The translations under genes and the position numbers were made by a program. Shown here piece after piece: positions 1-64,000 of a stretch of 64,000 nt of DNA. This stretch comes from a virus (Duplodnaviria; Caudoviricetes). Numbering within the stretch: position 1 is the first letter of the stretch; every line of letters begins with the position of its first letter. The notes under the pieces were generated by a model. The model did not search any database. It saw only the letters and a list, made by a program, of their open reading frames with translations, and was not told the DNA's origin. The stretch is taken from IMG/VR virus record IMGVR_UViG_3300034062_005626; one strand, written 5' to 3'.

Positions 1-2
1 AC

Positions 3-566
3 ATGGGTCCACCTCATTTTTCAAATGACGCTTACGCTTACGCAAAACGTATGGTTGATGTCCAAATACGTGCATATAAAGAACAATACGGTTTAAATTA
101 TAAATCAGTTATACCTACTAATATTTATGGCCCAAACGATAATTATGACATCAAAAATGGTCACGTAATTCCTTCACTAATTCATAAATGTTATTTAGCA
201 AGAGAACATAAAACACCACTAACTATTTGGGGTAGTGGGAATCCACTAAGAGAGTTTATTTTTAGTAGAGATGTTGCTAAATTAACCGAGTGGGTTCTTT
301 TTAACTATGACGAAAACGAACCAATAATACTTTCTACCTCGGACGAGATTTCAATAAAAGAAGTTGTGGGTATAATAGTTGAAATTATGAATTTTAAAGG
401 TGAAGTTAAGTTTGATACAACAAAACCTGACGGACAATATAGAAAACCTTCAGACAACTCCAAAATTAAAAGTTATTTACCTGACTTTAATTTTACAAAC
501 CTTTTTGATGGATTAAAAGAAACTATTGAATATTTTGAAAAATACTATAATGTTGTAAGAAAATAA
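3..566 (+). CDS. fcl: GDP-L-fucose synthase (SDR epimerase/reductase), 5'-truncated at window edge
   Basis: YAYAK catalytic YxxxK, PTNIYGPNDNY, HVIPSLIHK and WGSGNPLREF motifs typical of WcaG/Fcl. Confidence 0.9.
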   Translation: MGPPHFSNDAYAYAKRMVDVQIRAYKEQYGLNYKSVIPTNIYGPNDNYDIKNGHVIPSLIHKCYLAREHKTPLTIWGSGNPLREFIFSRDVAKLTEWVLFNYDENEPIILSTSDEISIKEVVGIIVEIMNFKGEVKFDTTKPDGQYRKPSDNSKIKSYLPDFNFTNLFDGLKETIEYFEKYYNVVRK

Positions 567-570
567 TCAA

Positions 571-1305
571 ATGACAAGAAAAAAAATAACAACAGAAGAA
601 CCTGTAATTCCACAAACATTTTCAAAAAAAGATTTCATAAATGCAACAATCAAAAGAAAACAAAAAAGTAAATTTTTATCTGACAACCAAAAAGACTACT
701 ACGATATTTTATTAAGTAATCAAATTACAATCTGTTCAGGACCTGCGGGTGTTGGTAAAAGTTACATTTCTATGAAAGCAGCTGTCGATTTATTAATTGA
801 CCCATCGAACTCATATGAAAAAATAATTATTGTAAGACCTGCAGTTGAGGCTGAAGAAAAATTGGGTTCCTTACCCGGTAATTTAGAAGAGAAATTAGAC
901 CCTTATATTTTTCCATCTTATTATTTATTAAATAAAATTATTGGTAAGGATGCCAGAGAAAAACTAAAAGAGTCGGAAATAATTGAAGTTTTTGCTTTAG
1001 CATATATGAGAGGTATGAATATTGATAATTCTATTTTAATATTTGAGGAAGCTCAAAACGCAACTCCAAATCAAATTAAATTACTATTGACAAGAATCGG
1101 TTTTAATAGTAAATTTTTCATATCTGGTGACTTGGAGCAAACTGACAGATATAAGGATAAAAAACAATCAGGACTATACGACGCCCTTCAAAGATTTCAA
1201 AATGTAAACGATATTGGAATTTATGATTTTAGAAATGCAAAAAACGTAAGAAACCCATTAATTGGTAAAATTTTAGAAAGATACGATGAAGAAAATAGGA
1301 ATTGA
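571..1305 (+). CDS. phoH: PhoH-family ATPase
   Basis: GPAGVGKS Walker A, RPAVEAEEKLGSLPG, AYMRG, EEAQN, GDLEQTD, VRNPLI PhoH motifs. Confidence 0.95.
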   Translation: MTRKKITTEEPVIPQTFSKKDFINATIKRKQKSKFLSDNQKDYYDILLSNQITICSGPAGVGKSYISMKAAVDLLIDPSNSYEKIIIVRPAVEAEEKLGSLPGNLEEKLDPYIFPSYYLLNKIIGKDAREKLKESEIIEVFALAYMRGMNIDNSILIFEEAQNATPNQIKLLLTRIGFNSKFFISGDLEQTDRYKDKKQSGLYDALQRFQNVNDIGIYDFRNAKNVRNPLIGKILERYDEENRN

Positions 1306-1933
1306 AGTTAATGGCGTGTTAAGAAATACCTTGGGTAAAATTCAACAAACTTATGAAAAGTTTTTGATTGAAAACAACTCAACAGAAAAAACTTATATTT
1401 TGGATGAGTCAGGTAATACTGAATCAATTATACAGGAAGAAGAGTTTGAATACGAGGTGTTAGGTAATATTGACAGCCTTAATTTATTAAACCATTTTAA
1501 GTTTAAGTCTGATGATGAACTTTATGAGTTTTTATATCAAGAATTTGCGATGCAAATATTTGGTCATGCTGAATCTTCAGAGATGCACACATTTCATACC
1601 TTAAATGACATTTATTTAAAATATCGAAGTACAAATGATATTGTAATTATATCTGATGAAATTGGTAAATCTAAACCGGCCACATTATTTTTTTTATCAA
1701 AGTTTGGTTGTCAAATTGAAAAAATTAAATTTTATTCAGACACCACTAAAAACTCAATTTGGGATGAGGTTGATGTTTTAGTTAGTGCAAATCCAAGTTT
1801 AATTGAAGACCATCCAGAAAACAAAGTTGTTATAAAGTTCAATACTCAGTATAACAAAACAAATAAATCTGAACACGAAATCAGTTCACTTAAAGAATTA
1901 GATGAATGTTTACAAAAATTAGGAATATGTTAG
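1286..1933 (+). CDS. HAD-fold 5'(3')-nucleotidase-like protein with degenerate motif I
   Basis: N-terminal IGIEVNGVLRN resembles HAD DxDGVL, but the Asp residues are replaced; overall layout resembles phage 5'-nucleotidases. Confidence 0.5.
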   Translation: MKKIGIEVNGVLRNTLGKIQQTYEKFLIENNSTEKTYILDESGNTESIIQEEEFEYEVLGNIDSLNLLNHFKFKSDDELYEFLYQEFAMQIFGHAESSEMHTFHTLNDIYLKYRSTNDIVIISDEIGKSKPATLFFLSKFGCQIEKIKFYSDTTKNSIWDEVDVLVSANPSLIEDHPENKVVIKFNTQYNKTNKSEHEISSLKELDECLQKLGIC

Positions 1934-2211
1934 AATTTTTAGGTGAAAGATATTATATCGACGTACAGGAGATAGAAAATAAAATTGCAATTGCCAACCC
2001 CACTTTAGAATCAACTGAAGTTGATGGTCAAATTGAACCACACATAAGTGTTTCAAAATGGGAAGTATATAAAAATTTAGTAGATGTTATATTATCCGAA
2101 AGAGAAGAGCTTGATGAAAATTTAGGTATACATAGTGCCAAAAATTTATCAATCCCTTTTAAATTCGCATTCAATACTTTACTAATAAACAACATAATAA
2201 AAAAGTTATAA
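1927..2211 (+). CDS. hypothetical protein (start moved to ATG 1927)
   Basis: ORF tiles between neighbours; ATG at 1927 overlaps the upstream stop. Confidence 0.7.
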   Translation: MLEFLGERYYIDVQEIENKIAIANPTLESTEVDGQIEPHISVSKWEVYKNLVDVILSEREELDENLGIHSAKNLSIPFKFAFNTLLINNIIKKL

Positions 2212-2215
2212 TAAA

Positions 2216-3280
2216 ATGGAATTAGACAAAATTAAAAAAATTGAAACGTCAGTTGAAAAACTTGGAAATAAAACCGCAAGAATTTATTTTTTAGTTCAAG
2301 ACACAAAAGGAAACCCAAAGGCGGGTGTTTCTTACATTTATCAAATGGCAATGTCCTTGTTGAAAAAAGGATTTAACGTAAAAATGATTCACGAAACAAA
2401 TGATTACCAAGGAGTTGGTGATTGGTTAGGTAAAGAATATATGGAAATTGAACATATCGCAATTGAAGGTCAGAATCTTCCTATTTCACCTGAAGATTTT
2501 GTTGTTATTCCTGAATTGTACGCGCACGTTATGGAGCAACTTAAAAATTATCCATGTGGTAAATTGGTGTTGTGTCAAGCATATGATTACATGTTAGAAA
2601 CTTTACCTCCAGGTATTTCATGGGCTAATTATGGATTTTTAAAAAGTATTAGTACTTCTGAATTTCAAAAAGAATATATCAAATCAGTTTTTAAAAATGT
2701 AAGTGTTGACGTTGTTGAACCTCTTATCTCTGAAGTATTCAGTAAAAAAGACAAACCATCAAAGCCAATTGTTTCTATTCACTGTAGAGAACCAAGAGAC
2801 ACTGCAAAAATTATCAAAAGTTTCTATTTGAAATATCCTCAGTATCGTTGGTTTACTTTTAGAGACATGAAAAACATTAGTCAAACAGACTTTTCAAAGT
2901 TTTTAAAAGAATCTTTTGTTTCGGTTTGGGTTGATAGAGAGTCTGGATTTGGTACATTCCCAATCGAAAGTATGATTTCAAACACTCCAGTAATTGGTGT
3001 GGTTCCTAATTTAAAACCTGATTGGATGAATGAAAATAACGGTATTTGGACATATTCTTTTAACGAAATTATAGACGTTTTAGCAAATTTTGCACAAAAT
3101 TGGTTAGAAGACAACATCAACGAAGAGTTGTATACTAAAATGTCTGAAACAGGTGAAAAATATCAAAATAAAGAATTATTTGATAATAAAATTGAATCTT
3201 TGTTTGTTGATTATTTCAACGTAAGAAAAGAAATGTTTAGTCAACAATTAGAAAAATTAAAAATAACTGAAGAAAAATAA
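2216..3280 (+). CDS. GT-B (GT4-like) glycosyltransferase
   Basis: GGV-like N-terminal loop (KAGVSYIY), VVIPE, and ESGFGTFPIESM resembling the EX7E donor-binding motif. Confidence 0.7.
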   Translation: MELDKIKKIETSVEKLGNKTARIYFLVQDTKGNPKAGVSYIYQMAMSLLKKGFNVKMIHETNDYQGVGDWLGKEYMEIEHIAIEGQNLPISPEDFVVIPELYAHVMEQLKNYPCGKLVLCQAYDYMLETLPPGISWANYGFLKSISTSEFQKEYIKSVFKNVSVDVVEPLISEVFSKKDKPSKPIVSIHCREPRDTAKIIKSFYLKYPQYRWFTFRDMKNISQTDFSKFLKESFVSVWVDRESGFGTFPIESMISNTPVIGVVPNLKPDWMNENNGIWTYSFNEIIDVLANFAQNWLEDNINEELYTKMSETGEKYQNKELFDNKIESLFVDYFNVRKEMFSQQLEKLKITEEK

Positions 3281-3284
3281 TATT

Positions 3285-4097
3285 ATGGAAAACTTAGAAA
3301 AATTAGATGTATCGGTAATTCTACCAATTGATTCGGCAAATAATATCATGTTCGAAGATTTATTCAACAGAGCAATTACATCGATTCAAACACAAACCAA
3401 ACCTATTAATGAATTAGTAATTGTTCATTCAGGTGAAGAGTTATTAAAAAATAAATTAGATAATTACGACTTTAGTGGTCTAACAGTTACTATGGTAGAA
3501 AATCAAAATGAATTTGATTTTTGTTCTCAAGTAAATATTGGTGTAAAACATGCCAAAAGTACTTGGATTTCTATTTTAGAATTTGATGATGAATATTCTA
3601 CAATTTGGTTTAAAAATTTTGATAGATATAGTAAATCATATTCTGAAGTTGATGCATTTTTACCTATTGTTGTTGATACTGACGAAAAAGGAGTTTTTGT
3701 TGGGTTTACTAATGAAGCCACATTCGCAGTAAGTATGAACTCAGAAATTGGTTACTTAAATAATGATACACTTTTAAATTATCAAAATTTTCAATCAAGT
3801 GGAATTGTTATTAAAAAGTCAGTTTATGAAGAAAACGGCGGGCTTAAATCAAGTATGAAATTAACTTTTGTATATGAGTTCTTATTAAGATTAACTTACA
3901 ATTCTGTTAAAATTATGACAATTCCAAGAATTGGTTATAAACACATGAATTTAAGACCAGGTTCTATATTTTGGAATTATAAAAATGGGGAAAGTAAGAT
4001 TACAGATGATGAGGTTTCTTTTTGGATTGAATCAGCAAAAAAAGAACATTTTTTTACAACTGATAGGAACATAAAATACGAACCACAAAATGTATAA
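3285..4097 (+). CDS. GT-A (GT2-like) glycosyltransferase
   Basis: VSVILP start, NIGVKHAKSTWISILEFDD (DxD-like), FVYEFLLRL. Confidence 0.75.
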   Translation: MENLEKLDVSVILPIDSANNIMFEDLFNRAITSIQTQTKPINELVIVHSGEELLKNKLDNYDFSGLTVTMVENQNEFDFCSQVNIGVKHAKSTWISILEFDDEYSTIWFKNFDRYSKSYSEVDAFLPIVVDTDEKGVFVGFTNEATFAVSMNSEIGYLNNDTLLNYQNFQSSGIVIKKSVYEENGGLKSSMKLTFVYEFLLRLTYNSVKIMTIPRIGYKHMNLRPGSIFWNYKNGESKITDDEVSFWIESAKKEHFFTTDRNIKYEPQNV

Positions 4098-4840
4098 TGT
4101 TTTTAGAGGAGTCAAACCCTGAACATTTAGACGAAAAGAAAAAGACAGAAAAAAAAAGTAAAAATTATTTTGATGTGAGAGAGGAAGAGGCGGTGAAAGA
4201 TTATATCACCGCCGAAACTCAAATAGAAAAAGAAGAGATTTATAATAAATTTCTTAAAGAACCGTTAGATAAGATGATTGAATCAATCATAAGACGCTAC
4301 AAACTTTATAGAAAAGATATGGAGTATCGAGATTTACATACTGATACACATTCTTTTTTAATGACAAAGGTTGATAAATTTAAACCAGCCAAAAACAAAA
4401 AAGCATATTCTTATTTTGGTACGATTTGTAAGAACTATTTGATGGGTCAAATACAAAAAGACCAAAAAGAAACAAATAGAAAAGTGTCTTATGAAGATAT
4501 TTCACAAGCATTGGAGAACAGACCTGACATGGTTTATTATTTAGAGTTTGAAAAAATTGATGCTGAAAAAATAATAGATATATTTTTAAAAGACTTAAAA
4601 GACCACGTTAAAACTACATCAATGGCAGATGGAGAATTTAAACTTGGAAATGCCTTGATTGAGTTATTTGAAAATTATGGTAATATTTTTATTGGAAATG
4701 ACAACAATAAGTTTAATAAAAATATAGTTTTACTTTCACTTCGAGAAATGACAAATTTATCAACAAAAGAAATAAGAACATATCTAAAAAAATATAAAAT
4801 TCTTTATTTGAATACTATTAGAAGAATAAATAATAATTAA
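4097..4840 (+). CDS. putative phage sigma factor (gp55-like late sigma)
   Basis: KFKPAKNKKAYSYFGTICKNYL resembles sigma-70 region 2.3/2.4; helical, size similar to T4-like late sigmas. Confidence 0.55.
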   Translation: MFLEESNPEHLDEKKKTEKKSKNYFDVREEEAVKDYITAETQIEKEEIYNKFLKEPLDKMIESIIRRYKLYRKDMEYRDLHTDTHSFLMTKVDKFKPAKNKKAYSYFGTICKNYLMGQIQKDQKETNRKVSYEDISQALENRPDMVYYLEFEKIDAEKIIDIFLKDLKDHVKTTSMADGEFKLGNALIELFENYGNIFIGNDNNKFNKNIVLLSLREMTNLSTKEIRTYLKKYKILYLNTIRRINNN

Positions 4841-4860
4841 AATTTATCTATTTATTGAGT

Positions 4861-5235
4861 ATGGATAGAAAGAGAAAAAAAGAAATCGCGTTAAACAAAG
4901 ATTCAGTATTAGGTTTAATGCAAGAGATATACAACGAATTAGTTGAACAAAGGTCAACGGCCATTAGGATTCAAAATAAAATGTTAGCTCTTCTTAAAGA
5001 TGCTGAAGATATGACTGTTATTGGTCCTGTTATAAAAGAACAACAAAAAATCATCAACGACACTATTGAAAAAAAGTTGAGTCTTTCTAAACTTCAATCT
5101 ACAATTTGGGAAAAATCTAACAGTTCTAAAGAAGAAAATTTTTCATTGTCTGATATGGATGAAACAGTTCTTCAAAGTTTAATTCAAAAAGACATTAGTC
5201 AAAATAACGACAATAATTTTACACTTGAAAAATAA
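4861..5235 (+). CDS. hypothetical coiled-coil protein (ATG 4861 preferred to TTG 4855)
   Basis: ORF; TATTTAT motif 5 nt upstream of the ATG. Confidence 0.7.
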   Translation: MDRKRKKEIALNKDSVLGLMQEIYNELVEQRSTAIRIQNKMLALLKDAEDMTVIGPVIKEQQKIINDTIEKKLSLSKLQSTIWEKSNSSKEENFSLSDMDETVLQSLIQKDISQNNDNNFTLEK

Positions 5236-7223
5236 TGGCAAATTTAGACATCAATCAAGGGTATTCACAAGCTAAAAGTAAAATTAGTGCTTACCAAACT
5301 GTAAAACAAAGTAAGGAAGACGACAAAAAACAACAAAAAGAAAAAACAAAGGCTAGTACTGATAAGAAAAAAAGCGAAGTTCAAAAATCAATCAATGATT
5401 TAAAAAAAGGTGGTCAAGACAAAAAAAATCAAATAAAAAATGAAATAAAAAGTCAGTTAGAACAACTTTTAGAGTTATTCAAAGCAACTCTACCAAGTGG
5501 TGGTGGGTCATCTTTAAAACTTTTAACTAACGTTTTTTTACAAGCGGCAACAAACACAAAATCAAAAATACAAGAAACATTAGTAAGTGAAATAGTTTCA
5601 ACAATTGGTTGTTCTGAAGAACAATCATATGGTAGTGTCGCTAACCAACCAATTTATATAAAAGTTAATCAAGTGGATTTATTTAAAATATTAAAAAATT
5701 CACCTGATGACGAAAATTTCAAATATCAATACGAAAAAAATACAACAAATAATGGTTCATTCCCATATGCAATGAATCAACAACTTTATAAAAGATTACA
5801 AAACCCATCACAATCCTTTTTGCAAGATAATACGGGAGGTAATGGTCAAACATATCAAGGAGCATCACAGTCCCAAATTTTTGATATACAATACGTACAA
5901 AATTATTTAGGTCCAAACAACTTACAAGTTACTGGTGATTTTTTCAAAGTAACCTTAAATAATCAAGCTAATAATAGAACGTCAGTTACTGATTTTTTAC
6001 AAGATTATTATAGTAGTATAGACATTATGCCTTTTGATAATTTATCAGTAAACTTAAAAAATTTACTTACAGGTTCTTTTGATTTTTCTGCCGGTTTAAG
6101 TAGTGATGAATTAAAAGAGCAGAGCAAATTTATGACTGTTTTAAAAAGAATCATGGGAATTTGCGAAGACCCGAACAAAAAAATTGATGTCGCGGGGACA
6201 TCAAAACTTAGTGACGTTGATGAAATAGATGATTCTTTTTTTGATGTTACAAACCAAGAATTATTGGTTATTGAGCAAGAAGTTAATAATACCATTGATG
6301 GGGTCGTTGAATTTGAAGGTTGTGAAGGAATTAAATTACCAATAGACGTTTTAGCGGATAGGAAATCTCAAGATGAAATTATTAATGAAAATTCAAACAA
6401 TTCTAAAATAGAAAAATTTGAAAAATCATTAGAAGATATTGCAAATGACCCGAAATGGAAATCTTTGATTCCTGGTCTTGGTTTAGATTTAAACTTATTA
6501 GCTTCACTTCAAAGTAATATTATTTTAGGTCTTCCAAGGATGATTTTAAAAACAATATTATCACCTAAAGTTATGTTAGGTTTTTTAATAATGGTTAAAG
6601 CGATAAAAAATGAAATATCAGAAAAATTAGACGACTTGTTTGATGATTTAACAAACTTCATGAAAACTTTCAAAAAGTTTATTTTGAATTTTATGAAAAA
6701 AATTACATCTATTTTTGTTGAAGAATTGTTTAAGATTCTAAAAAAACAAATTAAAGTTTTGGTCGAAACAATTTTATTGGAGGTCGTTAAGGAAGCAAAA
6801 AATAAACAAATTCGTATGTATGCATCGATAGTGTATATTTTATTAGTTGTTGGTCAGGCGGTTGTGGATTTTAGAAATTGTAAAAGTGTTATAGACGAAA
6901 TATTGAAACTTTTAAATTTAGGTCTTTCACAATTAAGTTTAGGGTTGCCTCAGTTTATATTGGCAGGGTCATCACTACTAGGTGGGGTTTCTGATACAAG
7001 AGCATTTTCAAATGTAATTGAAAACCTTCAAAAACAAGGATTACCCACAGGAGCCGCACCCGATGGTGGACCTAACCTTATGAATATGTCCATGATGTCA
7101 ATGGTCAAGGGTATGAATCAAGAACAAGCTGAAAACGGAAAAACGGAAGTTTTTATTCCACCATTGACTATAACCCCAGCCGGCATTACATTACCATCAA
7201 AAGGATTTGGAAAATCATACTAA
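5235..7223 (+). CDS. hypothetical protein, probably virion/baseplate-associated
   Basis: 662-aa ORF translationally coupled to neighbours, directly upstream of the gp5-like gene. Confidence 0.6.
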   Translation: MANLDINQGYSQAKSKISAYQTVKQSKEDDKKQQKEKTKASTDKKKSEVQKSINDLKKGGQDKKNQIKNEIKSQLEQLLELFKATLPSGGGSSLKLLTNVFLQAATNTKSKIQETLVSEIVSTIGCSEEQSYGSVANQPIYIKVNQVDLFKILKNSPDDENFKYQYEKNTTNNGSFPYAMNQQLYKRLQNPSQSFLQDNTGGNGQTYQGASQSQIFDIQYVQNYLGPNNLQVTGDFFKVTLNNQANNRTSVTDFLQDYYSSIDIMPFDNLSVNLKNLLTGSFDFSAGLSSDELKEQSKFMTVLKRIMGICEDPNKKIDVAGTSKLSDVDEIDDSFFDVTNQELLVIEQEVNNTIDGVVEFEGCEGIKLPIDVLADRKSQDEIINENSNNSKIEKFEKSLEDIANDPKWKSLIPGLGLDLNLLASLQSNIILGLPRMILKTILSPKVMLGFLIMVKAIKNEISEKLDDLFDDLTNFMKTFKKFILNFMKKITSIFVEELFKILKKQIKVLVETILLEVVKEAKNKQIRMYASIVYILLVVGQAVVDFRNCKSVIDEILKLLNLGLSQLSLGLPQFILAGSSLLGGVSDTRAFSNVIENLQKQGLPTGAAPDGGPNLMNMSMMSMVKGMNQEQAENGKTEVFIPPLTITPAGITLPSKGFGKSY

Positions 7224-7428
7224 AATATCACCCGAAAAAGTTTTGGAAGTTTTATCTGAGTATAAAAAAAGACCCAATAAAGAATTAATTGAGGTTTTGG
7301 GGTTCTTATATCAAGATTTTGAAAAAACAAAGGATTTAATACTCAAATTAACTCATCATTTGGACACAACTGAAGATAGTTATAACAAAATTTTAGAAGA
7401 AATAAACAAAAGAACAAATAATATATAA
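7207..7428 (+). CDS. small hypothetical coiled-coil protein (TTG start)
   Basis: ORF tiles between neighbours; stop overlaps the next ATG. Confidence 0.6.
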   Translation: MENHTKISPEKVLEVLSEYKKRPNKELIEVLGFLYQDFEKTKDLILKLTHHLDTTEDSYNKILEEINKRTNNI

Positions 7429-9017
7429 TGCCTGAAAACCAACCTTTAGAGGATAGTCAGATAATATTTTTTGGTGTCTGTGTTGACAATCAAGACCCAT
7501 TAATGCTTGGAAGAATACGATGTAAGCCCATACAAGAAAATATTCAAGCAATGGAAAGGGCAAAACAAGGGTTTGACGAAAATAGTAAAAGTACTTTGAA
7601 TGGTCCTTGGGGTGAAAAAGACCCTTTTATATTTTTACCTTTTTTACCTTATTTTGTTAATCAAGTTCCAAAAGTAGATGAGGCAGTTATGATTATTTAC
7701 TTTAATAATAAACTAACTAAAGGTAAAAATAGATTTTATATTCTTGCACCATACTCATCACCAACAACAATTTTTAAAGAAGACTATAGGTCTTTTAGAA
7801 CCCATACAGATATGGGTAATTCTAATTCAAGAGTAAATTTACCAAATATTAAAGACCCGTACTCTAAAACATACCCGAATAATAATAATACCGGAGTATT
7901 TCCTGAACCTGAAGATATATCAATTAATGGAAGAGGAACTTCCGATATGATAATAAAAAATAATGATTTATTATTAAGAGCAGGAAAACACAAACCATTT
8001 AAAACAGGTGAAATACCAGATTATGATGATAATAGAGCCTTTGTTCAATTATCAAAATTTACAAGTAAATTAAAATATGGTACACCCAAGTCTTATATTA
8101 GATTACAAAGAAATGAACAACAAATAAAATATCTTTTAGAGTATGATGTTTATAACCCTGAAAGTGCTCCACAAGTTTTTCAAGGGGATGTAACAATCTA
8201 TCAACTACCTGATAGAGAATCTAAGGCGACAAAAACAAACCAATTTGAGTGGGACACTGAAATAACAGGAACAACTTTATCTAAAGTAAGAATTATAAAA
8301 ATTGATTCACCATTGGGTATTGATGATTTTGCGAAGTTTGTTTCAGACCAAGTTGTAGCACTAAAAGATAATCCAAGTATTTTAATATCAAATATACCAA
8401 CTAACGCTAATGTAGGTTCAAATAATAATTCAAGTAACGAACTACAATTTCCTTTTTATTATAGACCCTCAAAAAGAATTAGAAATATCATAAAATCACT
8501 ACCCGACCAAAATAACATAACCGATTTTACAAATATGAATCAGTTATTATCAAAAGTATTAATAACTACAACAGATATTAGTCCTGGTTATGGTTTGGTA
8601 TTAGACAGAAAGGTTAGTCCTGAATTACCATTTTTACCATCAAGAGAAGTTTTTACACCAATTGATACTGAAGAAATAGATAATACTGTTGGGTTGATTG
8701 GGGCGTCTCAGTTATATTTACTTTCACATGATTCAGAAAATTCACAAGGTAAAATTACTTTATCAGGTTCTGTTGGAGGGATTAGTCCTGAACAAGTTTT
8801 TGATGAAATAGAACCTAAAACATCATCAATGGTTAGAGGAGAAGAATTGTTGGAACTTTTGGAATCAATTGTTGGGTTTTTAGTTAGTCACGTACATCCG
8901 TACCCGTTATTACCACCATCTGGAGTTTCTTATGATGGTACAAGTATAGACGAATTGACCAAAAAAATGTTAGAAGCATATCAAAAAGTTTTAAACAGTA
9001 ATATTCGGATTAACTAA
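7428..9017 (+). CDS. baseplate hub/spike protein, gp5/VgrG-like N-terminal OB fold
   Basis: FGVCVDNQDPLMLGRIRCK and VPKVDEAVMI motifs of Gp5-N OB domain; C-terminal HVHPY spike-type motif. Confidence 0.75.
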   Translation: MPENQPLEDSQIIFFGVCVDNQDPLMLGRIRCKPIQENIQAMERAKQGFDENSKSTLNGPWGEKDPFIFLPFLPYFVNQVPKVDEAVMIIYFNNKLTKGKNRFYILAPYSSPTTIFKEDYRSFRTHTDMGNSNSRVNLPNIKDPYSKTYPNNNNTGVFPEPEDISINGRGTSDMIIKNNDLLLRAGKHKPFKTGEIPDYDDNRAFVQLSKFTSKLKYGTPKSYIRLQRNEQQIKYLLEYDVYNPESAPQVFQGDVTIYQLPDRESKATKTNQFEWDTEITGTTLSKVRIIKIDSPLGIDDFAKFVSDQVVALKDNPSILISNIPTNANVGSNNNSSNELQFPFYYRPSKRIRNIIKSLPDQNNITDFTNMNQLLSKVLITTTDISPGYGLVLDRKVSPELPFLPSREVFTPIDTEEIDNTVGLIGASQLYLLSHDSENSQGKITLSGSVGGISPEQVFDEIEPKTSSMVRGEELLELLESIVGFLVSHVHPYPLLPPSGVSYDGTSIDELTKKMLEAYQKVLNSNIRIN

Positions 9018-9040
9018 CTATTTATATATAAAATAGTTTA

Positions 9041-10522
9041 ATGTCAATTTACAGGTCATATTTCGATAAAAGTAATACTCTAATACAAAATAGTTACACC
9101 AACACAGGTAGAAACCCTATTGTTGAGTTGTTCTACGGTCGTGTTGATAATTTTAATGCGCCAATAGGGTTTAGTAGATATATTTTTGACTTAGATTTAA
9201 CAGATTTACAGTCAAGAATTTCAGATAAAATTATCACTTCAGGATGTGGAACAAACTTTACCCACACTTTAAGAATGACAAATACGTCATATTTTGATGA
9301 AAATCTTTTAAATTCAACAACATCACAAGGAAGAAGAAGAGCAACATCTTTTGACTTAGTTCTATTTAGAATACCAAAAACTTTAGGAAACTCAGGTGTT
9401 CCTCAAAATTGGGACAGTGGTGTTGGATATGATTACTATGATTATCAAGTAACAAACTTAAATGATAGGTCATATTCGCAAAGAGCGTCCAATTGGTTCG
9501 AAACAACAACGGTAAGTGGTTGGAGTGTTAATGGTATATATGATAATACCAACTCAAAAATTGGTTCATTATCGGGATTAAATTATTCGGCATTAACAAT
9601 CGTAGCAACACAACATTTTGAATTTGGTAATGAAGATATTGAATTTAACATGACAAATGAAATAAATAACATTTTAAATGGTACATTAACAGGTGTCACA
9701 GGATGGGGAATTGCATTTTATCCTAATGTTGAAAATATTAGTGGTTTAACTGAAAATTATTCAGTAGGGTTTTTCTCCCCTCACACTCAAACTTTTTATG
9801 AACCGTTTTTAGAAACTAATTATAACGATTTAATTATTGATGATAGAAACAAATTTTATTCAGGTAATAATAATGAATTGTATTTGTATGTGTATGAAAA
9901 CGGAAATGCTGTTAATTTAGATAATTTACCAACGGTTGATATATTTGACTTGAATGGTGTTGCAGTACCAGGGTTTACGGGATTATCTACTTGCCAAGTA
10001 ACTAAAGGAGTTTACAAGTGTTCGGTAAACAATCTAACAGCATCGACAATACCTTGTTTATATTATGATGTTTGGAAGGGATTGTCAGTAAGTTCTACGT
10101 CAATTTCTAACGTGACTTTAGAATTTGCATTATTGGCTAAAAATGGAAACTTCCAAATAGGTTCTGTTACTCAACAACCAAAAATTTATGGTTTCGAATT
10201 TAATGGGATTAGACAAAACGAAAAAGTATTAAATACTGATATAAGAAAAGTCAACGTAATTATAAAACAAGCGTATTCAACAAACACACCACTAACAACA
10301 GTAGAGGCATATTATAGAATTTATGTAAGAGAAGGTGCAAGTACTGAGGTTCAAGTACAAGATTGGACAAGAGTCAATGAAGTTCCTGATGGGTTTTATT
10401 TTATTTTTGACACCACAGATAAAATACCAAATGAATATTTTGTTGATATTAAAGTTGTAAGTGATAGAAATGTTGATACTTATAAAAGAGAATTACAGTT
10501 TCAAATTGTAAATAAAAAATAA
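9041..10522 (+). CDS. putative virion structural protein (beta-rich)
   Basis: 493-aa Thr/Asn/Gly-rich ORF with late motif upstream, next to baseplate genes. Confidence 0.55.
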   Translation: MSIYRSYFDKSNTLIQNSYTNTGRNPIVELFYGRVDNFNAPIGFSRYIFDLDLTDLQSRISDKIITSGCGTNFTHTLRMTNTSYFDENLLNSTTSQGRRRATSFDLVLFRIPKTLGNSGVPQNWDSGVGYDYYDYQVTNLNDRSYSQRASNWFETTTVSGWSVNGIYDNTNSKIGSLSGLNYSALTIVATQHFEFGNEDIEFNMTNEINNILNGTLTGVTGWGIAFYPNVENISGLTENYSVGFFSPHTQTFYEPFLETNYNDLIIDDRNKFYSGNNNELYLYVYENGNAVNLDNLPTVDIFDLNGVAVPGFTGLSTCQVTKGVYKCSVNNLTASTIPCLYYDVWKGLSVSSTSISNVTLEFALLAKNGNFQIGSVTQQPKIYGFEFNGIRQNEKVLNTDIRKVNVIIKQAYSTNTPLTTVEAYYRIYVREGASTEVQVQDWTRVNEVPDGFYFIFDTTDKIPNEYFVDIKVVSDRNVDTYKRELQFQIVNKK

Positions 10523-10542
10523 ACGTATATTTATAAAATAAA

Positions 10543-10725
10543 ATGGCAACTACAAGCGCAAATACCGAAGTCACAATATGTGAATATATATGTACAACAG
10601 GAGGAACAGGGAGTTCTGTTGTTGTTGTGAAACCACCACACCCTAATTATAGTGATGTAACAGGAGGAACTGTTGTTCAGTTGAATATGGTAACTATTGG
10701 TGGATTTAACGGATTAAATTCTTAA
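10543..10725 (+). CDS. small hypothetical late protein
   Basis: 60-aa ORF with TATTTAT upstream and A-rich start context. Confidence 0.6.
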   Translation: MATTSANTEVTICEYICTTGGTGSSVVVVKPPHPNYSDVTGGTVVQLNMVTIGGFNGLNS

Positions 10726-10729
10726 AAAA

Positions 10730-11197
10730 ATGAAAAATTTAGATTATATTATTAAAAAAGTAATTAGAGAGACACAAGAAGAAAATTCTTCAAGATATAT
10801 GTTCTTTTCTAATTTACAACAAATGAGAAGACAATGTGATATGTTGTTAGAGATGGACCATTCTATGATAGAAAACATTTTAGAAAATGGTCACGATTGG
10901 GCTCAAGACCATATTGCCGAAGCAAAAAATAACATGGACCAAGTATTTGACTTTTTAATGAATGAAACTAAAAAAGACAATATGAACATGTCTATGAATT
11001 TTGACAACGAAGATATAATGATGTCAGAAGGTAGAAAAAAAACCGGAACTAAATTATGTGCTCGTGGTAAGGCATCTGCAAAGGCAAAGTATGACGTGTA
11101 CCCCTCAGCTTACGCAAATGGCCACGCAATACAAGTATGTAAAGGTAAAGTAAAAGGGTTAGACGGTAAAAAAAGGTGTTCACCACCTTATTGTTAA
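10730..11197 (+). CDS. leader-bearing protein with basic Cys-rich C-terminal domain (AKAKYDVYPSAYA)
   Basis: Leader MKNLDYIIKKVIRE; C-terminal basic domain with 4 Cys of a kind seen in T4-like phages. Confidence 0.7.
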   Translation: MKNLDYIIKKVIRETQEENSSRYMFFSNLQQMRRQCDMLLEMDHSMIENILENGHDWAQDHIAEAKNNMDQVFDFLMNETKKDNMNMSMNFDNEDIMMSEGRKKTGTKLCARGKASAKAKYDVYPSAYANGHAIQVCKGKVKGLDGKKRCSPPYC

Positions 11198-11907
11198 ATA
11201 TTATTCAATATACGATTAATAATAATATCTAAGGACTCATTTTGGGTCCTTTTCTTTTTTGGTTTGTATGAAGTCATAATAGGTTTTTGACCTTTACCTG
11301 TTTGTGTGTCTTTGGACTCCGCCTTTCTTTTTTGTTGACAAGCCGCTCTTTTTTCTGAATCACTCATTTTACCCGCAACTCCAGCTGCTCTACATTTTGG
11401 GTATGCCCCTTTATTTGTATCAGGTCTACCACAAGGAGGATGTTTACCGTCGACTTTTCTACAAATATTAACCCATGGACCTTTTGGTTGGGATGAACCT
11501 TTTGGTTTTTTCTTTTTACCAAACCATACGGCCAAATCTTCATTAAGTGTAATTTTATCTAATTCTACCCATTCTTTTATGGGTACTATTTTTTTGTTTC
11601 TACCTGGTGTAGGATTGATTGGACCGCCTTCTTCATCACTAGGACGTGTATGTGTTTTATTATATTTATTTATTTTTTTTGATTTTTGTTCTAATCTTTT
11701 AATTTTATTTTTACTTGATTCCATAGAACCGTCGTAACTATCATATTCTAAATCAGCATTGTAATATTTTGATACTTTTTTAGTAAATGGGCCAAGTTCA
11801 TCATCATCCCAATCCATTTCACCCATTGTGAGAGGGCCATTATAATAACCTCCATATCTACTTGTACTGGCCTCTAATAATATTTTCTTTACAATTTTTT
11901 TAATCAT
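11194..11907 (-). CDS. leader-bearing protein with basic Cys-rich domain (WVNIC..PCGR..YPKC)
   Basis: Leader MIKKIVKKILLE; LNE|DLAVWF then a Lys/Cys-rich domain. Confidence 0.75.
   Translation of the reverse strand: MIKKIVKKILLEASTSRYGGYYNGPLTMGEMDWDDDELGPFTKKVSKYYNADLEYDSYDGSMESSKNKIKRLEQKSKKINKYNKTHTRPSDEEGGPINPTPGRNKKIVPIKEWVELDKITLNEDLAVWFGKKKKPKGSSQPKGPWVNICRKVDGKHPPCGRPDTNKGAYPKCRAAGVAGKMSDSEKRAACQQKRKAESKDTQTGKGQKPIMTSYKPKKKRTQNESLDIIINRILNNI
11231..11260 (+). terminator. probable intrinsic terminator embedded in antisense CDS
   Basis: AAGGACTC-ATTTT-GGGTCCTT hairpin followed by T-rich tract, about 35 nt after the stop of 10730..11197. Confidence 0.5.
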
Positions 11908-11930
11908 ATTAATAAATATTTGTTTAATAA

Positions 11931-11958
11931 AAAAAGGTCAGATTAATCTGACCTTTTT
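11931..11958. terminator. bidirectional intrinsic terminator after major capsid gene
   Basis: Perfect inverted repeat AAAAAGGTCAGAT-TA-ATCTGACCTTTTT. Confidence 0.85.
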
Positions 11959-11980
11959 CTTATATTAACCTTTAAATTGA

Positions 11981-13852
11981 TTATCTCAATTCGTTTAAGT
12001 CAAATGAACGAACTCCATCAACTGTGATACGTCCGTAGAAACGGTTATTAACCATTTTCTTAGCGTATCTTGTCATAATACCTTTGATAGGTGTAAAGTT
12101 GAATGGGTTGTACATTGTAGGTGTTAATTGTAGAGGTACATATGGTGCGTAAACGTAACCTGTATCTAACAATGACGTTCCTTTGTGTCCTAACAATACT
12201 TGGTTTGCTGGGAAGTAAGGGTCACGGTATACTTGGTAACGACCTGCTAATGTACCAACTCTTTCAATACCCATATTGTATTGGTCTTGCTCAGGAGATG
12301 CGTTAGATACGTGGAAGTATTCTAAGTCATCAAAGATTGCAGAAACCTCAGAAGAAACAACAATCCAGTTTGCTCCACCTCTCAAAGTAGATTTGTGGAT
12401 TTGTGCAGACAATTGGTTGATTGCCGTAATTAAAGTTTGGTTCCAGTCTTTTTGAGTATAAGAAGTTGTGTTAGACAATCTTCTCCATCCGTTGTAATCC
12501 CAACGTAAGTTCCAAGCCGCTCCTTTACGTAAGTCACGAAGAATTTCACGGTCAATCTCTGCAGCCACTTGCTCAGATAATAAAGCTGTTAATTCAGCCT
12601 CAGCGTCGATGTTATGGAATGCAGAAACGTCTTGTGCCAATTCAGGAGACCATTGTGCTCTTAGTTTTCTTTCTGTAACTGATACAGTAACTGACTCAAG
12701 GTCAAAAGAAACCTCACCAATTTGGTCTTCAAATTCTAATTCTTTGTAACGTCTCCAAGCGGCCATAATAATTGTGTTACCTTGAGTTCCTGACCAAGAA
12801 GATGCGGTTAAAGTTGCTCCTGAATATCCGTCGATTGTAGCTGCGTTAGTACAAGAAACACATACGGGTACTTGTGCGTCGATTTCTAAGTAGATAAATC
12901 CTGTTTGAGAACAAACGTTGTCATAGTAACCACCATTACCACCTGTAGATGATGTACCAAAAGGGGCTTGTGTTAAAGTTGAAGTAGGTCCTACGATTCC
13001 TTGTCCATACTTCTGAGTAACAACTCTATAAAGTAGTGGTGTGAAAGTAGACGTACCAAGGTTTGAAGCCGCTGTAGAATTTGGAGTATAAAGTACAAGA
13101 TTAGATAAGAAGGATTCTGTATCCATTTCTTGTCCATCAGGTCCAATAAGTTTTCCAAGACCAGCATTTGTAAATCCAGATAATGCAACTAAGATTTTTC
13201 TGTATTCTAAGTTACTAGATGTTGTATAAGCTGAAGCAACTAATGCTCCGCCAGACCAAGCAACTGTAGGTGTAAAACCTGTTACAGTTACGAATTGACC
13301 TTTTGAGTAATCAAACAAACCTGCTGGGTTTAATCCTGGTTCTGCTCCTTCATAAAATAAATCATAAAGATTTTTTTGGTACGTTGAATTGTAGTCACCA
13401 GTTCCTGTTGAGTATCCAGCTTGTGTGTTAGTGGACGGGTTACTTGGCGAACCAATAGGTGCATAATGGTCACCTGAAACAACTCCTACAGTGTTTGTAA
13501 TAACACCACCAGAATATCCTTGGATTTTAGGGATAAAGTAGAACAATTTACCGATAGGTAAGTTCATTGCTTGTACCGATACTAAATCATTAGCCAATAA
13601 TTTAGAGAATACACGTCTAACGATAGGGAAAACTACAGTTTCGAAAGAACCTGAACTATCTGAAGACGCAGCTTCGTTAATTAGGTGAGACGCTTGGTTT
13701 TCATATAACTGTGCCATGTTCTCTTTGATGTGTCCTTTAAGACCGTCTAGGAATCCTAATCTATCCCATTTGTTAATTGTATCTTCTTTGATAACTTTAA
13801 GGTGTTTTAACCCGATGTTACCAACAAGACCTGATTCTAATAATGCTCCCAT
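11981..13852 (-). CDS. major capsid protein (T4 gp23-like)
   Basis: VFPIVRRVF..L.ANDLVSVQAMNLPIG, ERKLRAQWSPELAQD, DAEAELTALLSEQVAAEIDREI, YVYAPYVPL, KGIMTRYA. Confidence 0.97.
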   Translation of the reverse strand: MGALLESGLVGNIGLKHLKVIKEDTINKWDRLGFLDGLKGHIKENMAQLYENQASHLINEAASSDSSGSFETVVFPIVRRVFSKLLANDLVSVQAMNLPIGKLFYFIPKIQGYSGGVITNTVGVVSGDHYAPIGSPSNPSTNTQAGYSTGTGDYNSTYQKNLYDLFYEGAEPGLNPAGLFDYSKGQFVTVTGFTPTVAWSGGALVASAYTTSSNLEYRKILVALSGFTNAGLGKLIGPDGQEMDTESFLSNLVLYTPNSTAASNLGTSTFTPLLYRVVTQKYGQGIVGPTSTLTQAPFGTSSTGGNGGYYDNVCSQTGFIYLEIDAQVPVCVSCTNAATIDGYSGATLTASSWSGTQGNTIIMAAWRRYKELEFEDQIGEVSFDLESVTVSVTERKLRAQWSPELAQDVSAFHNIDAEAELTALLSEQVAAEIDREILRDLRKGAAWNLRWDYNGWRRLSNTTSYTQKDWNQTLITAINQLSAQIHKSTLRGGANWIVVSSEVSAIFDDLEYFHVSNASPEQDQYNMGIERVGTLAGRYQVYRDPYFPANQVLLGHKGTSLLDTGYVYAPYVPLQLTPTMYNPFNFTPIKGIMTRYAKKMVNNRFYGRITVDGVRSFDLNELR

Positions 13853-13885
13853 TTTTTAATTTTTTTTAGAGTTTATTTTTATTTT

Positions 13886-15298
13886 TTATTTTATTTTGTT
13901 CATTAAATCCTTCATTCTCATAAATTGAGGATTTTCATAAGCTTTAGATTCAATCAAGTTTGATGCTGAACCATTACTTGGAGTTTTAACAACTTTTTGT
14001 GCAATTGATTCGTTCATCATAGAACTTGGTGACTCACCAATTTCTTCTTTGATTGTTCTGTAAAGTGATTTTGATTCTTTCAAAGATTCAACAGTGTCAA
14101 ATCTTCTTAAGATGTTGATTTTTTCTTGTTTTGTTGTTGAGTGTTCTGTAAACAATCTAGTAGCGTAAGCCAAATTAGAATTGAAAATTGCAACTTCATT
14201 TAATTTATTTCTAAAAAAGTCTAATGCTTTTCTATACTCTTCATTTTTTTCTCTTAAAGATTCCAATTCACGAGATTCAAACGTTAAATTTCTGTTTGGT
14301 GTGATTCCCTTTCTTAAACCTCTACCTTTTTTAGAACCATTTCCATAAGTTCTAGCAGCTTCAGTTGCTTCAACGTCATCATCTTCCTCTTCGTCCATCC
14401 ATCCGTCTGAAATTTCATCTTCGCCTGTTTCAGTAACACCGTGTTTCAATTTTGAAGGATAAATATTGGTTTTAAGTTTTCCAATTTTACCTTTCGCTTT
14501 AAACGCCTCAACAACATTTTCAAGTGATTCTTGGTCGATTTCATAAACTTCTTCATCCATGCCCATATCTTCGTTATAGTCCATTTCATCCATGTACGTT
14601 TCATCCATGCCCATTTCTTCGTTATAGTCCATTTCATCCATGTACGTTTCATCCATGCCCATTTCTTCGTTATAGTCCATTTCATCCATGTACGTTTCAT
14701 CCATGCCCATATCTTCGTTATAGTCCATTTCATTCGACATCGAATCGTCTTCAAAAACCAACTCATATGTTGTATTTTCAGCCATGTTTTCGACAGGTTG
14801 TTCTGTTGGCATTTCAGGTTCGTCAACTTCCATACTGATTAGATATTCGGTATTTGCTTTACCGTCTTTCAAGTGAACATAGTTTCCATCTTTTTGAATG
14901 ATAAAACCGTCCTCATCTCCCATCGCTTTGAAAACTTTCATAACGTCGGACATTGGTGATTTTGTCATATCAAGTGGAGGTAGTTCTTCAGTTGGACCTT
15001 CAGGAGCTCCTTCCATACCATTATCAGTACTTGGTGCCGGTAGTGCTTCCACTTCCTCTTCACCTGATACTTCTACTTCTTCTCCTTCTTCTTCTGAACC
15101 TTGTGGTTGTTCACCACCTTGTGCTTGTTCTTTTAAGGATTTTTTGGAACCCATTATAGATTCCCTTACTAATTCGCCGATTTCTTGTTTCATGGTTGAA
15201 GCAAGTATTCCTTTTGCATTTTCACTAATCGCCTCTTCGATAGACTTCATTTGTAATAAAGCCTCCTCTACTAACGATTCTGATTTTCTGTTACTCAT
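13886..15298 (-). CDS. prohead core scaffolding protein (gp22-like)
   Basis: Acidic, coiled-coil, between protease and MCP; many (I/L/V/M)-x-E sites; C-terminal NEVAIFNSNLAYATRLF segment. Confidence 0.8.
   Translation of the reverse strand: MSNRKSESLVEEALLQMKSIEEAISENAKGILASTMKQEIGELVRESIMGSKKSLKEQAQGGEQPQGSEEEGEEVEVSGEEEVEALPAPSTDNGMEGAPEGPTEELPPLDMTKSPMSDVMKVFKAMGDEDGFIIQKDGNYVHLKDGKANTEYLISMEVDEPEMPTEQPVENMAENTTYELVFEDDSMSNEMDYNEDMGMDETYMDEMDYNEEMGMDETYMDEMDYNEEMGMDETYMDEMDYNEDMGMDEEVYEIDQESLENVVEAFKAKGKIGKLKTNIYPSKLKHGVTETGEDEISDGWMDEEEDDDVEATEAARTYGNGSKKGRGLRKGITPNRNLTFESRELESLREKNEEYRKALDFFRNKLNEVAIFNSNLAYATRLFTEHSTTKQEKINILRRFDTVESLKESKSLYRTIKEEIGESPSSMMNESIAQKVVKTPSNGSASNLIESKAYENPQFMRMKDLMNKIK
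14552..14733 (-). repeat. 48-bp tandem repeat (about 3.8 copies) encoding EMDYNE(D/E)MGMDETYMD
   Basis: Units start at 14552, 14600, 14648, 14696; nearly identical. Confidence 0.95.
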
Positions 15299-15393
15299 TT
15301 AAAAAAGCATATAATTTTGCGTTTATTTTTATAATAAATATATCTATATTCCAAAAAGTTTGTTTTTTATATGAAAAACCGTTAAAAAATAAA

Positions 15394-15416
15394 AAAGGTC
15401 CCTTTTGGGGACCTTT
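15394..15416 (-). terminator. intrinsic terminator
   Basis: AAAGGTCCC...GGGACCTTT hairpin flanked by A/T tracts downstream of 15438..15647. Confidence 0.75.
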
Positions 15417-15437
15417 ATAAAAATGTTAAGAATTTTT

Positions 15438-15647
15438 TTATTCAATAACTTCGTCAATTTTACTTTCAACTATTGCAGTGATTCTCCAATCCATTGAGTA
15501 ACTTTCATAAGCTTTAGTTACTTTAGCCTCAACGTCTGTTGGTGAAAAACCTTTAACCAATTTTTCTTCTCTCATTTTTTTGATTTTACCTGTGTTGTCA
15601 TCAACCATATCAGTTGTGATTTTTGCTACAAAATACTTTTCGTCCAT
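15438..15647 (-). CDS. small hypothetical protein in head module
   Basis: 69-aa ORF tiling between protease and scaffold. Confidence 0.8.
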   Translation of the reverse strand: MDEKYFVAKITTDMVDDNTGKIKKMREEKLVKGFSPTDVEAKVTKAYESYSMDWRITAIVESKIDEVIE

Positions 15648-15659
15648 AATTTAATTTTT

Positions 15660-16370
15660 TTACTTTCCTAAATAATCGGACAATCTTTTCATTAAGTCAA
15701 CAGATTTTTCTAATCCACCACCACTAACTGAAGTATTATCATGTTCTGCCAATTTTTCTTCATATCTTGGTCTATCTTCAGCGTTCAAATAAAGATAAGC
15801 TCCTGGTGTAGATGGTGATGATACAAGGTCAAAACAAATTAATTCAAAATCCTCCTGTACCTCATTTTGGTCTCCTTTTTTTACTAAAGACCCGACCCCA
15901 CGAGAAGATACTCCCATAGTGACTCCTTGTCTCATAAGATTTGCTGCAACATCTCCCTTAGATGTTACAATTCCTCTTTCGTGAAAACCGGGACTTGTTA
16001 ATAATTTAATTTTTCCCATCAATACATTTCCTTCCCACCACGTTTCAGTTATAAGGTGAGAAACTCTATCTAAATCCACTAAAGAAGATTCGGGGTGATT
16101 TAATTCAGAAATTGACATTCCTTTTTTAATGACCTCTTGATATTTTTCAGCCTCTCTTTTTAATATTTTTTCAGGGTATACTCTACCGTTTCTATTTGGA
16201 ACTCCCCATTTTTGAAGTGTTGCATAAAAAACAAACGGTTTAGAATGGTCTAACTGACCATAAGATTCTCTAATCAAATTTTGGTTTCTTGGTTCATTTG
16301 GATTTATAATACCAGCATCCCATTCAACTAGAATCCCTTTACCCGTGTCTTTTGGTCCTAAAATTTTCAT
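15660..16370 (-). CDS. prohead core protease (T4 gp21-like)
   Basis: NRNGRVYP, ELNHPES (catalytic His), GVSSRGVGS (catalytic Ser), FDLVSSPSTPGA. Confidence 0.95.
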   Translation of the reverse strand: MKILGPKDTGKGILVEWDAGIINPNEPRNQNLIRESYGQLDHSKPFVFYATLQKWGVPNRNGRVYPEKILKREAEKYQEVIKKGMSISELNHPESSLVDLDRVSHLITETWWEGNVLMGKIKLLTSPGFHERGIVTSKGDVAANLMRQGVTMGVSSRGVGSLVKKGDQNEVQEDFELICFDLVSSPSTPGAYLYLNAEDRPRYEEKLAEHDNTSVSGGGLEKSVDLMKRLSDYLGK

Positions 16371-16390
16371 AATATTTTTATTGATAAATA

Positions 16391-16840
16391 TTATATTTCT
16401 TCTATTTGTGCTGATTTAGTTTTACTTAATGTGAAATAAAGTGAATTTTTTAAGTCATCCACATATATTGATTGGAAAATATTTTTTATTTTTGACCTTA
16501 AAAGAATTGATTTGAAATCGTATGATTGGTTGTGAATAAACAATGTAATTTCTAAATTCAAAAAACTTTTTTTATTTTTTTGTAATCCACTTGTTCTTAA
16601 ATCTAAGTCAACTATACACTTCTTTTCAAAAATTTTGTGGTCAACAACTTCTAACAGTGTGTGTAGAATTTGTCTTTTTATACTACCTGTAATTGATGTC
16701 CAATTACTGTAATCATCTTTTGGTTCGACCCATGTTTGTAAAATTAAATAAATTGATTTGAAATTTTTGGAATCGACTGTTCCGTACTGACATTTTGCAT
16801 CATCAAAAATGTTTAATTTTGATGTTTTTCCTTTCTTCAT
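16391..16840 (-). CDS. hypothetical protein
   Basis: 149-aa ORF divergent from bS21. Confidence 0.75.
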   Translation of the reverse strand: MKKGKTSKLNIFDDAKCQYGTVDSKNFKSIYLILQTWVEPKDDYSNWTSITGSIKRQILHTLLEVVDHKIFEKKCIVDLDLRTSGLQKNKKSFLNLEITLFIHNQSYDFKSILLRSKIKNIFQSIYVDDLKNSLYFTLSKTKSAQIEEI

Positions 16841-16944
16841 TGTTCATATGTAAGAGGTTTATTTTTTTTAATTATAACAATTATAAAAGAATTTGTCAAA
16901 ACATAAAAAAATTAGTATATTTATTTTAAAAAAAGAAAAAAAAT

Positions 16945-17136
16945 ATGATTATTATCGAAGTTAAAAAAAATAATATTGAGCAAGCATTAAAACAATATAA
17001 ACTCAAGATATACAAAACAAAACAACTTGAGCATTTAAGAGACAGACAAGAATTTGAGAAAAAGTCCGTTAAGTCGAGAAAGAAAAAAATAAAGGCGGTT
17101 TATATACAAAAAATTAAAAATCAACTTTCTTCTTGA
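16945..17136 (+). CDS. rpsU: ribosomal protein bS21
   Basis: MIIIEVK..NIEQALKQYKLK...LRDRQEFEKKSVKSRKK..KAVYIQ matches the Bacteroidota bS21 pattern. Confidence 0.9.
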   Translation: MIIIEVKKNNIEQALKQYKLKIYKTKQLEHLRDRQEFEKKSVKSRKKKIKAVYIQKIKNQLSS

Positions 17137-17369
17137 TTTTTATTATCCTTTTTTTTGTTGGTAAAAAAATCTACGGATGTCAATCCTAAAGTCCCAAACG
17201 CTAATAATCCAATTGTTTCTATTAAAATTTCAGGAGCCTCATATCTTCCACAACTAAATAAAGAAACGAATAAAGATATTATTAAAGAAAAAGTACATAA
17301 TAGACCAATAAATCTTTTAGAGGATATGCCACCGTTTGCCCCCTCCATCATGTTTTTAAAAAATTTCAT
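17121..17369 (-). CDS. two-TM membrane protein, possible holin
   Basis: Two hydrophobic segments after ISSKR, charged C-tail. Confidence 0.5.
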   Translation of the reverse strand: MKFFKNMMEGANGGISSKRFIGLLCTFSLIISLFVSLFSCGRYEAPEILIETIGLLAFGTLGLTSVDFFTNKKKDNKNQEES

Positions 17370-18106
17370 TATAAACCTTCTTGGAGTTGTCTTAACTTAT
17401 AGTAATTGTAAAAATCAACAGGTGAGTTTTGTATTTTGGTTACAGTTTTTTCAATTGTATTTTTTAAATCACTTTCAGTAGACTCGTTTATTTTTACTTT
17501 TAAGTTTTCAATAATACATTCCTTTAAGTTTTCCATTCTATTTTCTAACTCAGTTTTAGATAGAGAAACTATTTCTTTAATATCATTTTTTTCACTTTCT
17601 GACAAATTAGTAATTTCATCATTAAGTTTTGAGTTTGCAACTTTCAACATAGTCTCTAAAGGTAAGTTGATAGATTCTTTGATGGTTACTTCTTTTTTAG
17701 GTGTAGATAAAGTTTTAGATATTTGTTTTTTTGATTCTAAAATATTTTCAAGATTTTTAATAGAATTGTTATAAATCACATTATCGATTGTTTCGTAAAT
17801 ATTTTTTACATCCCCATGTAAATTGATTCTATTAATCCATGAATTAATTCTACTTAATTCTTTATTATTATTTTCAACCAAAATTTGTGAGTACTCTACA
17901 GACTCATTAATATAGTCATTAACTAAGTCTACTGATATACCTTTATTTTCTGTCAAATCATTATAGATATAATAAAGTTCCGCAATGTCTTTATTTTCCA
18001 AAACAATCTTTTTGAATTGATTGCTGAAAAATTTAAACTCATCCTTACCATATAAGTTAATGAAAGTTTCGTCTATTTTAGTTTTTATTTCACCAAAAGT
18101 TGCCAT
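17369..18106 (-). CDS. hypothetical head-module protein
   Basis: 245-aa helical ORF downstream of portal with multiple INE/IKE/LSE sites. Confidence 0.75.
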   Translation of the reverse strand: MATFGEIKTKIDETFINLYGKDEFKFFSNQFKKIVLENKDIAELYYIYNDLTENKGISVDLVNDYINESVEYSQILVENNNKELSRINSWINRINLHGDVKNIYETIDNVIYNNSIKNLENILESKKQISKTLSTPKKEVTIKESINLPLETMLKVANSKLNDEITNLSESEKNDIKEIVSLSKTELENRMENLKECIIENLKVKINESTESDLKNTIEKTVTKIQNSPVDFYNYYKLRQLQEGL

Positions 18107-18128
18107 ATCTATTTTTTTAGATAAATAC

Positions 18129-19958
18129 TTACTTGTTTAATAATTTATTTATTTTGTCATCAATTTCATTGATAGATAATCTACCTTTTGATAAATCTAA
18201 TGTATTATCTCTATCAAAAAGTGTGTTTTCCAAAATTAAATTTAAATCATTTCTGTTAAAATTTTCAGGAGTTACTGCCCCACCTTCTGCGGGTGGTGGT
18301 GGTGGTGCTCCACCTCCAGCTTCAGGAGGTGCTCCTCCTTCTTCAGGTGGCATTCCTCCACCTTCAGGTGCTGCTCCACCTTCAGCAGGTGCTCCACCTG
18401 CTGACGCTTCATCTTTTTTACCATAAAGTGAATCAAGAGTATCGAATAAACCTGTTTTAGTTATAACTTCTGCTGTTTTACCAAGTTCTGCAGATACAGC
18501 TCTTTCAATTCTTTGTTGTTGTAAATCAAGTCTAATTTCATCATCAGAAAATCCAAGAATATGTTTTTTGGCCCATGATGCCGATACAGGGGCAACACTA
18601 TCTTGAATTGGCGCAACCGCATCTTTAAATAATGTTATTTTTTCTTTCCATAATTCTATACCTAATAAATCAGATTGTTTAGATGGGTTGGTTAATCCAA
18701 GTGTAAAATTGGTTAATTCATCTTCGAACCCTAATAGAAACAAATGAATGATTGCGATTTTATTTAATTCTGCAATCATAGATTTTTGAATCCTATTGAT
18801 TGTTCTAGCAAATCTAATATCTAATAGTGATAAATTTTTACCATCACCAACAGCCTCTTCAAATCCTAAATACGCTTTAGGTATTCTTAATGCCGTAACA
18901 AGTTTCTTTTGGATATATTCAATATCAGCAATTTCCGCTAAGTTTTTAGCCCCATCTAATGTTTCAATAGGATTAGTTGCTGCTGGGTCTCTAACAGGGA
19001 TAAAATAATCTTGGTCTACCGCCATTTGATTAAATCTCATGTCAACATTTCCTGTTTTTTGGTCTACAATTTGGTCTCTTTTGAATTTATTAGCAACTCT
19101 TTGTACGTAAGCATCCACATCTTTGTCATCCATATTACCCACAAATACTTTAAACACCCGTCTTTCAGGTGCTCTTGACACTCGGTAAATTAACATCGCA
19201 TCTTCAGATAAAAGTAATTGTTTCCAAATACGACGAGCTTTTTCTAACATTGATGTACCATACGGTAATTTTCTATCGTCACCTAATATTCTAAAGTGAC
19301 CTATCTCCCATGTGTTAAATTCCATGTTTTTTTCTTTCCATGTGAATTTAAGAGCGTCATTTTCAATTTCTGCTGAATATTTTTCAGGTTGAAATTTCAT
19401 CCCTTTTTCTAATCTTTCTATTTGGATATTGGGTAATTGTTGACAACCTACAACTCCTCTTTCGGGGTCTAATTTTAAATAAACAAAATTATCACCAAAC
19501 TTACAAGTGTTTCTAATCCACATTGGTAAGTTTGTATTAATATCCAATTTGTTATTAAACAAATCGGTTAAAACTGATTTAATTCTTTTTGATTCAGAAT
19601 AGATTTGTAAAATGTGCCCGTCTTTATCAGGTGTTGTCGACTCTTCAGCATAAATGTCTAATGCTGCTGAAATTTCGGGGGTATATTCCATGGATTCATA
19701 ATCATAATATGATGCCATTCTTGTTGGTTCATAATAAACCGCCTGTTGATAAAGATTACTTTCTACTTTTTGCCACTGTTGACCAATATACATGGTCTGT
19801 TGAGCTTGAAGTTTTTCTTTTTCAAATTCTTGTTTGTTTGGTGTTTTTAATAATTCTTTTTTATCGAATTTAAAAACGGGTGATTGTTGGTCAATTGTTG
19901 AATTAGGTCCAAAAACTCTACCTAATCTTTGCCAAACTGTATATTTTTCTTCTGCCAT
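18129..19958 (-). CDS. portal protein (T4 gp20-like)
   Basis: YESMEYTPEISAALDIYAEE, PYGTSMLEKARRIWKQL, YRVSRAPERRVF, EYIQKKLVTALRIP; Gly/Pro-rich C-tail. Confidence 0.95.
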   Translation of the reverse strand: MAEEKYTVWQRLGRVFGPNSTIDQQSPVFKFDKKELLKTPNKQEFEKEKLQAQQTMYIGQQWQKVESNLYQQAVYYEPTRMASYYDYESMEYTPEISAALDIYAEESTTPDKDGHILQIYSESKRIKSVLTDLFNNKLDINTNLPMWIRNTCKFGDNFVYLKLDPERGVVGCQQLPNIQIERLEKGMKFQPEKYSAEIENDALKFTWKEKNMEFNTWEIGHFRILGDDRKLPYGTSMLEKARRIWKQLLLSEDAMLIYRVSRAPERRVFKVFVGNMDDKDVDAYVQRVANKFKRDQIVDQKTGNVDMRFNQMAVDQDYFIPVRDPAATNPIETLDGAKNLAEIADIEYIQKKLVTALRIPKAYLGFEEAVGDGKNLSLLDIRFARTINRIQKSMIAELNKIAIIHLFLLGFEDELTNFTLGLTNPSKQSDLLGIELWKEKITLFKDAVAPIQDSVAPVSASWAKKHILGFSDDEIRLDLQQQRIERAVSAELGKTAEVITKTGLFDTLDSLYGKKDEASAGGAPAEGGAAPEGGGMPPEEGGAPPEAGGGAPPPPPAEGGAVTPENFNRNDLNLILENTLFDRDNTLDLSKGRLSINEIDDKINKLLNK

Positions 19959-19991
19959 TTTATTTTTTAAAATAGTTCATTTTATAATATT

Positions 19992-21767
19992 CTAAACTCT
20001 TCTTCCTCCAAATAACCAAGAATAATTTTCATAGTCACTTTTAGTTGGTCCAGTATATGTTCTATTACTATACATATCATTTTGAACCGGAATTGATGGA
20101 TTAAAATTTTGTGACGAATCTTTAAACATAGTTTTGTCTGTTGTCCAAGATTCAATCATCGCTTTTGCTTGTTCTGTTGCCTTTTCTAATTTAGAAAAAG
20201 ATGACTCCCCAACATAAATAGCCATTGCCATTGCCATAATTAAATCGTCGTGTTGACCTTTTTGGTGGTCAGGTCTTCCGTTTACATAAACAAAAGTATT
20301 AAGTTCATTAAAAAGTCTTTGGGACCTAACTGCGAACCCAAACCTTAAAGCTTCTTCGAACGCTTGAACAATTAAAACTCGTTTTGAGTTAAAATTTATT
20401 CCTGGTATTTTATCTTCTTGTTTTGGGTCCCATTTCCATTTGTCCGCGGGATTTACACCATCAACATACAAATTTTTATATCCAAGTTCTTGAAGTTTTC
20501 TAGAAGTTGCAACACCCATACCACCTGTAATATCGGTTACAATAAATGCGTTATACATTATTGCCCATTTATATGCTATTTCCGCCACAATATCAGGTGG
20601 AACTTTTGCAATATATTCTAAGACTTGTTCTCTTTCATCAAAATCAATTATAATAAAAGTTGTAAAATCTTCACTGTCCCCTCTCGAAACGTCCATTCCC
20701 ATAATATATCTATGACCAACAATCGGTTCTTTCCATTGCCAAAGAACACCACCCATAAATTTGTTTTCAGGTTCTTTAATATGGTTTTCTTTTATTTTTT
20801 TCATAGTTTCAGGAGGAATAACATTATCCCCTGACCCTAAAAAGTTACATTCTAATTCTTGTGATATTTTACGTTTATCAAATTTTAATTTTTTTGACAT
20901 CGCCTCAAACCACGATGAATATGCCTTGTATCCGTTTTCAATTTTTTGTTTAATATCCTCAAAATCCCTATCCGATACTTTTATATTTGAATAATCGATA
21001 GTAATTTCATCATCCTTATAGTCAGCTCTATTTAACATGTAATGTATTATATCATCACACTTGATTAGTTTTAAGTCTTTGGAGTATCTAGGGTCTCTAA
21101 ACCAAAACATCTCAGTAATTTTAAAGTCATTCATTCCTTTTACTGCCTGAGTATAAATTGAGTAGTAAATTGGGTCGAATCCGTTGGGTGTTGAAATAAC
21201 AATTACTTTACCACCCGTTGAAAGGGATGCCATACACGCTGACCAAAAATCTTCATCAGCATCAATGTATGCCGCCTCATCAAAAATAAGAATAGTTGGT
21301 GTATACCCACGAAGTGCATCTTTTGATGTTGCAACGGCTTTAACTTCACAACCGTTTGTTAATTTAAAATGTCTTGCTGCATTTTTTTCAGAAGAAAATC
21401 CAACACCTAACCAATTTGGCCATTGTTCAACAAATGAACGTACTTTGTTTGCCATCTCAACAGCAGTATCAAGTTTGTTTGCAATAATTAGAATTTTTTC
21501 AGGTTTTGATTTTTTTGCAAAAACTAATCTTTTTGATGCCCATGCAGATGTTACGGTCGATACACCCGCTTGACGATATTTAAGTGCTATATTTTCTTCA
21601 GCAGTATCGTAATCTTTTACCAAAGTGACTTGGTCATTAAATAGTTCTAGCGGTACGTATTTTGATTGTGTGTTGTCGTAAGTTTGCAAATATGTTTTTA
21701 GTGCGTAAGGTGTGTCGTTTACACATTTAGCATATTCTAATAATATTTGTTCTTTTGAAAGCGACAT
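19992..21767 (-). CDS. terminase large subunit (gp17-like)
   Basis: LKYRQAGVST, ILIFDEAA Walker B, ISTPNG motif C, MGMDVSRGDSED and HDDLIMA nuclease motifs. Confidence 0.95.
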   Translation of the reverse strand: MSLSKEQILLEYAKCVNDTPYALKTYLQTYDNTQSKYVPLELFNDQVTLVKDYDTAEENIALKYRQAGVSTVTSAWASKRLVFAKKSKPEKILIIANKLDTAVEMANKVRSFVEQWPNWLGVGFSSEKNAARHFKLTNGCEVKAVATSKDALRGYTPTILIFDEAAYIDADEDFWSACMASLSTGGKVIVISTPNGFDPIYYSIYTQAVKGMNDFKITEMFWFRDPRYSKDLKLIKCDDIIHYMLNRADYKDDEITIDYSNIKVSDRDFEDIKQKIENGYKAYSSWFEAMSKKLKFDKRKISQELECNFLGSGDNVIPPETMKKIKENHIKEPENKFMGGVLWQWKEPIVGHRYIMGMDVSRGDSEDFTTFIIIDFDEREQVLEYIAKVPPDIVAEIAYKWAIMYNAFIVTDITGGMGVATSRKLQELGYKNLYVDGVNPADKWKWDPKQEDKIPGINFNSKRVLIVQAFEEALRFGFAVRSQRLFNELNTFVYVNGRPDHQKGQHDDLIMAMAMAIYVGESSFSKLEKATEQAKAMIESWTTDKTMFKDSSQNFNPSIPVQNDMYSNRTYTGPTKSDYENYSWLFGGRRV

Positions 21768-21773
21768 TCATTT

Positions 21774-22406
21774 TTAAATTCTACTTCTAAAATTTCTTAA
21801 AAGTTCTCCTTTTGTAAAGTGAGTTGGTATATGTTTTTGTACTATTGATAAAATACTTTCTTCTAATTTTTTTACATCATCCTCTTCAACTCTTTTTGGT
21901 AGACCTTTGTGTTTTGTGGATGCAAAATCTTCTAATTCTTTTTTAGACATTTCTTTTGCCATGTTTTGAACTTTTTTAGAAACCTTGGATTTTGGAGTAT
22001 CCCCTTTTTTAACAGAAAGAGCTAATCCCATAATTTTTTGTTGTTGTCTAGAGACCGCTTTTTCTTCAAGTTCTCCTTCAATCGACATTCCGTCATATTC
22101 ATCACCAAATCCATCATCTGAACCAGGTCCAGAATAATTATCACCCGTTTCATATGGGTCGTTTCCTGCCATTCTATTTAATGCGAAGTCATCTTCTTCA
22201 AGTTCTTCTTCATAAGTAACAAATGATTTACCGGCAGATTTGGCCTTAGCCTCTTCAGGGGAACCTTTTTTAACATTAAGTGTCCCTTCTTGCTCCATAA
22301 TTCTACGGTATAAAGAAGATAATTGTTTTTCTGATAGATTTTCTAATGTTTTAATAGAAAACCCTTCATGAAGTAATTTTTGAAGTTTATAATTCATGTG
22401 TTTCAT
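21774..22406 (-). CDS. leader-bearing protein with DUF3008-like domain
   Basis: EKAVSRQQQKIMGLALSVKKG...MSKKELEDFASTKHKGLP matches the DUF3008 pattern. Confidence 0.7.
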   Translation of the reverse strand: MKHMNYKLQKLLHEGFSIKTLENLSEKQLSSLYRRIMEQEGTLNVKKGSPEEAKAKSAGKSFVTYEEELEEDDFALNRMAGNDPYETGDNYSGPGSDDGFGDEYDGMSIEGELEEKAVSRQQQKIMGLALSVKKGDTPKSKVSKKVQNMAKEMSKKELEDFASTKHKGLPKRVEEDDVKKLEESILSIVQKHIPTHFTKGELLRNFRSRI

Positions 22407-22806
22407 TTAGCATCAAATTTTTTTCCCAATTTAATACGACATCTCTTTCGTATAATTTACTTTCAACATTTTCAATACTTTCTCCGTATTGAAAAACTAA
22501 TCGTTTCTTTTTATATACAATTATTTCATCTGAATCCGATTTTTCCCATCCTAATGAAATAACGCCATCAACAGCATCATAAACACAAAAAAAGTCTGAA
22601 TTTTGAACTAATTCTAATTCTATGTCTGAGTTTTTTAAAATACCAACTTTTTTGATAAATTCAATTTTTGGTGGTTGTGGTCGGCCAGCTGCCGGTTCAA
22701 TATCCCAATCTTCACCATACGAGTCATCAACGTCTGAAAAAATAAATTCATAAATATTGTCTCCTCTAAAGTTTGGTCCTAACTCATTTATATAAATTAA
22801 ATTCAT
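22387..22806 (-). CDS. hypothetical protein
   Basis: 139-aa ORF overlapping both neighbours. Confidence 0.75.
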   Translation of the reverse strand: MNLIYINELGPNFRGDNIYEFIFSDVDDSYGEDWDIEPAAGRPQPPKIEFIKKVGILKNSDIELELVQNSDFFCVYDAVDGVISLGWEKSDSDEIIVYKKKRLVFQYGESIENVESKLYERDVVLNWEKNLMLNETHEL

Positions 22807-24116
22807 ATAATATTTCCTCTTGTGTCTATTTTAATTTGTTTACCTTTTTTATTAAAAATTAAATTATCTAAATTTGTTTTACCTACAAATTGTGCTCCTT
22901 CAGATAAAAGTCTATTTGCTCTTTCCAACTGACGATTAGTTTCTGATAAATTTTGCAACTCTTGTTTTACTTTTATCTGTGTTAATTTGTTTTTAATATA
23001 ATCTTTTTGTTTTTTTTCTTCTAAAATTGGAGCTTCTTCTTTTGTTACTACAAAATATTTTTTCAAAACATTTTCAACTCTTGATTCTCCAAAAACATTT
23101 TCTGTTGGCTCTTGTGGCATTGGTTCTTCACCACCCATAGGAGCTCCGCCCATTGGTTCTCCTCCAAATTCCTCACCACCAAAATTGACATCTTCTTCAC
23201 CACTAAAATCTAAACTTTCTGGTCCTTCATCGCCGTACATATCAATTTCTTCAAATTTAGATAAAATGTCTTCTTTATCATCCTCGTCCAACTTTTCTAA
23301 ATCTAAAGCCGATAAAACCATGTTTATAACATATTTAATATCCTGTGAATCCAATCCGTCTTCATCTTGATTGTTATATGCTCTTAATTTTTGTGATAAT
23401 TTACCTGTAAGTCTTTGAATAGTTTTGAATCCTCCACCTTCTTCAGTCTCACCGCCCATTGGTTCTCCACCCATAGGCTCACCGCCCATTGGTTCTCCAC
23501 CCATAGGCTCACCACCCATTTGTTCTCCACCCATCATTTCATCACCCATAGGTTCTCCTCCCATAGGTTCTCCACCCATCATTTCATCACCCATTGGCTC
23601 ACCACCTTCTTCAGGTGCTGGTGGTGCAGGAGTTTCTTCAGGAGCAGGAGCAGGTGACGATTCAGGTGCTGGCGGTGCAGGTGCAGGTGCTGGCGCTGCG
23701 TCAGGAGTTGGTTCCGTTGCGGGTTTAGGTGTTTTTAAAACAAATTTTTTTTTTGAAGCGGTTTGCTCGCCAATTAAAGGAATCTCCTCGTCATTCTCAT
23801 GAATACGATTTAATTCTTTAGCGTGAAGATTCAACTTTTTCATCGCCTGAGAATACGAATCAAAATATTTTCTTTGTCTAATTGGGTCTGAATAATCTAA
23901 AACAGATTCATTAATCCCTTTTTTAATTATATAACCTAACTTTTCTTTAACAATACCGTAAGTGTAACCATCGGCTAATTGAATGGTATAGTTCAAAGTT
24001 TCGTTTTCGTTAAGTTGTGATTTTGGTTTTTCATTATAATGTGCAATTTCTAAGATACGTCTAATTTTGTCCATACCTTCTAATTTTTCACTTCCAAGTG
24101 GTTTCAAATCTGCCAT
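22803..24116 (-). CDS. acidic low-complexity prohead core/internal protein
   Basis: Pro/Ala linker, GGEPM repeats, many x-x-E sites, late motif upstream. Confidence 0.65.
   Translation of the reverse strand: MADLKPLGSEKLEGMDKIRRILEIAHYNEKPKSQLNENETLNYTIQLADGYTYGIVKEKLGYIIKKGINESVLDYSDPIRQRKYFDSYSQAMKKLNLHAKELNRIHENDEEIPLIGEQTASKKKFVLKTPKPATEPTPDAAPAPAPAPPAPESSPAPAPEETPAPPAPEEGGEPMGDEMMGGEPMGGEPMGDEMMGGEQMGGEPMGGEPMGGEPMGGEPMGGETEEGGGFKTIQRLTGKLSQKLRAYNNQDEDGLDSQDIKYVINMVLSALDLEKLDEDDKEDILSKFEEIDMYGDEGPESLDFSGEEDVNFGGEEFGGEPMGGAPMGGEEPMPQEPTENVFGESRVENVLKKYFVVTKEEAPILEEKKQKDYIKNKLTQIKVKQELQNLSETNRQLERANRLLSEGAQFVGKTNLDNLIFNKKGKQIKIDTRGNII
23449..23604 (-). repeat. 15-bp-period imperfect repeat encoding (M)GGEPM units
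   Basis: About 10 consecutive pentapeptide units MGGEP/MGDEM. Confidence 0.85.
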
Positions 24117-24211
24117 TTTGTGTTTTTCTTAATATGTTATTTTTAATATAAATATCCAAAAGGATAGTTTAACTCAATAATAAATATATTGTTAATAGAT
24201 AAATTGACTAA

Positions 24212-24985
24212 TTATTCAATATTTAAGTTTTCTAATGATAATTTTTTATCAGTAATCTTGTTTTTGAAGTCTTCAAGTTTTTTTATATAACCTGTTCTTC
24301 TTAAAAACTTAAACACCAAATTTTCATATGAATACTCCCCTTCTTTTGTTAATCCACAAGTTCTGTATTTTCTTAACTTTTCTTTATATTTCTTAACAAG
24401 GTCAATTGCGTCTTTTAAATCTTCATCTTCTGCGTTTTCTAAAACACCATCTATAATATCCATCCATTGTTGTGCCTTTTCTTTAATCTTTTTCTCATCG
24501 ACTTCAAAATTTTCTTTTTCTGGTTTTCTAATCCATGTATCAGAAACCAAAGAATAAGACCCCATACTTTTTTCTTTTTCGTTTGAGTCTTGAATAAAAA
24601 CTTCAACTTCATAACCTTTAATTCTAATGTCATGAGATGCGTTAAACAATGTTTTTTTTAGGTGAAAAAGTTCTTCATATAATTCTTTATTTTCACCGGC
24701 TTCATTAAAATCATATAATAAATGAACGTCAAAATCAGAAAACTCAGACCAATTATAACCAGTTAAAGAACCAATTAGTATAATGTCTTGAATAAAAATG
24801 TCTTGGTCGATTGTTTTTAAAAAAACGTCAGCAACTTGTAAAAGTTTTTTTCTAATTTCAGGTTTTAATTTATAGAATTGGGCGTCTTTGTTACCCATAT
24901 ATTTTTCATTGGGTAATTCCCAAACTTCAGGATTAAGTTTGTCTTGTAAATAAAAGCTGTTTATAACTTTTTTAAATTCCTTCAT
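24212..24985 (-). CDS. DNA polymerase beta-superfamily nucleotidyltransferase
   Basis: LIGSLTGYNWSEFSDFDVH (GS + DxD) and YEVEVF third acidic residue. Confidence 0.8.
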   Translation of the reverse strand: MKEFKKVINSFYLQDKLNPEVWELPNEKYMGNKDAQFYKLKPEIRKKLLQVADVFLKTIDQDIFIQDIILIGSLTGYNWSEFSDFDVHLLYDFNEAGENKELYEELFHLKKTLFNASHDIRIKGYEVEVFIQDSNEKEKSMGSYSLVSDTWIRKPEKENFEVDEKKIKEKAQQWMDIIDGVLENAEDEDLKDAIDLVKKYKEKLRKYRTCGLTKEGEYSYENLVFKFLRRTGYIKKLEDFKNKITDKKLSLENLNIE

Positions 24986-25013
24986 ATTAATAAATACATT
25001 ATCAATATGATTT

Positions 25014-25256
25014 TCAAAGTTTTTTGTATTTGAATTTTTTTGCTATGTTTTGATTGAAATATTTTCCTTGGGAGTCAGATAATCTAAATTGAGAATATAT
25101 TGAATGTGGAACTTCTTCATATTCATATAACATTTCGTTGTTAAAAGTGATTTTTAATGTTTTATTTTCAATATCATATTCACTTCTTTTTAAATTAGAA
25201 GATGTTATTTCACAAATAATTTTGTTTCCTTCTATGTCTGTTCTAGTTATTGCCAT
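25014..25256 (-). CDS. KTSC-domain protein (start moved to ATG 25256)
   Basis: SSNLKRSEYD...LKITF...YEYEEVP..Y......SQGKYFNQNI KTSC signature. Confidence 0.9.
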   Translation of the reverse strand: MAITRTDIEGNKIICEITSSNLKRSEYDIENKTLKITFNNEMLYEYEEVPHSIYSQFRLSDSQGKYFNQNIAKKFKYKKL

Positions 25257-25315
25257 GTTAATATATTTTTCAAAAAAATAGTAAAAATTATAAAAGTAGT
25301 AAACACACAAATAAA

Positions 25316-25337
25316 AAATCCACCCGAAGGTGGATTT
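25316..25337 (-). terminator. intrinsic terminator after dnaK
   Basis: AAATCCACC-CGAA-GGTGGATTT hairpin (UUCG loop on minus strand) with T-tract. Confidence 0.85.
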
Positions 25338-25358
25338 AAAATTTACAATCTTGGGAGA

Positions 25359-27215
25359 TTATTTTACCTCTTCAAAATCTACATTTGTAACTTCTTCTTC
25401 ATTATCAGAACTTTCTGAAGCTTGGTTATACAAATTTTGACTTATTTTTTGAAACTCGTTATTTACCTCATCCATTAACGATTTAATATTTTCAATATTT
25501 TTTTCGTTATATGCAGTTTTTAGATTTTCAATTTTAGAAGTGATATTTTCTTTATCTTCATCTGAAATTTTATTTTTTAAATCTTCCAAAGACTTTGAAA
25601 CTTGAAAAATCATAGAATCTGCCGAATTTAATGTGTCAGCATCCTCTTTTAATTTTTTGTCAATTTCGGCATTTTGTTCTGCATCCATTTTCATTTTTTC
25701 AATTTCTTCTTTGGATAATCCTGATGAAGACTCAATTCTAATTGATTGAGTTTTATTTGTTGCTTTGTCTAATGCTGATACATTTATAATACCATTAGCG
25801 TCAATGTCAAAAGTAACTTCAATTTGAGGAACACCTCTTCTTGATGGTGGGAATCCGTCCAAATGGAACTTTCCGATAGTTTTATTGTCTTTAGCCATAG
25901 ACCTTTCTCCTTGCAATACATGAATTTCTACGGAAGGTTGATTATCGACTGCGGTTGAAAATACTTCAGATTTTTTTGTTGGGATTGTTGTGTTTGCACT
26001 TATTAGTTTAGTAAAAACACCCCCCATAGTTTCAATACCCAAAGATAGTGGTGTTACGTCCAATAATAATACATCTGTCACATCCCCACCTAATACACCA
26101 CCTTGGATTGCTGCCCCTAACGCAACCACCTCATCAGGGTTTACACCTTTTGATGGGTCTTTACCAAAAAACTTCTTAACCGCCTCTTGAATTGCGGGGA
26201 TTCTAGTTGAACCACCGACCAAAATAATTTCGTCAATATCTGAAGGTTTTAATCCCGCATTTTTAAGTGCTGATTCACATGGTTTGATAGTACGTTTTAC
26301 TAAATCTTCAGTTAATTGGTCAAATTTAGATTTTGTAATTTTTAAAACTAAATGTTTTGGTCCTGTTGAATCGGCAGTAAGATAAGGTAGATTGATGTCA
26401 GTTGAAGGTGAAGATGACAACTCAATTTTAGCTTTTTCTGCTGATTCTTTTAATCTTTGAATCGCCATAGGGTCTTTTGTGATGTCGATACTTGTTTCGT
26501 TTTTAAATTCACTAACCATGTAATCAATTAAAACTTGGTCAAAATCATCTCCACCTAAATGAGTATCTCCGTCTGTAGATAAAACTTCAAATACACCGTC
26601 ACCAAGTTCCAAAATCGAAACGTCATGAGTACCACCTCCACAGTCAAAAACAACAATTTTCATTTCTTTTGACATTTTATCTAATCCGTATGCTAAAGCC
26701 GCTGCGGTTGGTTCGTTTATAATTCTTCTAACCGTTAATCCCGCAATTTCACCAGCTTCTTTTGTTGCTTGTCTTTGAGCGTCATTAAAATATGCGGGTA
26801 CGGTGATGACCGCCTCAGTTACTTTTTCACCTAAGTAGTCTTCAGCTGTTTGTTTCATTTTTTGTAAAATAGTTGCTGAAATTTCTTGAGGTGAAAATTT
26901 CTTATCGTCAATAAGAACTCTTGGATTATTTTTTTCACTCACAACTTTATAAGGTACTTTTTTGATTTCACTTTTTGTTTCATCAAAACTTGTACCCATA
27001 AATCTTTTAATTGAGTATATTGTTTTTTCAGGATTTGTCACCGCCTGTCTTTTTGCGGGGTCTCCAATTTTTCTCTCACCGTCTTTAACAAATCCAACAA
27101 CTGATGGTGTTGTTCTTTTTCCTTCGCTGTTTGTAATTACTACCGGCTCACGACCTTCCATTACTGCTACACAAGAATTAGTTGTTCCTAAGTCTATACC
27201 AATAATTTTTCCCAT
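25359..27215 (-). CDS. dnaK: Hsp70 chaperone DnaK
   Basis: [37 protein letters not shown] linker, DNQPSV, DFEEVK tail. Confidence 0.98.
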
Positions 27216-27290
27216 TTTTTGTTTAACATTTTTTATAGTTTATTTTTTTTGTTTATTTTATTCAACAAATTTGTGCCACAATTAAAAGTA

Positions 27291-27335
27291 TGACAAAATG
27301 TCAGTATCGTCAACATATGTCAAGACATAATGTCA
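27291..27335. promoter_or_regulatory. candidate operator array TGACA-N3-TGTCA between divergent dnaK and clpC
   Basis: Perfect inverted repeat 27291-27303, imperfect copy 27323-27335, additional YGTCA half-sites at 27308 and 27318. Confidence 0.5.
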
Positions 27336-27394
27336 AAAATGTATTTTTTAATTGATTATTAATAAAGTTAGTTATACTTTTTAAAAAAAACAAT

Positions 27395-29437
27395 ATGATT
27401 GAATCAGCAGACAACAACGAAAAAGACAAAGGAAAAAAAACTGAAACCACAGGTAAAACACCCGTGTTGGATAATTTTTCAAGAGATTTAATAAAAGCGG
27501 CAGAAGAGGGTAAATTGGACCCTATTATTGGAAGAGAACAAGAAATTAACAGGATTGCACAAATTCTATCAAGAAGAAAAAAGAATAACCCAATTATTAT
27601 TGGTGAACCTGGTTGTGGAAAAACTGCTATTGTGGAAGGATTAGCCAAAAAAATATTTGAAGGGGATTGTCCTCAGAATTTAGTTAGTAAAAGAATTGTC
27701 TCTTTAGATTTAACCTCTGTAGTTGCAGGAACAAAGTATAGAGGTCAGTTTGAAGAAAGAATGAAAGTTATAATTGAAGAATTATACGCAAATCCTGACA
27801 TCATTATTTTTATAGATGAAATCCACACTATGATTGGTGCCGGAAATGCATCAGGTTCCATGGATGCGTCAAATATATTTAAACCAGCGTTGTCAAGAGG
27901 AGAAATTCAATGTATTGGTGCAACCACATTAGAAGAATATAGAAAAAATATTGAAAAGGATGGGGCTCTTGAAAGAAGGTTTCAAAAAGTTGTTGTAGAC
28001 CCATCAACCAAAGAAGAAACTTTAGAAATACTAAAACAATCCAAAGACCGTTACGAAAAACACCATAAAGTTAGATATAGTGAAGATATTTTGAAACTAT
28101 GTGTTGAATTGGCCGATAGATATATTACCGACAGAGAATTTCCTGATAAGGCGTTTGATATACTTGATGAGGTTGGAGCAAGAAGTCAGGTGGAAATCAA
28201 ATTACCTGAATCTATTGAAAAACTAAAAAAAGAAGCTCAAGAAATAAAAGAACAAAAAATAGAAGTAATTAATAAACAAAGGTACGAAGAGGCTGCAAAT
28301 TTAAGAGATAGAGAAAGAAAAGTTTTATCAGAACTTCAAAAAGAAAAAGAAGATTTTGAAAAAAACAGAGACCTTTACCGAAAAGAAGTTACAGAAGAAA
28401 TTGTTTATGATGTTACTTCTTTGATGACAAAAATTCCTATTAATAAAATCACAACTGATGAATCAATTCAATTAGCATCATTACATGAAGTATTAAACAC
28501 AAGAGTAATTGGTCAAAATGAGGCGGTTTCCAAAATTGCAAGAGCAATACAAAGAAATAAAGTTGGTTTAAATGACCCTAAAAAACCAATATTTAGCGGA
28601 TTATTAATTGGTAATTCAGGTGTTGGTAAAACTGAATTAGCAAAACAGTTGGCAAAACATATGTTTAATAGTGAAGACGCACTTATTAGGTTGGATATGA
28701 GTGAATTTTCAGATAAAGTTGCAACATCAAAATTAACAGGAACATCACCAGGTTATGTTGGGTATGAAGATGGTTCACCATTTTTGAACAAAATTAAAAA
28801 CAAACCTTATTCTGTTATTTTATTGGATGAAATAGAAAAGGCTCACCCAGAAATTTTTAATGTATTTTTACAAATGTTAGATGAAGGGTTTTTAACCGAT
28901 GGTCACGGTAGAAAAATTAACTTTAAAAATTGTATTATCCTTATGACATCAAATGTTGGAACAAGAGTTGTTCAACAATTTGGTACAGGTGTTGGGTTTT
29001 CAACATCACATAAAGAAGAAACAAAAGATGAAGAAATAAAATCTTTATTGGAAAAAGAACTTTTTAAAAAGTTTGCACCTGAGTTTATCAATAGATTTGA
29101 TGATATTGTATACTTTAAAGACTTGAATGACAATGATTTAATGAAGATTTTGAATTTAGAACTTGAAAAATTATATACAAGAGTTTCAAATCTTGAATTT
29201 AATGTTGAAGTTGATGAATCACTAAAAAATCACTTAATTAAAGTGGGTACGGACACTAGATTTGGAGCTCGTATTTTGAAAAGAACGGTTCAAAAGTGGG
29301 TGGATGATGCGATTACAGAAAAAGTACTTTCAGATAAGCCAGATAAAAACTCTACATTTTTACTGTCGTATGATGAAAAAAATAATAAAACAGAAGTTAA
29401 AATAAAAAAACCAACAAAAAGAAAAGGTAAGGTTTAA
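27395..29437 (+). CDS. clpC: ClpC-type AAA+ unfoldase lacking the N-terminal repeat domain
   Basis: Two AAA modules (GEPGCGKT, GNSGVGKT), FIDEIH, LLDEIEKAH, short UVR-like M domain, VGF ClpP-docking loop. Confidence 0.9.
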   Translation: MIESADNNEKDKGKKTETTGKTPVLDNFSRDLIKAAEEGKLDPIIGREQEINRIAQILSRRKKNNPIIIGEPGCGKTAIVEGLAKKIFEGDCPQNLVSKRIVSLDLTSVVAGTKYRGQFEERMKVIIEELYANPDIIIFIDEIHTMIGAGNASGSMDASNIFKPALSRGEIQCIGATTLEEYRKNIEKDGALERRFQKVVVDPSTKEETLEILKQSKDRYEKHHKVRYSEDILKLCVELADRYITDREFPDKAFDILDEVGARSQVEIKLPESIEKLKKEAQEIKEQKIEVINKQRYEEAANLRDRERKVLSELQKEKEDFEKNRDLYRKEVTEEIVYDVTSLMTKIPINKITTDESIQLASLHEVLNTRVIGQNEAVSKIARAIQRNKVGLNDPKKPIFSGLLIGNSGVGKTELAKQLAKHMFNSEDALIRLDMSEFSDKVATSKLTGTSPGYVGYEDGSPFLNKIKNKPYSVILLDEIEKAHPEIFNVFLQMLDEGFLTDGHGRKINFKNCIILMTSNVGTRVVQQFGTGVGFSTSHKEETKDEEIKSLLEKELFKKFAPEFINRFDDIVYFKDLNDNDLMKILNLELEKLYTRVSNLEFNVEVDESLKNHLIKVGTDTRFGARILKRTVQKWVDDAITEKVLSDKPDKNSTFLLSYDEKNNKTEVKIKKPTKRKGKV

Positions 29438-29446
29438 TATTATTTA

Positions 29447-30100
29447 TTAGTATTTTCTTTCGCAAGCAAGTTTTTTTCCTTCATACGTAACCCCGTTATT
29501 TTTAAAATCTTTAGCTTTGGTAATTGCGTTTTGTATGTTATTTGAACCTTGGGTATATGTACCAGCTGGAAAATTTTTGTTAAAGCAAACAGAACCGACA
29601 CTTGTGTTAAAAATACTCACGTAAGCTCCGTCTTTTTTGAAAACATTAGGTTTTTTAGTTTTTTCAAAACCCTTACTCAATAACTCTTTAGTGAGTTCAG
29701 GGTCTGAAGAAAAGGTTGGGTCTTTTTTTGTTTGAATTTTTTTAAGAGCCTCATTATACGACACTTCCACCTGTTGGTAAAATTGACAATTCTTTAAAAG
29801 TTCAGGGGTTATGTTTAATGTACCACTATATAAAACCTTAGAATTATAATCAGTAATAGTCAATGATGCTTTATTTTTATTGTCTTGTGAGCGTATTGTT
29901 AAAATTAATGATACAATTGAACTTATGATTTTTTCTTTTTGAAGCATATATCTATATTTTCCACCTGTGTCTACAGATTTGTAACCCTTATTTTTTAAAC
30001 AACTTATTAATTGTGAGTCCAATGTATTTTTTTCTTCATTAATAACTCTTCTTACAATTTTAGCCAAATCTGACTCAGTTAATCTTACAATTCTTTTCAT
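29447..30100 (-). CDS. MKRIVRLTESDL-leader protein, cargo of unknown function (start moved to 30100)
   Basis: Leader MKRIVRLTESDLAKIVRRVINE shared with two other genes; late motif at 30121-30127. Confidence 0.85.
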   Translation of the reverse strand: MKRIVRLTESDLAKIVRRVINEEKNTLDSQLISCLKNKGYKSVDTGGKYRYMLQKEKIISSIVSLILTIRSQDNKNKASLTITDYNSKVLYSGTLNITPELLKNCQFYQQVEVSYNEALKKIQTKKDPTFSSDPELTKELLSKGFEKTKKPNVFKKDGAYVSIFNTSVGSVCFNKNFPAGTYTQGSNNIQNAITKAKDFKNNGVTYEGKKLACERKY

Positions 30101-30130
30101 AATTAATTTTATTATATACAATAAATATAT

Positions 30131-30138
30131 TATATTTG
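30131..30138 (+). promoter_or_regulatory. Bacteroidota -7 promoter element TATATTTG
   Basis: TAnnTTTG consensus 14 nt upstream of the peptidase ATG. Confidence 0.6.
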
Positions 30139-30152
30139 TAAAAAACAAAATA

Positions 30153-31214
30153 ATGGACCTACAAAAATTTAAAGAACTCCTTTCAGTACCATCGAAAACA
30201 TATCAAGAAGAAGATATGGTAGAATATATTTGTGATGAGTTGGAAAAAATTCATGGAGTTACGTTTTATCGTGATAATATGATGAACATATACGCAACAA
30301 AGGGTACATTAGAAGAAGGTGAATTTTATCCCATGTTTATTGCTCACACTGATACGGTTCACAACAAAATAGATAAGATTGTTGTTAAAGAAGAAAAATT
30401 AAAACGACCATACACTTTTGGTAAAAATTTTCACGATAATCTTGTTGACGTATTGAAAGCTTACGATGTTAATGATTTACCGACAGGCATTGGGGGTGAT
30501 GACAAATGTGGTATTTTTATTTGTTTAGAATTACTTAAACAATTAGACAAAGTAAAAATTGGTTTATTTGTAAGTGAAGAAACGGGTTGTCACGGTTCAT
30601 CAAAATGTGATGAAACTTTTTTGCAAGATGTAGGTTATATCACACAATACGATGCACCTGGCAACCATTTAATTACCGAGATTTGCTCGGGAGTTCGTTT
30701 ATTTGAACGGGATAGTGAATTTTTTACAAAAACATCAAAAGTTATTACCGAATCTTTTGGAAATGAAATGTTAGTTCAATCACATCCTTATACTGATATT
30801 TCACAGTTAAAGAAAAAAATTGATGTGTCTTGCATCAACATGTCTTGCGGTTATTACAATATGCATTCACCACAAGAGTTTATTTCAATTGAAGATGTAA
30901 AATGTGCAATTGAAGCTGGAAAAAACATGGTTAAAGAATTGGGGTTAAAAAAATATGAATATCAATATAAACCGATAGTTTATACACCTACAACCGTTAT
31001 GAACTCATTTGTTGAAGAATTTGATGATGATTTAGATATTTTTGAAGTACAAGAAATAGAAAGTCATCATCGTTTACAAACTATTGATGTATATGAGGAA
31101 AAAGATGGAATCACACTAACTGATGTTTACGATGATGGTTTTATGTTTATTCCTGATGAGGATTTGGCAAATTTATATGAAATTATTAGAGAAAGATTAA
31201 TTAAAAAATATTAA
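30153..31214 (+). CDS. M28/M20/M42-clan zinc peptidase
   Basis: AHTDTVH, GGDDKCG, EETGCHGS, GYYNMHS metal-ligand motifs. Confidence 0.85.
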   Translation: MDLQKFKELLSVPSKTYQEEDMVEYICDELEKIHGVTFYRDNMMNIYATKGTLEEGEFYPMFIAHTDTVHNKIDKIVVKEEKLKRPYTFGKNFHDNLVDVLKAYDVNDLPTGIGGDDKCGIFICLELLKQLDKVKIGLFVSEETGCHGSSKCDETFLQDVGYITQYDAPGNHLITEICSGVRLFERDSEFFTKTSKVITESFGNEMLVQSHPYTDISQLKKKIDVSCINMSCGYYNMHSPQEFISIEDVKCAIEAGKNMVKELGLKKYEYQYKPIVYTPTTVMNSFVEEFDDDLDIFEVQEIESHHRLQTIDVYEEKDGITLTDVYDDGFMFIPDEDLANLYEIIRERLIKKY

Positions 31215-32356
31215 TCAACATAAGGTATTAAGGGTTCGGTATTCAACATATTTAAAATATATTTTAATGGTGCCGAACCTTTTTTGAGTGGATTCCACGA
31301 ACTTCTTTTACGTATACCATAATTAACCATCAAACTATCTTTATCAACATTTAATATTCTTATTTCGTAGTCTCCTGGTATTTGTTTAAATGTGTTAAAT
31401 CCAATTTTATCATTTATAATATTAATTATTTGAAAGTATTTTTTCATTTTTTCTTCTCCACCCTCTTCAATCATACTTTCCAATTCTTCTTCTAATCCTT
31501 CCAAAACTCTTACACTTCTTTTATTAAATTCACTATAAAAAACATCAGCATCCCAAGCCTCATATTGAACTTCATAATATTCAGGAACGTGTGTTCTAAC
31601 TTCTTTTTCTATCGCCTTAAATAATATATCCATCAAACAATCGTCAGGTGTTCCATATCTTACAAATAACATAATCGCATCTCCCCAATTTAAAAAATAC
31701 TTCCAATAACAATTACTTGATTGGTTTTCGATTCCAACAACAGATAAACAATTACAATATATATCATCAATATATTTAGGTACTGCCGCGTCTGTTGCCA
31801 TTTCACTCGCATATGAATACGATTCAATTAAATCATCTTTTGTTCTATTACTTACAGATTCAATAAAGTCTGATATTTTATCTGACTCTTTATTTTTTTT
31901 CCATTCGATTTGGTCATTAACCACTTCAAATTCTTTTAATAAGTTTGGTTGATATATTTTTAATATGTTATATAAAACTTTTAATGATTCACCCTTTAAT
32001 CCGTCTAACACATATCCTTCATCCCAATCATCATTTGCTCTATCCCAATAATCCCATTCCCATGAACCTCTACGCATAGAATCTAAGTATCCCGCTTCAT
32101 ACCAACCGTCACTACCTTCTTCACCATAAGTTTCTTTGAAAAAAAATCTTAGATAGTCTTCTAATCCTTCATGGAAAGTAAAAGTTATACCATCATAACC
32201 TACTTCATAAAAGTCTGAATAATCTTCACCATCGCACCCATCAAAATCAGTATCATATGGGTCAATCTTTCTTTTGTTAAGAGCAAGAATTTTTTGATAG
32301 TCAGTTAATTCAACATCGTCATCCTCTTCTTCAAAAATTTTTGAAAATTTATTCAT
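31211..32356 (-). CDS. acidic hypothetical late protein
   Basis: 381-aa ORF; short leader MNKFSKIFE; palindromic late motif upstream. Confidence 0.75.
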   Translation of the reverse strand: MNKFSKIFEEEDDDVELTDYQKILALNKRKIDPYDTDFDGCDGEDYSDFYEVGYDGITFTFHEGLEDYLRFFFKETYGEEGSDGWYEAGYLDSMRRGSWEWDYWDRANDDWDEGYVLDGLKGESLKVLYNILKIYQPNLLKEFEVVNDQIEWKKNKESDKISDFIESVSNRTKDDLIESYSYASEMATDAAVPKYIDDIYCNCLSVVGIENQSSNCYWKYFLNWGDAIMLFVRYGTPDDCLMDILFKAIEKEVRTHVPEYYEVQYEAWDADVFYSEFNKRSVRVLEGLEEELESMIEEGGEEKMKKYFQIINIINDKIGFNTFKQIPGDYEIRILNVDKDSLMVNYGIRKRSSWNPLKKGSAPLKYILNMLNTEPLIPYVD

Positions 32357-32372
32357 ATATTTATAAATATAT
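32355..32372. promoter_or_regulatory. 18-bp perfect palindrome containing late motif (ATATATTTATAAATATAT)
   Basis: Self-complementary; contains TATTTAT on both strands. Confidence 0.6.
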
Positions 32373-32394
32373 TGTGAAATATAAATATTTGTAT

Positions 32395-32402
32395 TATATT
32401 TG
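32395..32402 (+). promoter_or_regulatory. Bacteroidota -7 element TATATTTG for tmRNA
   Basis: Consensus match with TTG 20 nt upstream; 37 nt before the mature 5' end. Confidence 0.55.
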
Positions 32403-32439
32403 TTTTATAGTTCTTTGAAAATAGTCATTTAAGATATAT

Positions 32440-32827
32440 GGGCCTATATTGGAATTGACGGGCGTTGGTTGAATAAAAGAAGCATGTCGGGACTGAATTA
32501 ATCTCGTTAAAAACTGATTCAAAAAACAACTGGCAATGTGCTAAACAACCTTGAGACTTTGGGACTTATCTCAACTCAAGAAGTTACTGTAGCTTAATTA
32601 AGATACGGAAACGGGGGGTCGGCAGACATATAACCTAGCAACAGAAGTCGTAGTTGTGGTGGATTACTATTGAACCCTAAATCGAATGGTGACCATTGGT
32701 TGTTGATTTACGATGGTGAAGAACAAATCAACTATTTTGGAATATTAGAAAATATTAACCTAAACGTGTAGTTGTCTTTTAGACAAAACGAGCCGGACGA
32801 GGGAGTCGGAGCCCTCTAGGTCCACCA
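32440..32827 (+). ncRNA. ssrA: tmRNA (388 nt)
   Basis: Acceptor stem GGGCCTA/TAGGTCC with G3:U70, A73 and encoded CCA; 5' GGAATTGACGG; PK1 (CGGGA/TCTCG, TGAATT/GATTCA); tag ORF 32532-32597; CCTAAACGTGTAG and GGAC 3' elements. Confidence 0.95.
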
Positions 32828-32830
32828 ACT

Positions 32831-32864
32831 AATCCCACTATTTAATTATGGTGGGATTTTTTTT
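32831..32864 (+). terminator. intrinsic terminator after tmRNA
   Basis: AATCCCACTAT...ATGGTGGGATT hairpin plus T-tract. Confidence 0.85.
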
Positions 32865-32883
32865 AATATTTTTTTCAAAAAAA

Positions 32884-32914
32884 TTTGGAGATATATAAAA
32901 AACGTGTATCTTTG
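32884..32914 (+). promoter_or_regulatory. Bacteroidota sigma-70 promoter TTTG-N19-TATCTTTG
   Basis: -33 TTTG at 32884-32887, 19-nt spacer, -7 at 32907-32914. Confidence 0.8.
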
Positions 32915-32953
32915 TATTGTAATCAGTTATTAACCATCTAAAAAATCAAAATT

Positions 32954-33550
32954 ATGAAAAAATTGTTTTTTGTCTCTACATTATTTATGTCTTTTTTCTT
33001 TTCATCTCAAGTTAAGTATACGTTAAAAAAGTACCCAATGTACTCTAAAATATGGGAAAAAAAATATGACAAAACTGAAAAAGATGAAGATGGGTTGCCT
33101 TTAATTGTTTTTTCACCAAAAGGTTACAACACGTTTGGAGACAATACCTCAACTTTTAAAAATGTAAGTCAAACTAAAGTACAATCATATTTGATTTCAG
33201 AATTAAATAAATTTAGAAAGGACTACAAAAAAAATTCGATTTCTAAGAGTGGTGTTTTAACAAGTAAAAGTATCAATGATGCAAAAAATATATCGACGGT
33301 TAAAGATTACAATATTTCTAAAGAAAAAAATGTCAAAATTGTTTACGACTTTATTCCTGTAGATTTTTTCTCTCGTGTGGACGTAAAAAAATATGAAATT
33401 GAAAAAATTATTGCAGAGTCTGTTTTCGATTGGTTTGTTGCAAACGATGAAGGAATGTCTTTGTTGTTGACTGAAAAAAGAAAAGAATTTGGACTTGGCG
33501 TTTATATTAGTGAAACCAAAGGAGTTACAATTGTGATTCGAGGAAAATAA
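32954..33550 (+). CDS. secreted protein with degenerate CAP/SCP-like domain
   Basis: Signal peptide MKKLFFVSTLFMSFFFSSQ; LISELNKFRKDY and DWF...LL...KEFGLG resemble CAP motifs. Confidence 0.45.
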   Translation: MKKLFFVSTLFMSFFFSSQVKYTLKKYPMYSKIWEKKYDKTEKDEDGLPLIVFSPKGYNTFGDNTSTFKNVSQTKVQSYLISELNKFRKDYKKNSISKSGVLTSKSINDAKNISTVKDYNISKEKNVKIVYDFIPVDFFSRVDVKKYEIEKIIAESVFDWFVANDEGMSLLLTEKRKEFGLGVYISETKGVTIVIRGK

Positions 33551-33577
33551 AAAAAGGGGTTAATAAACCCCTTTTTT
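33549..33577. terminator. bidirectional terminator between convergent genes
   Basis: AAAAAGGGGTT-AAT-AAACCCCTTTTT. Confidence 0.85.
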
Positions 33578-33606
33578 TATTTCTTATTACAACTTAAATG
33601 TTGGTA

Positions 33607-34155
33607 TTAAACTTCAAAAGCCGAAGCTAAGTCTTTTTGTGAAGACATACCACAAATTTTTTCTTGGAAAAATTGTCTAGTATCTGAAAATTTTGTAGTT
33701 CTTGCTGTTCCCGCAGTGGCAGGGAAACTGATTGCATCAAAAGTTATTTTCTTACTATCATAAAAAGTATAAAAAGTTCCAGTTGAACAATCAAAATATA
33801 TTGTTTTAGATATTGATTGACCAGCAATAGCTTTAGCTGACTCTGCTCCCGCCATATCACCAGTATCTACTTTAGAACCAGCCTTTGAACCATCTTTTCT
33901 AAAATAAAGTAAACCTGGCATAGTACATTGTGTGTTGCTGGTTTTTGTAACTTTTGCTCCTCCTTTAATAATTAAATTTACACTTGGAAGCCAAGATTCA
34001 ACAGGTTGATTACTATTATCCACAACTCTTCCAACTGGACTGTCCGCAATTCCAAAACCTAAATTTGCAGGAATAGTCATATCCTCACTTTCTTTAATCA
34101 CCCTTCTTACAATTCGAGCCAAATCTGACTCAGTTAATCTAACAATTCTTTTCAT
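33607..34155 (-). CDS. MKRIVRLTESDL-leader protein, cargo of unknown function
   Basis: Leader MKRIVRLTESDLARIVRRVIKE. Confidence 0.85.
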   Translation of the reverse strand: MKRIVRLTESDLARIVRRVIKESEDMTIPANLGFGIADSPVGRVVDNSNQPVESWLPSVNLIIKGGAKVTKTSNTQCTMPGLLYFRKDGSKAGSKVDTGDMAGAESAKAIAGQSISKTIYFDCSTGTFYTFYDSKKITFDAISFPATAGTARTTKFSDTRQFFQEKICGMSSQKDLASAFEV

Positions 34156-34172
34156 AATTTTTTTGTTATAAG

Positions 34173-34726
34173 TTAATTTTTTTATTATCTTTGTTTAATA
34201 AATATACATTCAATTATAAAAATTCATTTTATGTGAACTTTTTTAATTAATGTCTTTAAATGGTTTATTTTTTGGACTTTTCTCGGTTCTTCCGTATGAT
34301 GTTCCTTTTGTGTCCGCTGAAGAAACTTTTTCACTAGAATTAAATTGACCCAAGTGACGCTCAACCTCATCAACGATGTCATTTTGTTCATCATATAACC
34401 CACCAATGTTAGAACCATATGGTACATATTCCATATCTGTAGATATGTAAGCACCAATAGTTTTGTATCCAAGTTTTTTTACTGCAGCTAACGCCTCTTC
34501 ATAGTCCGTTTTATTTTTAATTGAGTAGACCGCTCTTTGAATTGCTCTTTCGTCAGTACCTAATCCAGACATTGCCTTAGTAATTGATTTAATTGCGTTT
34601 TCACCATTACCCTCACTAATAACCCGTCTAACAATACGTGCTAAGTCTGATTCTGTAAGTCTTATAATTCTTTTCATAATTTTTTAATTATTTTAATTTT
34701 TTTATTATCTTTGTTTAATAAATATA
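34173..34726. repeat. 34-bp identical direct repeat (34173-34206 and 34693-34726) containing late motif
   Basis: TTAATTTTTTTATTATCTTTGTTTAATAAATATA upstream of both tandem leader genes, 520-bp period. Confidence 0.9.
34243..34677 (-). CDS. MKRIIRLTESDL-leader protein with annexin-like repeat
   Basis: Leader then AIKSITKAMSGLGTDERAIQRAV, the annexin (A)MKGLGTDE signature. Confidence 0.7.
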   Translation of the reverse strand: MKRIIRLTESDLARIVRRVISEGNGENAIKSITKAMSGLGTDERAIQRAVYSIKNKTDYEEALAAVKKLGYKTIGAYISTDMEYVPYGSNIGGLYDEQNDIVDEVERHLGQFNSSEKVSSADTKGTSYGRTEKSPKNKPFKDIN

Positions 34727-34745
34727 TTGTAATTCAAAAAAAGTT

Positions 34746-35249
34746 ATGCAAACTTTTCTCCCCTATTCAGATTTTAGAAAATCATTAGAGTCTTTAGATA
34801 ATAAACGTCTTGGTAAACAACGTGTTGAGGCGTATCAAATTATATCTGCGATTACTGGTCGTACACGTAAAGATGGTAAACCTTATAAAGGATGGTTAAA
34901 TCACCCGTGTTCTGTCATGTGGAAAGATTATGTTAATGCTCTAAAACAATACTATAATGATTGTATTGATGTTTGGGTTGAACGTGGTTTTAAAAACACT
35001 ATGGAACACGAACATATTGAAGGTGATTTTGTTTTACCTCATTGGTTGGGTACAGAAGAGTTTCATTCTTCACATAGAGCAAACTTATTACGTAAAGATG
35101 GTGAATACTATTCAAAACATGGTTGGACTGAAAACCCTGATGACCCATACGTATGGATGGATGATAAAGGATTGTGGTATAAACAAATTGTTGGTAGTAA
35201 AGAAAGGGTATTTTTTACGCCTGATGTTCTACAATTGTGTAGTGAATAA
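34746..35249 (+). CDS. pyrimidine-dimer DNA glycosylase / endonuclease V family
   Basis: MQTFLP...LDNKRLGKQRVEAYQI, HPCSVMW, HSSHRANLLRKD, PYVW. Confidence 0.9.
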   Translation: MQTFLPYSDFRKSLESLDNKRLGKQRVEAYQIISAITGRTRKDGKPYKGWLNHPCSVMWKDYVNALKQYYNDCIDVWVERGFKNTMEHEHIEGDFVLPHWLGTEEFHSSHRANLLRKDGEYYSKHGWTENPDDPYVWMDDKGLWYKQIVGSKERVFFTPDVLQLCSE

Positions 35250-35294
35250 TATCGCCGTAAGTTTCAATCCAATTTATACAATTAATAAATACTT

Positions 35295-36236
35295 CTATAT
35301 AAGTTCCATAATTTTTCTATATACCTGTAATACGTTTGGATGACATTCAAAAGTTTTTTTATTTTCTAAACAATTCACTAAAGATGGTATACCTTGTATT
35401 GAACCCCACTCTTTTACCCCATGTTTCATGTCTGATGCGCACATCAAATCACAGCCCCCACTAATGTAATTATATTTGTAATTTTGACTACCATTTCTAT
35501 ATGGGGCTCTAAATTCAGGATTAATTGAACTACCTAATTGAATAATTTCACAATCTGTGGTTCCTGCTAAGTGTAATAAACCTGAATCCATTGTAACAAA
35601 ACATGAACTATAATTTATTAAATGCCATGTTTCGTCAATTGAAGTTTTATTCATTAAATTAATTCCTTTTTCTATTTCAAAGTCAAACACAGGTTTATCA
35701 ACATTTGAACCTCCAATTTCTGACGAGTTTTTTCCTATTGATACAACAAAAATTCCTTGTTCATTTAAAAGTTTTGTCAAGATTTTCCAATTATCAATCG
35801 ACCAAGTTCTTGAGTTCCAATTTTGAACAGGGTGAATTAAAACATATTTTCTTGGAAAATTTTTCATTATTGAAACTTTGTTTGGAATAAAATCCAACTT
35901 CATTTCTTCTTTTGTCAACATAAACCCCAAAGAAATTGCATGAATTTGTCTAATGTCCATTACATTATGTTTATTACAAACCCCATTTGGTTTGTAAAAA
36001 ACATCAAAAGAATTAAAAATTTCATATTCATTTTTTTCTTCATCAGTTATTGGGTTAAATAATTCACTATAAACTTTATCCACATATGGATTATTTAAAA
36101 ACAAATATGGGTGATGTGTAATCACCGAAATTTTTTGACCATAAGAATTATATAATTTTCTAATTGTAGGTGTTGAACATAATGTATCGCCTAAAGCTCT
36201 ACTTTCAGTTAAATCTAAACAAATTTTTTTCATCAA
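35295..36236 (-). CDS. GT9-family (heptosyltransferase-like) glycosyltransferase
   Basis: LGDTLCSTPTIRKL, LFLNNPYVDKV, SRTWSIDNW, DSGLLHLAG. Confidence 0.85.
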   Translation of the reverse strand: MMKKICLDLTESRALGDTLCSTPTIRKLYNSYGQKISVITHHPYLFLNNPYVDKVYSELFNPITDEEKNEYEIFNSFDVFYKPNGVCNKHNVMDIRQIHAISLGFMLTKEEMKLDFIPNKVSIMKNFPRKYVLIHPVQNWNSRTWSIDNWKILTKLLNEQGIFVVSIGKNSSEIGGSNVDKPVFDFEIEKGINLMNKTSIDETWHLINYSSCFVTMDSGLLHLAGTTDCEIIQLGSSINPEFRAPYRNGSQNYKYNYISGGCDLMCASDMKHGVKEWGSIQGIPSLVNCLENKKTFECHPNVLQVYRKIMELI

Positions 36237-36287
36237 TTAAAATATAGGATACTTCACAAATAATATGAATAAATTATTTTTTTAATT

Positions 36288-39197
36288 ATGAAATTAAAAT
36301 TAATGTATGTGGTTCCTCATTTATCAACAGGAGGAATGCCACAATTCGTATTAAAAAGAATTGAATCTTTATTGGAATATAAAAATGAAATTGAAGTTTT
36401 TCTTGTAGAATACTCACAATTTAGCGACACATATATTGTTCAAAGAAATAAGATAATAGAATTACTGGATGTTGGTCATTTTTTTTCATTAGGTTGGTTT
36501 ACAGAGCCTGAAAAAAAATATCAACTAATTGATATTATAAAAGAAAACAAGATTGATATTGTCCATATTGAAGAAATACCTGAAGGGTTTGAAAGTTTCA
36601 ATAAAATTCCTTTGGATATACTTAATCAACTTTATGATAATAATAGAACGTGGAAAATTGTTGAAAGTTGTCACAATATTTGGTTTGATGGTAATTCAAA
36701 TAAAAAGTTACATCCTGACTATTACTCTTTTGTTACTCCATACCATTTAAGCTCACAGTTTAATAAACTTAATACTCCAAAAAAAGTTTGGGAATACCCC
36801 ATAGAAAATAAAGTAAGTGATATATTAAAAGAGTATTCAATTTATGACAAATCACATAGAGTTCCAACATTAAAAAAAATAATTGAGAGGGAAAACTTAC
36901 AAATTTCTATGACAAAAACACACATTTTAAATGTGGGTCTTTGGACTGAAGGTAAAAATCAAAAAGAAGGTATTGAAGTCGCAAGATTACTTGAAAATAC
37001 ACACCCTGATTTACATTTTCATTTTATTGGAAATCAAGCATCAAATTTTGAAAACTATTGGGGTCCAATTATGAATAACTTACCAAAAAATGTTACAGTA
37101 TGGGGGGAAAGAGAAGATGTTGATACATTTATGAAAGCCTGTGATGTTTTGATGTTTAATTCAACTTGGGAATGTAACCCTTTGGTGGTTAGAGAGGCTA
37201 TTAACTATGGAATGAAGATAATGACAAGAAATCTTCCTCAATATATGGGAATGTTTGATGAATATATAACACCAATTAAATCAAACAACTACGAAGACAT
37301 CAAAAATACCTTACTTGAATTATTAAATTCAAATAAGACTTATGAAATAAATACAAAAAGAGATTTCAAAAAAGAATTATTAGATTTTTATAAAGAAGTT
37401 AATAACGTTTCAAAAACTTTAAACAATCCAATAACAAAAACATATAAGGTAAATAATCATTTTGTTGTTAATCCATTTATTGAAATATCGGGCGAAGAAG
37501 AAACGAACTTTGAAATAACTTTTATTGATGAAGGTGGAAATGTAATTTATCAAAATAATATACCCATAAATTCTTGGGTAAAATTGAATAGGGAATATTA
37601 CACAAAATGGACAATTAGAGTTAAAGAAGATAATAGTGTAATTTTTTCTAACATTTTAAATTTAGAAAATAGAAGAGTTTACATTTCTTTTGGTTCAAAA
37701 TCCCTTGGAGATTCTTTGGCTTGGATTCCGTACTGCGAAGAATTTAGAAAAAAACATAATTGCGAATTAATTGTGTCAACATTTTTAAATGATTTATTCA
37801 AAGACCAATACCCAAATATTGAATTTGTTGAGCCAGGTGAAACTGTATATGATATATATGCTCAATACCAACTTGGTTGGTTTTATAATGAAAATGGTGA
37901 ATTTGATTCAAATAAACATCCCTTTGATTTTAAAAAACAACCACTACAAAAAACGGCAACAGATATTTTAGGTTTAGATTATGTTGAAATTAGACCTGAA
38001 TTAAAATTGCCAAACATTACAAAAAAGAAAAAAGTGGGCATTGGGTTTCATTCAACAGCACAAGCAAAATATTGGAATAACCCTGATGGTTGGCAGGTGG
38101 TTATAGATTATTTAGATTCATTAGGTTATGAATGTATGATATACTCAAAAGAGGGTAATGGTTATATGAATAATTTTTATCCAAAAGGGGTTACGATTTA
38201 TAAAGGTGGAAACCTTCAAGAAGTAATTGATGATTTATCCGCCTGTGAGTTTTTTGTAGGTTTAGGTTCAGGATTATCTTGGTTGGCGTGGGCATGTAAA
38301 ATACCCGTAGTTTTGGTTTCAGGATTTAGTGAAAAATGGGCTGAGACAACCTTAGACACATATAGAGTTATAAATGAAAATGTATGTCATGGATGTTTTA
38401 ATAATGATAGATTAAATGCTGGAGATTGGAATTGGTGTCCGTTACATAAAGGAACTAACAGACAATTTGAATGTACAAAAGAAATAAGTTCTGATATGGT
38501 CATAAAAGAAATAAATAAAATAATTAACAAAGAAATGATAGAAGATAAACAATTTGATTGGGGTAAAAAAAGTGAATGGTATGTAAGTCAAGCAACAAAA
38601 GAAATTTTTGAAGATGATGCTTATGAAAGATTTTTTGAAGTTGAAGAGGGGGATATAGTTGTCGATTTGGGGGCATCGATTGGTCCTTTTACCTATAAAA
38701 TTTTACCTAAAAACCCAAAACAATGTTATGTTGTTGAACCTTTATCTTATCATATAAATGTTTTACATAAAAACGTAGGAGAAGATAATGTTAAAATTAT
38801 TCAAGGAGCAATTACGGATAAAAAGAATATAGAAATAACATGGGACGGTATAACAGAAAGTGTTCCTACATTTTCATTCAGAGAATTTTTAAATGAAAAT
38901 AAAATAAATAAAATAGATTTTTTAAAGTGTGATTGTGAAGGTGGTGAGTATGATGTATTTCAACCGTCCAATATAGATTTTTTAAAAACAATACCAAAAA
39001 TTGTAACAGAATTTCATTTAGTAAATGATGAAAACTTCCACGAATGTAAGTTTAGATGGTTCAGAGATAATATACTACCAAAATTTGAAAATTATAAAGT
39101 GTATTCTTACGATGGTGTTGATATAAAATGGGATTTATGGAATGACCATTTTATTGAATATTATAATGAAGTTATTATCTATATAGATAATAGATAA
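36288..39197 (+). CDS. tri-domain enzyme: GT4 + autotransporter O-heptosyltransferase (Aah/TibC-like) + FkbM methyltransferase
   Basis: VPHLSTGGMP and WECNPLVVRE (GT4); SKSLGDSLAWIPYCEEFRKKH, GLGSGLSWLAW and CHGC..WCP..EC (BAHT); DLGASIG, DFLKCDCEGGE (FkbM). Confidence 0.85.
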   Translation: MKLKLMYVVPHLSTGGMPQFVLKRIESLLEYKNEIEVFLVEYSQFSDTYIVQRNKIIELLDVGHFFSLGWFTEPEKKYQLIDIIKENKIDIVHIEEIPEGFESFNKIPLDILNQLYDNNRTWKIVESCHNIWFDGNSNKKLHPDYYSFVTPYHLSSQFNKLNTPKKVWEYPIENKVSDILKEYSIYDKSHRVPTLKKIIERENLQISMTKTHILNVGLWTEGKNQKEGIEVARLLENTHPDLHFHFIGNQASNFENYWGPIMNNLPKNVTVWGEREDVDTFMKACDVLMFNSTWECNPLVVREAINYGMKIMTRNLPQYMGMFDEYITPIKSNNYEDIKNTLLELLNSNKTYEINTKRDFKKELLDFYKEVNNVSKTLNNPITKTYKVNNHFVVNPFIEISGEEETNFEITFIDEGGNVIYQNNIPINSWVKLNREYYTKWTIRVKEDNSVIFSNILNLENRRVYISFGSKSLGDSLAWIPYCEEFRKKHNCELIVSTFLNDLFKDQYPNIEFVEPGETVYDIYAQYQLGWFYNENGEFDSNKHPFDFKKQPLQKTATDILGLDYVEIRPELKLPNITKKKKVGIGFHSTAQAKYWNNPDGWQVVIDYLDSLGYECMIYSKEGNGYMNNFYPKGVTIYKGGNLQEVIDDLSACEFFVGLGSGLSWLAWACKIPVVLVSGFSEKWAETTLDTYRVINENVCHGCFNNDRLNAGDWNWCPLHKGTNRQFECTKEISSDMVIKEINKIINKEMIEDKQFDWGKKSEWYVSQATKEIFEDDAYERFFEVEEGDIVVDLGASIGPFTYKILPKNPKQCYVVEPLSYHINVLHKNVGEDNVKIIQGAITDKKNIEITWDGITESVPTFSFREFLNENKINKIDFLKCDCEGGEYDVFQPSNIDFLKTIPKIVTEFHLVNDENFHECKFRWFRDNILPKFENYKVYSYDGVDIKWDLWNDHFIEYYNEVIIYIDNR

Positions 39198-39791
39198 TTA
39201 ACCACAAGGACCGATGGGTTCCCATGACCAAACTCTTCCATCCATATACCACCTATATATCATTGTCCCATCAACATAAAATCCTTCAGGGGCATAATTA
39301 CCACCACATCCACCATAAGGGTATAGTAAATTATTTGTAGAATCGAAACTATAAAACGATGCACTTCCATTACATGCAACGTCAAGGAACTTCCCATAGG
39401 AAAGGGACTTGTCATCACAAGTAGGGGTCGGTGTACAACTACCAAAAAATGACCAAGTCCATCCCATAGTAGTCTCTTGCCAATTATATATATTACCAAA
39501 AGTATCAACATAAAATCCCTCTGGCGCATAATTTAATACGTCGTCACAATAACCAAACTGAAACAATTGTTGAGTTGTCATATTAAAACTATAAAGACCT
39601 GACGATTCAGAACAAGCAATTCCGGGTATTGGCCCAAACTGATAACTTAAATCAACACACGATGTTGGGTCACTTCCAGGCCATCCGGGTATTTCTCTTG
39701 TATCTATTCCTCCTATATATTTTATACTTGAGGATGTAATTCCACCTATTTTAGTAATTAATTCAACATTTACGCCTGATACTGTTCCCAT
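39198..39791 (-). CDS. fibre-associated protein with two tandem Cys/aromatic repeats
   Basis: Two about 60-aa units each with NYAPEGFYVD and W-x-W..G-x-C. Confidence 0.65.
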   Translation of the reverse strand: MGTVSGVNVELITKIGGITSSSIKYIGGIDTREIPGWPGSDPTSCVDLSYQFGPIPGIACSESSGLYSFNMTTQQLFQFGYCDDVLNYAPEGFYVDTFGNIYNWQETTMGWTWSFFGSCTPTPTCDDKSLSYGKFLDVACNGSASFYSFDSTNNLLYPYGGCGGNYAPEGFYVDGTMIYRWYMDGRVWSWEPIGPCG

Positions 39792-39795
39792 GTTA

Positions 39796-42700
39796 TTATA
39801 TTTCTACCCAAGTATTATCAGGATTGAAATAAATTGTTTCAGTAGTCCCATCTAAACTATACCCTATGATTCTTATTATATCACCAGTTCCTGAAGGTGC
39901 TGTTGTTGTTATACCACCCGTGCTTGTTGAAACGTATAAAATATCTCCCGTGGTTGTAGAAAATCCTGCATCTCCTGAATTTCTAATATACCCTCTTATT
40001 AACATACCTTTTGACGGTTGCGTATCCAGTGCGAAGGCTAATAATCCTGTTGCTCCTGATGCTGCGTTCGCGTCAGTTGCAACCCAAGCTCCTGAACTAT
40101 TATAATAGTATAAATTACCTGCGGTTGTTGAACCCGTTCCAAAGGTTACTATGTCACCATATCCACTTACGGAAGTTGTTAATTCTGTTGTTGGGTCATG
40201 ATAAAATGAATAATCGCCATTAACATGTAATCTTCTTACGGGTACAATTGTACCGATTCCAACATTGTCAGTTGATGCATCAGCATAAAATAATCCATCT
40301 GTACCTCCTCCTTTAATTTGAAAATGAGATACGGCATTTTGAGTATTATTAAATATTGAAGTTCCCTCGTCTGTAAAAATTGCGTAATTAGTAGTTGCTC
40401 CCGCCGAACTAACTCTAACACCATAATTTTCTAAAGCATCATTTGATACAGAAACATTTAAACCGTATTTAACACTTGTGCTTGGTGATGCAGTACCATT
40501 AACAATAAAACTACCACCCGTTTGAGTATCAGAACCTAATGAATTTGTATTACTATTTGAAACTTTTATACCATTACTGTCACCGGTAGTACCATTAATT
40601 CTTGCTGAAAACGCATCGTTTGATATTGTTCCACCAAATACAGTGACATCATGACCTACAGTAGTATAACAATTACCAAAAACATTAAAAATAGTTCCAG
40701 TTTTACCCCCCACCCCATTTCCGTGGTCCCCAAATACGCTCCCCTCAATACCTAGTTGGTATGACGAATCTTTTAATGAATGATTTGTAATTCTAATACC
40801 TACATTTTCTCCATATATAGTACCATTACCTACTGTGACAACGGACCCGACATTTTCAACCGTTGCATCATATACTAAAATATCATGACCTGTTAAACCA
40901 GAAACAATAGCTTGCCCTTGACCTGTAACTTTTGAAACAGAATATCCAAAACTTTGACTGGTTTGTGTCGATGTAACATGTAATCCAAAAGTGTCGTTTC
41001 CTATTGAATCTAAAATAAATTGATGTCCCTGAACCGCCAATCTTTGAGTTCCTCCGTTGAATATTAAATTATTATCTGAAACTATACCTCCCGCACCATC
41101 TGAGCGTAAAACTTGGTATGTTGACCCACTAACACTTGGCGATGTTCCACTACTTCCTGACGTTCCATTTGTACCACTGGTGCCGTTAGTTCCTGAAGTT
41201 CCATTTGCCCCTGAACTACCTGATGTACCATTTGTTCCTGATGAGCCCGAAGTACCGTTAGTACCTGATGTTCCATTCGTTCCACTTGTTCCATTTGTTC
41301 CCGAACTACCTGATGTTCCGTTAGTTCCGTCTGTACCTGATGTTCCATTAGTACCACTTGAACCCGAGGTTCCATTAGTACCTGATGTACCGTTTGTACC
41401 GCTACTACCGCTTGTTCCGTTGGTTCCACTTGTACCATTAGTTCCACTCGTGCCGTTTGTGCCTGATGTTCCGTTTGTGCCGCTCGAACCTGAAGTGCCG
41501 TTAGTACCTGAGCTTCCACTAGTACCGTTAGTGCCAGATGTTCCGTTAGTACCACTACTTCCTGAAGTTCCATTTGTTCCTGACGTTCCATTTGTTCCCG
41601 ATGTTCCGGCAGCCGTTAATAAATTTGTCCCAACACCCGCAGCACAGGCTGTTATGTCTATAAAGGCACCTCTTGCAGAGCCCCCTTGTTCAAAAAATCT
41701 AACTCTATTTTGCCACACGTCAAAAGTAACTCCAGTACCTGATATTGACGTGTTTGTTGCAGGTTTGTTTAATAATATTTCTCCACCTTCATCACCAGCT
41801 TGATACAATACACTTAATTTTGTACCGTCAAAAGTTAAAAGAGATTCCGCAACTATTGCTCCCGAACCGTTTGAAGTTAATATTTGGTCATTTGACCCTG
41901 GTACTGTTGGTGATGTCCCGCTACTTCCTGATGTACCGTTTGTTCCTGAACTTCCACTCGTTCCGTTTGTCCCGCTCGTTCCATTTGTACCTGAGCTTCC
42001 ACTAGTGCCGTTAGTTCCTGACGAACCACTAGTTCCACTACTACCTGATGTTCCATTTGTACCCGAACTTCCACTAGTACCATTCGTCCCGCTAGTTCCA
42101 TTTGTACCTGAAGTTCCGTTAGTTCCTGATGTGCCATTCGTACCAGATGAACCACTAGTTCCGTTTGTACCACTACTACCGCTAGTTCCGTTAGTACCAC
42201 TAGTTCCGTTAGTACCACTCGAACCTGAAGTCCCATCTGTACCTGAACTACCGCTGGTACCGTTTGTTCCGTTAGTTCCCGATGTCCCATTTGTACCTGA
42301 GGTTCCGTTTGTGCCATTCGTTCCCGATGTACCATTTGTTCCTGACGTTCCATTCGTTCCCGATGTACCATTTGTTCCTGACGTTCCATTTGTTCCCGAT
42401 GTTCCATTTGTTCCGTTTGTACCTGATGTTCCATTCGTTCCTGAGGTTCCATTTGTTCCACTAGTACCGTTTGTTCCATTCGTTCCTGAGGTTCCATTCG
42501 TTCCGCTAGTACCGTTTGTTCCATTCGTTCCGCTAGTACCATTAGTTCCTGAAGTTCCATTGGTTCCGTTAGTGCCTGATGTACCATTCGTACCAGATGA
42601 ACCACTAGTTCCGTTTGTACCACTACTACCACTACTACCACTTGTGCCATTTGTACCGCTAGTTCCGTTTGTCCCTGATGTTCCATCCGTACCTGAACTA

Positions 42701-44805
42701 CCTGAAGTTCCGTTTGTCCCTGAAGACCCCGATGTGCCATTAGTACCATTTGTACCGCTAGTCCCATTTGTTCCTGAAGTTCCGTTGGTCCCACTACTTC
42801 CACTCGTACCATTTGTACCACTTGAACCCGAAGTTCCATTCGTACCGCTAGTACCATTAGTTCCACTCGAACCTGATGTCCCTGAAGAACCACTACTTCC
42901 ATTTGTTCCGTTTGTTCCTGAAGAGCCGCTAGTCCCATTTGTACCACTACTACCACTTGTACCATTTGTACCTGAAGAGCCGTTGGTTCCGTTAGTGCCG
43001 CTACTACCACTGGTCCCATTTGTACCCGATGTACCATTTGTTCCACTACTTCCTGACGTACCATTCGTACCACTAGTTCCATTTGTTCCCGAACTACCTG
43101 AAGTTCCGTTAGTGCCACTTGTTCCAGAAGACCCTGCAGGTCCTGGAGCACCCGCTAAATTAATGTCCCAAGTGGCATACGTACCCGTTCCTGTATTATT
43201 GGTACTTGAGATTACAAATGCCCCCGTAGATGAATTATAGGATGATATTGTACCTTCAAATCTATTGGATAAATTGTGAGCAACAATTACTGTTTGACCC
43301 ACAGTATATGAAAGTCCAGTACCTCCCGTTAAATTAACTGTCGTTGGGTGTACAGTTGGAATAGCTATTGATGTAGTGGATGTTGTTGAATAAATATCCC
43401 CGTCTTGACCGCTAGTGCCGTCAGTTCCTGAAGTACCACTACTTCCTGAAGTCCCGTTTGTTCCTGAACTACCTGAAGTTCCATTTGTCCCGTTTGTTCC
43501 CGAAGTACCATTCGTTCCGGATGAACCCGAAGTGCCGTTAGTACCACTTGTACCATTAGTTCCACTTGTTCCGTTAGTTCCTGATGTTCCATTAGTTCCA
43601 CTTGTACCATTAGTTCCACTTGTACCATTAGTACCGTTGGTTCCACTAGTCCCATTCGTTCCTGAAGTTCCGTTTGTGCCTGAGGAACCACTAGTACCAT
43701 TTGTTCCATTTGTCCCTGAAGACCCTGATGTTCCGTTAGTACCACTTGAACCGTTTGTCCCTGAAGAACCACTAGTTCCATTTGTACCACTAGAACCTGA
43801 AGAGCCGTCCGTTCCACTTGAACCCGAGGTTCCATTAGTGCCTGAAGACCCACTTGTTCCACTTGAACCTGAAGAACCGTTTGTTCCATTAGTACCGCTT
43901 GAACCCGATGTTCCATTTGTGCCCGATGTTCCATTTGTTCCCGATGTTCCATTTGTGCCCGATGTTCCATTAGTACCCGATGTTCCGTTAGTTCCGCTTG
44001 AACCCGATGTTCCGTTAGTACCCGATGTTCCGTTAGTTCCGCTTGAACCAGATGTCCCATTAGTACCTGAAGAACCACTAGTTCCATTAGTACCTGACGT
44101 TCCATTAGTTCCGCTACTACCACTTGAACCATCCGTACCATCGACTCCCGATATTCCACTTGTACCGTTTGTTCCTGATGTCCCACTACTACCTGAAGTG
44201 CCAGAACCTCCACCCGTAGTAAACCCTGTCACACTCACAGTTTGACCATCAGTTCTTGTTAGTTGTAAAGTTGTTGTTCCTGAATTATAGGTTCCACCTG
44301 TAACATATATGTCGGTAAATCCTGTTAAAAATCCATTAACATTAAAAGTCCCTCCTGTATTGTTTGTAAATGTTGCAACACCATTATTTGGATTATATGT
44401 TCCTCCTGTTACAAATATTTCTGGAGGTAATCCTAAATATGTTGACGCAGATATTGTAAATGCACTTAAAGATTGTGTGAATAATGTATTTCCACTCACA
44501 GTTCCACCACTTAATGGTAGATATTCACCTGTGGCTGAACCACTATTAAAAATACTCCAATCAGTTATAGTATTTGACCATGGAGCGACATTTAACTTAT
44601 AATAAGTTGTACCACCACTCACACCAACTACCATCCCCGCTCTTCTTCTTAAAGTTGGTATAGCGTTTAAATCACTTATAGTATTGACGTTTCTTAAACC
44701 ATCAATACCATAAATTGGGTCAATTACCGGATATACATCACTAGTGTCGCTTGGGGATATAAACCCAAAAACTTCAACACCACCTGATAGACTAAATGAA
44801 CTCAT
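39796..44805 (-). CDS. giant collagen-like (Gly-X-Y) fibre protein, 1669 aa
   Basis: N-terminal IPTLRRRAGMVV motif common in phage fibres; three Gly-X-Y tracts of GTN/GTS/GSS; beta-rich C-terminus. Confidence 0.8.
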   Translation of the reverse strand: MSSFSLSGGVEVFGFISPSDTSDVYPVIDPIYGIDGLRNVNTISDLNAIPTLRRRAGMVVGVSGGTTYYKLNVAPWSNTITDWSIFNSGSATGEYLPLSGGTVSGNTLFTQSLSAFTISASTYLGLPPEIFVTGGTYNPNNGVATFTNNTGGTFNVNGFLTGFTDIYVTGGTYNSGTTTLQLTRTDGQTVSVTGFTTGGGSGTSGSSGTSGTNGTSGISGVDGTDGSSGSSGTNGTSGTNGTSGSSGTNGTSGSSGTNGTSGTNGTSGSSGTNGTSGTNGTSGTNGTSGTNGTSGTNGTSGSSGTNGTNGSSGSSGTSGSSGTNGTSGSSGTDGSSGSSGTNGTSGSSGTNGSSGTNGTSGSSGTNGTNGTSGSSGTNGTSGTNGTSGTNGTNGTSGTNGTSGTNGTSGTNGTSGTNGTSGTNGTSGSSGTNGTSGTNGTNGTSGSSGTNGTSGSSGTSGTDGTSGQDGDIYSTTSTTSIAIPTVHPTTVNLTGGTGLSYTVGQTVIVAHNLSNRFEGTISSYNSSTGAFVISSTNNTGTGTYATWDINLAGAPGPAGSSGTSGTNGTSGSSGTNGTSGTNGTSGSSGTNGTSGTNGTSGSSGTNGTNGSSGTNGTSGSSGTNGTSGSSGTNGTNGSSGSSGTSGSSGTNGTSGTNGTSGSSGTNGTSGSSGTNGTSGTNGTSGTNGTNGTSGSSGTNGTSGSSGTDGTSGTNGTSGTNGTSGSSGSSGTNGTSGSSGTNGTSGTNGTNGTSGTNGTSGTNGTNGTSGTNGTSGTNGTNGTSGTNGTSGTNGTSGTNGTNGTSGTNGTSGTNGTSGTNGTSGTNGTSGTNGTNGTSGTNGTSGTNGTNGTSGSSGTDGTSGSSGTNGTSGTNGTSGSSGTNGTSGSSGTNGTSGTNGTSGTNGTSGTNGTSGSSGTNGTSGSSGTSGSSGTNGTSGSSGTNGTSGTNGTSGSSGTNGTSGSSGTSPTVPGSNDQILTSNGSGAIVAESLLTFDGTKLSVLYQAGDEGGEILLNKPATNTSISGTGVTFDVWQNRVRFFEQGGSARGAFIDITACAAGVGTNLLTAAGTSGTNGTSGTNGTSGSSGTNGTSGTNGTSGSSGTNGTSGSSGTNGTSGTNGTSGTNGTSGTNGTSGSSGTNGTSGTNGTSGSSGTNGTSGTDGTNGTSGSSGTNGTSGTNGTSGTNGTSGSSGTNGTSGSSGANGTSGTNGTSGTNGTSGSSGTSPSVSGSTYQVLRSDGAGGIVSDNNLIFNGGTQRLAVQGHQFILDSIGNDTFGLHVTSTQTSQSFGYSVSKVTGQGQAIVSGLTGHDILVYDATVENVGSVVTVGNGTIYGENVGIRITNHSLKDSSYQLGIEGSVFGDHGNGVGGKTGTIFNVFGNCYTTVGHDVTVFGGTISNDAFSARINGTTGDSNGIKVSNSNTNSLGSDTQTGGSFIVNGTASPSTSVKYGLNVSVSNDALENYGVRVSSAGATTNYAIFTDEGTSIFNNTQNAVSHFQIKGGGTDGLFYADASTDNVGIGTIVPVRRLHVNGDYSFYHDPTTELTTSVSGYGDIVTFGTGSTTAGNLYYYNSSGAWVATDANAASGATGLLAFALDTQPSKGMLIRGYIRNSGDAGFSTTTGDILYVSTSTGGITTTAPSGTGDIIRIIGYSLDGTTETIYFNPDNTWVEI
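41140..41607 (-). repeat. Gly-X-Y tract 3 (GTN/GTS/GSS)
   Basis: Gly at every third residue; 9-bp periodicity with varied wobble bases. Confidence 0.9.
41911..43153 (-). repeat. Gly-X-Y tract 2 (GTN/GTS/GSS)
   Basis: About 410 residues, uninterrupted triplets beginning GAPGPAGSS. Confidence 0.9.
43399..44205 (-). repeat. Gly-X-Y tract 1 (GTN/GTS/GSS)
   Basis: About 270 residues of triplets. Confidence 0.9.
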
Positions 44806-44806
44806 A

Positions 44807-45577
44807 TTAACTACACATCCATATATTCAAATTACTTGCGGCTTGATAGAATGTTCTATAAATATTGTAAACCACAGGGAATCCGTTTAAATCGTTTATT
44901 GTCACTTGTCCTATGTTATTCATAGGTACTACTAATCCATCACAACCATTCGTACTTGAAACAAATCCTGACGGTTGTTGTAATGAAGTAGGAATCAATA
45001 TATAACTATATGCAGAACCAAAACCAATACTTACGTAGTTGTTAATTGCTGGTGAAAGATATATAAATGTTAAATTACTAACCACCTGACCACTCGTCAC
45101 AGTAGTACCTGTAAATTTACCATAGTAAACACCCAAAGGTAATGGTGTAGGACTTGGTGTAGGAGTCGGTGTCGGTGTAGGTGTTGGAGTAGGTGTTGGA
45201 ACAATTACAGGTATTGTTCTTGGACCACAACAAAAATCAGTATTTGATATAGATTCTGTAATATTAATATAAAGTCTTTCTTTCAATGGTATTTGAATTG
45301 ACCCTTGACTATTTGTTACAAAAAAAGACCCTTCGTATCTTCCAACATCACTTGTGTTTCTTTTTGTAAATTGATAATATATCATTTCGTTTGTAGAATC
45401 ATAAGTACAATTACCTCTTGCAACTTTATAAATACCCGTTTCTTCATTGGTCATGTAAAACAAAATGGTGGAGCCACTCAAAGAAGAATCTTTAAGATTA
45501 AAACTTGTCCTTCCATTTTTGAAAATATCAAGACCTAAAACAGGTAAGGTTGCATTTTTTCTGATAAAAAACTCCAT
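44807..45577 (-). CDS. BppU-N-like virion protein with (PT)n linker (start moved to 45577)
   Basis: FFIRKNATLP..., YQFTKRNTSDVGRYEGSF resemble BppU N-terminal domain; PTPTPTPTPTPTPSPTP linker. Confidence 0.6.
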   Translation of the reverse strand: MEFFIRKNATLPVLGLDIFKNGRTSFNLKDSSLSGSTILFYMTNEETGIYKVARGNCTYDSTNEMIYYQFTKRNTSDVGRYEGSFFVTNSQGSIQIPLKERLYINITESISNTDFCCGPRTIPVIVPTPTPTPTPTPTPTPSPTPLPLGVYYGKFTGTTVTSGQVVSNLTFIYLSPAINNYVSIGFGSAYSYILIPTSLQQPSGFVSSTNGCDGLVVPMNNIGQVTINDLNGFPVVYNIYRTFYQAASNLNIWMCS

Positions 45578-45601
45578 ATTGATAAATAGTCCATACAAGA
45601 A

Positions 45602-45623
45602 AAGGTGTCCTCTCGGACACCTT
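45602..45623 (-). terminator. intrinsic terminator hairpin
   Basis: AAGGTGTCC-TCTC-GGACACCTT (GAGA loop on minus strand) followed by T-tract on minus strand. Confidence 0.7.
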
Positions 45624-45730
45624 CCTTAGATACGAAACACCCCCTTTTCTTTAAAAGTTTATGAAATCCATTTCTATTTAGATTTCTAATTGTTGTTTTT
45701 ATTTGATTGTGACAACAAACACAATATTTT

Positions 45731-48700
45731 TTAAAAGAATGTATTCATTACATTTAAGAATGAATCCTGAACAATTAAACTATCGTATCCTAGTTCAATC
45801 ATTTTATTTTTTTCTGTCTGTAATTCTCTTATAAATTTTATATCTGAAATATTATTTTGACTTATTAAAGATTCAATAATAAAATCAAATCTTTTTTCAA
45901 CTAATCTTTTTTCAACTAACATACTTGATTTCATTTCTTTTTGTTCTTTGATAATATTTTTAATTCTATTGTCTAAATTTGTTGTTCTACTATAAATATT
46001 TTCATTTTCATTAACTTGCAAAGTTATTTCCATAAATTCTATTGATGGTGAAACATTTGTTAATTGTTTTATGTAATCCAAACTTTTTCTAGATAATTTA
46101 TTTCTAAGTGTGGTATGACAACCAACAATTTTTTGTTTGTCTTTTTTTAATTGTGTTTTATCTATTGAGTCAGCAGAAATAGTTTTTCTATATAATGACA
46201 CATAAGTTTGATAATATTGTTCAATTATATTTTCACAACTTTTTAAATCAGAAAGTTTTTTTGGTTCTTTTTCAGGTCCAATTTTTGTTAATTCAAACTC
46301 AAAATTATTATTTTCCTTATTTGAAACTAATTTCAATCTTTCTGTTTTTAATTCATACCCATCTTTTTCAAGGGTAATAAAAACAATTTTATTATTTTCA
46401 GGTTCAGATTTTCTGTTTAATCCTCTTTTTATTTTTCCACCCTGAAAAGGTATTACACCCTCTATTGATTTTTTTGGGTTGTTTCTATCTTCAATGATTG
46501 CAAATTCCACACCATCGATTGTTTTATTATCTTGGTCAACAACTTTAAGTAAATTGAATTTAAAAAATGCGTCATTTTTGTCAAGTTTGATATAAAATTC
46601 ATTTTCACCTCTTTTTTTAATTTTTAATTTACCTTTTTCTGTGTCATACCCTTCATTTGATATTTCGTAATAAACTTCCGATGTTTCAAAATTTCTTGGT
46701 CTTCTGTCTAATTTAATAAAGTCCTCTACAGACCCTTTACCTGAAGTTAAAAGTTCTTTTTTACTACTATCTGAATAAACCATAATACTAGCATCAGACA
46801 AAGGCATATTATTTTCTGAGTCAGACGCAAGTATTGAGTATTGAAATTGTGTATTGATTGATACTTCAAAAATATTTGACGAAGACATGTCGTAAGAATC
46901 TGTTTTTATTCTACTTACTATTTTTTTTTCTTTTTTTCCATTGAATACACAAAGTTCAAATTCTTTTGGGGTTCCCTTTTTACCTTTAAAACTTGCAACA
47001 ATCTGAACTTTTGTTTTTTCTTCACAAGGTAAATCTTTATTTTTTTTAAATTTATCGTTATAAGGTATTACAAAATTTGATAATTTTCCATTATTGTCGG
47101 TTTTACTTCTTGCTATTATTTCATTGCCAATTAAAAAAGATACGTCAGCGTTAGAAATATTTTCACCATCTTCATCTAAAACTGTTACATCAACAACACA
47201 CACCTGTTCAGTTTTAACTATTCTTTTTGTTGCGACCTCCTTTTTATCTAAAGATTTAAACTTATAATTTTTTTGAATTTTTGTGTTTGAAGTTATTTCT
47301 AAATTTTCTGTTTCCGTTGAACCGTAGTCCATGTGAAAAAATTTTAATTTATACGAACCAATAGGTACGTTTAGAATTTCATAGTTCCCTTCACCATCAG
47401 AAATAGCCCCATAACTTTTACCTGCGGTTGATAATGTTACTTTTGCACCTGATAGAGGATTATCGGTTGAGTCTGTAATTTTACCAAAAACTGTTGCAGA
47501 ATTGTCATCCTCATTTAGATAATATTTTTCAAAATATTCCTTCATAAATAATTTTTTATCAGATAGAATTATAGTTACTTCTTTATCTTGATTGTCCATT
47601 TTGAAATTATAATTTTTCAATGATGAAAATTTATTATTGGTGTCAACTGTCAACAAATAATCACCTAATTCTATATTTTCAAATTCAAAATTTCCTTCGT
47701 AGTCAGATTCTGTTTTATAAGTTATATTTTTAATTGTTTTGTGTTGTAAAGTTATTTTAGCCGTTGTTGGTTTTAATTTATTAGCAATAGTAAGAGTTGA
47801 TAGTGTTTCATTATCAACAATATCTTTTAAACCATCAACAACTTTTGAATCTTTATTTTTTGATAATGTTGCTTTCACAAAACCTGTTAATGTTCCTGAT
47901 TTTAAAATTCCTTTGGTTCTATTTTGATTTGTCAAATCAGAATACACGTCAGTTACTCTTGGTCGTTCTGAGTTGTACTTTACCAAATCTTCTATTGTGT
48001 CAGTTTTTGTTTTTACTTTGTAAGTAGATTTTAACGAATCTTTTGAAATGGTTTCAAATTCACCATCGTAAACCGAACCATTTGCAAAAGTCATTTTTCC
48101 AATACCATCTATTTTTCCATCATAAAATTCTCCTTCATACACATCGCCATTTTCAAATGTAATTTTTCCTTCACCTTCAGGTTTTCCATTATCGAATGAA
48201 CCTTCGTATGTAAATGTGTCGTCATGAAAATTTGGTCTAAATGGTGATACGTAAATTTTACCAGCGGATTCCGATGAAATGTTATGTAATTTACCTTTAC
48301 CTTGGGGTTTACCATTTTCTACCTCACCTTCATAGTACCCTTCATCATTATCTATGATTGTTTTTCCTGAATCGGTTTGTGTTAATGGTTCTTCGTTGTT
48401 TGGGGTTTCAATCCATTCATTATCCTTAAAATAATAAACATAACCCGAACTATCTGTTTTTGTACCGGTAAAATGATTATCTTCATCCCATGTCCCTTCT
48501 AGAACCTCACCGTCGGGCCTAATAATTTTACCTGACAAAAAACGATTATTTTCATCAAAAATACCATCTTCAACCGCATTTGAACTTTTGTAAGTCCTTT
48601 GACCTTTATAAAGGTATTCATTTCCAAATTTATTAAGTTTAAAGTCACCTTGTTCTATACCAGAACCATTTTCTTTCTTACCTAATATAAGTTTACCATT

Positions 48701-48853
48701 TTGAAATCTACCACTCACTATTGTACCATCATCTTTGGTTAAAGTACCAACACCATTTTCGCAATCACCCACGCAAGTATCTTCTTTGAGTAATTGATAA
48801 AGACCAAGTATTTTTTTCTTTTCACTTTCAGATATGATGATTGCTTTTGACAT
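45731..48853 (-). CDS. leader-bearing multidomain protein: MORN repeats + carboxypeptidase-regulatory-like beta-sandwich repeats
   Basis: Leader MSKAIIISESEKKKILGLYQLLKE; YEGEVENGKPQGKG / YEGEFYDGKIDGIG MORN units; GKITDSTDNPLSGAKVTL..AISDGEGNYEILNVPIGSY. Confidence 0.8.
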   Translation of the reverse strand: MSKAIIISESEKKKILGLYQLLKEDTCVGDCENGVGTLTKDDGTIVSGRFQNGKLILGKKENGSGIEQGDFKLNKFGNEYLYKGQRTYKSSNAVEDGIFDENNRFLSGKIIRPDGEVLEGTWDEDNHFTGTKTDSSGYVYYFKDNEWIETPNNEEPLTQTDSGKTIIDNDEGYYEGEVENGKPQGKGKLHNISSESAGKIYVSPFRPNFHDDTFTYEGSFDNGKPEGEGKITFENGDVYEGEFYDGKIDGIGKMTFANGSVYDGEFETISKDSLKSTYKVKTKTDTIEDLVKYNSERPRVTDVYSDLTNQNRTKGILKSGTLTGFVKATLSKNKDSKVVDGLKDIVDNETLSTLTIANKLKPTTAKITLQHKTIKNITYKTESDYEGNFEFENIELGDYLLTVDTNNKFSSLKNYNFKMDNQDKEVTIILSDKKLFMKEYFEKYYLNEDDNSATVFGKITDSTDNPLSGAKVTLSTAGKSYGAISDGEGNYEILNVPIGSYKLKFFHMDYGSTETENLEITSNTKIQKNYKFKSLDKKEVATKRIVKTEQVCVVDVTVLDEDGENISNADVSFLIGNEIIARSKTDNNGKLSNFVIPYNDKFKKNKDLPCEEKTKVQIVASFKGKKGTPKEFELCVFNGKKEKKIVSRIKTDSYDMSSSNIFEVSINTQFQYSILASDSENNMPLSDASIMVYSDSSKKELLTSGKGSVEDFIKLDRRPRNFETSEVYYEISNEGYDTEKGKLKIKKRGENEFYIKLDKNDAFFKFNLLKVVDQDNKTIDGVEFAIIEDRNNPKKSIEGVIPFQGGKIKRGLNRKSEPENNKIVFITLEKDGYELKTERLKLVSNKENNNFEFELTKIGPEKEPKKLSDLKSCENIIEQYYQTYVSLYRKTISADSIDKTQLKKDKQKIVGCHTTLRNKLSRKSLDYIKQLTNVSPSIEFMEITLQVNENENIYSRTTNLDNRIKNIIKEQKEMKSSMLVEKRLVEKRFDFIIESLISQNNISDIKFIRELQTEKNKMIELGYDSLIVQDSFLNVMNTFF

Positions 48854-48880
48854 GTTACAATATAAATATTTTAAAATATA

Positions 48881-49744
48881 TTAAATGTGAGATACACCTA
48901 ATTTACCGTCGAATCTTGTGTTACAATCTTCCAAATAATTTTCAACAGTATCTTTTGATAAATTGGATAAATTCAAATCTCTTTTACAGAAATATAAGGT
49001 TCTACAAAATCCTCTATTCAAATCAATATTTTCTTTTTGGGTTTTTAAAGAATGAAAAAACTCTTTTGTTGGTTTTAACTTATATATTTCAATTTTATCT
49101 GCAAATGCGGTATTGATAAAACTTTTTGTAAAATATCGACCTAACTCTTGAGGAGGAACTTCAGTGGTCCAACCTTTTGATATTTTTTCTTTTACTTTTT
49201 CTTTAATTCTAACAGGTAATATTTCTAAACCTTTTTTTTCGTTAATTTTAAGAACGTTTATTGCTTCCTGTTCTTTTTTTTTTAGACCTTCTTCAGGTCT
49301 TACATTAACTTTTTTTTCTCTATCTTCAGGTTCTTTTTTGTTAAGGTCCATATTGGACAATTCTTTTTTATTAAAATCGCCTTTCACCAAAAACCAGTTT
49401 CCGTTAGTTGGTCTTGATACGGACCAAATTTCCATTTCACCTCTATCTTCTCGTATTAAACGTAAAACATTTATTAAACCAACTAATCTTACAGATTCAG
49501 TTAAATGTGCCAAATCTTTTGTAAAAAGGATTCTTACAACATTTTCGTGTGTATCAACAACCGCCCTTACAAACGCATCATCCTCGTCATATTTTTTTCT
49601 GTAATGGTCAATTCTATCCATTACATCTTCCATTTTAATTTTTACATCTTTATACTCAGCATTATCATCATCATATGATTGAAATTTGAAAGTATCTTTC
49701 CAATGTTTAAAATTGTCTTCTCCGAATTTAGTTCTTGGTTTCAT
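48881..49744 (-). CDS. hypothetical protein
   Basis: 287-aa ORF with palindromic late motif 49745-49756 immediately upstream. Confidence 0.75.
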   Translation of the reverse strand: MKPRTKFGEDNFKHWKDTFKFQSYDDDNAEYKDVKIKMEDVMDRIDHYRKKYDEDDAFVRAVVDTHENVVRILFTKDLAHLTESVRLVGLINVLRLIREDRGEMEIWSVSRPTNGNWFLVKGDFNKKELSNMDLNKKEPEDREKKVNVRPEEGLKKKEQEAINVLKINEKKGLEILPVRIKEKVKEKISKGWTTEVPPQELGRYFTKSFINTAFADKIEIYKLKPTKEFFHSLKTQKENIDLNRGFCRTLYFCKRDLNLSNLSKDTVENYLEDCNTRFDGKLGVSHI

Positions 49745-49747
49745 TAT

Positions 49748-52201
49748 TTATAAATATTTGTCAGCAAAATCTTTTGCACTTATTATGGTTTTATCTTCTA
49801 TTAATGTATTATCTAAATCATTAAGTTTTTTTACAACATCTTTAGCGTCATCTTCTTTTTCAAATCCATTTATGTTTGGTATTGTTTTAGGGTTTGCTTT
49901 CTTTATATCATTCAATGTTGCAGGTTCAGGTTTTTCATCTGTTGTGGCGGCATAATAAATTTTATATAAAACTGGGTCAGAAACATTGGTAGGGGCCACT
50001 TTAGCATAAAAATAAAATGGTTCATATGGTACTTTTTGAAACGAAAATTTGTAACTTTTACCATCTTGTGTTCCTAATTCACCGATAACCCGATATAAAT
50101 ATCCATTTTTATCTCTAACCGCACCATCTGTTATTGTGACATTTTCACTTATTTTTTCTACGTTTTTAGGATTTTTAAACACTTGTTTTACTTTATCAAG
50201 GTCTATGTTTAACGCATCCTCATTAACCGCTATATCTTTGTATACGACTAAAGATTTTTTAAATTTTTCTAAATCACTTTCTTTTAAACCGTTATATTTT
50301 AAAAATAATGTTTGGTTTTGGTTTTCTTTCATTACAAAATCATATAACCTCCCAAACGATTTAAAAATTCCTTGTGGTTCAGCAAACCCTTTTAATAATG
50401 CTTTTTGCTCCTCCTGCCCCATACTGCCCCACCATTCATCAAAAGCCTCATTTTTGGACATCACTAATTCGGATTTTGTTTTATCTGGGTCTTGACTTAA
50501 ATCTCTATGTGCACCTACTAAACCAGATTTTATTAAATTATATTCCCACTCAATATCAAAAGGTAATAAATCTGAAGTGTTAAATTCAGTGTATGCCTTT
50601 ACAATTTCATCCCATAATAACTCATAACCTGTTTTTTTTGTTTCAGATGAAATTCTATCTATTTCATTCTTTTCGAAACCAATCGCGATAAGGGTGTTTA
50701 TTGTTACAGGAACAATTATTAAAACCTTTTTAAAAACTATTAATTTTATATATTGCCATAAAAGATTTTGAAGAAATTTTTTCCATGAACCAAACCCTTT
50801 AGTCCCAAACATTTTACCTAATGTTTTAAAAGTCCTTATCTGACCAAAGAAAACTTCCATCCAAAAATTTCTCCAAGAAAACTCAAATGTTTTTATATAT
50901 TCTTTAATATTTTTAAATAACCCACTAATCCCATCTTTAAAGACACTTTTAACAAAATTTTTAAACTTTGTGAAATCTTCCATAAAAGAGCTAATTTGCT
51001 CTGCATTTTTAAGAACGCTCTCAGGGGTATTTGGGTATCTTGTTTTTAAATCTTGAAAATATTGTTTAAAAGATTCAGGTTTCCATTTTGGCATGATGTT
51101 GGAACCAGGTTCTCCATATATTAATGAATCTTCAATTGCTTTAACTAATTCCGTTTCACCTTCTTTTCTTAACTCAGCTAAAACTTCATCCCATATTTGT
51201 CTGGCATTTTTTTCAATACCATCAATTTGGTCAATATCGTATGCTATTGCCCTAACTAAAGATTGAAATTCTGTGGTTGGTGTTGTTGAGTTTTCTATTA
51301 CAATTTTTTCAGCTGGAAATGATTTTAATAAATTTAAGTTTTCGTCTAAAGACGCTTTTAACTCATCAAAAGTTTTTCCAATATTTTTAAATTTTTTAAT
51401 TAGGTTATTTAAAAATCTCCACTTACCACTAACTTTTTTTATATCCTCAATATTGGTTACAGGTTTTTCATCGTAAGTCAATCCCTTCTCTTTTTGCCAC
51501 CCATCAAGGTCAGTTTCTATTTTTTTGTCTAACCAGGTTTCTAAACGGTCAAAATTTTTATCACCTGATTTGAATGGTATTCCTTTCGCTTTCAACTCAT
51601 CTTCAAAATACCCTTTATAAAATTCTTTTAATTCTTTTTTATTTGGTTTTTTTGCACCCCCAAGATATTCATCGTCAATAAGTTTTTCCATTTCAAAATA
51701 TGAATCACTATAAGCCTGATACACTTTACCATCAGGGTTGTCAAAAACTTTATTTAACGCACTATCAACAGAATTTATAAACATTTGATTATTGTCTATA
51801 GAAGCCCCTCCTTTTGCATTTTGTACTTTTATTTTAAAATCATTAAATTTTTTATAAAAACTACTAGGGTTTGTACTTAAAGACCCCAATTTATCGGCTC
51901 TAGCAGCATTTGCAATCTCTGTTTTTTGATTTTTTAAACCTTGAGCCATATCATCTATTTCTTGAGCAGTTAATTTAACTACCTTAGACCCTTTCGGTAT
52001 TAAGTCATTCAATCCATTTAATAATTTTTTTACATCATCAACCGATTCAAATGCCTCATCCGCATGAATTAAAAGTTTTCCTAATTGTGTGATTGGAGGA
52101 CCTCCCTCATTTAAAATATGACTATTTGTGGGAAAATTTTCTTCTTTTAACCCCATTAAGGATTTTGCCCTATTAATTTCTAATATTAAATTATTATTCA
52201 T
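49748..52201 (-). CDS. large leader-bearing helical protein with hydrophobic segment (possible ejection protein)
   Basis: Leader MNNNLILEINRAKSLMGLKE...ILNE|G; hydrophobic VLIIVPVTINTLIAIGF. Confidence 0.65.
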   Translation of the reverse strand: MNNNLILEINRAKSLMGLKEENFPTNSHILNEGGPPITQLGKLLIHADEAFESVDDVKKLLNGLNDLIPKGSKVVKLTAQEIDDMAQGLKNQKTEIANAARADKLGSLSTNPSSFYKKFNDFKIKVQNAKGGASIDNNQMFINSVDSALNKVFDNPDGKVYQAYSDSYFEMEKLIDDEYLGGAKKPNKKELKEFYKGYFEDELKAKGIPFKSGDKNFDRLETWLDKKIETDLDGWQKEKGLTYDEKPVTNIEDIKKVSGKWRFLNNLIKKFKNIGKTFDELKASLDENLNLLKSFPAEKIVIENSTTPTTEFQSLVRAIAYDIDQIDGIEKNARQIWDEVLAELRKEGETELVKAIEDSLIYGEPGSNIMPKWKPESFKQYFQDLKTRYPNTPESVLKNAEQISSFMEDFTKFKNFVKSVFKDGISGLFKNIKEYIKTFEFSWRNFWMEVFFGQIRTFKTLGKMFGTKGFGSWKKFLQNLLWQYIKLIVFKKVLIIVPVTINTLIAIGFEKNEIDRISSETKKTGYELLWDEIVKAYTEFNTSDLLPFDIEWEYNLIKSGLVGAHRDLSQDPDKTKSELVMSKNEAFDEWWGSMGQEEQKALLKGFAEPQGIFKSFGRLYDFVMKENQNQTLFLKYNGLKESDLEKFKKSLVVYKDIAVNEDALNIDLDKVKQVFKNPKNVEKISENVTITDGAVRDKNGYLYRVIGELGTQDGKSYKFSFQKVPYEPFYFYAKVAPTNVSDPVLYKIYYAATTDEKPEPATLNDIKKANPKTIPNINGFEKEDDAKDVVKKLNDLDNTLIEDKTIISAKDFADKYL

Positions 52202-52237
52202 TTTTTTATATATAAATACATTTATAAAGTATAAATT

Positions 52238-54655
52238 TTATTTTTTGTTTAAAACAGTGTCAACTAATTGAAATTTTTTTACTTGGTCTTCCATGTTGTT
52301 ACCAAAATTCATATTCATCCAATAATCTACAACTTCCATACTGTCTTTTTTTTGCTCATCTGTTAAAGTATTAGGGTCCGGTTCTTTTTGTGTGTTTTCC
52401 CAGTTGTCGATTAAGTTTGATAATGCTAATTCTAATATTTTTTTATTTTCTTCTTCTTTATCTATTTTTAAATTTGTTATATTTTTTATAGTCGCCCCTT
52501 CTGTTAAATCATAAATTAAGGCCGACAATGTTTTGGAATCAACTTTTCCTGTCTGTTCTAATCCTTTATTTTTTTGATAAACTTCAACCATTGTTTTTGT
52601 AATATCATCAAAATAACCCCAATTTACTCTTGATTTGGCTCCACCTTCAGAAAATAGCCCACCTGTTATACTTTCTAAAGACAAGTTATTATTTATTAAA
52701 CCACTTTCTTTTTTTGTACCATTTTTATACTCAAATTTTAATTTAAAACTTGGGGATAAATTTATTTTTTTTGAAGTGACTTCTTTTTTTCCCATAGGTC
52801 TTATGGTGTCAACTACACGGTCACCAGGGATTGTGTTTATTATTTCTATTTTATTTATAGAACTAACATTAATTAACGTTAATTTTGAGTTTTGATAATT
52901 TCCTAATGTGCCCATGTTTTTAGCAACTAGTTTTGAAATTAAATTTGAAGATTTAGTTTTTCCCTTACTTCCATCGAAAAAATTTTCAATTTTATAATCA
53001 ATACCCATTAAAGGTACCCCCACAACTTGAGCCAACATAGACTGTAACATTTCAACTTCGATTTCATATGAATTTTTATATCTGTCACTCATGACAACAT
53101 TTTTTTGTAACATGGTTTCAAAAGTGCTCTTAAGTAAAAAATTAAATAATCTTTGTTTATCTAGTTGGATTTTTTTAGCTTCCTCCATTAATTTAATTTC
53201 TGCAAGTTTTTTACATTCTTCGGGCGAACTAGTAAAAGGTTGAGGGTTTAACTGTGTTATAAGTTCATTTTTTCTGTCATTGATAATCTTTTCGTACGCA
53301 ATATCCCCTTTGTATTTTTTTGTCTCTACTCCAATAATTTTAGTAAGCTCATCCCAATTAAAAGTTGCAGAGCATTTTCCTAAATTATTGTAAGCCCACC
53401 AATCATAACTATATGTAATACCCCAAATTTTATAAATGGTTCTCATAAAACTATTATTCCAGCCACTAGATTTTGCCACTTCATTCACTAAGTCTACTAC
53501 AAATTTTGCTCCTTTACTTTTTAAACCTGCTTGTAGAATTTTATTAAAATTTTTCTTTAATTTTGGTAAAATAACTTTTGGGTTTAATATATCTTTCATA
53601 AATTCTTTCTCAACAGAAGTTAATGTTTCTGGAGTTTGACTAATAAGTTTTTTTGATATTTCATTTAAAGCCTTTTTTTCTGTTCCTGCAATTTTTGCTA
53701 GTTTGGCAAAACTTTTAAACGAGTTTAATTCTGAGAATGGTATTAAAGCCATCGCAAACGTAAAACCCGCCAAATAAGGGTCTTCATCATAAAATTCATA
53801 AAGAGCTGCATCTATCATTTCTAATGCTGAACCAACCACAGGACCTGCGGGAGGAAAGAAATTTAACATTAAACTTATTATCGGTATAATTGTATGGTAC
53901 GCAGAAACGTATGAATCAAAATTAGGTTCACTAGATGATTTATATGTATCAACAACTTTTCTAACCACATCTCCCGATTCAATGTCACGGTTTAACATAG
54001 GTTGTTTAAATGCGTTTACAGTTTTTATGTTTGACACTGCAACAGGTATGTTTATTTGGGAACCTGGGTTTCCTGGTGAAGAACCAAAAAAACTATTTAA
54101 AAAATTCCAAGGGCCTCCATCAAAAAGGTCTATATTTTGTGTTAATTTAGGGTAGTTGAAATAAAAGTCTTGTAAAACAAAAGTGTTATATATATTTCTA
54201 CTTTGAATTTGTGTGTCATCAACACCAAGTCCCGACTGTTTTGTAGGGTATAATTGTTGATTTAATGTATCTATTAGATTTTGGTCAAACTTACTAAATT
54301 TCCATTCACCTCCTGATTTACCACCCAACACATTTACTTTAAAAAAAGAATCCAAGGTTGTGTATTGAATTTCATTAAACAAGAGATTTGTTAAATATCT
54401 CATGGCTGATAATGCCGCGTCATTGTACGCATCAGTTCCCGAATTGTAATTTGGACACCCCCAAACCCAATAACTTTTTGGTATTTTAAAAAAACCTAAT
54501 TGAAATAACAAAGATTTTACACTCGCAGCCTCTTTAGATTTACACCACTCAGATTCACTTAAAACTATTTCTCTATTCTCAATAATAGTTTTACTTCTAT
54601 CGAAATTAATAAGTGATAATTGCCTTAAAATTTCTTCATGTAAATTGTCTTTCAT
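52238..54655 (-). CDS. large leader-bearing protein with hydrophobic hairpin and C-terminal peptidoglycan-binding domain (possible ejection protein)
   Basis: Leader ..IVLSE|SE; IIPIISLMLNFFPPAGPVVGSAL / LAGFTFAMALIP; GYFDDITKTMVEVYQKNKGLEQTGKVDSKTLSAL (PG_binding_1 pattern). Confidence 0.7.
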   Translation of the reverse strand: MKDNLHEEILRQLSLINFDRSKTIIENREIVLSESEWCKSKEAASVKSLLFQLGFFKIPKSYWVWGCPNYNSGTDAYNDAALSAMRYLTNLLFNEIQYTTLDSFFKVNVLGGKSGGEWKFSKFDQNLIDTLNQQLYPTKQSGLGVDDTQIQSRNIYNTFVLQDFYFNYPKLTQNIDLFDGGPWNFLNSFFGSSPGNPGSQINIPVAVSNIKTVNAFKQPMLNRDIESGDVVRKVVDTYKSSSEPNFDSYVSAYHTIIPIISLMLNFFPPAGPVVGSALEMIDAALYEFYDEDPYLAGFTFAMALIPFSELNSFKSFAKLAKIAGTEKKALNEISKKLISQTPETLTSVEKEFMKDILNPKVILPKLKKNFNKILQAGLKSKGAKFVVDLVNEVAKSSGWNNSFMRTIYKIWGITYSYDWWAYNNLGKCSATFNWDELTKIIGVETKKYKGDIAYEKIINDRKNELITQLNPQPFTSSPEECKKLAEIKLMEEAKKIQLDKQRLFNFLLKSTFETMLQKNVVMSDRYKNSYEIEVEMLQSMLAQVVGVPLMGIDYKIENFFDGSKGKTKSSNLISKLVAKNMGTLGNYQNSKLTLINVSSINKIEIINTIPGDRVVDTIRPMGKKEVTSKKINLSPSFKLKFEYKNGTKKESGLINNNLSLESITGGLFSEGGAKSRVNWGYFDDITKTMVEVYQKNKGLEQTGKVDSKTLSALIYDLTEGATIKNITNLKIDKEEENKKILELALSNLIDNWENTQKEPDPNTLTDEQKKDSMEVVDYWMNMNFGNNMEDQVKKFQLVDTVLNKK

Positions 54656-54658
54656 AAT

Positions 54659-54979
54659 CTATGTTTTATATTTACCAGTTTTACCAAAAGTTCTTCCTGA
54701 AGACCATTTTTCACCGGCCTTATTCAACATGTTTCCCTTTCCTCTTGTTACTTTATCTTCTTTTTTACCACCTAAAGAATTTGCAGGTCCTCTAGCGACA
54801 CCTGTTTCCCATTTTTCTATCGAAGGGTAACCTGTTGATGCTCCACCTCCACCTGAAGCGGCGGCACCACCTTCCTCATCTTCTAAAATGTCAGATTCAT
54901 CAAGTTCAACTTCTTCATCTTTTTTTTCTAAAAGCATCAAACTTAAAATTCTATTTATATTTTCAACTAACACTTTCAT
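54659..54979 (-). CDS. small leader-bearing protein with basic W/RG repeats
   Basis: Leader MKVLVENINRILSLMLLE; KWETGVARG / VTRGKGN / KWSSGRTFG. Confidence 0.75.
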   Translation of the reverse strand: MKVLVENINRILSLMLLEKKDEEVELDESDILEDEEGGAAASGGGGASTGYPSIEKWETGVARGPANSLGGKKEDKVTRGKGNMLNKAGEKWSSGRTFGKTGKYKT

Positions 54980-55281
54980 TTAAATTGTTGTTTTGGGAGT
55001 TTTTTGGGGTATATAATATAATATTCATTAAGAAAACTAATTAGTTCATCTTCATTAGTTATATAATCATAGTCATCATTTTCCCACTCATCTATCTCAT
55101 CAGATATGGTTTCATATATGTTTAAATTTTTGGTTTTATCGTAACCAAACTCCTCAAAAAAACTATATTCAATAACATCTTCTCTAACAACTTCATCCTC
55201 ATCATCAATAAGTCTAAATTCAACATTAATCAAATTTTGAACTTTATCAATATGATGTGATATTACCTCGCAAACTTCCAT
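54976..55281 (-). CDS. acidic hypothetical protein
   Basis: 101-aa ORF coupled to neighbours. Confidence 0.75.
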   Translation of the reverse strand: MEVCEVISHHIDKVQNLINVEFRLIDDEDEVVREDVIEYSFFEEFGYDKTKNLNIYETISDEIDEWENDDYDYITNEDELISFLNEYYIIYPKKLPKQQFK

Positions 55282-55282
55282 T

Positions 55283-55753
55283 TTATTTGTTTATATAAAA
55301 ATTTATTACACGTTTTACAGATTCTTCTATATTATCAATTTTATTTTGTAAATCTTCATCGTCATCCACTAAGTCATCAAATTCTTCATCATCTTCTAAT
55401 TCAAAAACATCTACAGGTCCTTTTGATTTAAATCGGTATGCTGGTTTTTGATTATTAACGTTATAAAAAGTCATTGACTGTTGAGGTCCTCCTGATTCAA
55501 AATCATATGCCGGTTCAATTTCATCATAATTTAATGGTTTTGCCGTAATTTCATTTATTTTATGATTTTGATAAACTTTAACCGTATTGTTGTTTGTTAC
55601 AGTTACTCCGTTTAAGTCTTTTCTATCGTCATACACAGTCAACGGATACATATTACCATTAACATTTTGTGTTGCATATCCGTCATAAACTGAAGAATGT
55701 TGTCTTATAATATCTTGTTTTTCATTATCTGAAAGTTTAACTGGCCCTCTCAT
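55283..55753 (-). CDS. hypothetical protein with leader-like N-terminus
   Basis: VKLSDNEKQDIIRQH resembles the IISESEKKKIL leader of 45731..48853. Confidence 0.7.
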   Translation of the reverse strand: MRGPVKLSDNEKQDIIRQHSSVYDGYATQNVNGNMYPLTVYDDRKDLNGVTVTNNNTVKVYQNHKINEITAKPLNYDEIEPAYDFESGGPQQSMTFYNVNNQKPAYRFKSKGPVDVFELEDDEEFDDLVDDDEDLQNKIDNIEESVKRVINFYINK

Positions 55754-56433
55754 TCTATTTCTTTATTTAAAAATTTATTTGCTTCAGACATCCAAAACTG
55801 TTTGGCCGTTGTTGCTAATCTAACCATAGTTTTTTGTACGTCTTTTAGACTATATTTTATTTCTTTGTTATCGAGGTATTCCATAGAAGCTCTTATAAAC
55901 AAATTATAAATATCCTCTGAACGATTGATGAGTCTTTTAATAAGTATCTCTTTTTCCTTATCTGGTTTTATGTGATAACTTTGTAACTTGAAAAAGTCCT
56001 GTATATAATCAGGTCCCATCAATAAAAACTTACCCCCTTCCATTGCCATGTTGTGAGAACCAATTTGTCTTTCAAGTTCTAAAAACTCATAAACTTTTTC
56101 CAATTCTTTTTTAGAAAACACGGCGAGAAAATCACCTTTTGAAATTAAATCATCAAGATTTTTAAAGTCAATTTCTTGAATATTTTCAATCTTAGAATCT
56201 TTATCAAATATCCAAGCATCTGTCTCAGGTAATAAACTTAATTTACTAATAGGGTTTCCGTCTTCATCAAACCATTGAACATTATACATATATCCTAAAT
56301 CTTTTGGAGAAAATTTTGGTGCATTTCCAATTTCTAAAACTTCACCTTTAGTTCCCGGACCCAATGTTTCTCCATCCATATAGACAAGAACAATTCTATC
56401 CCCCTTTTTTAATTCAGGATTTAATTTACTCAT
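55750..56433 (-). CDS. DUF4314-like SH3-fold domain protein
   Basis: KKGDRIVLVYMDGETLGPGTKGEV..I...VQW.....LSLLPETD. Confidence 0.6.
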   Translation of the reverse strand: MSKLNPELKKGDRIVLVYMDGETLGPGTKGEVLEIGNAPKFSPKDLGYMYNVQWFDEDGNPISKLSLLPETDAWIFDKDSKIENIQEIDFKNLDDLISKGDFLAVFSKKELEKVYEFLELERQIGSHNMAMEGGKFLLMGPDYIQDFFKLQSYHIKPDKEKEILIKRLINRSEDIYNLFIRASMEYLDNKEIKYSLKDVQKTMVRLATTAKQFWMSEANKFLNKEIE

Positions 56434-56470
56434 AACAATAAATACTTAGCTCAGTGTAATACTACAAAAT

Positions 56471-58927
56471 CTATTTTAGAATTTGAATATATCCATAGTA
56501 TTCTTTGATTTCGTCAGTTTCAGGAACCCCAAATCTCATTACCCAAGTATATACACCATCTTGACATCTTACATTATTATATGTTCCATCCCATTTTGAT
56601 TTACTATCAAAACTTTCCCACACGGTTTCACCCCATCTATTGTATATTAAAAAGTGAAATTGGTGTATATCAACTCCCGAAGTAATAATAGGTTGAAAGT
56701 ACTGATTATATTGGTCATTATCAGGAGTGAATGTATTTGGAATATAAAAAATTTCATTTGGACATAACTCCACGGTCACTATAAAGTTTTCAGGATTAGA
56801 TACACAACCATTATCCCATCTAACAACTTGAAATTGAAATATACCATCTTGATTCCAAGTTATGTTTAGATTTTGTGATTGTGTTGTATCGCCAAAATGG
56901 TACCACTCGTTATATCCTCCACTTGCTGAGTTTGCTCCGAATACATCTGTAATAGTATCTCCTTGACATATCTGATGGTACTCAGTGTTTTCACCAACAG
57001 TACCATTTGTTACAGGTATTAAATTTGGTCTTGGATAAACTTGAACTTGAATTGAATCAAAAAACCAACATCCAGATTGATTATAAGTGTAAGAAACAGT
57101 ATCAACACCAATAAACCCATTATCAGGACAATATTCACCTCCCCATACATTTAACCCTGCGAAAATACCGTTTGGAGGTGTTGCAATTAAATTAATACAA
57201 TTATCATATTCACAAAAAGGACCAACAGGTGTTATTTGAGGTAAAATGTTTAAAACATAAACGGTAAAAGTTTGTGGTTGACTTTGACACCCAAGTTGAT
57301 TTTCACCAATTACAGTTAATAAGTTTGTGTATAATCCACTACTAACACCATTTACATCTAAATTAATTTGGTTGGTTCCTTGTCCTTGAGAAATATTTCC
57401 AACTAATGTTGACCAATTATATGTTAAATTTAGTGTTGGACTAGAAACGTTATATTGATTTAGTAATGAATTAAAACACACTGTATCAGAACCCGTAATA
57501 GGATTGATTATAACTTGTGGTGGGTCATTTAAAACTGTTGTTTGAGTTGCAGGACAATTATTGGCATCAATTACCAAAACGGAATAATTACCTGAACAAA
57601 GATTTGTCGCGTTTTGAGTATTTTGGCTATTAGACCATAAAAAAGTATATGGTGCAATACCATCAATTGGATTTACAACCGCCGAACCATTACAATACCC
57701 AAAACATGTTGGATTGGTTGGTGTTATTGTTGGTGATAGTAATGCTGCCGGGTCAATCAAAGTCGCAGACCCGTTGAAGTTGCAGTTATTTGCATCTGTT
57801 AAAGTAAAATTATATGTACCTTCACATAAATTATTTAAAGTTAAATTATTACCTAATCCATTCCAATTTATTATAAATGGACCAACCCCACCAACAGGTA
57901 CAACGGTTGCAGAACCATTACAACTATCATTACAAAGGGGATTTGTTACTACAATGTTTGGTGTTGGTAAAACTGGTGTAGGTACTACATGTATTGTGTC
58001 AGGACCTAACCCAACTCCTTGTTGATTACAAGTAGACCAACCCGCATTGCAAGGTCCATATTCTAATTTACAAGTATAATAAGCTCCACCAATAGGAGGG
58101 GTTACTGTAATACTTTGACCTGTACCAATAGATACGGGATTTCCAACTTGATACCAAGTTAATACAGGTAGAACTACAGGTCCTGATGGTGTATATCGTC
58201 TTGCATCATTAACTGTGGTCCATTGTGTTGAATTTCGACCTGCAACCGTAACCGCTTGAGTTCCTGTAAGATTATGAATACCCTGAACCGCGGTTCCTTG
58301 AGCCCATTGAGGACAATTTGGTTTATTTGCAATATAGTTTTCGATTACATTTGTAGACTCGTATAATACGATATGAAAAGTACCTTGTAAATTGGTGCAC
58401 GAATACATAGGAACACCAACCCAACTAACCACTAACTTTCTACATGGCGCAACTCCTTGAACTTGATACCTAATTTGACCTCCAATACCAGGATTCCAAT
58501 CTTGCCAAGGACCCATTATACAGTTTTTAGGAACTGCGGCATTTGGTGTTGGGATTGCTAGTGATGCAAACGTTCCTGGTTGAACCCCAGCACCTAACGA
58601 AACCCACCCATTTGACCCAATTCTAAATTGAGTAAAAATTTGACCATAGTAACAAAAAGTGAAACCAATATTAAATACTCCTGATTGTGAGTCGTCAGTT
58701 AATTGAACCAAAGTTCCATTATTTGTTTGAGGAACATATGTAATTTGAGATACATTATAGTTTGATGTTCCATTTGGGTTTGAACCTTGACCACATTGTG
58801 AAAGGTCTGCAGTTAAAGTGGTTTGAGTTACACCACAAGGAAGATTTAAGTCAGGCCCAATAAAAGGACAATACTGCGAAAACGTGATAAATGTGATAAG
58901 GGAAAATATTAATGTAATGAACTTCAT
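56471..58927 (-). CDS. T9SS substrate: signal peptide, SprB repeats, type B (gliding motility-associated) C-terminal domain
   Basis: MKFITLIFSLITFITFSQ; two NPxC...CNGSA.V.P.GG..P...W...NLC.G.Y.....DANNC units; FYIPNTFTPDND..N, IYNRWG, WDGTY, DGVYTW. Confidence 0.9.
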   Translation of the reverse strand: MKFITLIFSLITFITFSQYCPFIGPDLNLPCGVTQTTLTADLSQCGQGSNPNGTSNYNVSQITYVPQTNNGTLVQLTDDSQSGVFNIGFTFCYYGQIFTQFRIGSNGWVSLGAGVQPGTFASLAIPTPNAAVPKNCIMGPWQDWNPGIGGQIRYQVQGVAPCRKLVVSWVGVPMYSCTNLQGTFHIVLYESTNVIENYIANKPNCPQWAQGTAVQGIHNLTGTQAVTVAGRNSTQWTTVNDARRYTPSGPVVLPVLTWYQVGNPVSIGTGQSITVTPPIGGAYYTCKLEYGPCNAGWSTCNQQGVGLGPDTIHVVPTPVLPTPNIVVTNPLCNDSCNGSATVVPVGGVGPFIINWNGLGNNLTLNNLCEGTYNFTLTDANNCNFNGSATLIDPAALLSPTITPTNPTCFGYCNGSAVVNPIDGIAPYTFLWSNSQNTQNATNLCSGNYSVLVIDANNCPATQTTVLNDPPQVIINPITGSDTVCFNSLLNQYNVSSPTLNLTYNWSTLVGNISQGQGTNQINLDVNGVSSGLYTNLLTVIGENQLGCQSQPQTFTVYVLNILPQITPVGPFCEYDNCINLIATPPNGIFAGLNVWGGEYCPDNGFIGVDTVSYTYNQSGCWFFDSIQVQVYPRPNLIPVTNGTVGENTEYHQICQGDTITDVFGANSASGGYNEWYHFGDTTQSQNLNITWNQDGIFQFQVVRWDNGCVSNPENFIVTVELCPNEIFYIPNTFTPDNDQYNQYFQPIITSGVDIHQFHFLIYNRWGETVWESFDSKSKWDGTYNNVRCQDGVYTWVMRFGVPETDEIKEYYGYIQILK

Positions 58928-58933
58928 AGTTTT

Positions 58934-58945
58934 TATTTATAAATA
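58934..58945. promoter_or_regulatory. palindromic late motif TATTTATAAATA
   Basis: Upstream of the T9SS substrate gene. Confidence 0.55.
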
Positions 58946-59028
58946 GATTTTATGTTATATTAAAAAATAGACAATTTTCTTTTACAGTCAATTTTTTATT
59001 ATATCGTGTATCTGTATATTTATTTTAT

Positions 59029-59709
59029 ATGACGAAGTTAAAGTTACTTGGTAGTCTTGTTGATACAATAAAAGAACAAGGGTTGGGTAGATACTCAGGC
59101 TTTTATGTTGCAACACCTCCAATTGAGGGTGAGGAGCCAATAGGTTATGATTATGATGAAAATGAACCGCTGACAGTGTCAGATGTTGAAAATTTTGGAG
59201 AGGTGACTGATGAGGAGGTAGAAGAAATTTCAAAACTTGACACTTTTCCGGCAAAAGGAAAATGTAAAGAATGGTCACACTTATCTAAAAATGGTAAAAA
59301 AAATGGTGAGTTAAGTTCTTCTGAATTACAGACTTTAAAACATCATACAGAGCACCAACTAAGTGTTGAAGCCGCAAAAAACTTTGACAAATTAGAAGAT
59401 AAATTTATACAAAAGTATGGTAGAAAAATAAATAATTTTACCGATTCATATAGGCCATATTTGGTTCAATGGGATAAATTTGATTGGAATAAATGTATAA
59501 AAACCGGAAAACCTATAAAAAAAGAAACTGAAAATATTACTATTTCTTATCCTGGCACATCTAATCACGGTTGGGGTGAGGCTGTTGATATTTTTGACTC
59601 AGATTGGCAAAAATTCGCTAAAGAACACGGAAAAAAATATGGTTGGTGTTGGGGGGAAAACAAAAGTGAATCTTGGCACTTTACTTATGATTTAAGTTAT
59701 TGTTCTTAA
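59029..59709 (+). CDS. leader-bearing M15 (VanY-like D,D-carboxypeptidase / endolysin-type) zinc peptidase
   Basis: DSYRPYLVQ, PGTSNHGWGEAVDI (SxHx6D), ESWHF; leader MTKLKLLGSLVDTIKE. Confidence 0.9.
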   Translation: MTKLKLLGSLVDTIKEQGLGRYSGFYVATPPIEGEEPIGYDYDENEPLTVSDVENFGEVTDEEVEEISKLDTFPAKGKCKEWSHLSKNGKKNGELSSSELQTLKHHTEHQLSVEAAKNFDKLEDKFIQKYGRKINNFTDSYRPYLVQWDKFDWNKCIKTGKPIKKETENITISYPGTSNHGWGEAVDIFDSDWQKFAKEHGKKYGWCWGENKSESWHFTYDLSYCS

Positions 59710-59712
59710 AAA

Positions 59713-59743
59713 TTTGTAGATTAATAAAAAAAGTTTATTTTTG
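59713..59743 (+). promoter_or_regulatory. Bacteroidota sigma-70 promoter TTTG-N19-TATTTTTG
   Basis: -33 at 59713-59716, 19-nt spacer, -7 at 59736-59743. Confidence 0.75.
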
Positions 59744-59760
59744 TATAAATAAATTAATCT

Positions 59761-60081
59761 ATGAAAACGACACCACAAGAAGAAGCTGAAGTTTATAAAA
59801 ACTACCCAAAAAAACGTCTAAAAAAAGTAATCGCCACTTATAAGTTTTTTAAACTTTTAAATGACGATACTTTAAATTTTGTTTTTTCTTTTTTAACCGT
59901 TATTGTTCCTCAAATTTTAATTTTTGGTTTCAGTTTTGGTATTTTATTATTTTCAGTTTTATTTCACTTTTTTGTTTGTTGGTTATACATGGTGAAATAT
60001 AAAAATATCAAATTAGTTACTGATGAGGAAAAAGAAGAAATCGTTGTAATTCTTAAAATTTTAAAAGATTACCTAAATTAA
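59761..60081 (+). CDS. small membrane protein
   Basis: Long hydrophobic segment(s) at about aa 38-78. Confidence 0.7.
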   Translation: MKTTPQEEAEVYKNYPKKRLKKVIATYKFFKLLNDDTLNFVFSFLTVIVPQILIFGFSFGILLFSVLFHFFVCWLYMVKYKNIKLVTDEEKEEIVVILKILKDYLN

Positions 60082-60755
60082 TAGAAATATCTTTCATCCA
60101 TTCCACCTCTTCTTCTTGAGGCCTTTTTATCTTCAAGAAAATCTTTTGATGCTCTACCTTTGAAATACATTATTACACCTAATACTGCAATATAAAATGC
60201 AAATGGACCACAATGTCTTGAACATCCAGAACTTTGAACGATGTCATATACCATGTCTAAAAATTTGAAATCGACGTGACCTGGAATTTGAGATATAAAT
60301 GCTAAACCTGCAACACCCAATAAACCTACACCACCAAAGATATTTGCTCTTGCTATAATTGATTTAATTCTATCAAATTTTCCTTCAAATAGGTAAGATT
60401 CAGATACTACTCCAATAATATCTTCAATTTTTTCTGATGCCTTTTCTTCTCTATCTGATAGTTCTTCGTCTACACTATTTTCCAATTCATCTACAACTCT
60501 ATCAATATTAATTCGTGAAGCCATTCTTGATAAATCACTTAGTTCATCATCGTCCATTTCAGGGGCAATCATCTCTCCAAATAATTTAGATACTTCTTTT
60601 GCCGCTCCCATAATGTCAAAATAACCACCTCTATCTTTGAAATCCATTTTCATAGACATTTCATCTTCCATTTCGTCTTTTGCCTCACGTACCATTTTTT
60701 TAATTAATCGGCTTAATTGAGCCTCATTTAATGTAAATTCAATTCTTCTTTTCAT
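60078..60755 (-). CDS. leader-bearing two-TM membrane protein
   Basis: Leader MKRRIEFTLNEAQLSRLIKKMVRE; hydrophobic IFGGVGLLGVAGLAFI and FAFYIAVLGVIMYF. Confidence 0.75.
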   Translation of the reverse strand: MKRRIEFTLNEAQLSRLIKKMVREAKDEMEDEMSMKMDFKDRGGYFDIMGAAKEVSKLFGEMIAPEMDDDELSDLSRMASRINIDRVVDELENSVDEELSDREEKASEKIEDIIGVVSESYLFEGKFDRIKSIIARANIFGGVGLLGVAGLAFISQIPGHVDFKFLDMVYDIVQSSGCSRHCGPFAFYIAVLGVIMYFKGRASKDFLEDKKASRRRGGMDERYFY

Positions 60756-60759
60756 TTTT

Positions 60760-61254
60760 TTATTTTAAAAATCTTAGTTTATATATTGTCGAGTTTATTA
60801 ACTCAATTATTGTATCAATTTGATTTTGTAAATATGAATCCTCACAACAATCTCTTAAGTTGTCAACTTGTTTACATAAATTTTTCATGTATTCACAAGT
60901 TTTTTCAGTACTTTGCCAATCTTGTATTTCCATTGTTTCATAACCTTTTACAATACCATATTTTCCTTGGTAAGATTCAATTAAACCATCAACCAATGCA
61001 TCCACACCTTCATAATAGTTTTGTGTTGCTTTATGTTCTGAATAAGATTGTGTTTGTAAATGTAGTGTGTGTACTTGTGTTTGCGAATGTAAAAGAATTG
61101 AGGCTAATTTTGCGAAATCACCTGAAACACCCTCGTCACCCATTGACTCATCTTCCATTTCAAAATCTTGCGTTTCAAAATCTTCCATTTCTTGTTCACT
61201 CATAAGATTTTTTATGTTGAACTTTCTATTTAATAGTTGTTTTTTTGTAATCAT
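60760..61254 (-). CDS. leader-bearing ferritin/Dps-like four-helix protein (DUF5856-like)
   Basis: HSQTQVHTLHLQTQSYSEHKA..YYEGVDALVDGLIESYQGKYG; LQNQIDTI. Confidence 0.75.
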   Translation of the reverse strand: MITKKQLLNRKFNIKNLMSEQEMEDFETQDFEMEDESMGDEGVSGDFAKLASILLHSQTQVHTLHLQTQSYSEHKATQNYYEGVDALVDGLIESYQGKYGIVKGYETMEIQDWQSTEKTCEYMKNLCKQVDNLRDCCEDSYLQNQIDTIIELINSTIYKLRFLK

Positions 61255-61268
61255 ATTTTTTTTATTTT

Positions 61269-61282
61269 ATATTTATAAATAT
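61269..61282. promoter_or_regulatory. palindromic late motif ATATTTATAAATAT shared by divergent genes
   Basis: Perfect palindrome in a 26-bp intergenic gap between two divergent leader genes. Confidence 0.65.
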
Positions 61283-61901
61283 GTCGTTATTAAAAGAAGT
61301 GTATAGAATCCAAAAATTGATGAATATAACTGAATCAATAAATATGTCCAATTCTATATTTGAAAAGTTTGACATTGATGAGTTTAAAAATTTTCCACCT
61401 CCATCGGATGATAGTTCAGAAACAAAAAAAGAAATTGAGTTTTTAAAAAGCATTGATTTGAAACAAAAATTCGTTCAAAAAAAAGATGACATTGAAGGTA
61501 ATTTTATTGAACTATTAAAAAAACATGGAATTAATGAAAAAAAACTTGTTAATAAATTATCCAAGGATGTAAGAAAAATAATTTTAGAACTCAAATTATT
61601 TTATAAAAGACCAAGACCTTTTAGGTTGGATAGTAAATTGAATGATAGATTATTAAAATCAATGGAAGGTTTTGCATACCCATCAGGTCATTCAACACAA
61701 TCACATTTATTATATTATGTTTTATCTGAACTATATCCAAATTTGAAAACAGAATTATTGAAAGTAACTGAAGATATTGTTTTTTCTAGACAAATGGCAA
61801 AAGCACATTACCCTTCAGATATTAAATTTGGAAAAAAACTTGCAAAATCTTTGTTTGATTATTTGAAAAAAAACAAATTGATTAAATTAAATCAGGAATA
61901 A
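61281..61901 (+). CDS. leader-bearing PAP2/class A acid phosphatase (vanadium haloperoxidase fold)
   Basis: K..YKRPRP, YPSGHST, SRQMAKAHYPSD catalytic motifs; leader MSLLKEVYRIQKLMNITE. Confidence 0.9.
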   Translation: MSLLKEVYRIQKLMNITESINMSNSIFEKFDIDEFKNFPPPSDDSSETKKEIEFLKSIDLKQKFVQKKDDIEGNFIELLKKHGINEKKLVNKLSKDVRKIILELKLFYKRPRPFRLDSKLNDRLLKSMEGFAYPSGHSTQSHLLYYVLSELYPNLKTELLKVTEDIVFSRQMAKAHYPSDIKFGKKLAKSLFDYLKKNKLIKLNQE

Positions 61902-62430
61902 TTTTTTCTTCAACAAAATATTCAACTTCATCAATAAGTTGACCTAGTTCATCGGTTAGAAACGCCTCTTCATCACCTTGTGGTTTTGAAGATGGGTCAT
62001 TTGCATCATAAGTTAAAAAGTCACCAGTGTCCTCAACAAAATCTAACATACCCAAGGTTTTGTCTTCATCAACCACAATACACCCTATCCATTCTCTATT
62101 ATCCCACATTACAGTTCCAAACAACATTTTAACTCCCATGTCCTCTTCATCGTAGTCAAATTGAAATGAAAAAATGCTTTTATCGGCCAACTCTGTTTCC
62201 CAAGTTTCACCTGATTTATCATCAATTTCCTGATTATCATTTGGCTCATCAGGTACGAACTCGCCCCTTTGACCCGATTTCAAATGTTCAGAATATTTGT
62301 TTAATGTTGATTTTTCTTGTGATGTTAAATTTTCATAACCCACTTTACTCATTTTATCTAAAATATCGTCAATTACCGGTATGTTTTCCAATAAAATTTT
62401 ATATTGTGATTCTGTGATAATAAATTTCAT
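61882..62430 (-). CDS. leader-bearing protein with DUF6576-like helical motif
   Basis: Leader MKFIITESQYKILLE then IDDILDKMSKVGYENLTSQEKSTL. Confidence 0.65.
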   Translation of the reverse strand: MKFIITESQYKILLENIPVIDDILDKMSKVGYENLTSQEKSTLNKYSEHLKSGQRGEFVPDEPNDNQEIDDKSGETWETELADKSIFSFQFDYDEEDMGVKMLFGTVMWDNREWIGCIVVDEDKTLGMLDFVEDTGDFLTYDANDPSSKPQGDEEAFLTDELGQLIDEVEYFVEEKIIPDLI

Positions 62431-62469
62431 AATTATAAATAGTTTCTTTTTTTATTTTTGATAAATTAT

Positions 62470-62477
62470 TATATTTG
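62470..62477 (+). promoter_or_regulatory. Bacteroidota -7 element TATATTTG
   Basis: Consensus match just upstream of the uvrC-like ATG. Confidence 0.55.
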
Positions 62478-62482
62478 TAATA

Positions 62483-63757
62483 ATGTTGACCCAAAAACTC
62501 CAAAATATTCCAAAATCAAGCGGTTGTTACCTTTTTAAAGACAAAAAAGGTCAAATTATCTATGTTGGTAAAGCAAAACACCTCCCAAATAGGGTAAAAT
62601 CGTACTTTTCGGGTAATAAACACTCAGATAAGACTAAATTATTGGTAGAAAACGTTGCAGATGTAGATTTTTTGACCACATTAGACGAAAATTCCGCCCT
62701 TGTACTTGAAAATGACCTAATTAAGACCCACAAACCTAAATTTAACATCAAATTGAAGGATGATAGGTCAAAAAAGTGGTATATTACCTTATCTGATGGT
62801 AATTTTCCACGTTTAGAGGTTAAAAATGACACTAATTTAGACTCAACACCTCTTTTAGAAGTCCCAAGTAGTAATTTGGCGTATGAAATCTATGATACTA
62901 TCCACGACATCTTTAATTTACGTTCTTGTTCTTATGATTTATCACCTGAAAATGTGGAAAATGGTAAGTTTTCTTCTTGTTTAGAGTATCATATGAGTCG
63001 TTGCGACGCCCCATGCATTGCAAATACCAACAAATTTGTTTATAAATCTATTGTTGACGACGTTAAACAGTTATTATCATTTAATTTTGACACTATTAGA
63101 CGTAAACTAACACGTCAAATGAACTATTTTAGTTCAAAATTAGAGTTTGAACAAGCAAATACCATGAAATTTAGATTGGATGCTCTTGATAAGTATGAAA
63201 AATGTGTAGAATCAACAAGAATTGGTGGTTATTTGGTGATTGCAGATGACTTTAAGACTCGTTTCGGGTTAAAATTTACCCCAATCGACATAGAAATGTA
63301 CGATAATTCCCATACCATGGGTGATTGTCAGGTCGCAGGACTTGTTAGATACACAAATGGTAAGAAAAACAAGAGTGAATACCGTAAATTCAACATCAAA
63401 ACTGTTATTGGTCCTGATGATTACGCTTCATTTGATGAGGTTTTACGTAGAAGGTTTACAAGATTACTCAAAGAACGTAAAACTTTACCTAATTTGGTTA
63501 TTATCGATGGGGGTAAAGGTCAATTATCCGTAGCAAAGAGGGTATTTGAGGAACTTTCACTACTTGATAGGGTTGATTTAGTCTCTATTAGTAAGAACTC
63601 GTCTCACAAGTCAGAAAATTTACATTTTGTTGATGGTAAAAGTATAAAATTTGAGAGAAATAAGTTTTTTAATTTGTTAGCATCTATTCAAGATGAGGTT
63701 CACAGATTTGCAATTACTTTTCACCGTCAAAAACGTAGTAAATCTGTTATTAGATAA
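62483..63757 (+). CDS. uvrC: UvrC-like excinuclease lacking C-terminal HhH domain
   Basis: GCY...IIYVGKAK.L..RVKSYF GIY-YIG, 4-Cys cluster, UVR domain, MYDNSH, IDGGKGQL, IQDEVHRFAI. Confidence 0.9.
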   Translation: MLTQKLQNIPKSSGCYLFKDKKGQIIYVGKAKHLPNRVKSYFSGNKHSDKTKLLVENVADVDFLTTLDENSALVLENDLIKTHKPKFNIKLKDDRSKKWYITLSDGNFPRLEVKNDTNLDSTPLLEVPSSNLAYEIYDTIHDIFNLRSCSYDLSPENVENGKFSSCLEYHMSRCDAPCIANTNKFVYKSIVDDVKQLLSFNFDTIRRKLTRQMNYFSSKLEFEQANTMKFRLDALDKYEKCVESTRIGGYLVIADDFKTRFGLKFTPIDIEMYDNSHTMGDCQVAGLVRYTNGKKNKSEYRKFNIKTVIGPDDYASFDEVLRRRFTRLLKERKTLPNLVIIDGGKGQLSVAKRVFEELSLLDRVDLVSISKNSSHKSENLHFVDGKSIKFERNKFFNLLASIQDEVHRFAITFHRQKRSKSVIR

Positions 63758-63998
63758 ATTTATTGTTATAATAGCTTGCAATCCAATCGGCCTTTAATAA
63801 AGGTTCTTGATTTAATATTGAGTCAACACTCAAATAATACATTTCAGTTTCGTAATAAGTCTCTTTATTATATAAATAATTGTCTATGTATTCTTCAACA
63901 GCATCTATAACATCAGTTTTTTCCCCATTTAAAGTTGCTGATATTAGTTTTACTTTGTTGTCGATATAATAAGTTTCACCATCTTCCCAACCTAATTT
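63750..63998 (-). CDS. 3' end of a hypothetical gene truncated by the window edge (not in ORF track)
   Basis: 83 open codons KLGWEDGETYY...YYNNKFI* on minus strand, stop at 63750-63752. Confidence 0.65.
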   Translation of the reverse strand, partial: KLGWEDGETYYIDNKVKLISATLNGEKTDVIDAVEEYIDNYLYNKETYYETEMYYLSVDSILNQEPLLKADWIASYYNNKFI

Positions 63999-64000
63999 CA

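Follow-up and report, generated by a model that had tools for sequence, protein, structure and literature searches.

A locus within the 64,000-nucleotide stretch of DNA analyzed here (the window), which derives from a tailed jumbo phage, probably encodes a cytoplasmic virion-glycosylation module that acts on the phage's own collagen-like fiber. The initial annotation had described a GT9 gene, a multidomain fusion and a collagen-like fiber at this locus, and each of these elements was found in its place. In the mechanism that we propose, the TibC/Aah-type domain of P0002 (the fusion protein) would transfer a first sugar straight from a nucleotide-sugar donor onto hydroxyl groups of Ser/Thr in the fiber (P0004), most likely within its Gly-Thr/Ser-Ser/Asn triplets. 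The fused GT4 domain and the neighboring TibC-like GT9 enzyme (P0001) would then extend the glycan, and the fused FkbM domain would cap it by O-methylation. We infer the fiber as the acceptor, the order of these steps, the identity of the sugar and the biological role, which may be shielding, adhesion or helix stabilization.

The domain architecture of P0002 (969 aa; 36288-39197, plus strand) was established using Pfam and NCBIfam profiles. The N-terminal part (residues ~1-400; 36288-37487, plus strand) is a GT4 domain of the GT-B type (Glycos_transf_1), with matches to PF00534 (58 bits) and PF13692 (36 bits) spanning residues 199-353; in distant phages GT4 is encoded by a separate gene directly upstream of the TibC-like gene. 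The middle part (residues 406-745; 37503-38522, plus strand) aligns with positions 27-374 of the 374-position equivalog profile TIGR04414 at 295.1 bits (cut-off 200) and matches TibC (PDB 4RAP) with an E-value of 7.6e-64 and ~45% identity over the full length. On the strength of these matches it is a member of the TibC/Aah (BAHT) family of protein O-glycosyltransferases, as the initial annotation had proposed, but the label 'divergent' given to it there is not justified by such scores. The C-terminal part (residues ~753-969; 38544-39197, plus strand) is an FkbM-family SAM-dependent methyltransferase domain (PF05050, 46.1 bits, cut-off 22.7; TIGR01444, 55.5 bits, cut-off 37.7), which also matches phrog_8156 (methyltransferase). 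The labels that these genes currently receive from automatic pipelines are 'autotransporter O-heptosyltransferase' and 'FkbM methyltransferase'.

Residues of the TibC-like domain were mapped in 130 aligned sequences, comprising 128 of the phage clade and two enterobacterial references. In TibC, Asp110 is the catalytic base, Thr226 and Lys230 act at the beta-phosphate and Trp305 contacts the sugar (PMC4358343). Their counterparts in P0002 (D475, T590, K594 and W665) are invariant in 130/130 sequences. Also invariant are the four cysteines of the CHGC..WCP..FEC motif (C700, C703, C717 and C729), which match TibC Cys339, Cys342, Cys358 and Cys370; the four-Cys motif noticed initially is thus borne out, and it putatively forms an Fe(Cys)4 iron-finger. 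At the thumb tip, F265 and V266 of TibC are conservatively replaced by Tyr and Met in P0002, and Phe368 is kept.

The donor side of the pocket is less conserved. Arg286 of TibC, which contacts adenine N1, is the stated basis of ADP-sugar specificity, and Pro300 is linked to heptose stereoselectivity (PMC4358343). Among the 130 aligned sequences, the two enterobacterial references have Arg at the first of these positions and no phage-clade member does. The adenine-contacting Arg of the BAHT family is missing in P0002 (V646), and the residue found across the phage clade is Val (94), Leu (30), Ile (3) or Thr (1). Pro300 corresponds to G660 in P0002 and to Gly in 128/128 phage-clade sequences. Since both residues are replaced across the phage clade, the donor sugar may differ from that of TibC; heptose is a possible donor for P0002. 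No GmhA-like gene was found within the window or in any of five other near-complete enzyme-bearing genomes, and among enzyme-bearing phages such genes are limited to two sub-lineages. At the edge of the window, which cuts the gene, the previously noted GDP-fucose synthase is indeed present as a C-terminal portion (GDP-L-fucose synthase, Fcl; 3-566, plus strand; NF047922, E-value 2.3e-42; PF01370), and a GT2 gene (3285-4097) lies after it.

The second enzyme, P0001 (313 aa; 35295-36236, minus strand; the true start is probably an ATG one codon further in), is a stand-alone GT9-fold glycosyltransferase (PF01075, 57.3 bits, cut-off 22). It is TibC-like but lacks the N-terminal beta-barrel. Its C-terminal Cys4 cluster (C262, C266, C289 and C298) and Asp17 of the LGD motif are invariant in 23 homologs. 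The top PDB matches of its AF2 model (pLDDT 79, pTM 0.82) are TibC structures (4RAP/4RB4, TMq up to 0.67), with WaaF and WaaC ranking after them. Because P0001 scores far below the equivalog cut-offs of both LPS heptosyltransferases and TIGR04414, we assign it to the GT9 superfamily only. A homolog of P0001 adjoins the fusion gene in 48 of 80 related loci. The GT4, TibC-like and FkbM activities are either fused or encoded by adjacent separate genes, usually with a P0001 homolog alongside, and the four form a conserved module.

The fiber P0004 (1669 aa; 39796-44805, minus strand) matches Pfam Collagen (PF01391; E-value 9.4e-115, 375 bits) and PHROG tail-fiber families. Three collagen-like runs on the minus strand, residues 199-471 (43393-44211), 552-965 (41911-43152) and 1067-1222 (41140-41607), contain 281 Gly-X-Y triplets; the resulting 843 residues agree with the ~840 residues of GTN/GTS/GSS reported initially. 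GTN (107), GTS (104) and GSS (56) are the main triplets, with Thr at the X position and Ser/Asn at Y, and altogether the triplets hold 435 Ser/Thr and only 2 Pro. Judged from its sequence, P0004 is a collagen-like protein with long uninterrupted Gly-X-Y runs, for which a triple helix is at most predicted, and one might speculate that a glycan would stabilize it. The conserved C-terminal domain (39799-40938, minus strand) shares 41-60% identity with fibers of relatives, and a low-confidence AF2 model represents it as all-beta hairpin repeats. The repeat ORF has probably been called wrongly in one or more GenBank records.

Two small genes flank the fiber gene. Directly downstream, P0003 (197 aa; 39198-39791, minus strand) encodes a Cys-rich protein with two similar halves, for which Pfam, PHROGs and NCBIfam gave no family. 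Its Atlas cluster has 94 members, all of them viral, and homologs occur at only two of the related loci (L001 and L030); from its position we would guess a fiber tip or an assembly factor. Directly upstream, P0125 (263 aa; 44807-45598, minus strand) carries a (Pro-Thr)8 linker and has only a weak PHROG match of unknown function. The (PT)n-linker protein described in the initial annotation is therefore present and adjacent to the fiber, but it lies just outside the range 35295-44805 to which it had been assigned. It is a possible second acceptor.

Comparison across phages, made at the sequence level, suggests that the fiber next door is the target of the TibC-like enzyme. In the forward direction, the enzymes formed 35 clusters at 90% identity (30 evaluable), and an ORF was considered collagen-like if it had at least 20 triplets. 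Such an ORF was present within 5 kb of the enzyme in 26/30 clusters and within 10 kb in 28/30, although these are not counts of independent events, since many linked loci belong to related aquatic phages. In 27 of the 28 clusters with a collagen-like ORF within 10 kb, the X position is dominated by Thr/Ser. The genes are arranged in at least two orders (convergent downstream and co-directional upstream). Near-complete genomes have 1-3 collagen-like genes per 220-370 kb, the main one beside the enzyme. In the cultured Microcystis phage Mel-JY01, the fusion gene is 1.7 kb away from 202 GTS/GSS-type triplets, and in the 735-kb phage LR756501, 3.6 kb separate the enzyme gene from 40 triplets. In the reverse direction, we compared contigs chosen by Thr/Ser-triplet DNA (n = 46) with Pro-type controls (n = 42). 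The enzyme occurs on 15/46 of the former versus 1/42 of the latter (Fisher p = 1.9e-4), a ~20-fold enrichment in terms of odds ratio, and lies within ~5 kb of the triplets in nine of the 15 positive contigs. Co-occurrence of BAHT-like genes with Thr/Ser fibers, suggested initially as a check, is thus strongly positive in both directions and in unrelated phage lineages. There are also exceptions. One enzyme-bearing genome (G006, 85% complete) has no collagen-like gene in 175 kb, none was found near the enzyme in the L078 cluster, the 630-kb L087 phage and the L088 phage, and 2 of the 6 Thr/Ser-triplet contigs that are at least 80% complete are without the enzyme.

TibC and Aah draw on soluble nucleotide sugars and work in the cytoplasm (PMC4358343), and this chemistry fits the proposed mechanism because it takes place where phage fibers are made. 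However, these enzymes recognize a folded strand-loop-strand motif in beta-helices, as in TibA/AIDA-I, and not a collagen-like chain (family name; PMC4358343), so that the acceptor could be the beta-rich C-terminal domain of the fiber or another protein. In that case a virion protein would be glycosylated, but not at the triplets: the candidates are the C-terminal domain, the (Pro-Thr)n protein (44807-45598) and a capsid or tail protein. The C-terminal 380 residues, with their predicted beta-hairpin repeats, are conserved in relatives, the (PT)8 linker protein is encoded by the next gene, and in L087 a gp23-like capsid fragment, rather than any collagen-like gene, is found close to the enzyme. 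Nevertheless, we consider a non-triplet acceptor unlikely. It is the Thr/Ser triplet region that recurs beside the enzyme across unrelated lineages, whereas the fiber C-terminal domains of Mel-JY01 and LR756501 differ from that of P0004, and P0125 and P0003 are not conserved neighbors across related loci.

Alternatively, the enzymes might act during infection on the host's own proteins or envelope, with adhesins, T9SS cargo, LPS and capsule as conceivable targets and a block to superinfection as one possible purpose, and their adjacency to the fiber would be inherited gene order. There are well-known phage glycosyltransferases that alter the host surface (reviewed in PMC12619734), the LPS core is the classical substrate of GT9 enzymes, and synteny by descent among related loci inflates the linkage counts. 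Yet the middle domain of P0002 passes the equivalog cut-off of protein O-glycosyltransferases and not that of LPS heptosyltransferases, and no flippase, ligase or membrane component is seen in the locus. Moreover, the linkage persists when the gene order changes and is seen again in a cyanophage and the 735-kb phage, and the enrichment over controls also argues against a host target, which we regard as quite improbable. As to the host itself, the initial annotation had assumed a Bacteroides context; an aquatic Flavobacteriia-type bacterium is probably the likelier host, given a phage-encoded T9SS CHU_C/SprB protein and the moraphage paper (PMC12619734). Finally, a methylated glycan on DNA bases, a small molecule or a lipid has very little probability: DNA-hypermodifying phage GT-B enzymes exist, going by a citation in PMC12619734, and the donor pocket departs from TibC at two positions, but the full-length identity to TibC, the retained catalytic base, acceptor-side iron-finger cysteines and conservative thumb residues, the lack of adjacent DNA-modification genes and the genomic link to fiber genes all speak against it.

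Glycosylation of the phage's own fiber, our preferred reading, has partial parallels. P0002 is homologous to TibC/Aah (TIGR04414; PDB 4RAP/4RB4; substrates TibA and AIDA-I) over the whole enzyme, with the N-terminal barrel region largely covered, and shares with them the catalytic Asp, the Thr/Lys pair, the sugar-contacting Trp, the four finger cysteines and Phe368. The gene aah adjoins aidA on E. coli plasmids, and the P0002 gene likewise lies beside a long, repetitive, Ser/Thr-rich fiber. TibC/Aah chemistry proceeds in the cytoplasm without a lipid carrier, and by analogy the same would be expected of P0002. In contrast, TibC/Aah are proteobacterial, are not fused and modify beta-helical autotransporters with strand-loop-strand repeats, whereas P0002 is phage-encoded, fused to GT4 and FkbM, and next to a collagen-like Gly-X-Y fiber and no autotransporter; Val/Leu/Ile and Gly in place of Arg286 and Pro300 further set the phage clade apart and may reflect a different donor.

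Chlorovirus PBCV-1 A064R reportedly consists of three domains, two rhamnosyltransferases and a methyltransferase, and builds capsid glycans. Like P0002, it combines two sugar transferases and a sugar methyltransferase in a single viral polypeptide, and it acts in the cytoplasm, with a virion protein as its target and no need for the glycosylation machinery of the host. However, its domain families are unrelated, its product is an N-linked capsid glycan of a eukaryotic virus, and it is without an initiating protein glycosyltransferase. Glycosylated collagen-like proteins include Bacillus BclA (GPT repeats with rhamnose-anthrose oligosaccharides), C. difficile BclA3 with the adjacent sgtA, Mimivirus collagens with L230 and Riftia cuticle collagen. 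Thr-rich Gly-X-Y repeats are thus known to be O-glycosylated, sometimes with methylated sugars and with transferases encoded nearby, but we know of no TibC-type enzyme in any of these four systems. Thr is at Y in BclA and Riftia (in Riftia as the glycosylated residue), whereas P0004 has Thr at X and Ser/Asn at Y, and Mimivirus modifies hydroxylysine, unlike the Ser/Thr proposed here. In mycobacteriophages, phage glycosyltransferases encoded next to structural genes glycosylate virions, with shielding as the proposed role (Freeman et al. 2023, as cited in PMC12619734). The enzymes there belong to other families, the sugars are placed on the C-termini of capsid and tail-tube subunits rather than on collagen-like fibers, and the hosts are Actinobacteria.

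A broader proposal can be made only tentatively: the phage clade, which would be widespread, aquatic and represented by hundreds of contigs in several host phyla, may have re-targeted a TibC-type iron-finger enzyme from beta-helical autotransporters to Pro-free Gly-Thr/Ser-X fibers, using a donor other than ADP-heptose and producing, with a single polypeptide that works as an assembly line, a methyl-capped O-glycan coat needed for fiber folding or function.

To our knowledge, TibC-type enzymes are known only as modifiers of virulence adhesins in Proteobacteria, and the phage setting is a new context for this family. Virion glycosylation has been shown in mycobacteriophages, and for phages whose hosts are Gram-negative or cyanobacterial we know of no case, short of a systematic search. 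If the broader proposal is true, the locus would represent the first such virion glycosylation system in phages of these hosts and P0004 a new class of glycosylated collagen. A conserved and abundant attach-extend-methylate module tied to Thr/Ser fibers is a concrete, testable system, with one carrier (Mel-JY01) in culture. It bears on the coating of phage fibers, on the stabilization of a nearly Pro-free collagen-like helix and on the re-targeting of acceptor and donor specificity in glycosyltransferases.

The gene at 36288-39197 (plus strand) encodes P0002, a 969-aa protein composed of GT4, TibC/Aah and FkbM methyltransferase domains. Together with a neighboring GT9 gene and a collagen-like fiber gene it makes up the locus described in the initial annotation, all three elements of which proved to be real. 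The same annotation regarded the middle domain of P0002 as divergent, and in this respect it has to be corrected. The match of the domain to TibC (PDB 4RAP) has an E-value of 7.6e-64 and covers nearly the whole enzyme, while the score against the NCBI equivalog model TIGR04414 is 295 bits (cut-off 200). Judged by these matches, the domain is a genuine member of the TibC/Aah family. We then considered individual residues using 130 aligned sequences, two of which are enterobacterial enzymes adjoining AIDA-I genes. The roles were assigned according to the TibC structure paper (PMC4358343), which defined the catalytic base, the beta-phosphate contacts, the sugar-contacting Trp and the iron finger. 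By alignment, these correspond in P0002 to D475 (catalytic base), T590 and K594 (beta-phosphate contacts), W665 (sugar-contacting Trp) and the four iron-finger cysteines, all of them invariant in 130 of the 130 sequences. Residues contacting the ring are either kept or conservatively replaced. Since the catalytic and metal-site residues are invariant, inverting transfer from a nucleotide sugar to a hydroxyl is very likely conserved in P0002.

The identity of the transferred sugar is a separate question. In TibC, Arg286 touches adenine N1, the stated basis of ADP specificity, and Pro300 determines stereoselectivity at heptose C6 (PMC4358343). In all phage-clade sequences of the alignment the first position is occupied by Val, Leu or Ile, and the second by Gly. 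Therefore, ADP-heptose should not be assumed to be the donor. A tblastn search with proteins of relatives found no GmhA- or RfaE-like genes in the window. Two sub-lineages are the only enzyme-bearing relatives with GmhA-like genes, which score ~180-190 bits, just below the cut-off; none was found in five other near-complete enzyme-bearing genomes. Gmd is present in three of five near-complete genomes. Neither GmhA-like genes nor Gmd track the enzyme. In one relative (locus L085 of genome G005, 4214-9662), the gene of a GmhA-like sedoheptulose-7-phosphate isomerase shares a cluster with genes for a NeuB-like synthase, a phosphatase, an SDR protein and an aminotransferase. Such a gene set suggests that the phage itself makes heptose or sugars of the nonulosonic type. 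The related lineage G004 also codes for a GmhA-like sedoheptulose-7-phosphate isomerase (L084, 6687-7286). The GDP-fucose synthase (Fcl) noticed earlier at 3-566 was borne out, the ORF representing the C-terminal part of the enzyme, and a GT2 gene was also confirmed in the window.

P0001, the GT9 protein encoded at 35295-36236 (minus strand), appears to be another TibC-like enzyme, one that lacks the barrel. The closest fold to its AF2 model is TibC (TM up to 0.67), with WaaF and WaaC ranking behind, and both its own C-terminal Cys4 cluster and the Asp of the LGD motif are invariant in 23 homologs. Its assignment as a specific LPS heptosyltransferase was rejected, the scores being far under every equivalog cut-off. 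In most close relatives the fusion gene is adjoined by a P0001 homolog. The TibC-like domain has relatives encoded on 273 IMG/VR contigs, and the protein database contains more than 5,000 homologs. The usual arrangement in the best 80 loci is the GT4-TibC-FkbM fusion, which in the more distant loci gives way to individual, adjoining GT4 and FkbM genes. The four enzyme activities thus represent a conserved module. Our literature search found no paper connecting TibC-type enzymes with phages or collagen-like fibers.

The collagen-like fiber P0004 (39796-44805, minus strand; 1669 aa) matches PHROG tail-fiber families. Within residues 199-1222 it has three uninterrupted Gly-X-Y runs totaling 281 triplets (107 GTN, 104 GTS and 56 GSS), in which there are 435 Ser/Thr residues versus only two Pro. 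Every GTN is followed by G-T or G-S, resulting in ~108 Asn-Gly-Ser/Thr sequons. Such sequons are the motif of N-glycosylation systems, among them the HMW1C-type enzymes of the cytoplasm; the fiber/enzyme locus showed no GT41-type enzyme. The AF2 model of the C-terminal domain of the fiber is of low confidence (pLDDT 57) and usable as a hint only. The fiber gene is preceded by the gene of the (Pro-Thr)8-linker protein, and just upstream of 45598 there is a GC-rich hairpin followed by a T-run. Directly downstream of the fiber gene lies P0003 (39198-39791, minus strand), a Cys-rich protein of 197 aa that matched no known family; its cluster has 94 members, all of them viral. The two Cys-rich halves of P0003 resemble each other, both having an APEGFYVD stretch and conserved Cys and Trp residues.

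The initial annotation had called for a test of enzyme-fiber co-occurrence across phages, and the association was found in both directions. Starting from the enzyme, we grouped the 80 loci into 35 clusters using a threshold of 90% identity between the enzymes; 30 of the clusters could be evaluated. A collagen-like ORF (at least 20 triplets) is present within 5 kb of the enzyme in 26 of the 30 clusters and within 10 kb in 28, and in 27 of these 28 its X position is dominated by Thr/Ser. In most clusters the fiber gene is convergent and downstream, in others co-directional and upstream, with variable spacing and intervening genes. In four near-complete genomes (220-373 kb), only one to three ORFs were among the collagen matches listed, the main one no farther than ~6 kb from the enzyme. 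Starting from the fiber, we took 46 viral records chosen solely by a Thr/Ser-triplet DNA pattern and 42 controls chosen by a Gly-Pro-X pattern. The enzyme (36-51% identity) is encoded in 15 of the 46 records, including three of the four that are at least 90% complete, versus one of the 42 controls; in nine of the 15 the fiber lies within ~5 kb of it. The difference between the two sets (Fisher p = 1.9e-4; 5.9 versus 0.63 hits per Mb) has to be read in the light of shared ancestry and controls that are not clade-matched.

The link recurs outside the clade of the window phage. The cultured Microcystis phage Mel-JY01 encodes a GT4-TibC-type fusion of 1226 aa, for which the only annotation is "methyltransferase FkbM"; an open frame with 202 triplets, mostly GTS/GSS, comes to an end 1.7 kb upstream of the fusion gene. 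In LR756501, a phage of 735 kb, the enzyme and a GTS/GSS ORF are 3.6 kb apart. The Mel-JY01 frame (PP395634, L081; positions 1-3052) comprises 1016 plus-strand codons with the 202 Gly-Thr/Ser-X triplets and runs off the record start; GenBank shows three short hypothetical genes in this region, two of them on the opposite strand. The frame is probably a mis-called collagen-like fiber gene.

There are exceptions both ways. One relative, of 175 kb and 85% completeness, encodes the enzyme and no collagen-like gene, and in the L078 cluster, a 630-kb phage and a 183-kb phage no collagen-like gene occurs within 10 kb of the enzyme. Conversely, of the six Thr/Ser-collagen records with a completeness of 80% or higher, two are without the enzyme. 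Therefore, the pairing is strong but not obligatory, which makes an absolute need of the helix for the sugar less likely.

The window encodes a T4-type major head protein, portal, large terminase and prohead protease, as well as DnaK/Hsp70, ClpB, UvrC and pyrimidine-dimer glycosylase; its G+C content is mostly ~26-35%. DnaK (full-length, 866 bits) and the ClpB-type double AAA+ disaggregase are adjoining and divergent (25359-29437). In its gene content the window agrees with the moraphages, a group of large phages from aquatic habitats that was described recently; they infect Flavobacteriia and have DnaK and several uncharacterized core glycosyltransferases (PMC12619734). Megablast of the window against GenBank phages returned no match, and G001, which is the nearest record, does not encode the enzyme. 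Two further products are probably virion or tail-associated: a 1040-aa protein with MORN repeats, CarboxypepD_reg and Ig-like domains (45731-48853, minus strand) and an 805-aa protein with a peptidoglycan-binding domain (52238-54655, minus strand). By eye, the start codons of many late or structural genes have a TATTTAT-like motif 5-30 nt ahead of them (e.g. 45731-48853, 49748-52201, 56471-58927 and 31211-32356), its place being taken by a Bacteroidota-type TATCTTTG element upstream of 32954 and 34746; neither the TATTTAT-like motif nor TAnnTTTG was seen in the 51-nt divergent region between P0001 and P0002. A Bacteroidota host is pointed to by an 818-aa protein (56471-58927, minus strand) with SprB repeats, a PKD-like domain and, at the C-terminus, a CHU_C domain for sorting to type IX secretion. 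This phage protein, apparently addressed to the type IX secretion system of the host, is of interest in its own right.

The proposed mode of action resembles that of TibC/Aah acting on TibA/AIDA-I, and P0002 belongs to the TibC/Aah family by sequence, catalytic residues and metal-site cysteines. In contrast, the Arg286 adenine contact and the autotransporter substrate are both missing in the phage system. Chlorovirus A064R, which combines two transferases with a methyltransferase, is similar in architecture. The biology is similar to that of mycobacteriophage virion glycosylation and of glycosylated collagen-like proteins such as BclA. The best reading is a cytoplasmic attach-extend-methylate module: the TibC-like step would attach a sugar to the phage's own collagen-like fiber in the cytoplasm, and the glycan would then be extended and, finally, methylated.

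Follow-up and report, generated by a model that had tools for sequence, protein, structure and literature searches.

Collagen-like phage fibres, glycosylated BclA and TibC-type glycosyltransferases are each known, and it is their combination that is absent from the literature searched, in which no paper connected TibC-type enzymes with phage collagen fibres and none dealt with Microcystis phage Mel-JY01. In C. difficile, a glycosyltransferase gene reportedly adjoins the collagen-like gene for BclA. This protein, described from the exosporium of Bacillus anthracis/cereus and from C. difficile, combines an N-terminal anchor with a Thr-rich O-glycosylated collagen-like region and a C-terminal globular trimer (PMC8968730), and the phage fibre described here has the corresponding parts and is likewise predicted to be glycosylated and trimeric. 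BclA differs in its G-P-T triplets, with Pro at X and Thr at Y, whereas the phage fibre has Thr at X and Ser or Asn at Y with no Pro. It also differs in its TNF/C1q-like C-terminal domain, in being served by glycosyltransferase families other than the TibC type found here, and in belonging to a spore and not to a virion.

TibC-type enzymes form a family of protein O-glycosyltransferases, and those known so far modify beta-helical autotransporters, not Gly-X-Y chains (PMC4358343). With the E. coli pairs TibC-TibA and Aah-AIDA-I (PDB identifier 4RAP; PMC4358343), the enzyme encoded beside the phage fibre gene shares a passing TIGR04414 score, the catalytic Asp-110, Thr-226, Lys-230, Trp-305 and the four Cys of the iron finger (Cys-339/342/358/370). 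TibC likewise adjoins a highly repetitive Ser-rich substrate, but the candidate substrate here is a phage Gly-X-Y fibre and not a beta-helical autotransporter. The cellular enzymes further differ in keeping Arg-286, while in the phage protein the TibC-type domain is joined to GT4 and FkbM domains.

Among phage proteins, P5 of PRD1 is said to be a collagen-like fibre with Gly-X-Y segments. Tail fibres with collagen-like segments in phages and prophages (E. coli O157 prophages, PMC3368898; streptococcal phage HylP, PDB identifier 6WV2) share with the present fibre the placing of Gly-X-Y shaft pieces between folded trimeric modules. In those proteins the collagen segments are no longer than tens of triplets and include Pro and charged residues, whereas the fibre described here has 281 triplets (up to 843 in relatives), consists almost only of Thr, Ser and Asn besides Gly, and comes with a dedicated, linked glycosyltransferase. 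Virus-encoded glycosylation of virion proteins is documented for the mimivirus collagen with L230 and for the fibril glycans of giant viruses (PMC9614988), and capsid and tail glycosylation of mycobacteriophages is cited in PMC11256854 and PMC12363180. In these viruses, as proposed for the fibre locus, the virus's own glycosyltransferases coat its own structural proteins, although enzyme families, acceptors and hosts are different and neither a TibC-type enzyme nor a proline-free collagen is involved.

Glycosylation can take the place of hydroxyproline in animals, as in the cuticle collagen of the tube worm Riftia, where a triple helix low in hydroxyproline is stabilized by O-glycosylated hydroxy-amino acids at Y; the precedent concerns galactosylated Thr in Gly-Pro-Thr of an animal collagen, with no relation to the phage enzyme. 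A Gly tripeptide periodicity like that of the fibre also occurs in the snow flea antifreeze protein and in the polyglycine-II domains of T-even adhesins, which are compact bundles of short polyproline-II (PPII) strands and turns with a Gly content well above one-third. Since the gene described here adjoins that of a TibC-type enzyme, which many phages encode together with such fibres, we consider an O-glycosylated collagen-like rod most likely, viz., a trimeric collagen-like virion fibre whose Ser and Thr residues would be modified by the neighbouring TibC-type fusion, and we assign this reading a probability of roughly 0.55.

Anatomy of the fibre gene

The window, i.e. the whole stretch of 64,000 nucleotides analysed, comes from a distant T4-like, large phage and carries a Gp23-type capsid protein, a T4-type portal and a T4-type terminase. 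The fibre gene (39796..44805, minus strand) is one long uninterrupted ORF of 1,669 amino acids, whose reading frame is fixed by the existence of homologues for both of its non-repeat ends. A script run on the translation recovered all three strict Gly-X-Y tracts, mostly of Thr, Ser and Asn, that an earlier sequence-only reading had described, at coordinates within a few bases of those it gave: tract 1 (residues 199-471, 91 triplets, 43393..44211), tract 2 (residues 552-965, 138 triplets, 41911..43152) and tract 3 (residues 1067-1222, 52 triplets, 41140..41607), all on the minus strand. Together these make 281 triplets or 843 residues, in runs of 273, 414 and 156 residues without interruption, and at ~0.29 nm per residue they return the same ~240 nm that had been estimated for the rod. 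The X position holds Thr 217 times (77%) and Ser 56 times, and the Y position Ser 162, Asn 108 and Asp 8 times; the 562 X and Y positions thus contain almost only Thr, Ser and Asn besides the 8 Asp and 2 Pro, both Pro lying in GAP-GPA at the start of tract 2. Ser, Thr and Asn make up ~65% of the tracts and Gly exactly one-third, and there are no charge pairs.

The Pfam Collagen model (PF01391) matches the fibre with 375 bits (cut-off 27), NCBIfam collagen models also match strongly, and PHROG tail-fibre families find it as well. Gly at every third residue over up to 138 triplets cannot have arisen by chance, and such fibres range from 28 to 843 triplets, with unbroken runs of 566 and 843 triplets in relatives. 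The triplets GTN, GTS and GSS are encoded by 20, 40 and 23 different 9-mers, respectively, both Ser codon families are in use, and the longest exact repeat is 47 nt. With its codons scrambled in this manner, the Gly-X-Y pattern must be maintained by selection on the protein. Recent slippage or repeat expansion at the DNA level was also considered and is ruled out by the scrambled codons.

The N-terminal module (residues 1-95, 44521..44805, minus strand) also opens numerous long, modular fibre or tailspike-like proteins of phages, with 60-84% identity. Among 8,000 candidates scored, 690 match it (917-2,921 aa), and Gly-X-Y tracts are present in none of the top 120. In these proteins the same module precedes varied distal parts, including beta-repeat shafts and domains that by eye are putatively beta-helix-like, and the C-termini vary as well. 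The module was also mapped at 80 viral loci. Its AF2 model (pLDDT 69) gives weak matches (Z <=5, VIA-align) to N-proximal domains of phage tailspikes, and Foldseek returned nothing at E <=0.001 for this model. It is followed by two 'VTGGTY..TFTNNTGGTFNV.GF'-type beta repeats (residues 96-198, 44212..44520, minus strand), evident in the sequence and as beta strands in the model, a repeat type that is the usual shaft unit in non-collagen relatives.

The two small spacers reported between the tracts are real. Spacer 1 (80 aa, residues 472-551, 43153..43392, minus strand) terminates in ..ATWDINLAGAPGPAG and recurs in other fibres, with four copies in each of three of them. Spacer 2 (101 aa, residues 966-1066, 41608..41910, minus strand), which has counterparts with 65-90% identity in the fibres of nine related loci, begins with a post-collagen cap motif, SSGTSP[TS]V.GS..Q.L.S.G.G.IV., that is also seen after tract 3 (39% identity over 61 aa, E 7e-10). 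Beyond tract 3 lies a non-collagen distal shaft (residues 1223-1540, 40186..41139, minus strand), which an AF2 monomer shows as extended, with low to moderate confidence. Over short stretches it resembles the intertwined beta-helix domains of Bdellovibrio fibres (Z up to 6.2 over 45 residues) and, less closely, phage HylP (Z 4.8-4.9).

The C-terminal globular module (residues 1541-1669, 39799..40185, minus strand) is modelled with high confidence (AF2 pLDDT 93-98), and the model folds like the trimeric cement/decoration proteins of phage capsids. VIA-align aligned 112-126 of its residues with those of HFTV1, Pam3, XM1, FCWL1 and Adjutor at Z scores of 9.9 (8qsy), 9.8 (8hdt), 8.6, 8.5 and 8.4. 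The module has 4,323 homologues, takes the extreme C-terminus at the 20 viral loci mapped, and occurs in one copy per genome; it is the commonest C-terminus among such fibres (16 of ~55), where it combines with at least three N-terminal types. By sequence it has no PF09956 match, nor any Pfam match even at E up to 5. PDB sequence searches with the N- and C-terminal regions gave nothing useful, a profile of 102 sequences came back empty, and Pfam and PHROG scans of the isolated N-terminal module, both spacers, the distal shaft, the C-terminal module and the two small flanking ORFs gave sub-threshold matches only. The nearest related record (53 kb, 15% complete) contains nothing matching the C-terminal region.

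We prefer attachment of the fibre by its N-terminus, at the tail or baseplate. The cement-like fold does raise a different possibility, less probable in our judgement but deserving weight, that the protein is a head fibre held on the capsid by its C-terminal domain, with the collagen rod and the N-terminal module pointing outwards. All of the best twelve fold matches of this domain are capsid cement/decoration proteins, Atlas neighbours of the module bear PF09956 (phage cement protein), and its single copy, its frequency as a C-terminus and its exchangeable N-terminal partners suit such an arrangement. However, conservation of an N-terminal module ahead of variable distal parts is the usual mark of an attachment end, a distant homologue in phage Tunturi_5 is annotated as a tail fibre, the same fold is found in the C-terminal domain of phi29 gp12, a tail appendage (Z 6.5), and the PF09956 family is not matched by the module's own sequence. 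Gene neighbours of the C-terminal module's homologues at the viral loci fetched mostly carry no annotation.

The TibC-type neighbour and its linkage to proline-free fibres

Convergent with the fibre gene is a gene for a 969-aa glycosyltransferase fusion of three domains (36288..39197, plus strand; Pfam and TIGR04414). It comprises a GT4 domain (residues 199-353, Pfam), a TibC/Aah-type iron-finger glycosyltransferase domain (residues 406-745, 37503-38522, plus strand) and an FkbM methyltransferase domain (residues 791-910, Pfam). The middle domain scores 295.1 bits with TIGR04414, against an equivalog cut-off of 200, and is matched by the TibC structure 4RAP with an E of 5.5e-66 in an alignment spanning TibC 51-386. 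All 63 phage sequences compared retain Asp-110, Trp-305 and the four Cys, while 62 retain Lys-230 and 60 Thr-226. The sugar-binding Arg-286 of TibC is replaced by Val in the neighbour enzyme and by Val or Leu in 57 of the 63 phage sequences, whereas it is retained by all 35 scorable cellular homologues. A stand-alone GT9-like glycosyltransferase of 313 aa (35295..36236, minus strand; PF01075 at 57 bits) is encoded next to the fusion gene, and the two are syntenic in many relatives. None of the neighbour genes scanned contains an autotransporter domain.

Two small ORFs flank the fibre gene. The one immediately downstream (39198..39791, minus strand, 197 aa) found no match in family scans. Its homologues adjoin the glycosyltransferase at three related loci, an ORF of ~190 aa usually comes next after fibre genes with the same C-terminal module, and it is possibly an assembly factor. 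The one immediately upstream (44807..45598, minus strand, 263 aa) keeps its place directly before the fibre at six related loci and is a candidate adaptor, with a sub-threshold match to BppU_N (E 0.029).

At least 120 viral contigs encode the TibC-type domain. At 51 of 80 loci with the enzyme (29 of 46 clusters), a proline-free G-[TS]-[SND] fibre is encoded no more than 10 kb away, and in close relatives the two genes are convergent and 13-3,200 bp apart, with the misses falling at contig ends. None of the 38 cellular TibC-type loci has such a fibre. Conversely, among the 80 loci with the N-terminal module the enzyme occurs at 5 of the 10 with a proline-free fibre and at 0 of the 70 without, where the fibres are non-collagen (p 1e-5), and among Gly-X-Y loci it occurs at 10 of the 31 with a proline-free fibre versus 1 of the 49 with a proline-containing collagen fibre (p 2e-4), these Fisher p-values overstating independence since the compared loci are kin. 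The pairing is also present in a cultured cyanophage, Mel-JY01. The Gly-X-Y fibre is thus a conserved partner of the phage TibC-type enzyme.

A separate observation concerns annotation: in the GenBank record of Mel-JY01 such a gene is called on the wrong strand, an error that is easily made with these genes. Large phages of fresh water and of cyanobacteria commonly carry the fibre-enzyme module.

Adjacency could also reflect nothing but shared late expression, the rod being collagen-like and unmodified while the neighbouring glycosyltransferases act elsewhere, on another virion protein, on glycans of the host envelope or on DNA. Phage glycosyltransferases for other targets are frequent, weaker GT9-like genes adjoin non-collagen fibres, and 17 of the 46 enzyme clusters have no such fibre in the fetched flanks, some of which are complete, so that the enzyme may have other substrates. 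We nonetheless regard this explanation as improbable, given that the linkage survives rearrangement, persists down to 41-50% enzyme identity and into the cyanophage, is specific to proline-free Ser/Thr fibres, and involves a family of protein O-glycosyltransferases (PMC4358343).

A proposed glycosylated rod and rival folds

In the O-glycosylated collagen-like rod that we favour, exchangeable N- and C-terminal modules would bound a shaft of three collagen-like segments, hinged at the two globular spacers and, if triple-helical, ~78, 118 and 45 nm long. Three chains would be set in register, probably by the C-terminal cement-like module and by the cap motif after tracts 2 and 3, and the strict Gly at each third residue would then permit a collagen-type triple helix. 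As the triplets G-T-S, G-T-N and G-S-S come without proline and charge pairs, we propose that this helix depends on O-glycosylation of the Ser and Thr hydroxyls, ~435 per chain, with the Ser at Y as the most conserved candidate acceptor. The TibC-type domain would attach the first sugar, and the glycan would then be lengthened by the GT4 domain, perhaps aided by the separate GT9-like enzyme, and methylated by the FkbM domain. This first sugar need not be heptose, since the phage clade has replaced Arg-286 of TibC; in five relatives there is no GmhA-type isomerase of the heptose pathway, and a PfkB-type kinase is present in one. It is conceivable, though we advance it only tentatively, that this clade uses a donor other than ADP-heptose and glycosylates Ser/Thr of nascent Gly-X-Y chains, the sugar coat letting an unstable proline-free sequence fold as a collagen triple helix.

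The tracts might instead not be triple-helical at all. In collagen host-guest studies, Thr at X and Ser or Asn at Y are reported to be poor triple-helix formers, so the tracts may not fold as collagen, and with their high content of Ser, Thr and Asn, without Pro or charge pairs, and a linked glycosyltransferase, they could make up an extended brush, mucin-like and heavily O-glycosylated, or a flexible tether. Such a brush has no need of Gly at each third position, yet the period is unbroken up to 138 triplets (843 in relatives) despite scrambled codons, which argues for a packing constraint at a helix axis, and folded modules typical of trimeric fibres are present at both ends. We therefore think a brush or tether quite unlikely.

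The sequence-only reading had counted, by eye, roughly 100 N-G-T/S sequons and proposed, as one of two readings, a very long glycosylated whisker. The count stands at 112 (N-G-T 107, N-G-S 5), with 123 N-x-S/T in the whole protein. It is, however, a property of composition, because Asn at Y always precedes Gly-Thr or Gly-Ser. Across 43 enzyme-linked fibres Ser/Thr is always kept, while Asn at Y varies from 0 to 65% (<=2% in nine of them) and the sequons from 1 to 416 per fibre; with Asn varying and Ser/Thr constant, the N-G-T sequons are best seen as a side effect of GTN triplets. That the fibre is N-glycosylated at these sites by a cytoplasmic N-glycosyltransferase or an oligosaccharyltransferase is thus very unlikely. 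Cytoplasmic enzymes of the HMW1C type that use N-x-S/T do exist in bacteria, but the adjoining enzyme is of an O-glycosylating family, and neither GT41 (HMW1C type) nor STT3/PglB was detected in five near-complete relatives or among the window ORFs scanned. Of the earlier proposal there remain a very long phage fibre and, given the TibC-type neighbour, its likely glycosylation; the sequons drop out as the reason for it.

The other fold suggested there, a PPII bundle in the manner of the snow flea antifreeze protein or the polyglycine sandwich of phage adhesins, with Thr arrays binding ice or polysaccharide, can be set aside as highly implausible: Gly at every third residue fits PPII helices in general and some ice binders have Thr arrays, but ice binding is backed here by Thr content alone, tracts of 91, 138 and 52 triplets without a break (566 and 843 in relatives) leave no turn segments for folding a bundle, Gly is exactly one-third with X mostly beta-branched Thr and not Gly or Ala, and the collagen models of Pfam and NCBIfam match strongly.

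Implications for phage fibres and collagen

If a sugar coat does stabilize the helix in place of proline and charge pairs, the sequence rules for collagen would be widened, and these fibres would represent an independent microbial answer to a problem solved in animals by hydroxyproline. They would also provide a genetically simple, length-programmable rod for biomaterials. For the phages themselves, it would mean that many large phages build fibres from rods whose length can be tuned between 28 and 843 triplets, and hundreds of sugars on each fibre would alter adsorption, stickiness towards mucus or polysaccharide, and the way in which grazers or immune systems recognize them.

Gly-X-Y tracts and their fold

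The ORF 39796-44805 (minus strand) is open across 1,669 residues, and a script for uninterrupted Gly-X-Y recovers three minus-strand tracts in it, at residues 199-471 (91 triplets; window 43393-44211), 552-965 (138 triplets; window 41911-43152) and 1067-1222 (52 triplets; window 41140-41607). They are kept apart by two spacers of 80 and 101 residues, and the positions proposed in the sequence-only reading thus hold almost to the base. Together the tracts comprise 281 triplets (843 residues), each without a break in the Gly period. By script count, the X position is Thr in 217 and Ser in 56 triplets and the Y position is Ser in 162, Asn in 108 and Asp in 8; only two prolines are present, and the fibre holds 107 N-G-T and 5 N-G-S sequons. 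The Pfam Collagen model matches the fibre with 375 bits, and NCBIfam collagen-adhesin models also match it. At the DNA level the repeats are just 60-85% alike. GTN, GTS and GSS are encoded by 20, 40 and 23 distinct 9-mers, respectively, Ser codons come from both families, and no exact DNA repeat is longer than 47 nt, which rules out recent slippage as the origin of the tracts. The Gly-X-Y pattern is therefore upheld by selection on the protein.

Despite the scrambled codons, the Gly period runs unbroken over 273, 414 and 156 residues in the fibre and over 843 triplets in the comparison contig L168, as a collagen-type helix would require. A mucin-like brush does not call for Gly at every third residue. 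A polyproline-II bundle, which the sequence-only reading had offered along with ice binding, demands short strands with turns and more Gly; the tracts have no such strands and their Gly content is not above one third, so this reading is abandoned. As regards the triple helix, host-guest peptide studies place Thr at X and Ser or Asn at Y among the weaker formers, and the tracts contain no Pro or charge pairing; it is for this reason that a glycosyltransferase as constant companion becomes meaningful. The cuticle collagen of Riftia is stabilised by glycosylated Thr. BclA is likewise an O-glycosylated, Thr-rich bacterial collagen (PMC8968730). By analogy, sugar on Ser/Thr would allow the proline-free tracts of the phage fibre to hold a triple helix.

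The neighbouring TibC-type enzyme and the probable sugar linkage

Convergent with the fibre operon, the gene at 36288-39197 (plus strand) encodes a 969-residue protein composed of a GT4 domain, a central TibC-type domain and an FkbM methyltransferase, and a stand-alone GT9-like gene comes after it. The central domain scores 295 bits against TIGR04414 ('autotransporter strand-loop-strand O-heptosyltransferase', Aah/TibC; curated cut-off 200) and aligns to residues 51-386 of TibC (PDB identifier 4RAP) with an E-value of 5.5e-66. Mapping the functional residues of TibC (PMC4358343) onto it by alignment reveals that the catalytic Asp-110, the sugar-binding Thr-226, Lys-230 and Trp-305 and the four iron-finger cysteines are kept. 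Of 63 distinct phage sequences, all have Asp-110, Trp-305 and the cysteines, 60 have Thr-226 and 62 have Lys-230. Arg-286 is replaced by Val in the neighbour enzyme and by Val or Leu in 57 of the 63; Ser-294 and Pro-300, discussed for heptose stereoselectivity in TibC, are likewise replaced. Arg-286 is kept in 35/35 scorable cellular homologues (mostly Proteobacteria; 33-38% identity). The phage enzymes are thus a clade of their own, possibly with a donor sugar other than that of TibC. A GmhA-type isomerase is absent from all five relatives, and a PfkB-type kinase fragment is present in only one of them.

The sequence-only reading had rested its glycosylated whisker on the N-G-T sequons. The sequon count, however, says nothing beyond composition, because the triplet order itself places Gly-Thr/Ser after each Asn at Y. 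Among 43 distinct enzyme-linked fibres, Ser occupies 35-98% of Y positions and Thr plus Ser at least 64% of X positions; Asn at Y varies from 0 to 65%, and sequons number 1-416. What is conserved is the Ser and Thr hydroxyls. TibC-type enzymes glycosylate serine (PMC4358343), and no GT41 or STT3 enzyme was found in five near-complete relatives. The glycosylation is most likely O-linked; what stands of the whisker is a long, probably glycosylated fibre, without its sequon basis.

Terminal modules, attachment and the surrounding genome

The first 95 residues of the fibre (N-module) recur, at 60-84% identity, at the extreme N-terminus of hundreds of phage proteins 900-2,500 aa long, which continue into 'VTGGTY..TFTNNTGGTFNV' beta repeats, stretches resembling beta-helix (judged by eye) and C-termini of several kinds. 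Gly-X-Y tracts are missing from all of the best 120 N-module matches, and in the present fibre the collagen-like tracts take the place of most of the beta-repeat shaft. A shared cap motif, SSGTSP[TS]V.GS..Q.L.S.G.G.IV, follows tracts 2 and 3. The last ~125 residues (C-module) are predicted to form a confident globular domain (pLDDT 93-98). In structural comparison, capsid cement or decoration proteins take all twelve top places, the first five at Z 8.4-9.9; after them come the C-terminal domain of phi29 gp12 (Z 6.5) and the base of the phi29 head fibre (Z 5.7). A separate language-model search led to clusters carrying PF09956 (Phage_cement_2), a family to which no sequence-level match of the C-module was found.

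The C-module has 4,323 homologues and stops 0-9 nt short of the stop codon in all 20 viral loci mapped (ORFs of 300-2,800 aa). Three of five complete relatives (G003, G004 and G005) have one copy of it, always within a large ORF; this ORF is the Ser/Thr collagen-like fibre in all three, for G005 by locus analysis. Both ends are modular among 70 distinct Ser/Thr collagen-like fibres, of which 16 carry the C-module, the commonest C-terminus, paired with at least three N-terminal types. At eight comparison loci (L259, L269, L281, L282, L285, L290, L302 and L305, just past position 8,360) two conserved ORFs (~190 and ~240 aa) without a family match come after the C-module gene, as seen in many small and medium phage contigs; in the window a 197-aa ORF occupies this place.

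Because the N-module is conserved, we favour N-terminal attachment, as in tail fibres and tailspikes, at a probability of roughly 55%. Non-collagen fibres have the N-module too, one distant homologue bears a tail-fibre annotation, and the N-module model gives weak tailspike-like matches. A head fibre anchored on the capsid by the C-module, to which the predicted cement-like fold points, is less likely but plausible, and the remainder falls to neither arrangement.

The window (G+C ~30%) encodes a Gp23-type major capsid protein, a T4-type portal, a T4-type large terminase and a prohead protease. The closest capsid proteins (42-46% identity) belong to an uncultured huge phage, Microcystis phage Mel-JY01 and Flavobacterium phages, and relatives with the TibC-type enzyme are near-complete phage genomes of 249-436 kb. 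In the 623-aa capsid protein (11981-13852, minus strand) the best Gp23 Pfam stretch and PHROG head-protein matches fall mainly on residues 354-608; the ~350 residues ahead of them may be an addition or have diverged strongly. The second gene upstream of the fibre, past a 263-aa ORF, encodes a 1,040-aa protein (45731-48853, minus strand) that combines MORN repeats with carboxypeptidase-regulatory-like, prealbumin-like beta-sandwich domains. The same gene block encodes an 805-aa protein (52238-54655, minus strand) with a PG_binding_1 peptidoglycan-binding domain at residues 680-713, which may be a tail-associated cell-wall-binding or lytic protein. In an 818-aa protein (56471-58927, minus strand), SprB repeats and PKD-like domains are combined with a CHU_C sorting domain for type IX secretion at the C-terminus, a Bacteroidota surface-protein signature within a phage genome. 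Elsewhere, a full-length Hsp70/DnaK (866 bits) adjoins a two-ring ClpB/ClpC-like AAA+ ATPase (25359-29437), and a UvrC-like protein (62483-63757, plus strand) has GIY-YIG nuclease and UvrC RNase H endonuclease domains.

Pairing of enzyme and fibre among phages

From at least 120 matches, 80 viral loci with the TibC-type domain were fetched (46-96% identity), and a linked fibre was taken as a proline-free G-[TS]-[SND] ORF with 20 or more triplets, no further than 10 kb from the enzyme. Such a fibre is present at 51/80 loci, or in 29/46 clusters when redundancy is reduced at 90% identity. Close relatives carry the fibre gene in convergent orientation, 13-3,200 bp past the enzyme gene, and those lacking it are contigs ending within ~2.3 kb; more distant loci retain the pairing in other arrangements. 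As a control, among 80 N-module loci the enzyme accompanies 5/10 with a proline-free Ser/Thr fibre and 0/70 others (p 1e-5), and among 80 loci from a Gly-X-Y query 10/31, many cut by contig ends, and 1/49 others (p 2e-4), p-values that overstate independence since the loci are related to one another. No such fibre lies beside 38 cellular TibC-type loci; among 42 loci from genome assemblies, the sole one with it is a contig of a MAG whose enzyme is of the phage type. Microcystis phage Mel-JY01 has a 50% identical enzyme, fused to FkbM, and ~1.7 kb separate it from a collagen-like ORF of G-T/S-S type. The pairing outlasts rearrangement and extends to an isolated cyanophage.

In the record of this cyanophage (PP395634.1; L241), plus-strand positions 1-3052 form one stop-free frame of 1,016 codons with G-T/S-S collagen-like tracts, extending into the record start. 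The Pro/Val/Glu-rich 'hypothetical protein' that GenBank places at 739-2298 of the minus strand was probably called on the wrong strand of a fibre gene. At four other loci (L095, L102, L104 and L113), two or three tandem ~300-aa ORFs with weak matches to the TibC-type domain, the first resembling the stand-alone GT9-like gene of the window, lie ~4-8 kb upstream of a non-collagen N-module fibre gene and may be a different fibre-modifying set.

The closest known systems are BclA-type glycosylated collagen-like proteins, TibC/Aah with their autotransporters, phage tail fibres with short collagen segments (PMC3368898) and virus-encoded virion glycosylation (PMC9614988), from each of which the present fibre and enzyme differ in composition, enzyme family or substrate class. 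In the literature searched, no paper was found joining a TibC-type enzyme and a proline-free phage collagen fibre. Tracts longer than those of the window occur among the comparison contigs, with 843 unbroken proline-free triplets in L168 (1-9369; a 3,123-aa ORF truncated where the contig stops) and 566 each in L014 (3455-10642) and L047 (3-6056); if triple-helical, these would form rods of ~0.5-0.7 micrometre.

What the first reader, a model, noticed from the sequence alone, without database searches (positions are those of the whole stretch)
56471..58927. Phage-encoded type IX secretion substrate with SprB repeats
Seen: Sec signal peptide, a Cys-rich N-terminal beta domain, two SprB-type repeats, Ig-like domains and a type B (gliding motility-associated) CTD, with the late motif upstream. 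Known: type B CTD proteins such as SprB are exported by the Bacteroidota T9SS with a PorP-like partner and displayed as surface adhesins. Inference: the phage places its own adhesin on infected cells or jams the T9SS/gliding machinery, e.g. for superinfection exclusion, aggregation near new hosts, or receptor masking. No PorP-like gene is visible in this window.
Basis: partly seen in the sequence, partly recalled or inferred. Interest (0 to 1): 0.75.

Follow-up and report, generated by a model that had tools for sequence, protein, structure and literature searches.

The report
Phage-encoded type IX secretion surface adhesin
A large freshwater phage of Bacteroidota carries a long-resident, well-conserved gene for a host-style surface protein with both export signals of the host's type IX secretion pathway and a nidogen-like binding head, so the phage probably puts an adhesin on the infected cell; similar phage genes are already known from sequence and none has been tested.

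Summary
ORF 56471-58927 (-) encodes an 818-aa protein with a Sec signal peptide, a Cys-bearing beta-sandwich head, two SprB repeats, PKD/Ig-like domains and a terminal CHU_C (type B T9SS) domain. The window is a T4-like lake jumbo phage.

- **Not an artefact:** independent metagenome contigs bridge both junctions, and GC3 matches the phage, not the bacterial orthologue.
- **Distribution:** the gene is single-copy in all five near-complete related genomes searched. It also occurs in a second T4-like lineage (158-166 kb) and a 634-kb huge phage.
- **Selection:** dN/dS is about 0.15, and about 0.1 in both head and CTD.
- **New here:** the head is a NIDO (nidogen-like) fold. The protein is an "orphan" type B cargo, because no PorP/SprF shuttle gene lies in the window ORFs scanned, the related phage genomes or beside bacterial homologues.
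- **Origin:** bacterial relatives are Bacteroidota only and common in Crocinitomicaceae.

Most likely the protein goes through host Sec, T9SS and an unlinked host shuttle, and is displayed as an adhesin on infected cells. The benefit to the phage is unknown. Published precedent is type A cargo in "Cryophage" (Bellas 2020). This scan also noted the same family in five other phage genomes. I rate it a new variant of a known kind, of moderate interest.

The parts
56471..58927 (-). Complete gene for the 818-aa exported protein (P0001); stop codon at 56471-56473
   Evidence: ORF list and translation. More than 120 full-length homologues at 57-98% identity. dN/dS 0.12-0.17 between phage copies.
58939..58945 (-). 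Sense-strand TATTTAT element (overlapping TATAAATA at 58934-58941), 6-18 nt upstream of the ATG; candidate phage promoter element
   Evidence: Sequence. TATAAATA occurs 24 times against 11.8 expected in the window. TATTTAT lies close upstream of about 15 window genes, three tail-fibre-module genes among them. A GTATTTAT-type element is kept upstream of group A orthologues and is absent upstream of the bacterial copy L035. Timing class is not shown.
58877..58927 (-). Sec signal peptide, residues 1-17, predicted cleavage S17|Q18
   Evidence: Hydrophobic core kept in all full-length homologues while the sequence drifts. Junction [S/A/T]-Q-[Y/F/N]-C-P with Q18, C20 and P21 invariant. Modelled as a helix, residues 2-14. 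No dedicated signal-peptide predictor was available.
58178..58873 (-). NIDO-like (nidogen-like) beta-sandwich head, residues about 19-250; the best-conserved part of the family
   Evidence: AF2 model of residues 19-300: pLDDT 91, pTM 0.87. Foldseek against Swiss-Prot models: alpha-tectorin, PLXDC1/2, nidogen-2, SNED1, DEX-1 and mesh at probability 1.0, TM about 0.5. 10 of 48 homologues hit Pfam NIDO, best E 1.4e-4. 49-88% identical to 47 phage and bacterial head-domain homologues (51-72% in the bacterial copies).
57974..58177 (-). Ig-like connector domain, residues about 251-318
   Evidence: Beta-strands in both models. Ig_7 hits in 5 of 48 homologues.
57524..57973 (-). Two SprB-type Cys-containing repeats, each within a small beta domain, residues about 319-468
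   Evidence: Pfam SprB, two stretches, 42.7 bits against cut-off 28. Model pLDDT 75-89.
56762..57523 (-). Three Ig/PKD-like stalk domains, residues about 469-722 (PKD_6 at 474-549)
   Evidence: Pfam PKD_6, 30.5 bits against cut-off 25. Three beta-sandwiches at pLDDT 85-91. This is the most variable region between lineages.
56474..56761 (-). Type B T9SS C-terminal sorting domain (CHU_C / TIGR04131), residues about 723-818
   Evidence: CHU_C 54.3 bits against 27, covering profile positions 3-86 of 86. TIGR04131 34.5 against 35. 38 of 38 family members match. Blocks PNxFTPxxDxxN, NRWG, WDG, GxY and the terminal G are invariant. dN/dS 0.07-0.19.
55750..56433 (-). 227-aa gene immediately downstream that travels with the cargo gene in most group A phages; no signal peptide, function unknown, not shown to be linked in function
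   Evidence: tblastn finds it next to the homologue in L001-L008, L011-L015, L027 and L033, but not in L003, L009, L010 or L028, nor in group B. No Pfam or PHROG hit. Atlas search uninformative.

Best explanation
The gene is a host-derived accessory gene that has long been resident in the phage. It encodes an 'orphan' type B cargo of the host's type IX secretion system.

Proposed path:
1. It is transcribed from a phage-type TATTTAT element. Timing is inferred, not shown.
2. The precursor crosses the inner membrane through Sec and is cut between S17 and Q18.
3. It folds with disulfides in the periplasm.
4. Its C-terminal CHU_C domain is recognised by the host T9SS translocon.
5. A host PorP/SprF-like outer-membrane shuttle, encoded elsewhere in the host genome, takes it out of the translocon and keeps it on the surface.

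The result is a stalk of about six Ig-like domains on the infected cell, tipped by a NIDO-like binding head. This is an adhesin of the same kind the host makes for itself.

Shown: the architecture, its conservation and purifying selection in phages, phage residency, the lack of a phage shuttle gene, and Bacteroidota-only cellular relatives.

Inferred: actual export, surface anchoring, the ligand, and the benefit. I favour keeping or strengthening attachment or aggregation of the infected cell where new hosts are dense, in the way phages replace short-lived host proteins after host shut-off.
For: - Architecture.
- Signal peptide kept as a feature with an invariant Q at +1. From memory, Gln at +1 is a hallmark of Bacteroidota signal peptidase I substrates.
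- About 29 conserved cysteines, as expected of an exported protein.
- It is the only protein in the window with a CTD, and the only one with a signal peptide by a crude rule.
- No shared domains with tail fibres or any other window protein.
- Purifying selection on the CTD itself within phage lineages, dN/dS 0.07-0.19. The sorting signal therefore matters to the phage.
- Exactly one copy in each of four jumbo genomes of 272-291 kb that are 93-99% complete, whose capsid is 76-78% identical to the window's where tested.
- Also present in complete 158-166 kb genomes with terminal repeats whose capsid is only 44% identical, and in a 634-kb huge phage.
- Related jumbo genomes also encode type A CTD cargo with Bacteroidota-type signal peptides.
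- Cellular homologues with the same head and CTD occur only in Bacteroidota MAGs apart from two mislabelled-looking bins, and in 80 of 121 genomes of the Crocinitomicaceae family.
- The phage clade nests inside bacterial copies.
- Orphan type B cargo served by an unlinked shuttle is an established arrangement in F. johnsoniae (PMC12618676). Type B cargo stays on the surface bound to PorP-like proteins (PMC9143113).
- Not a chimera.
Against: - No experiment exists for this protein or any homologue.
- The host is not identified and no shuttle has been named.
- TIGR04131 falls 0.5 bit below NCBI's cut-off for this copy.
- In F. johnsoniae, over-produced type B fusions are not secreted unless the shuttle is co-produced, because shuttles are scarce and used stoichiometrically (PMC12618676). 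Strong phage expression without a phage shuttle might therefore export poorly, or compete with host cargo.
- In this window the gene sits next to the tail-fibre module and shares its upstream motif, which would also suit a virion protein.
- The ligand of the NIDO-like head is unknown in any organism.
- The closest cellular orthologue (55% identity) was found in only 1 of 121 genomes of its family. The direction of that exchange is open.
Confidence: 0.7

Rival explanations
1. Exclusion or masking device. The phage makes the cargo in bulk without a shuttle of its own, so it titrates one host PorP/SprF-like shuttle or clogs the translocon. This displaces the host's own related surface protein, possibly the phage receptor. 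The effect would be to block superinfection and stop progeny from sticking to debris.
For: Type B shuttles are limiting and used stoichiometrically, and related CTDs can share a shuttle (PMC12618676). The phage brings no shuttle. The host family makes related proteins. From the abstracts listed, gliding and T9SS mutations confer phage resistance in Flavobacterium (PMC9804748); I did not read that paper in full.
Against: The head is under strong purifying selection (dN/dS about 0.1) and is 51-72% identical to bacterial heads. A plug or decoy would not need that. Nothing identifies the receptor of this phage. No sign of diversifying selection was seen, though no site-level test was run.
Confidence: 0.15
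2. Secreted but released protein. The cargo is exported by T9SS but shed into the medium or onto vesicles and debris, where the NIDO-like head binds a polymer or other cells. It would then act outside the infected cell rather than as an anchored adhesin.
For: The CTD both secretes and targets cargo, and destinations differ between type B CTDs (PMC12618676). The ligand is unknown.
Against: Type B cargo studied so far stays cell-associated through PorP-like proteins (PMC9143113; PMC12618676). The long Ig-like stalk suits display at a distance from a surface.
Confidence: 0.07
3. Virion protein. The product is a fibre, whisker or decoration protein of the particle, and the signal peptide and CTD are vestigial or reused as a binding domain.
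For: The gene neighbours the tail-fibre genes, and the same TATTTAT element precedes them. Ig-like and PKD domains are common on virions (general knowledge).
Against: A cleavable signal peptide with an invariant junction is conserved in every full-length copy. About 29 conserved cysteines. Chromosomal bacterial orthologues have identical architecture and length. The neighbourhood is not conserved: in other group A phages the gene lies among non-structural genes. No PHROG structural family matches. No domain is shared with other window proteins.
Confidence: 0.06
4. Artefact. The segment is a host-derived piece joined to phage DNA by mis-assembly or binning.
For: Overall GC is slightly higher than the flanks (0.352 against about 0.30). 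The closest annotations are bacterial 'gliding motility-associated' proteins.
Against: Contigs from runs not flagged as the source bridge both junctions with 0-4 differences, and depth is even across the gene and its flanks. GC3 is 0.179 against a phage mean of 0.199 +/- 0.027, and against 0.369 in the bacterial orthologue. The gene sits at the same place in the syntenic relative L012 and is present in many independent phage contigs. A phage-type upstream element is present.
Confidence: 0.02

Closest known systems
T9SS cargo genes of 'Cryophage' (Bellas et al. 2020, Nat Commun 11:4403, PMC7468147)
   Same: Phage-encoded proteins that carry a T9SS C-terminal sorting domain and are presumed to use the host's secretion system. 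Known from metagenomic sequence only and untested.
   Different: Cryophage carries type A CTDs on enzymes and a PA14 protein, in hypervariable islands. Here the CTD is type B, which needs a PorP/SprF shuttle rather than PorV. The cargo is a non-enzymatic adhesin-like protein. The gene is conserved and under purifying selection across lineages, not hypervariable.
[quoted passage not shown]
   Same: Type B CTD cargo whose gene has no adjacent porP/sprF-like gene and which depends on a shuttle encoded elsewhere. This is the working model for how the phage protein would leave the translocon.
   Different: Those are chromosomal genes of a cultured bacterium with secretion shown by experiment. Here the cargo gene is in a virus, the shuttle would be the host's, and nothing has been tested. 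Sequence relatedness outside the CTD was not examined.
SprB/SprF gliding adhesin pair of F. johnsoniae
   Same: Type B CTD, SprB-type repeats and surface display (Pfam hits; PMC9143113).
   Different: From memory, SprB is several thousand residues of repeats, and sprF lies directly downstream. This protein has 818 residues, two SprB repeats, a distinct NIDO-like head and no linked shuttle. It is not a SprB orthologue.
PG1035-PorP-PorE complex of Porphyromonas gingivalis (PMC9143113)
   Same: A type B CTD protein held on the cell surface by binding a PorP barrel. This is the model for static anchoring.
   Different: A different organism and different passenger domains. No PorE or PorP gene accompanies the phage gene.
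Metazoan NIDO domains (alpha-tectorin, nidogen-1/2, SNED1, PLXDC1/2, DEX-1, mesh; Pfam PF06119)
   Same: The predicted fold of the head matches these at Foldseek probability 1.0, TM about 0.5. 10 of 48 homologues give sub-threshold to weak PF06119 hits. All are extracellular matrix or adhesion proteins.
   Different: Identity is only 12-19%. The window's own copy gives no PF06119 hit. No NIDO structure has been solved and no ligand is defined, so the likeness says 'extracellular binding module', not a function.

Membership tests
T9SS type B cargo (CHU_C PF13585 / TIGR04131) | Type B sorting domain at the extreme C-terminus | tested here: met
   CHU_C 54.3 bits against cut-off 27, residues 729-816 of 818, profile positions 3-86 of 86.
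T9SS type B cargo (CHU_C PF13585 / TIGR04131) | NCBIfam TIGR04131 at or above its curated cut-off | tested here: inconclusive
   34.5 bits against 35 for this copy. All 38 aligned family members match at E <= 0.001, best 1.2e-12.
T9SS type B cargo (CHU_C PF13585 / TIGR04131) | N-terminal Sec signal peptide | tested here: met
   Hydrophobic core with a conserved [S/A/T]|Q junction in all full-length homologues. Judged by features; no SignalP-type tool was available.
T9SS type B cargo (CHU_C PF13585 / TIGR04131) | porP/sprF-like shuttle gene directly downstream (usual but not universal) | tested here: not met
   None in the window ORFs scanned. None in five near-complete related phage genomes, with a positive control of 17-22 hits per Bacteroidota genome. 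None beside the bacterial homologues examined. The protein therefore falls in the 'orphan' subclass described in PMC12618676.
T9SS type B cargo (CHU_C PF13585 / TIGR04131) | Produced in a cell that has a T9SS (Bacteroidota host) | tested here: inconclusive
   The host is not identified. Cellular homologues lie in Bacteroidota MAGs. The nearest capsids include Flavobacterium phages. The Gln at +1 of the signal peptide fits Bacteroidota (memory).
T9SS type B cargo (CHU_C PF13585 / TIGR04131) | T9SS-dependent export shown by experiment | not testable with these tools
   Needs a secretion assay in a T9SS-proficient host and in T9SS mutants.
SprB gliding adhesin orthologue | Very large protein made of many SprB repeats, with sprF downstream | tested here: not met
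   818 aa, two SprB repeat hits, no sprF. It shares repeat type and CTD class only.
NIDO domain (PF06119) | Pfam hit at the gathering threshold | tested here: not met
   No hit for the window's copy at E <= 1. 10 of 48 homologues hit, best E 1.4e-4.
NIDO domain (PF06119) | NIDO-type fold | tested here: met
   The confident model (pLDDT 91) matches NIDO regions of alpha-tectorin, nidogen-2, SNED1, PLXDC1/2, DEX-1 and mesh at probability 1.0, E 2e-6 to 1e-3. Both sides are predictions. No solved structure exists.
Phage-encoded T9SS cargo (as in Cryophage) | Gene resident in a phage genome, not host contamination | tested here: met
   T4-type capsid, portal, terminase and prohead protease in the window. 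Junctions bridged in independent runs. GC3 ameliorated. Conserved in complete related genomes.
Phage-encoded T9SS cargo (as in Cryophage) | Type A CTD (Por_Secre_tail) | tested here: not met
   Por_Secre_tail gives only a 12.2-bit internal match against cut-off 27. The CTD is type B. Related jumbo phages carry separate type A cargo genes.

The most novel reading that the evidence does not exclude
The phage cargo is a shuttle hijacker. It is made late and in bulk with no shuttle of its own, so its CTD out-competes the host's own NIDO-headed type B surface protein for one scarce PorP/SprF-like shuttle. The infected cell's surface is re-dressed with the phage allele. This removes or masks the phage's receptor, giving superinfection exclusion and protecting progeny from debris, while the adhesive head is kept. 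It would be a T9SS-based counterpart of receptor-blocking proteins such as T5 Llp (recalled from memory).
Probability: 0.12. Interest if true: 0.8.

Novelty: new variant of a known kind. Interest (0 to 1): 0.5.

Why it matters
If the protein is exported as predicted, abundant freshwater phages re-dress their Bacteroidota hosts with a virus-encoded adhesin during infection. That would affect particle attachment, aggregation and phage-host encounter rates in lakes.

It also offers a natural test case for an open question in T9SS biology: how an orphan type B signal finds its PorP/SprF shuttle. A phage cargo must work with whatever shuttle the host supplies.

The NIDO-like head links a large, uncharacterised family of Bacteroidota surface proteins to a metazoan matrix domain that has no solved structure and no known ligand. 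A bacterial or phage representative could be an easy route to both.

Finally, the type B CTD and the Gln at +1 of the signal peptide serve as host-phylum markers for uncultured jumbo phages.

Tried and rejected
- Megablast of 50000-64000 against deposited phages: no match.
- PHROGs: no family for this protein.
- The nearest held virus record, G001, is a 53-kb fragment without the gene. The window's own assembly is not held.
- Foldseek of the head against PDB: nothing at E <= 0.001. A profile of the head against PDB sequences: nothing.
- The first PorP search in phage genomes had no ringing control. It was repaired with Bacteroidota genomes.
- I suspected that L035 (241-kb contig) was a binned phage. 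Rejected: it is flanked by enolase and carA.
- I suspected that the 367-aa ORF after the bacterial tandem arrays was a PorP. Rejected: it is a glycosyltransferase.
- The 227-aa downstream gene as a secretion partner: no signal peptide, no family, an uninformative Atlas result, and not present beside all phage copies.
- TATAAATA as a T4-style late box: it is enriched, but the recurrent sense-strand element is TATTTAT. I did not test it against the AT-rich intergenic background, and its timing is unknown.
- RNA evidence: two freshwater metatranscriptome libraries hold only short contigs (151-262 nt, 95-97% alike) over small parts of the gene. DNA carry-over cannot be excluded, and most of the gene has no RNA cover. 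I do not count this as expression.
- One Pfam call failed on wrong coordinates for L115.
- Not run: complex prediction of the CTD with a PorP-like barrel. No host is known, 21 candidate barrels exist in the stand-in genome, and a negative result would say nothing.
- Not run: the search of protein representatives, because it gives no names or context.
- The nature of G006/L024 (436 kb, classed as provirus, no capsid match) and of G014/L025 was not resolved.
Full report
**1. Observation**

The minus-strand ORF 56471..58927 encodes 818 residues.
- Pfam places CHU_C at 729-816 (54.3 bits, cut-off 27), two SprB repeats (42.7, cut-off 28) and PKD_6 at 474-549 (30.5, cut-off 25).
- NCBI's type B model TIGR04131 scores 34.5 against a cut-off of 35. 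All 38 aligned family members match it, best E 1.2e-12.
- The N-terminus is a classical signal peptide.
- The upstream 20 nt hold TATTTAT overlapping TATAAATA.

**2. Context**

The window is part of a T4-like myovirus.
- It carries a gp23-type capsid protein, gp20 portal, large terminase, gp21-type prohead protease, PhoH, a phage Hsp70, a collagen-repeat tail fibre and a VanY-type peptidase.
- GC is about 30%.
- Relatives with 76-78% identical capsid proteins include genomes of 272-291 kb that are 93-99% complete.
- The gene occurs nearly word for word in 18 lake or freshwater metagenome runs from 2016 to 2024.
- Earlier notes of this scan on the same genome also describe a lake jumbo phage.

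**3. Not an artefact**

- In two runs not flagged as the source, contigs bridge the 3' junction (55746-57607, no differences) and the 5' junction into the VanY gene (58094-59856). Depth is even across the gene and its flanks.
- GC3 is 0.179, inside the phage's range of 0.199 +/- 0.027. The nearest bacterial orthologue has 0.369. The higher overall GC comes from codon positions 1 and 2, that is, from amino-acid composition.
- L012 is fully syntenic with the window.
- Group A orthologues keep a GTATTTAT-type element just before the ATG even where neighbouring genes differ. The bacterial copy has none.

**4. Anatomy**

- *Signal peptide:* present in every full-length homologue. Its sequence drifts, but the junction [S/A/T]|Q-[Y/F/N]-C-P is fixed, with Q18, C20 and P21 invariant. 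From memory, Gln at +1 is typical of Bacteroidota signal peptidase I substrates.
- *Cysteines:* about 29 are conserved.
- *Full-length model:* an all-beta string of domains (pLDDT 76.6).
- *Head:* folded alone with 48 sequences, residues 19-300 give pLDDT 91 and pTM 0.87. The model matches the NIDO regions of alpha-tectorin, PLXDC1/2, nidogen-2, SNED1, DEX-1 and mesh (probability 1.0, TM about 0.5). Ten of 48 homologues hit Pfam NIDO directly, and the Atlas search points the same way. No solved structure matches.
- *Conservation:* the head is the best-conserved part, 51-72% identical even in bacterial copies that are 31-55% identical overall. The stalk varies most.
- *CTD:* it keeps the invariant blocks PNxFTPxxDxxN, NRWG, WDG, GxY and a terminal G-x-h-x-h-[RK].
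- *Uniqueness in the window:* it is the only CTD protein and, by a crude rule, the only ORF with a signal peptide. It shares no domain with tail fibres or any other window protein.

**5. Distribution and evolution**

- More than 120 full-length homologues at 57-98% identity exist in metagenomes.
- Exactly one CHU_C gene is present in each of four 272-291 kb related jumbo genomes. A fifth record, G006 (436 kb, classed as a provirus, no capsid match), holds two.
- A second T4-like lineage also carries it at 55-57% identity. These are complete 158-166 kb genomes with terminal repeats and a capsid only 44% identical.
- A 634-kb huge phage carries it at 47%.
- Between phage copies dN/dS is 0.12-0.17, and about 0.1 in both head and CTD.
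- Domain-wise identities are mosaic, which suggests recombination between alleles.
- Cellular homologues lie in Bacteroidota MAGs. Of 121 genomes of the Crocinitomicaceae family, 80 carry family members (33-51% identity, usually about 900 aa). Only one carries a close 816-aa orthologue at 55%, flanked by enolase and carA.
- In the tree, both phage groups and that one bacterial copy form a clade with 100/99 support, nested in bacterial copies.
- The family is therefore bacterial in origin. The phage allele is old and ameliorated. The direction of the exchange with that one bacterium is open.

**6. The shuttle question**

- PorP_SprF is absent from five near-complete related phage genomes and from the window ORFs scanned. 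It rings 17-22 times in each Bacteroidota genome.
- The bacterial homologues have no adjacent shuttle gene either. Several lie in tandem arrays of three paralogues beside a glycosyltransferase and an O-antigen ligase.
- This matches the 'orphan' type B substrates of F. johnsoniae, which share one unlinked shuttle, Fjoh_1677.
- The same study shows that shuttles are scarce and used stoichiometrically, and that related CTDs can share a shuttle (PMC12618676).
- Type B cargo remains on the surface bound to PorP-like barrels (PMC9143113).

**7. Most likely mechanism**

The path runs Sec export, cleavage before Q18, periplasmic disulfide folding, recognition of the CTD by the host translocon, hand-over to a host PorP/SprF-like shuttle, and display of a NIDO-like head on an Ig-like stalk.

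- *Shown:* the architecture and the selection acting on it.
- *Inferred:* export, anchoring and ligand.

The retained head, strongly constrained and shared with host proteins, argues that binding is the selected function. I favour maintenance or boosting of attachment or aggregation of the infected cell. Related jumbo phages also carry type A cargo, so using the host T9SS seems to be a habit of this lineage.

**8. Rivals**

- Exclusion by shuttle titration or receptor masking is compatible with the shuttle biology, but it is not needed to explain the conserved head (0.15).
- A shed rather than anchored product (0.07).
- A virion protein (0.06). The conserved cleavable signal peptide, the cysteines, the chromosomal bacterial orthologues and the variable neighbourhood argue against it.
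- An assembly artefact (0.02).

**9. Comparison and novelty**

- The only published precedent found is the type A cargo of 'Cryophage', called a unique occurrence at the time (PMC7468147).
- No paper in the searchable library reports type B cargo in a phage.
- Within this scan, phage T9SS cargo has been noted repeatedly, and this very family was noted in five other phage genomes.
- The principle is therefore known. What differs here is the type B orphan signal with its shuttle dependence, the NIDO-like head, and the evidence that the gene is an old, constrained, near-core gene of at least two T4-like lineages.

Verdict: real, well supported from sequence, a new variant of a known kind, and of moderate interest.

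Noticed in passing
L116:79-1689 (G002) and L117:1495-3237 (G004): Related jumbo phage genomes also encode type A CTD (Por_Secre_tail) proteins. One is a 536-aa protein with a Bacteroidota-type signal peptide (...SYSQ|N) and no other recognisable domain. The lineage therefore carries T9SS cargo of both classes.
   Followed up: partly
L032:630-1773 (G006, 436-kb record classed as provirus): A 188-aa PKD_6 ORF is directly followed by a 189-aa CHU_C ORF, which looks like a split or minimal second type B cargo. This record has no match to the window's capsid protein, so its nature (phage, provirus or bacterial contig) is unclear.
   Followed up: partly
L041, L043, L047, L048, L049 (Bacteroidia MAGs): Bacterial homologues lie in tandem arrays of three paralogues (about 1060, 1040 and 976 aa). 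They are followed by a group 1 glycosyltransferase, a methyltransferase and an O-antigen ligase (Wzy_C), which hints at a link between this adhesin family and surface polysaccharide.
   Followed up: partly
window 56471-58927 compared with L001 and L012: Domain-wise identity is mosaic. The window's head and first Ig domain are closer to L001 (89% and 94%) than to its overall nearest relative L012 (84% and 65%), which suggests recombination between phage alleles.
   Followed up: no
window, upstream of about 15 genes (e.g. 45731-48853, 48881-49744, 49748-52201, 55750-56433, 61882-62430): Sense-strand (A)TATTTAT lies 7-25 nt before the start codon, often leaving almost no leader. This is the reverse complement of the T4 late box. 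Enrichment was not tested against the AT-rich intergenic background.
   Followed up: partly
window 25359-27215 (-): Full-length phage Hsp70/DnaK (Pfam HSP70, 866 bits; phrog_22485) lies between the packaging genes and the accessory region.
   Followed up: no
window 52238-54655 (-) and 59029-59709 (+): Two cell-wall-directed proteins flank the region. One is an 805-aa protein with a C-terminal PG_binding_1 domain at the end of the fibre module. The other is a 226-aa VanY-type D,D-carboxypeptidase, a likely endolysin, divergently transcribed from the cargo gene.
   Followed up: no
window 45731-48853 (-): A 1040-aa fibre-module protein combines MORN repeats with CarboxypepD_reg and prealbumin-like domains, an unusual mix for a phage structural protein.
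   Followed up: no
L016-L022, upstream of the group B orthologues: In the 158-166 kb lineage the cargo gene is preceded by a conserved GC-rich hairpin (agctccaaagaaatttggggcttt) that looks like a terminator, then a short AT-rich leader. This regulatory context differs from group A.
   Followed up: no
L038 and L050, L057 (genome contigs): Homologues sit in MAGs labelled Competibacteraceae and Akkermansia, which do not belong to Bacteroidota. These are most likely binning or labelling errors rather than real occurrences outside the phylum.
   Followed up: no
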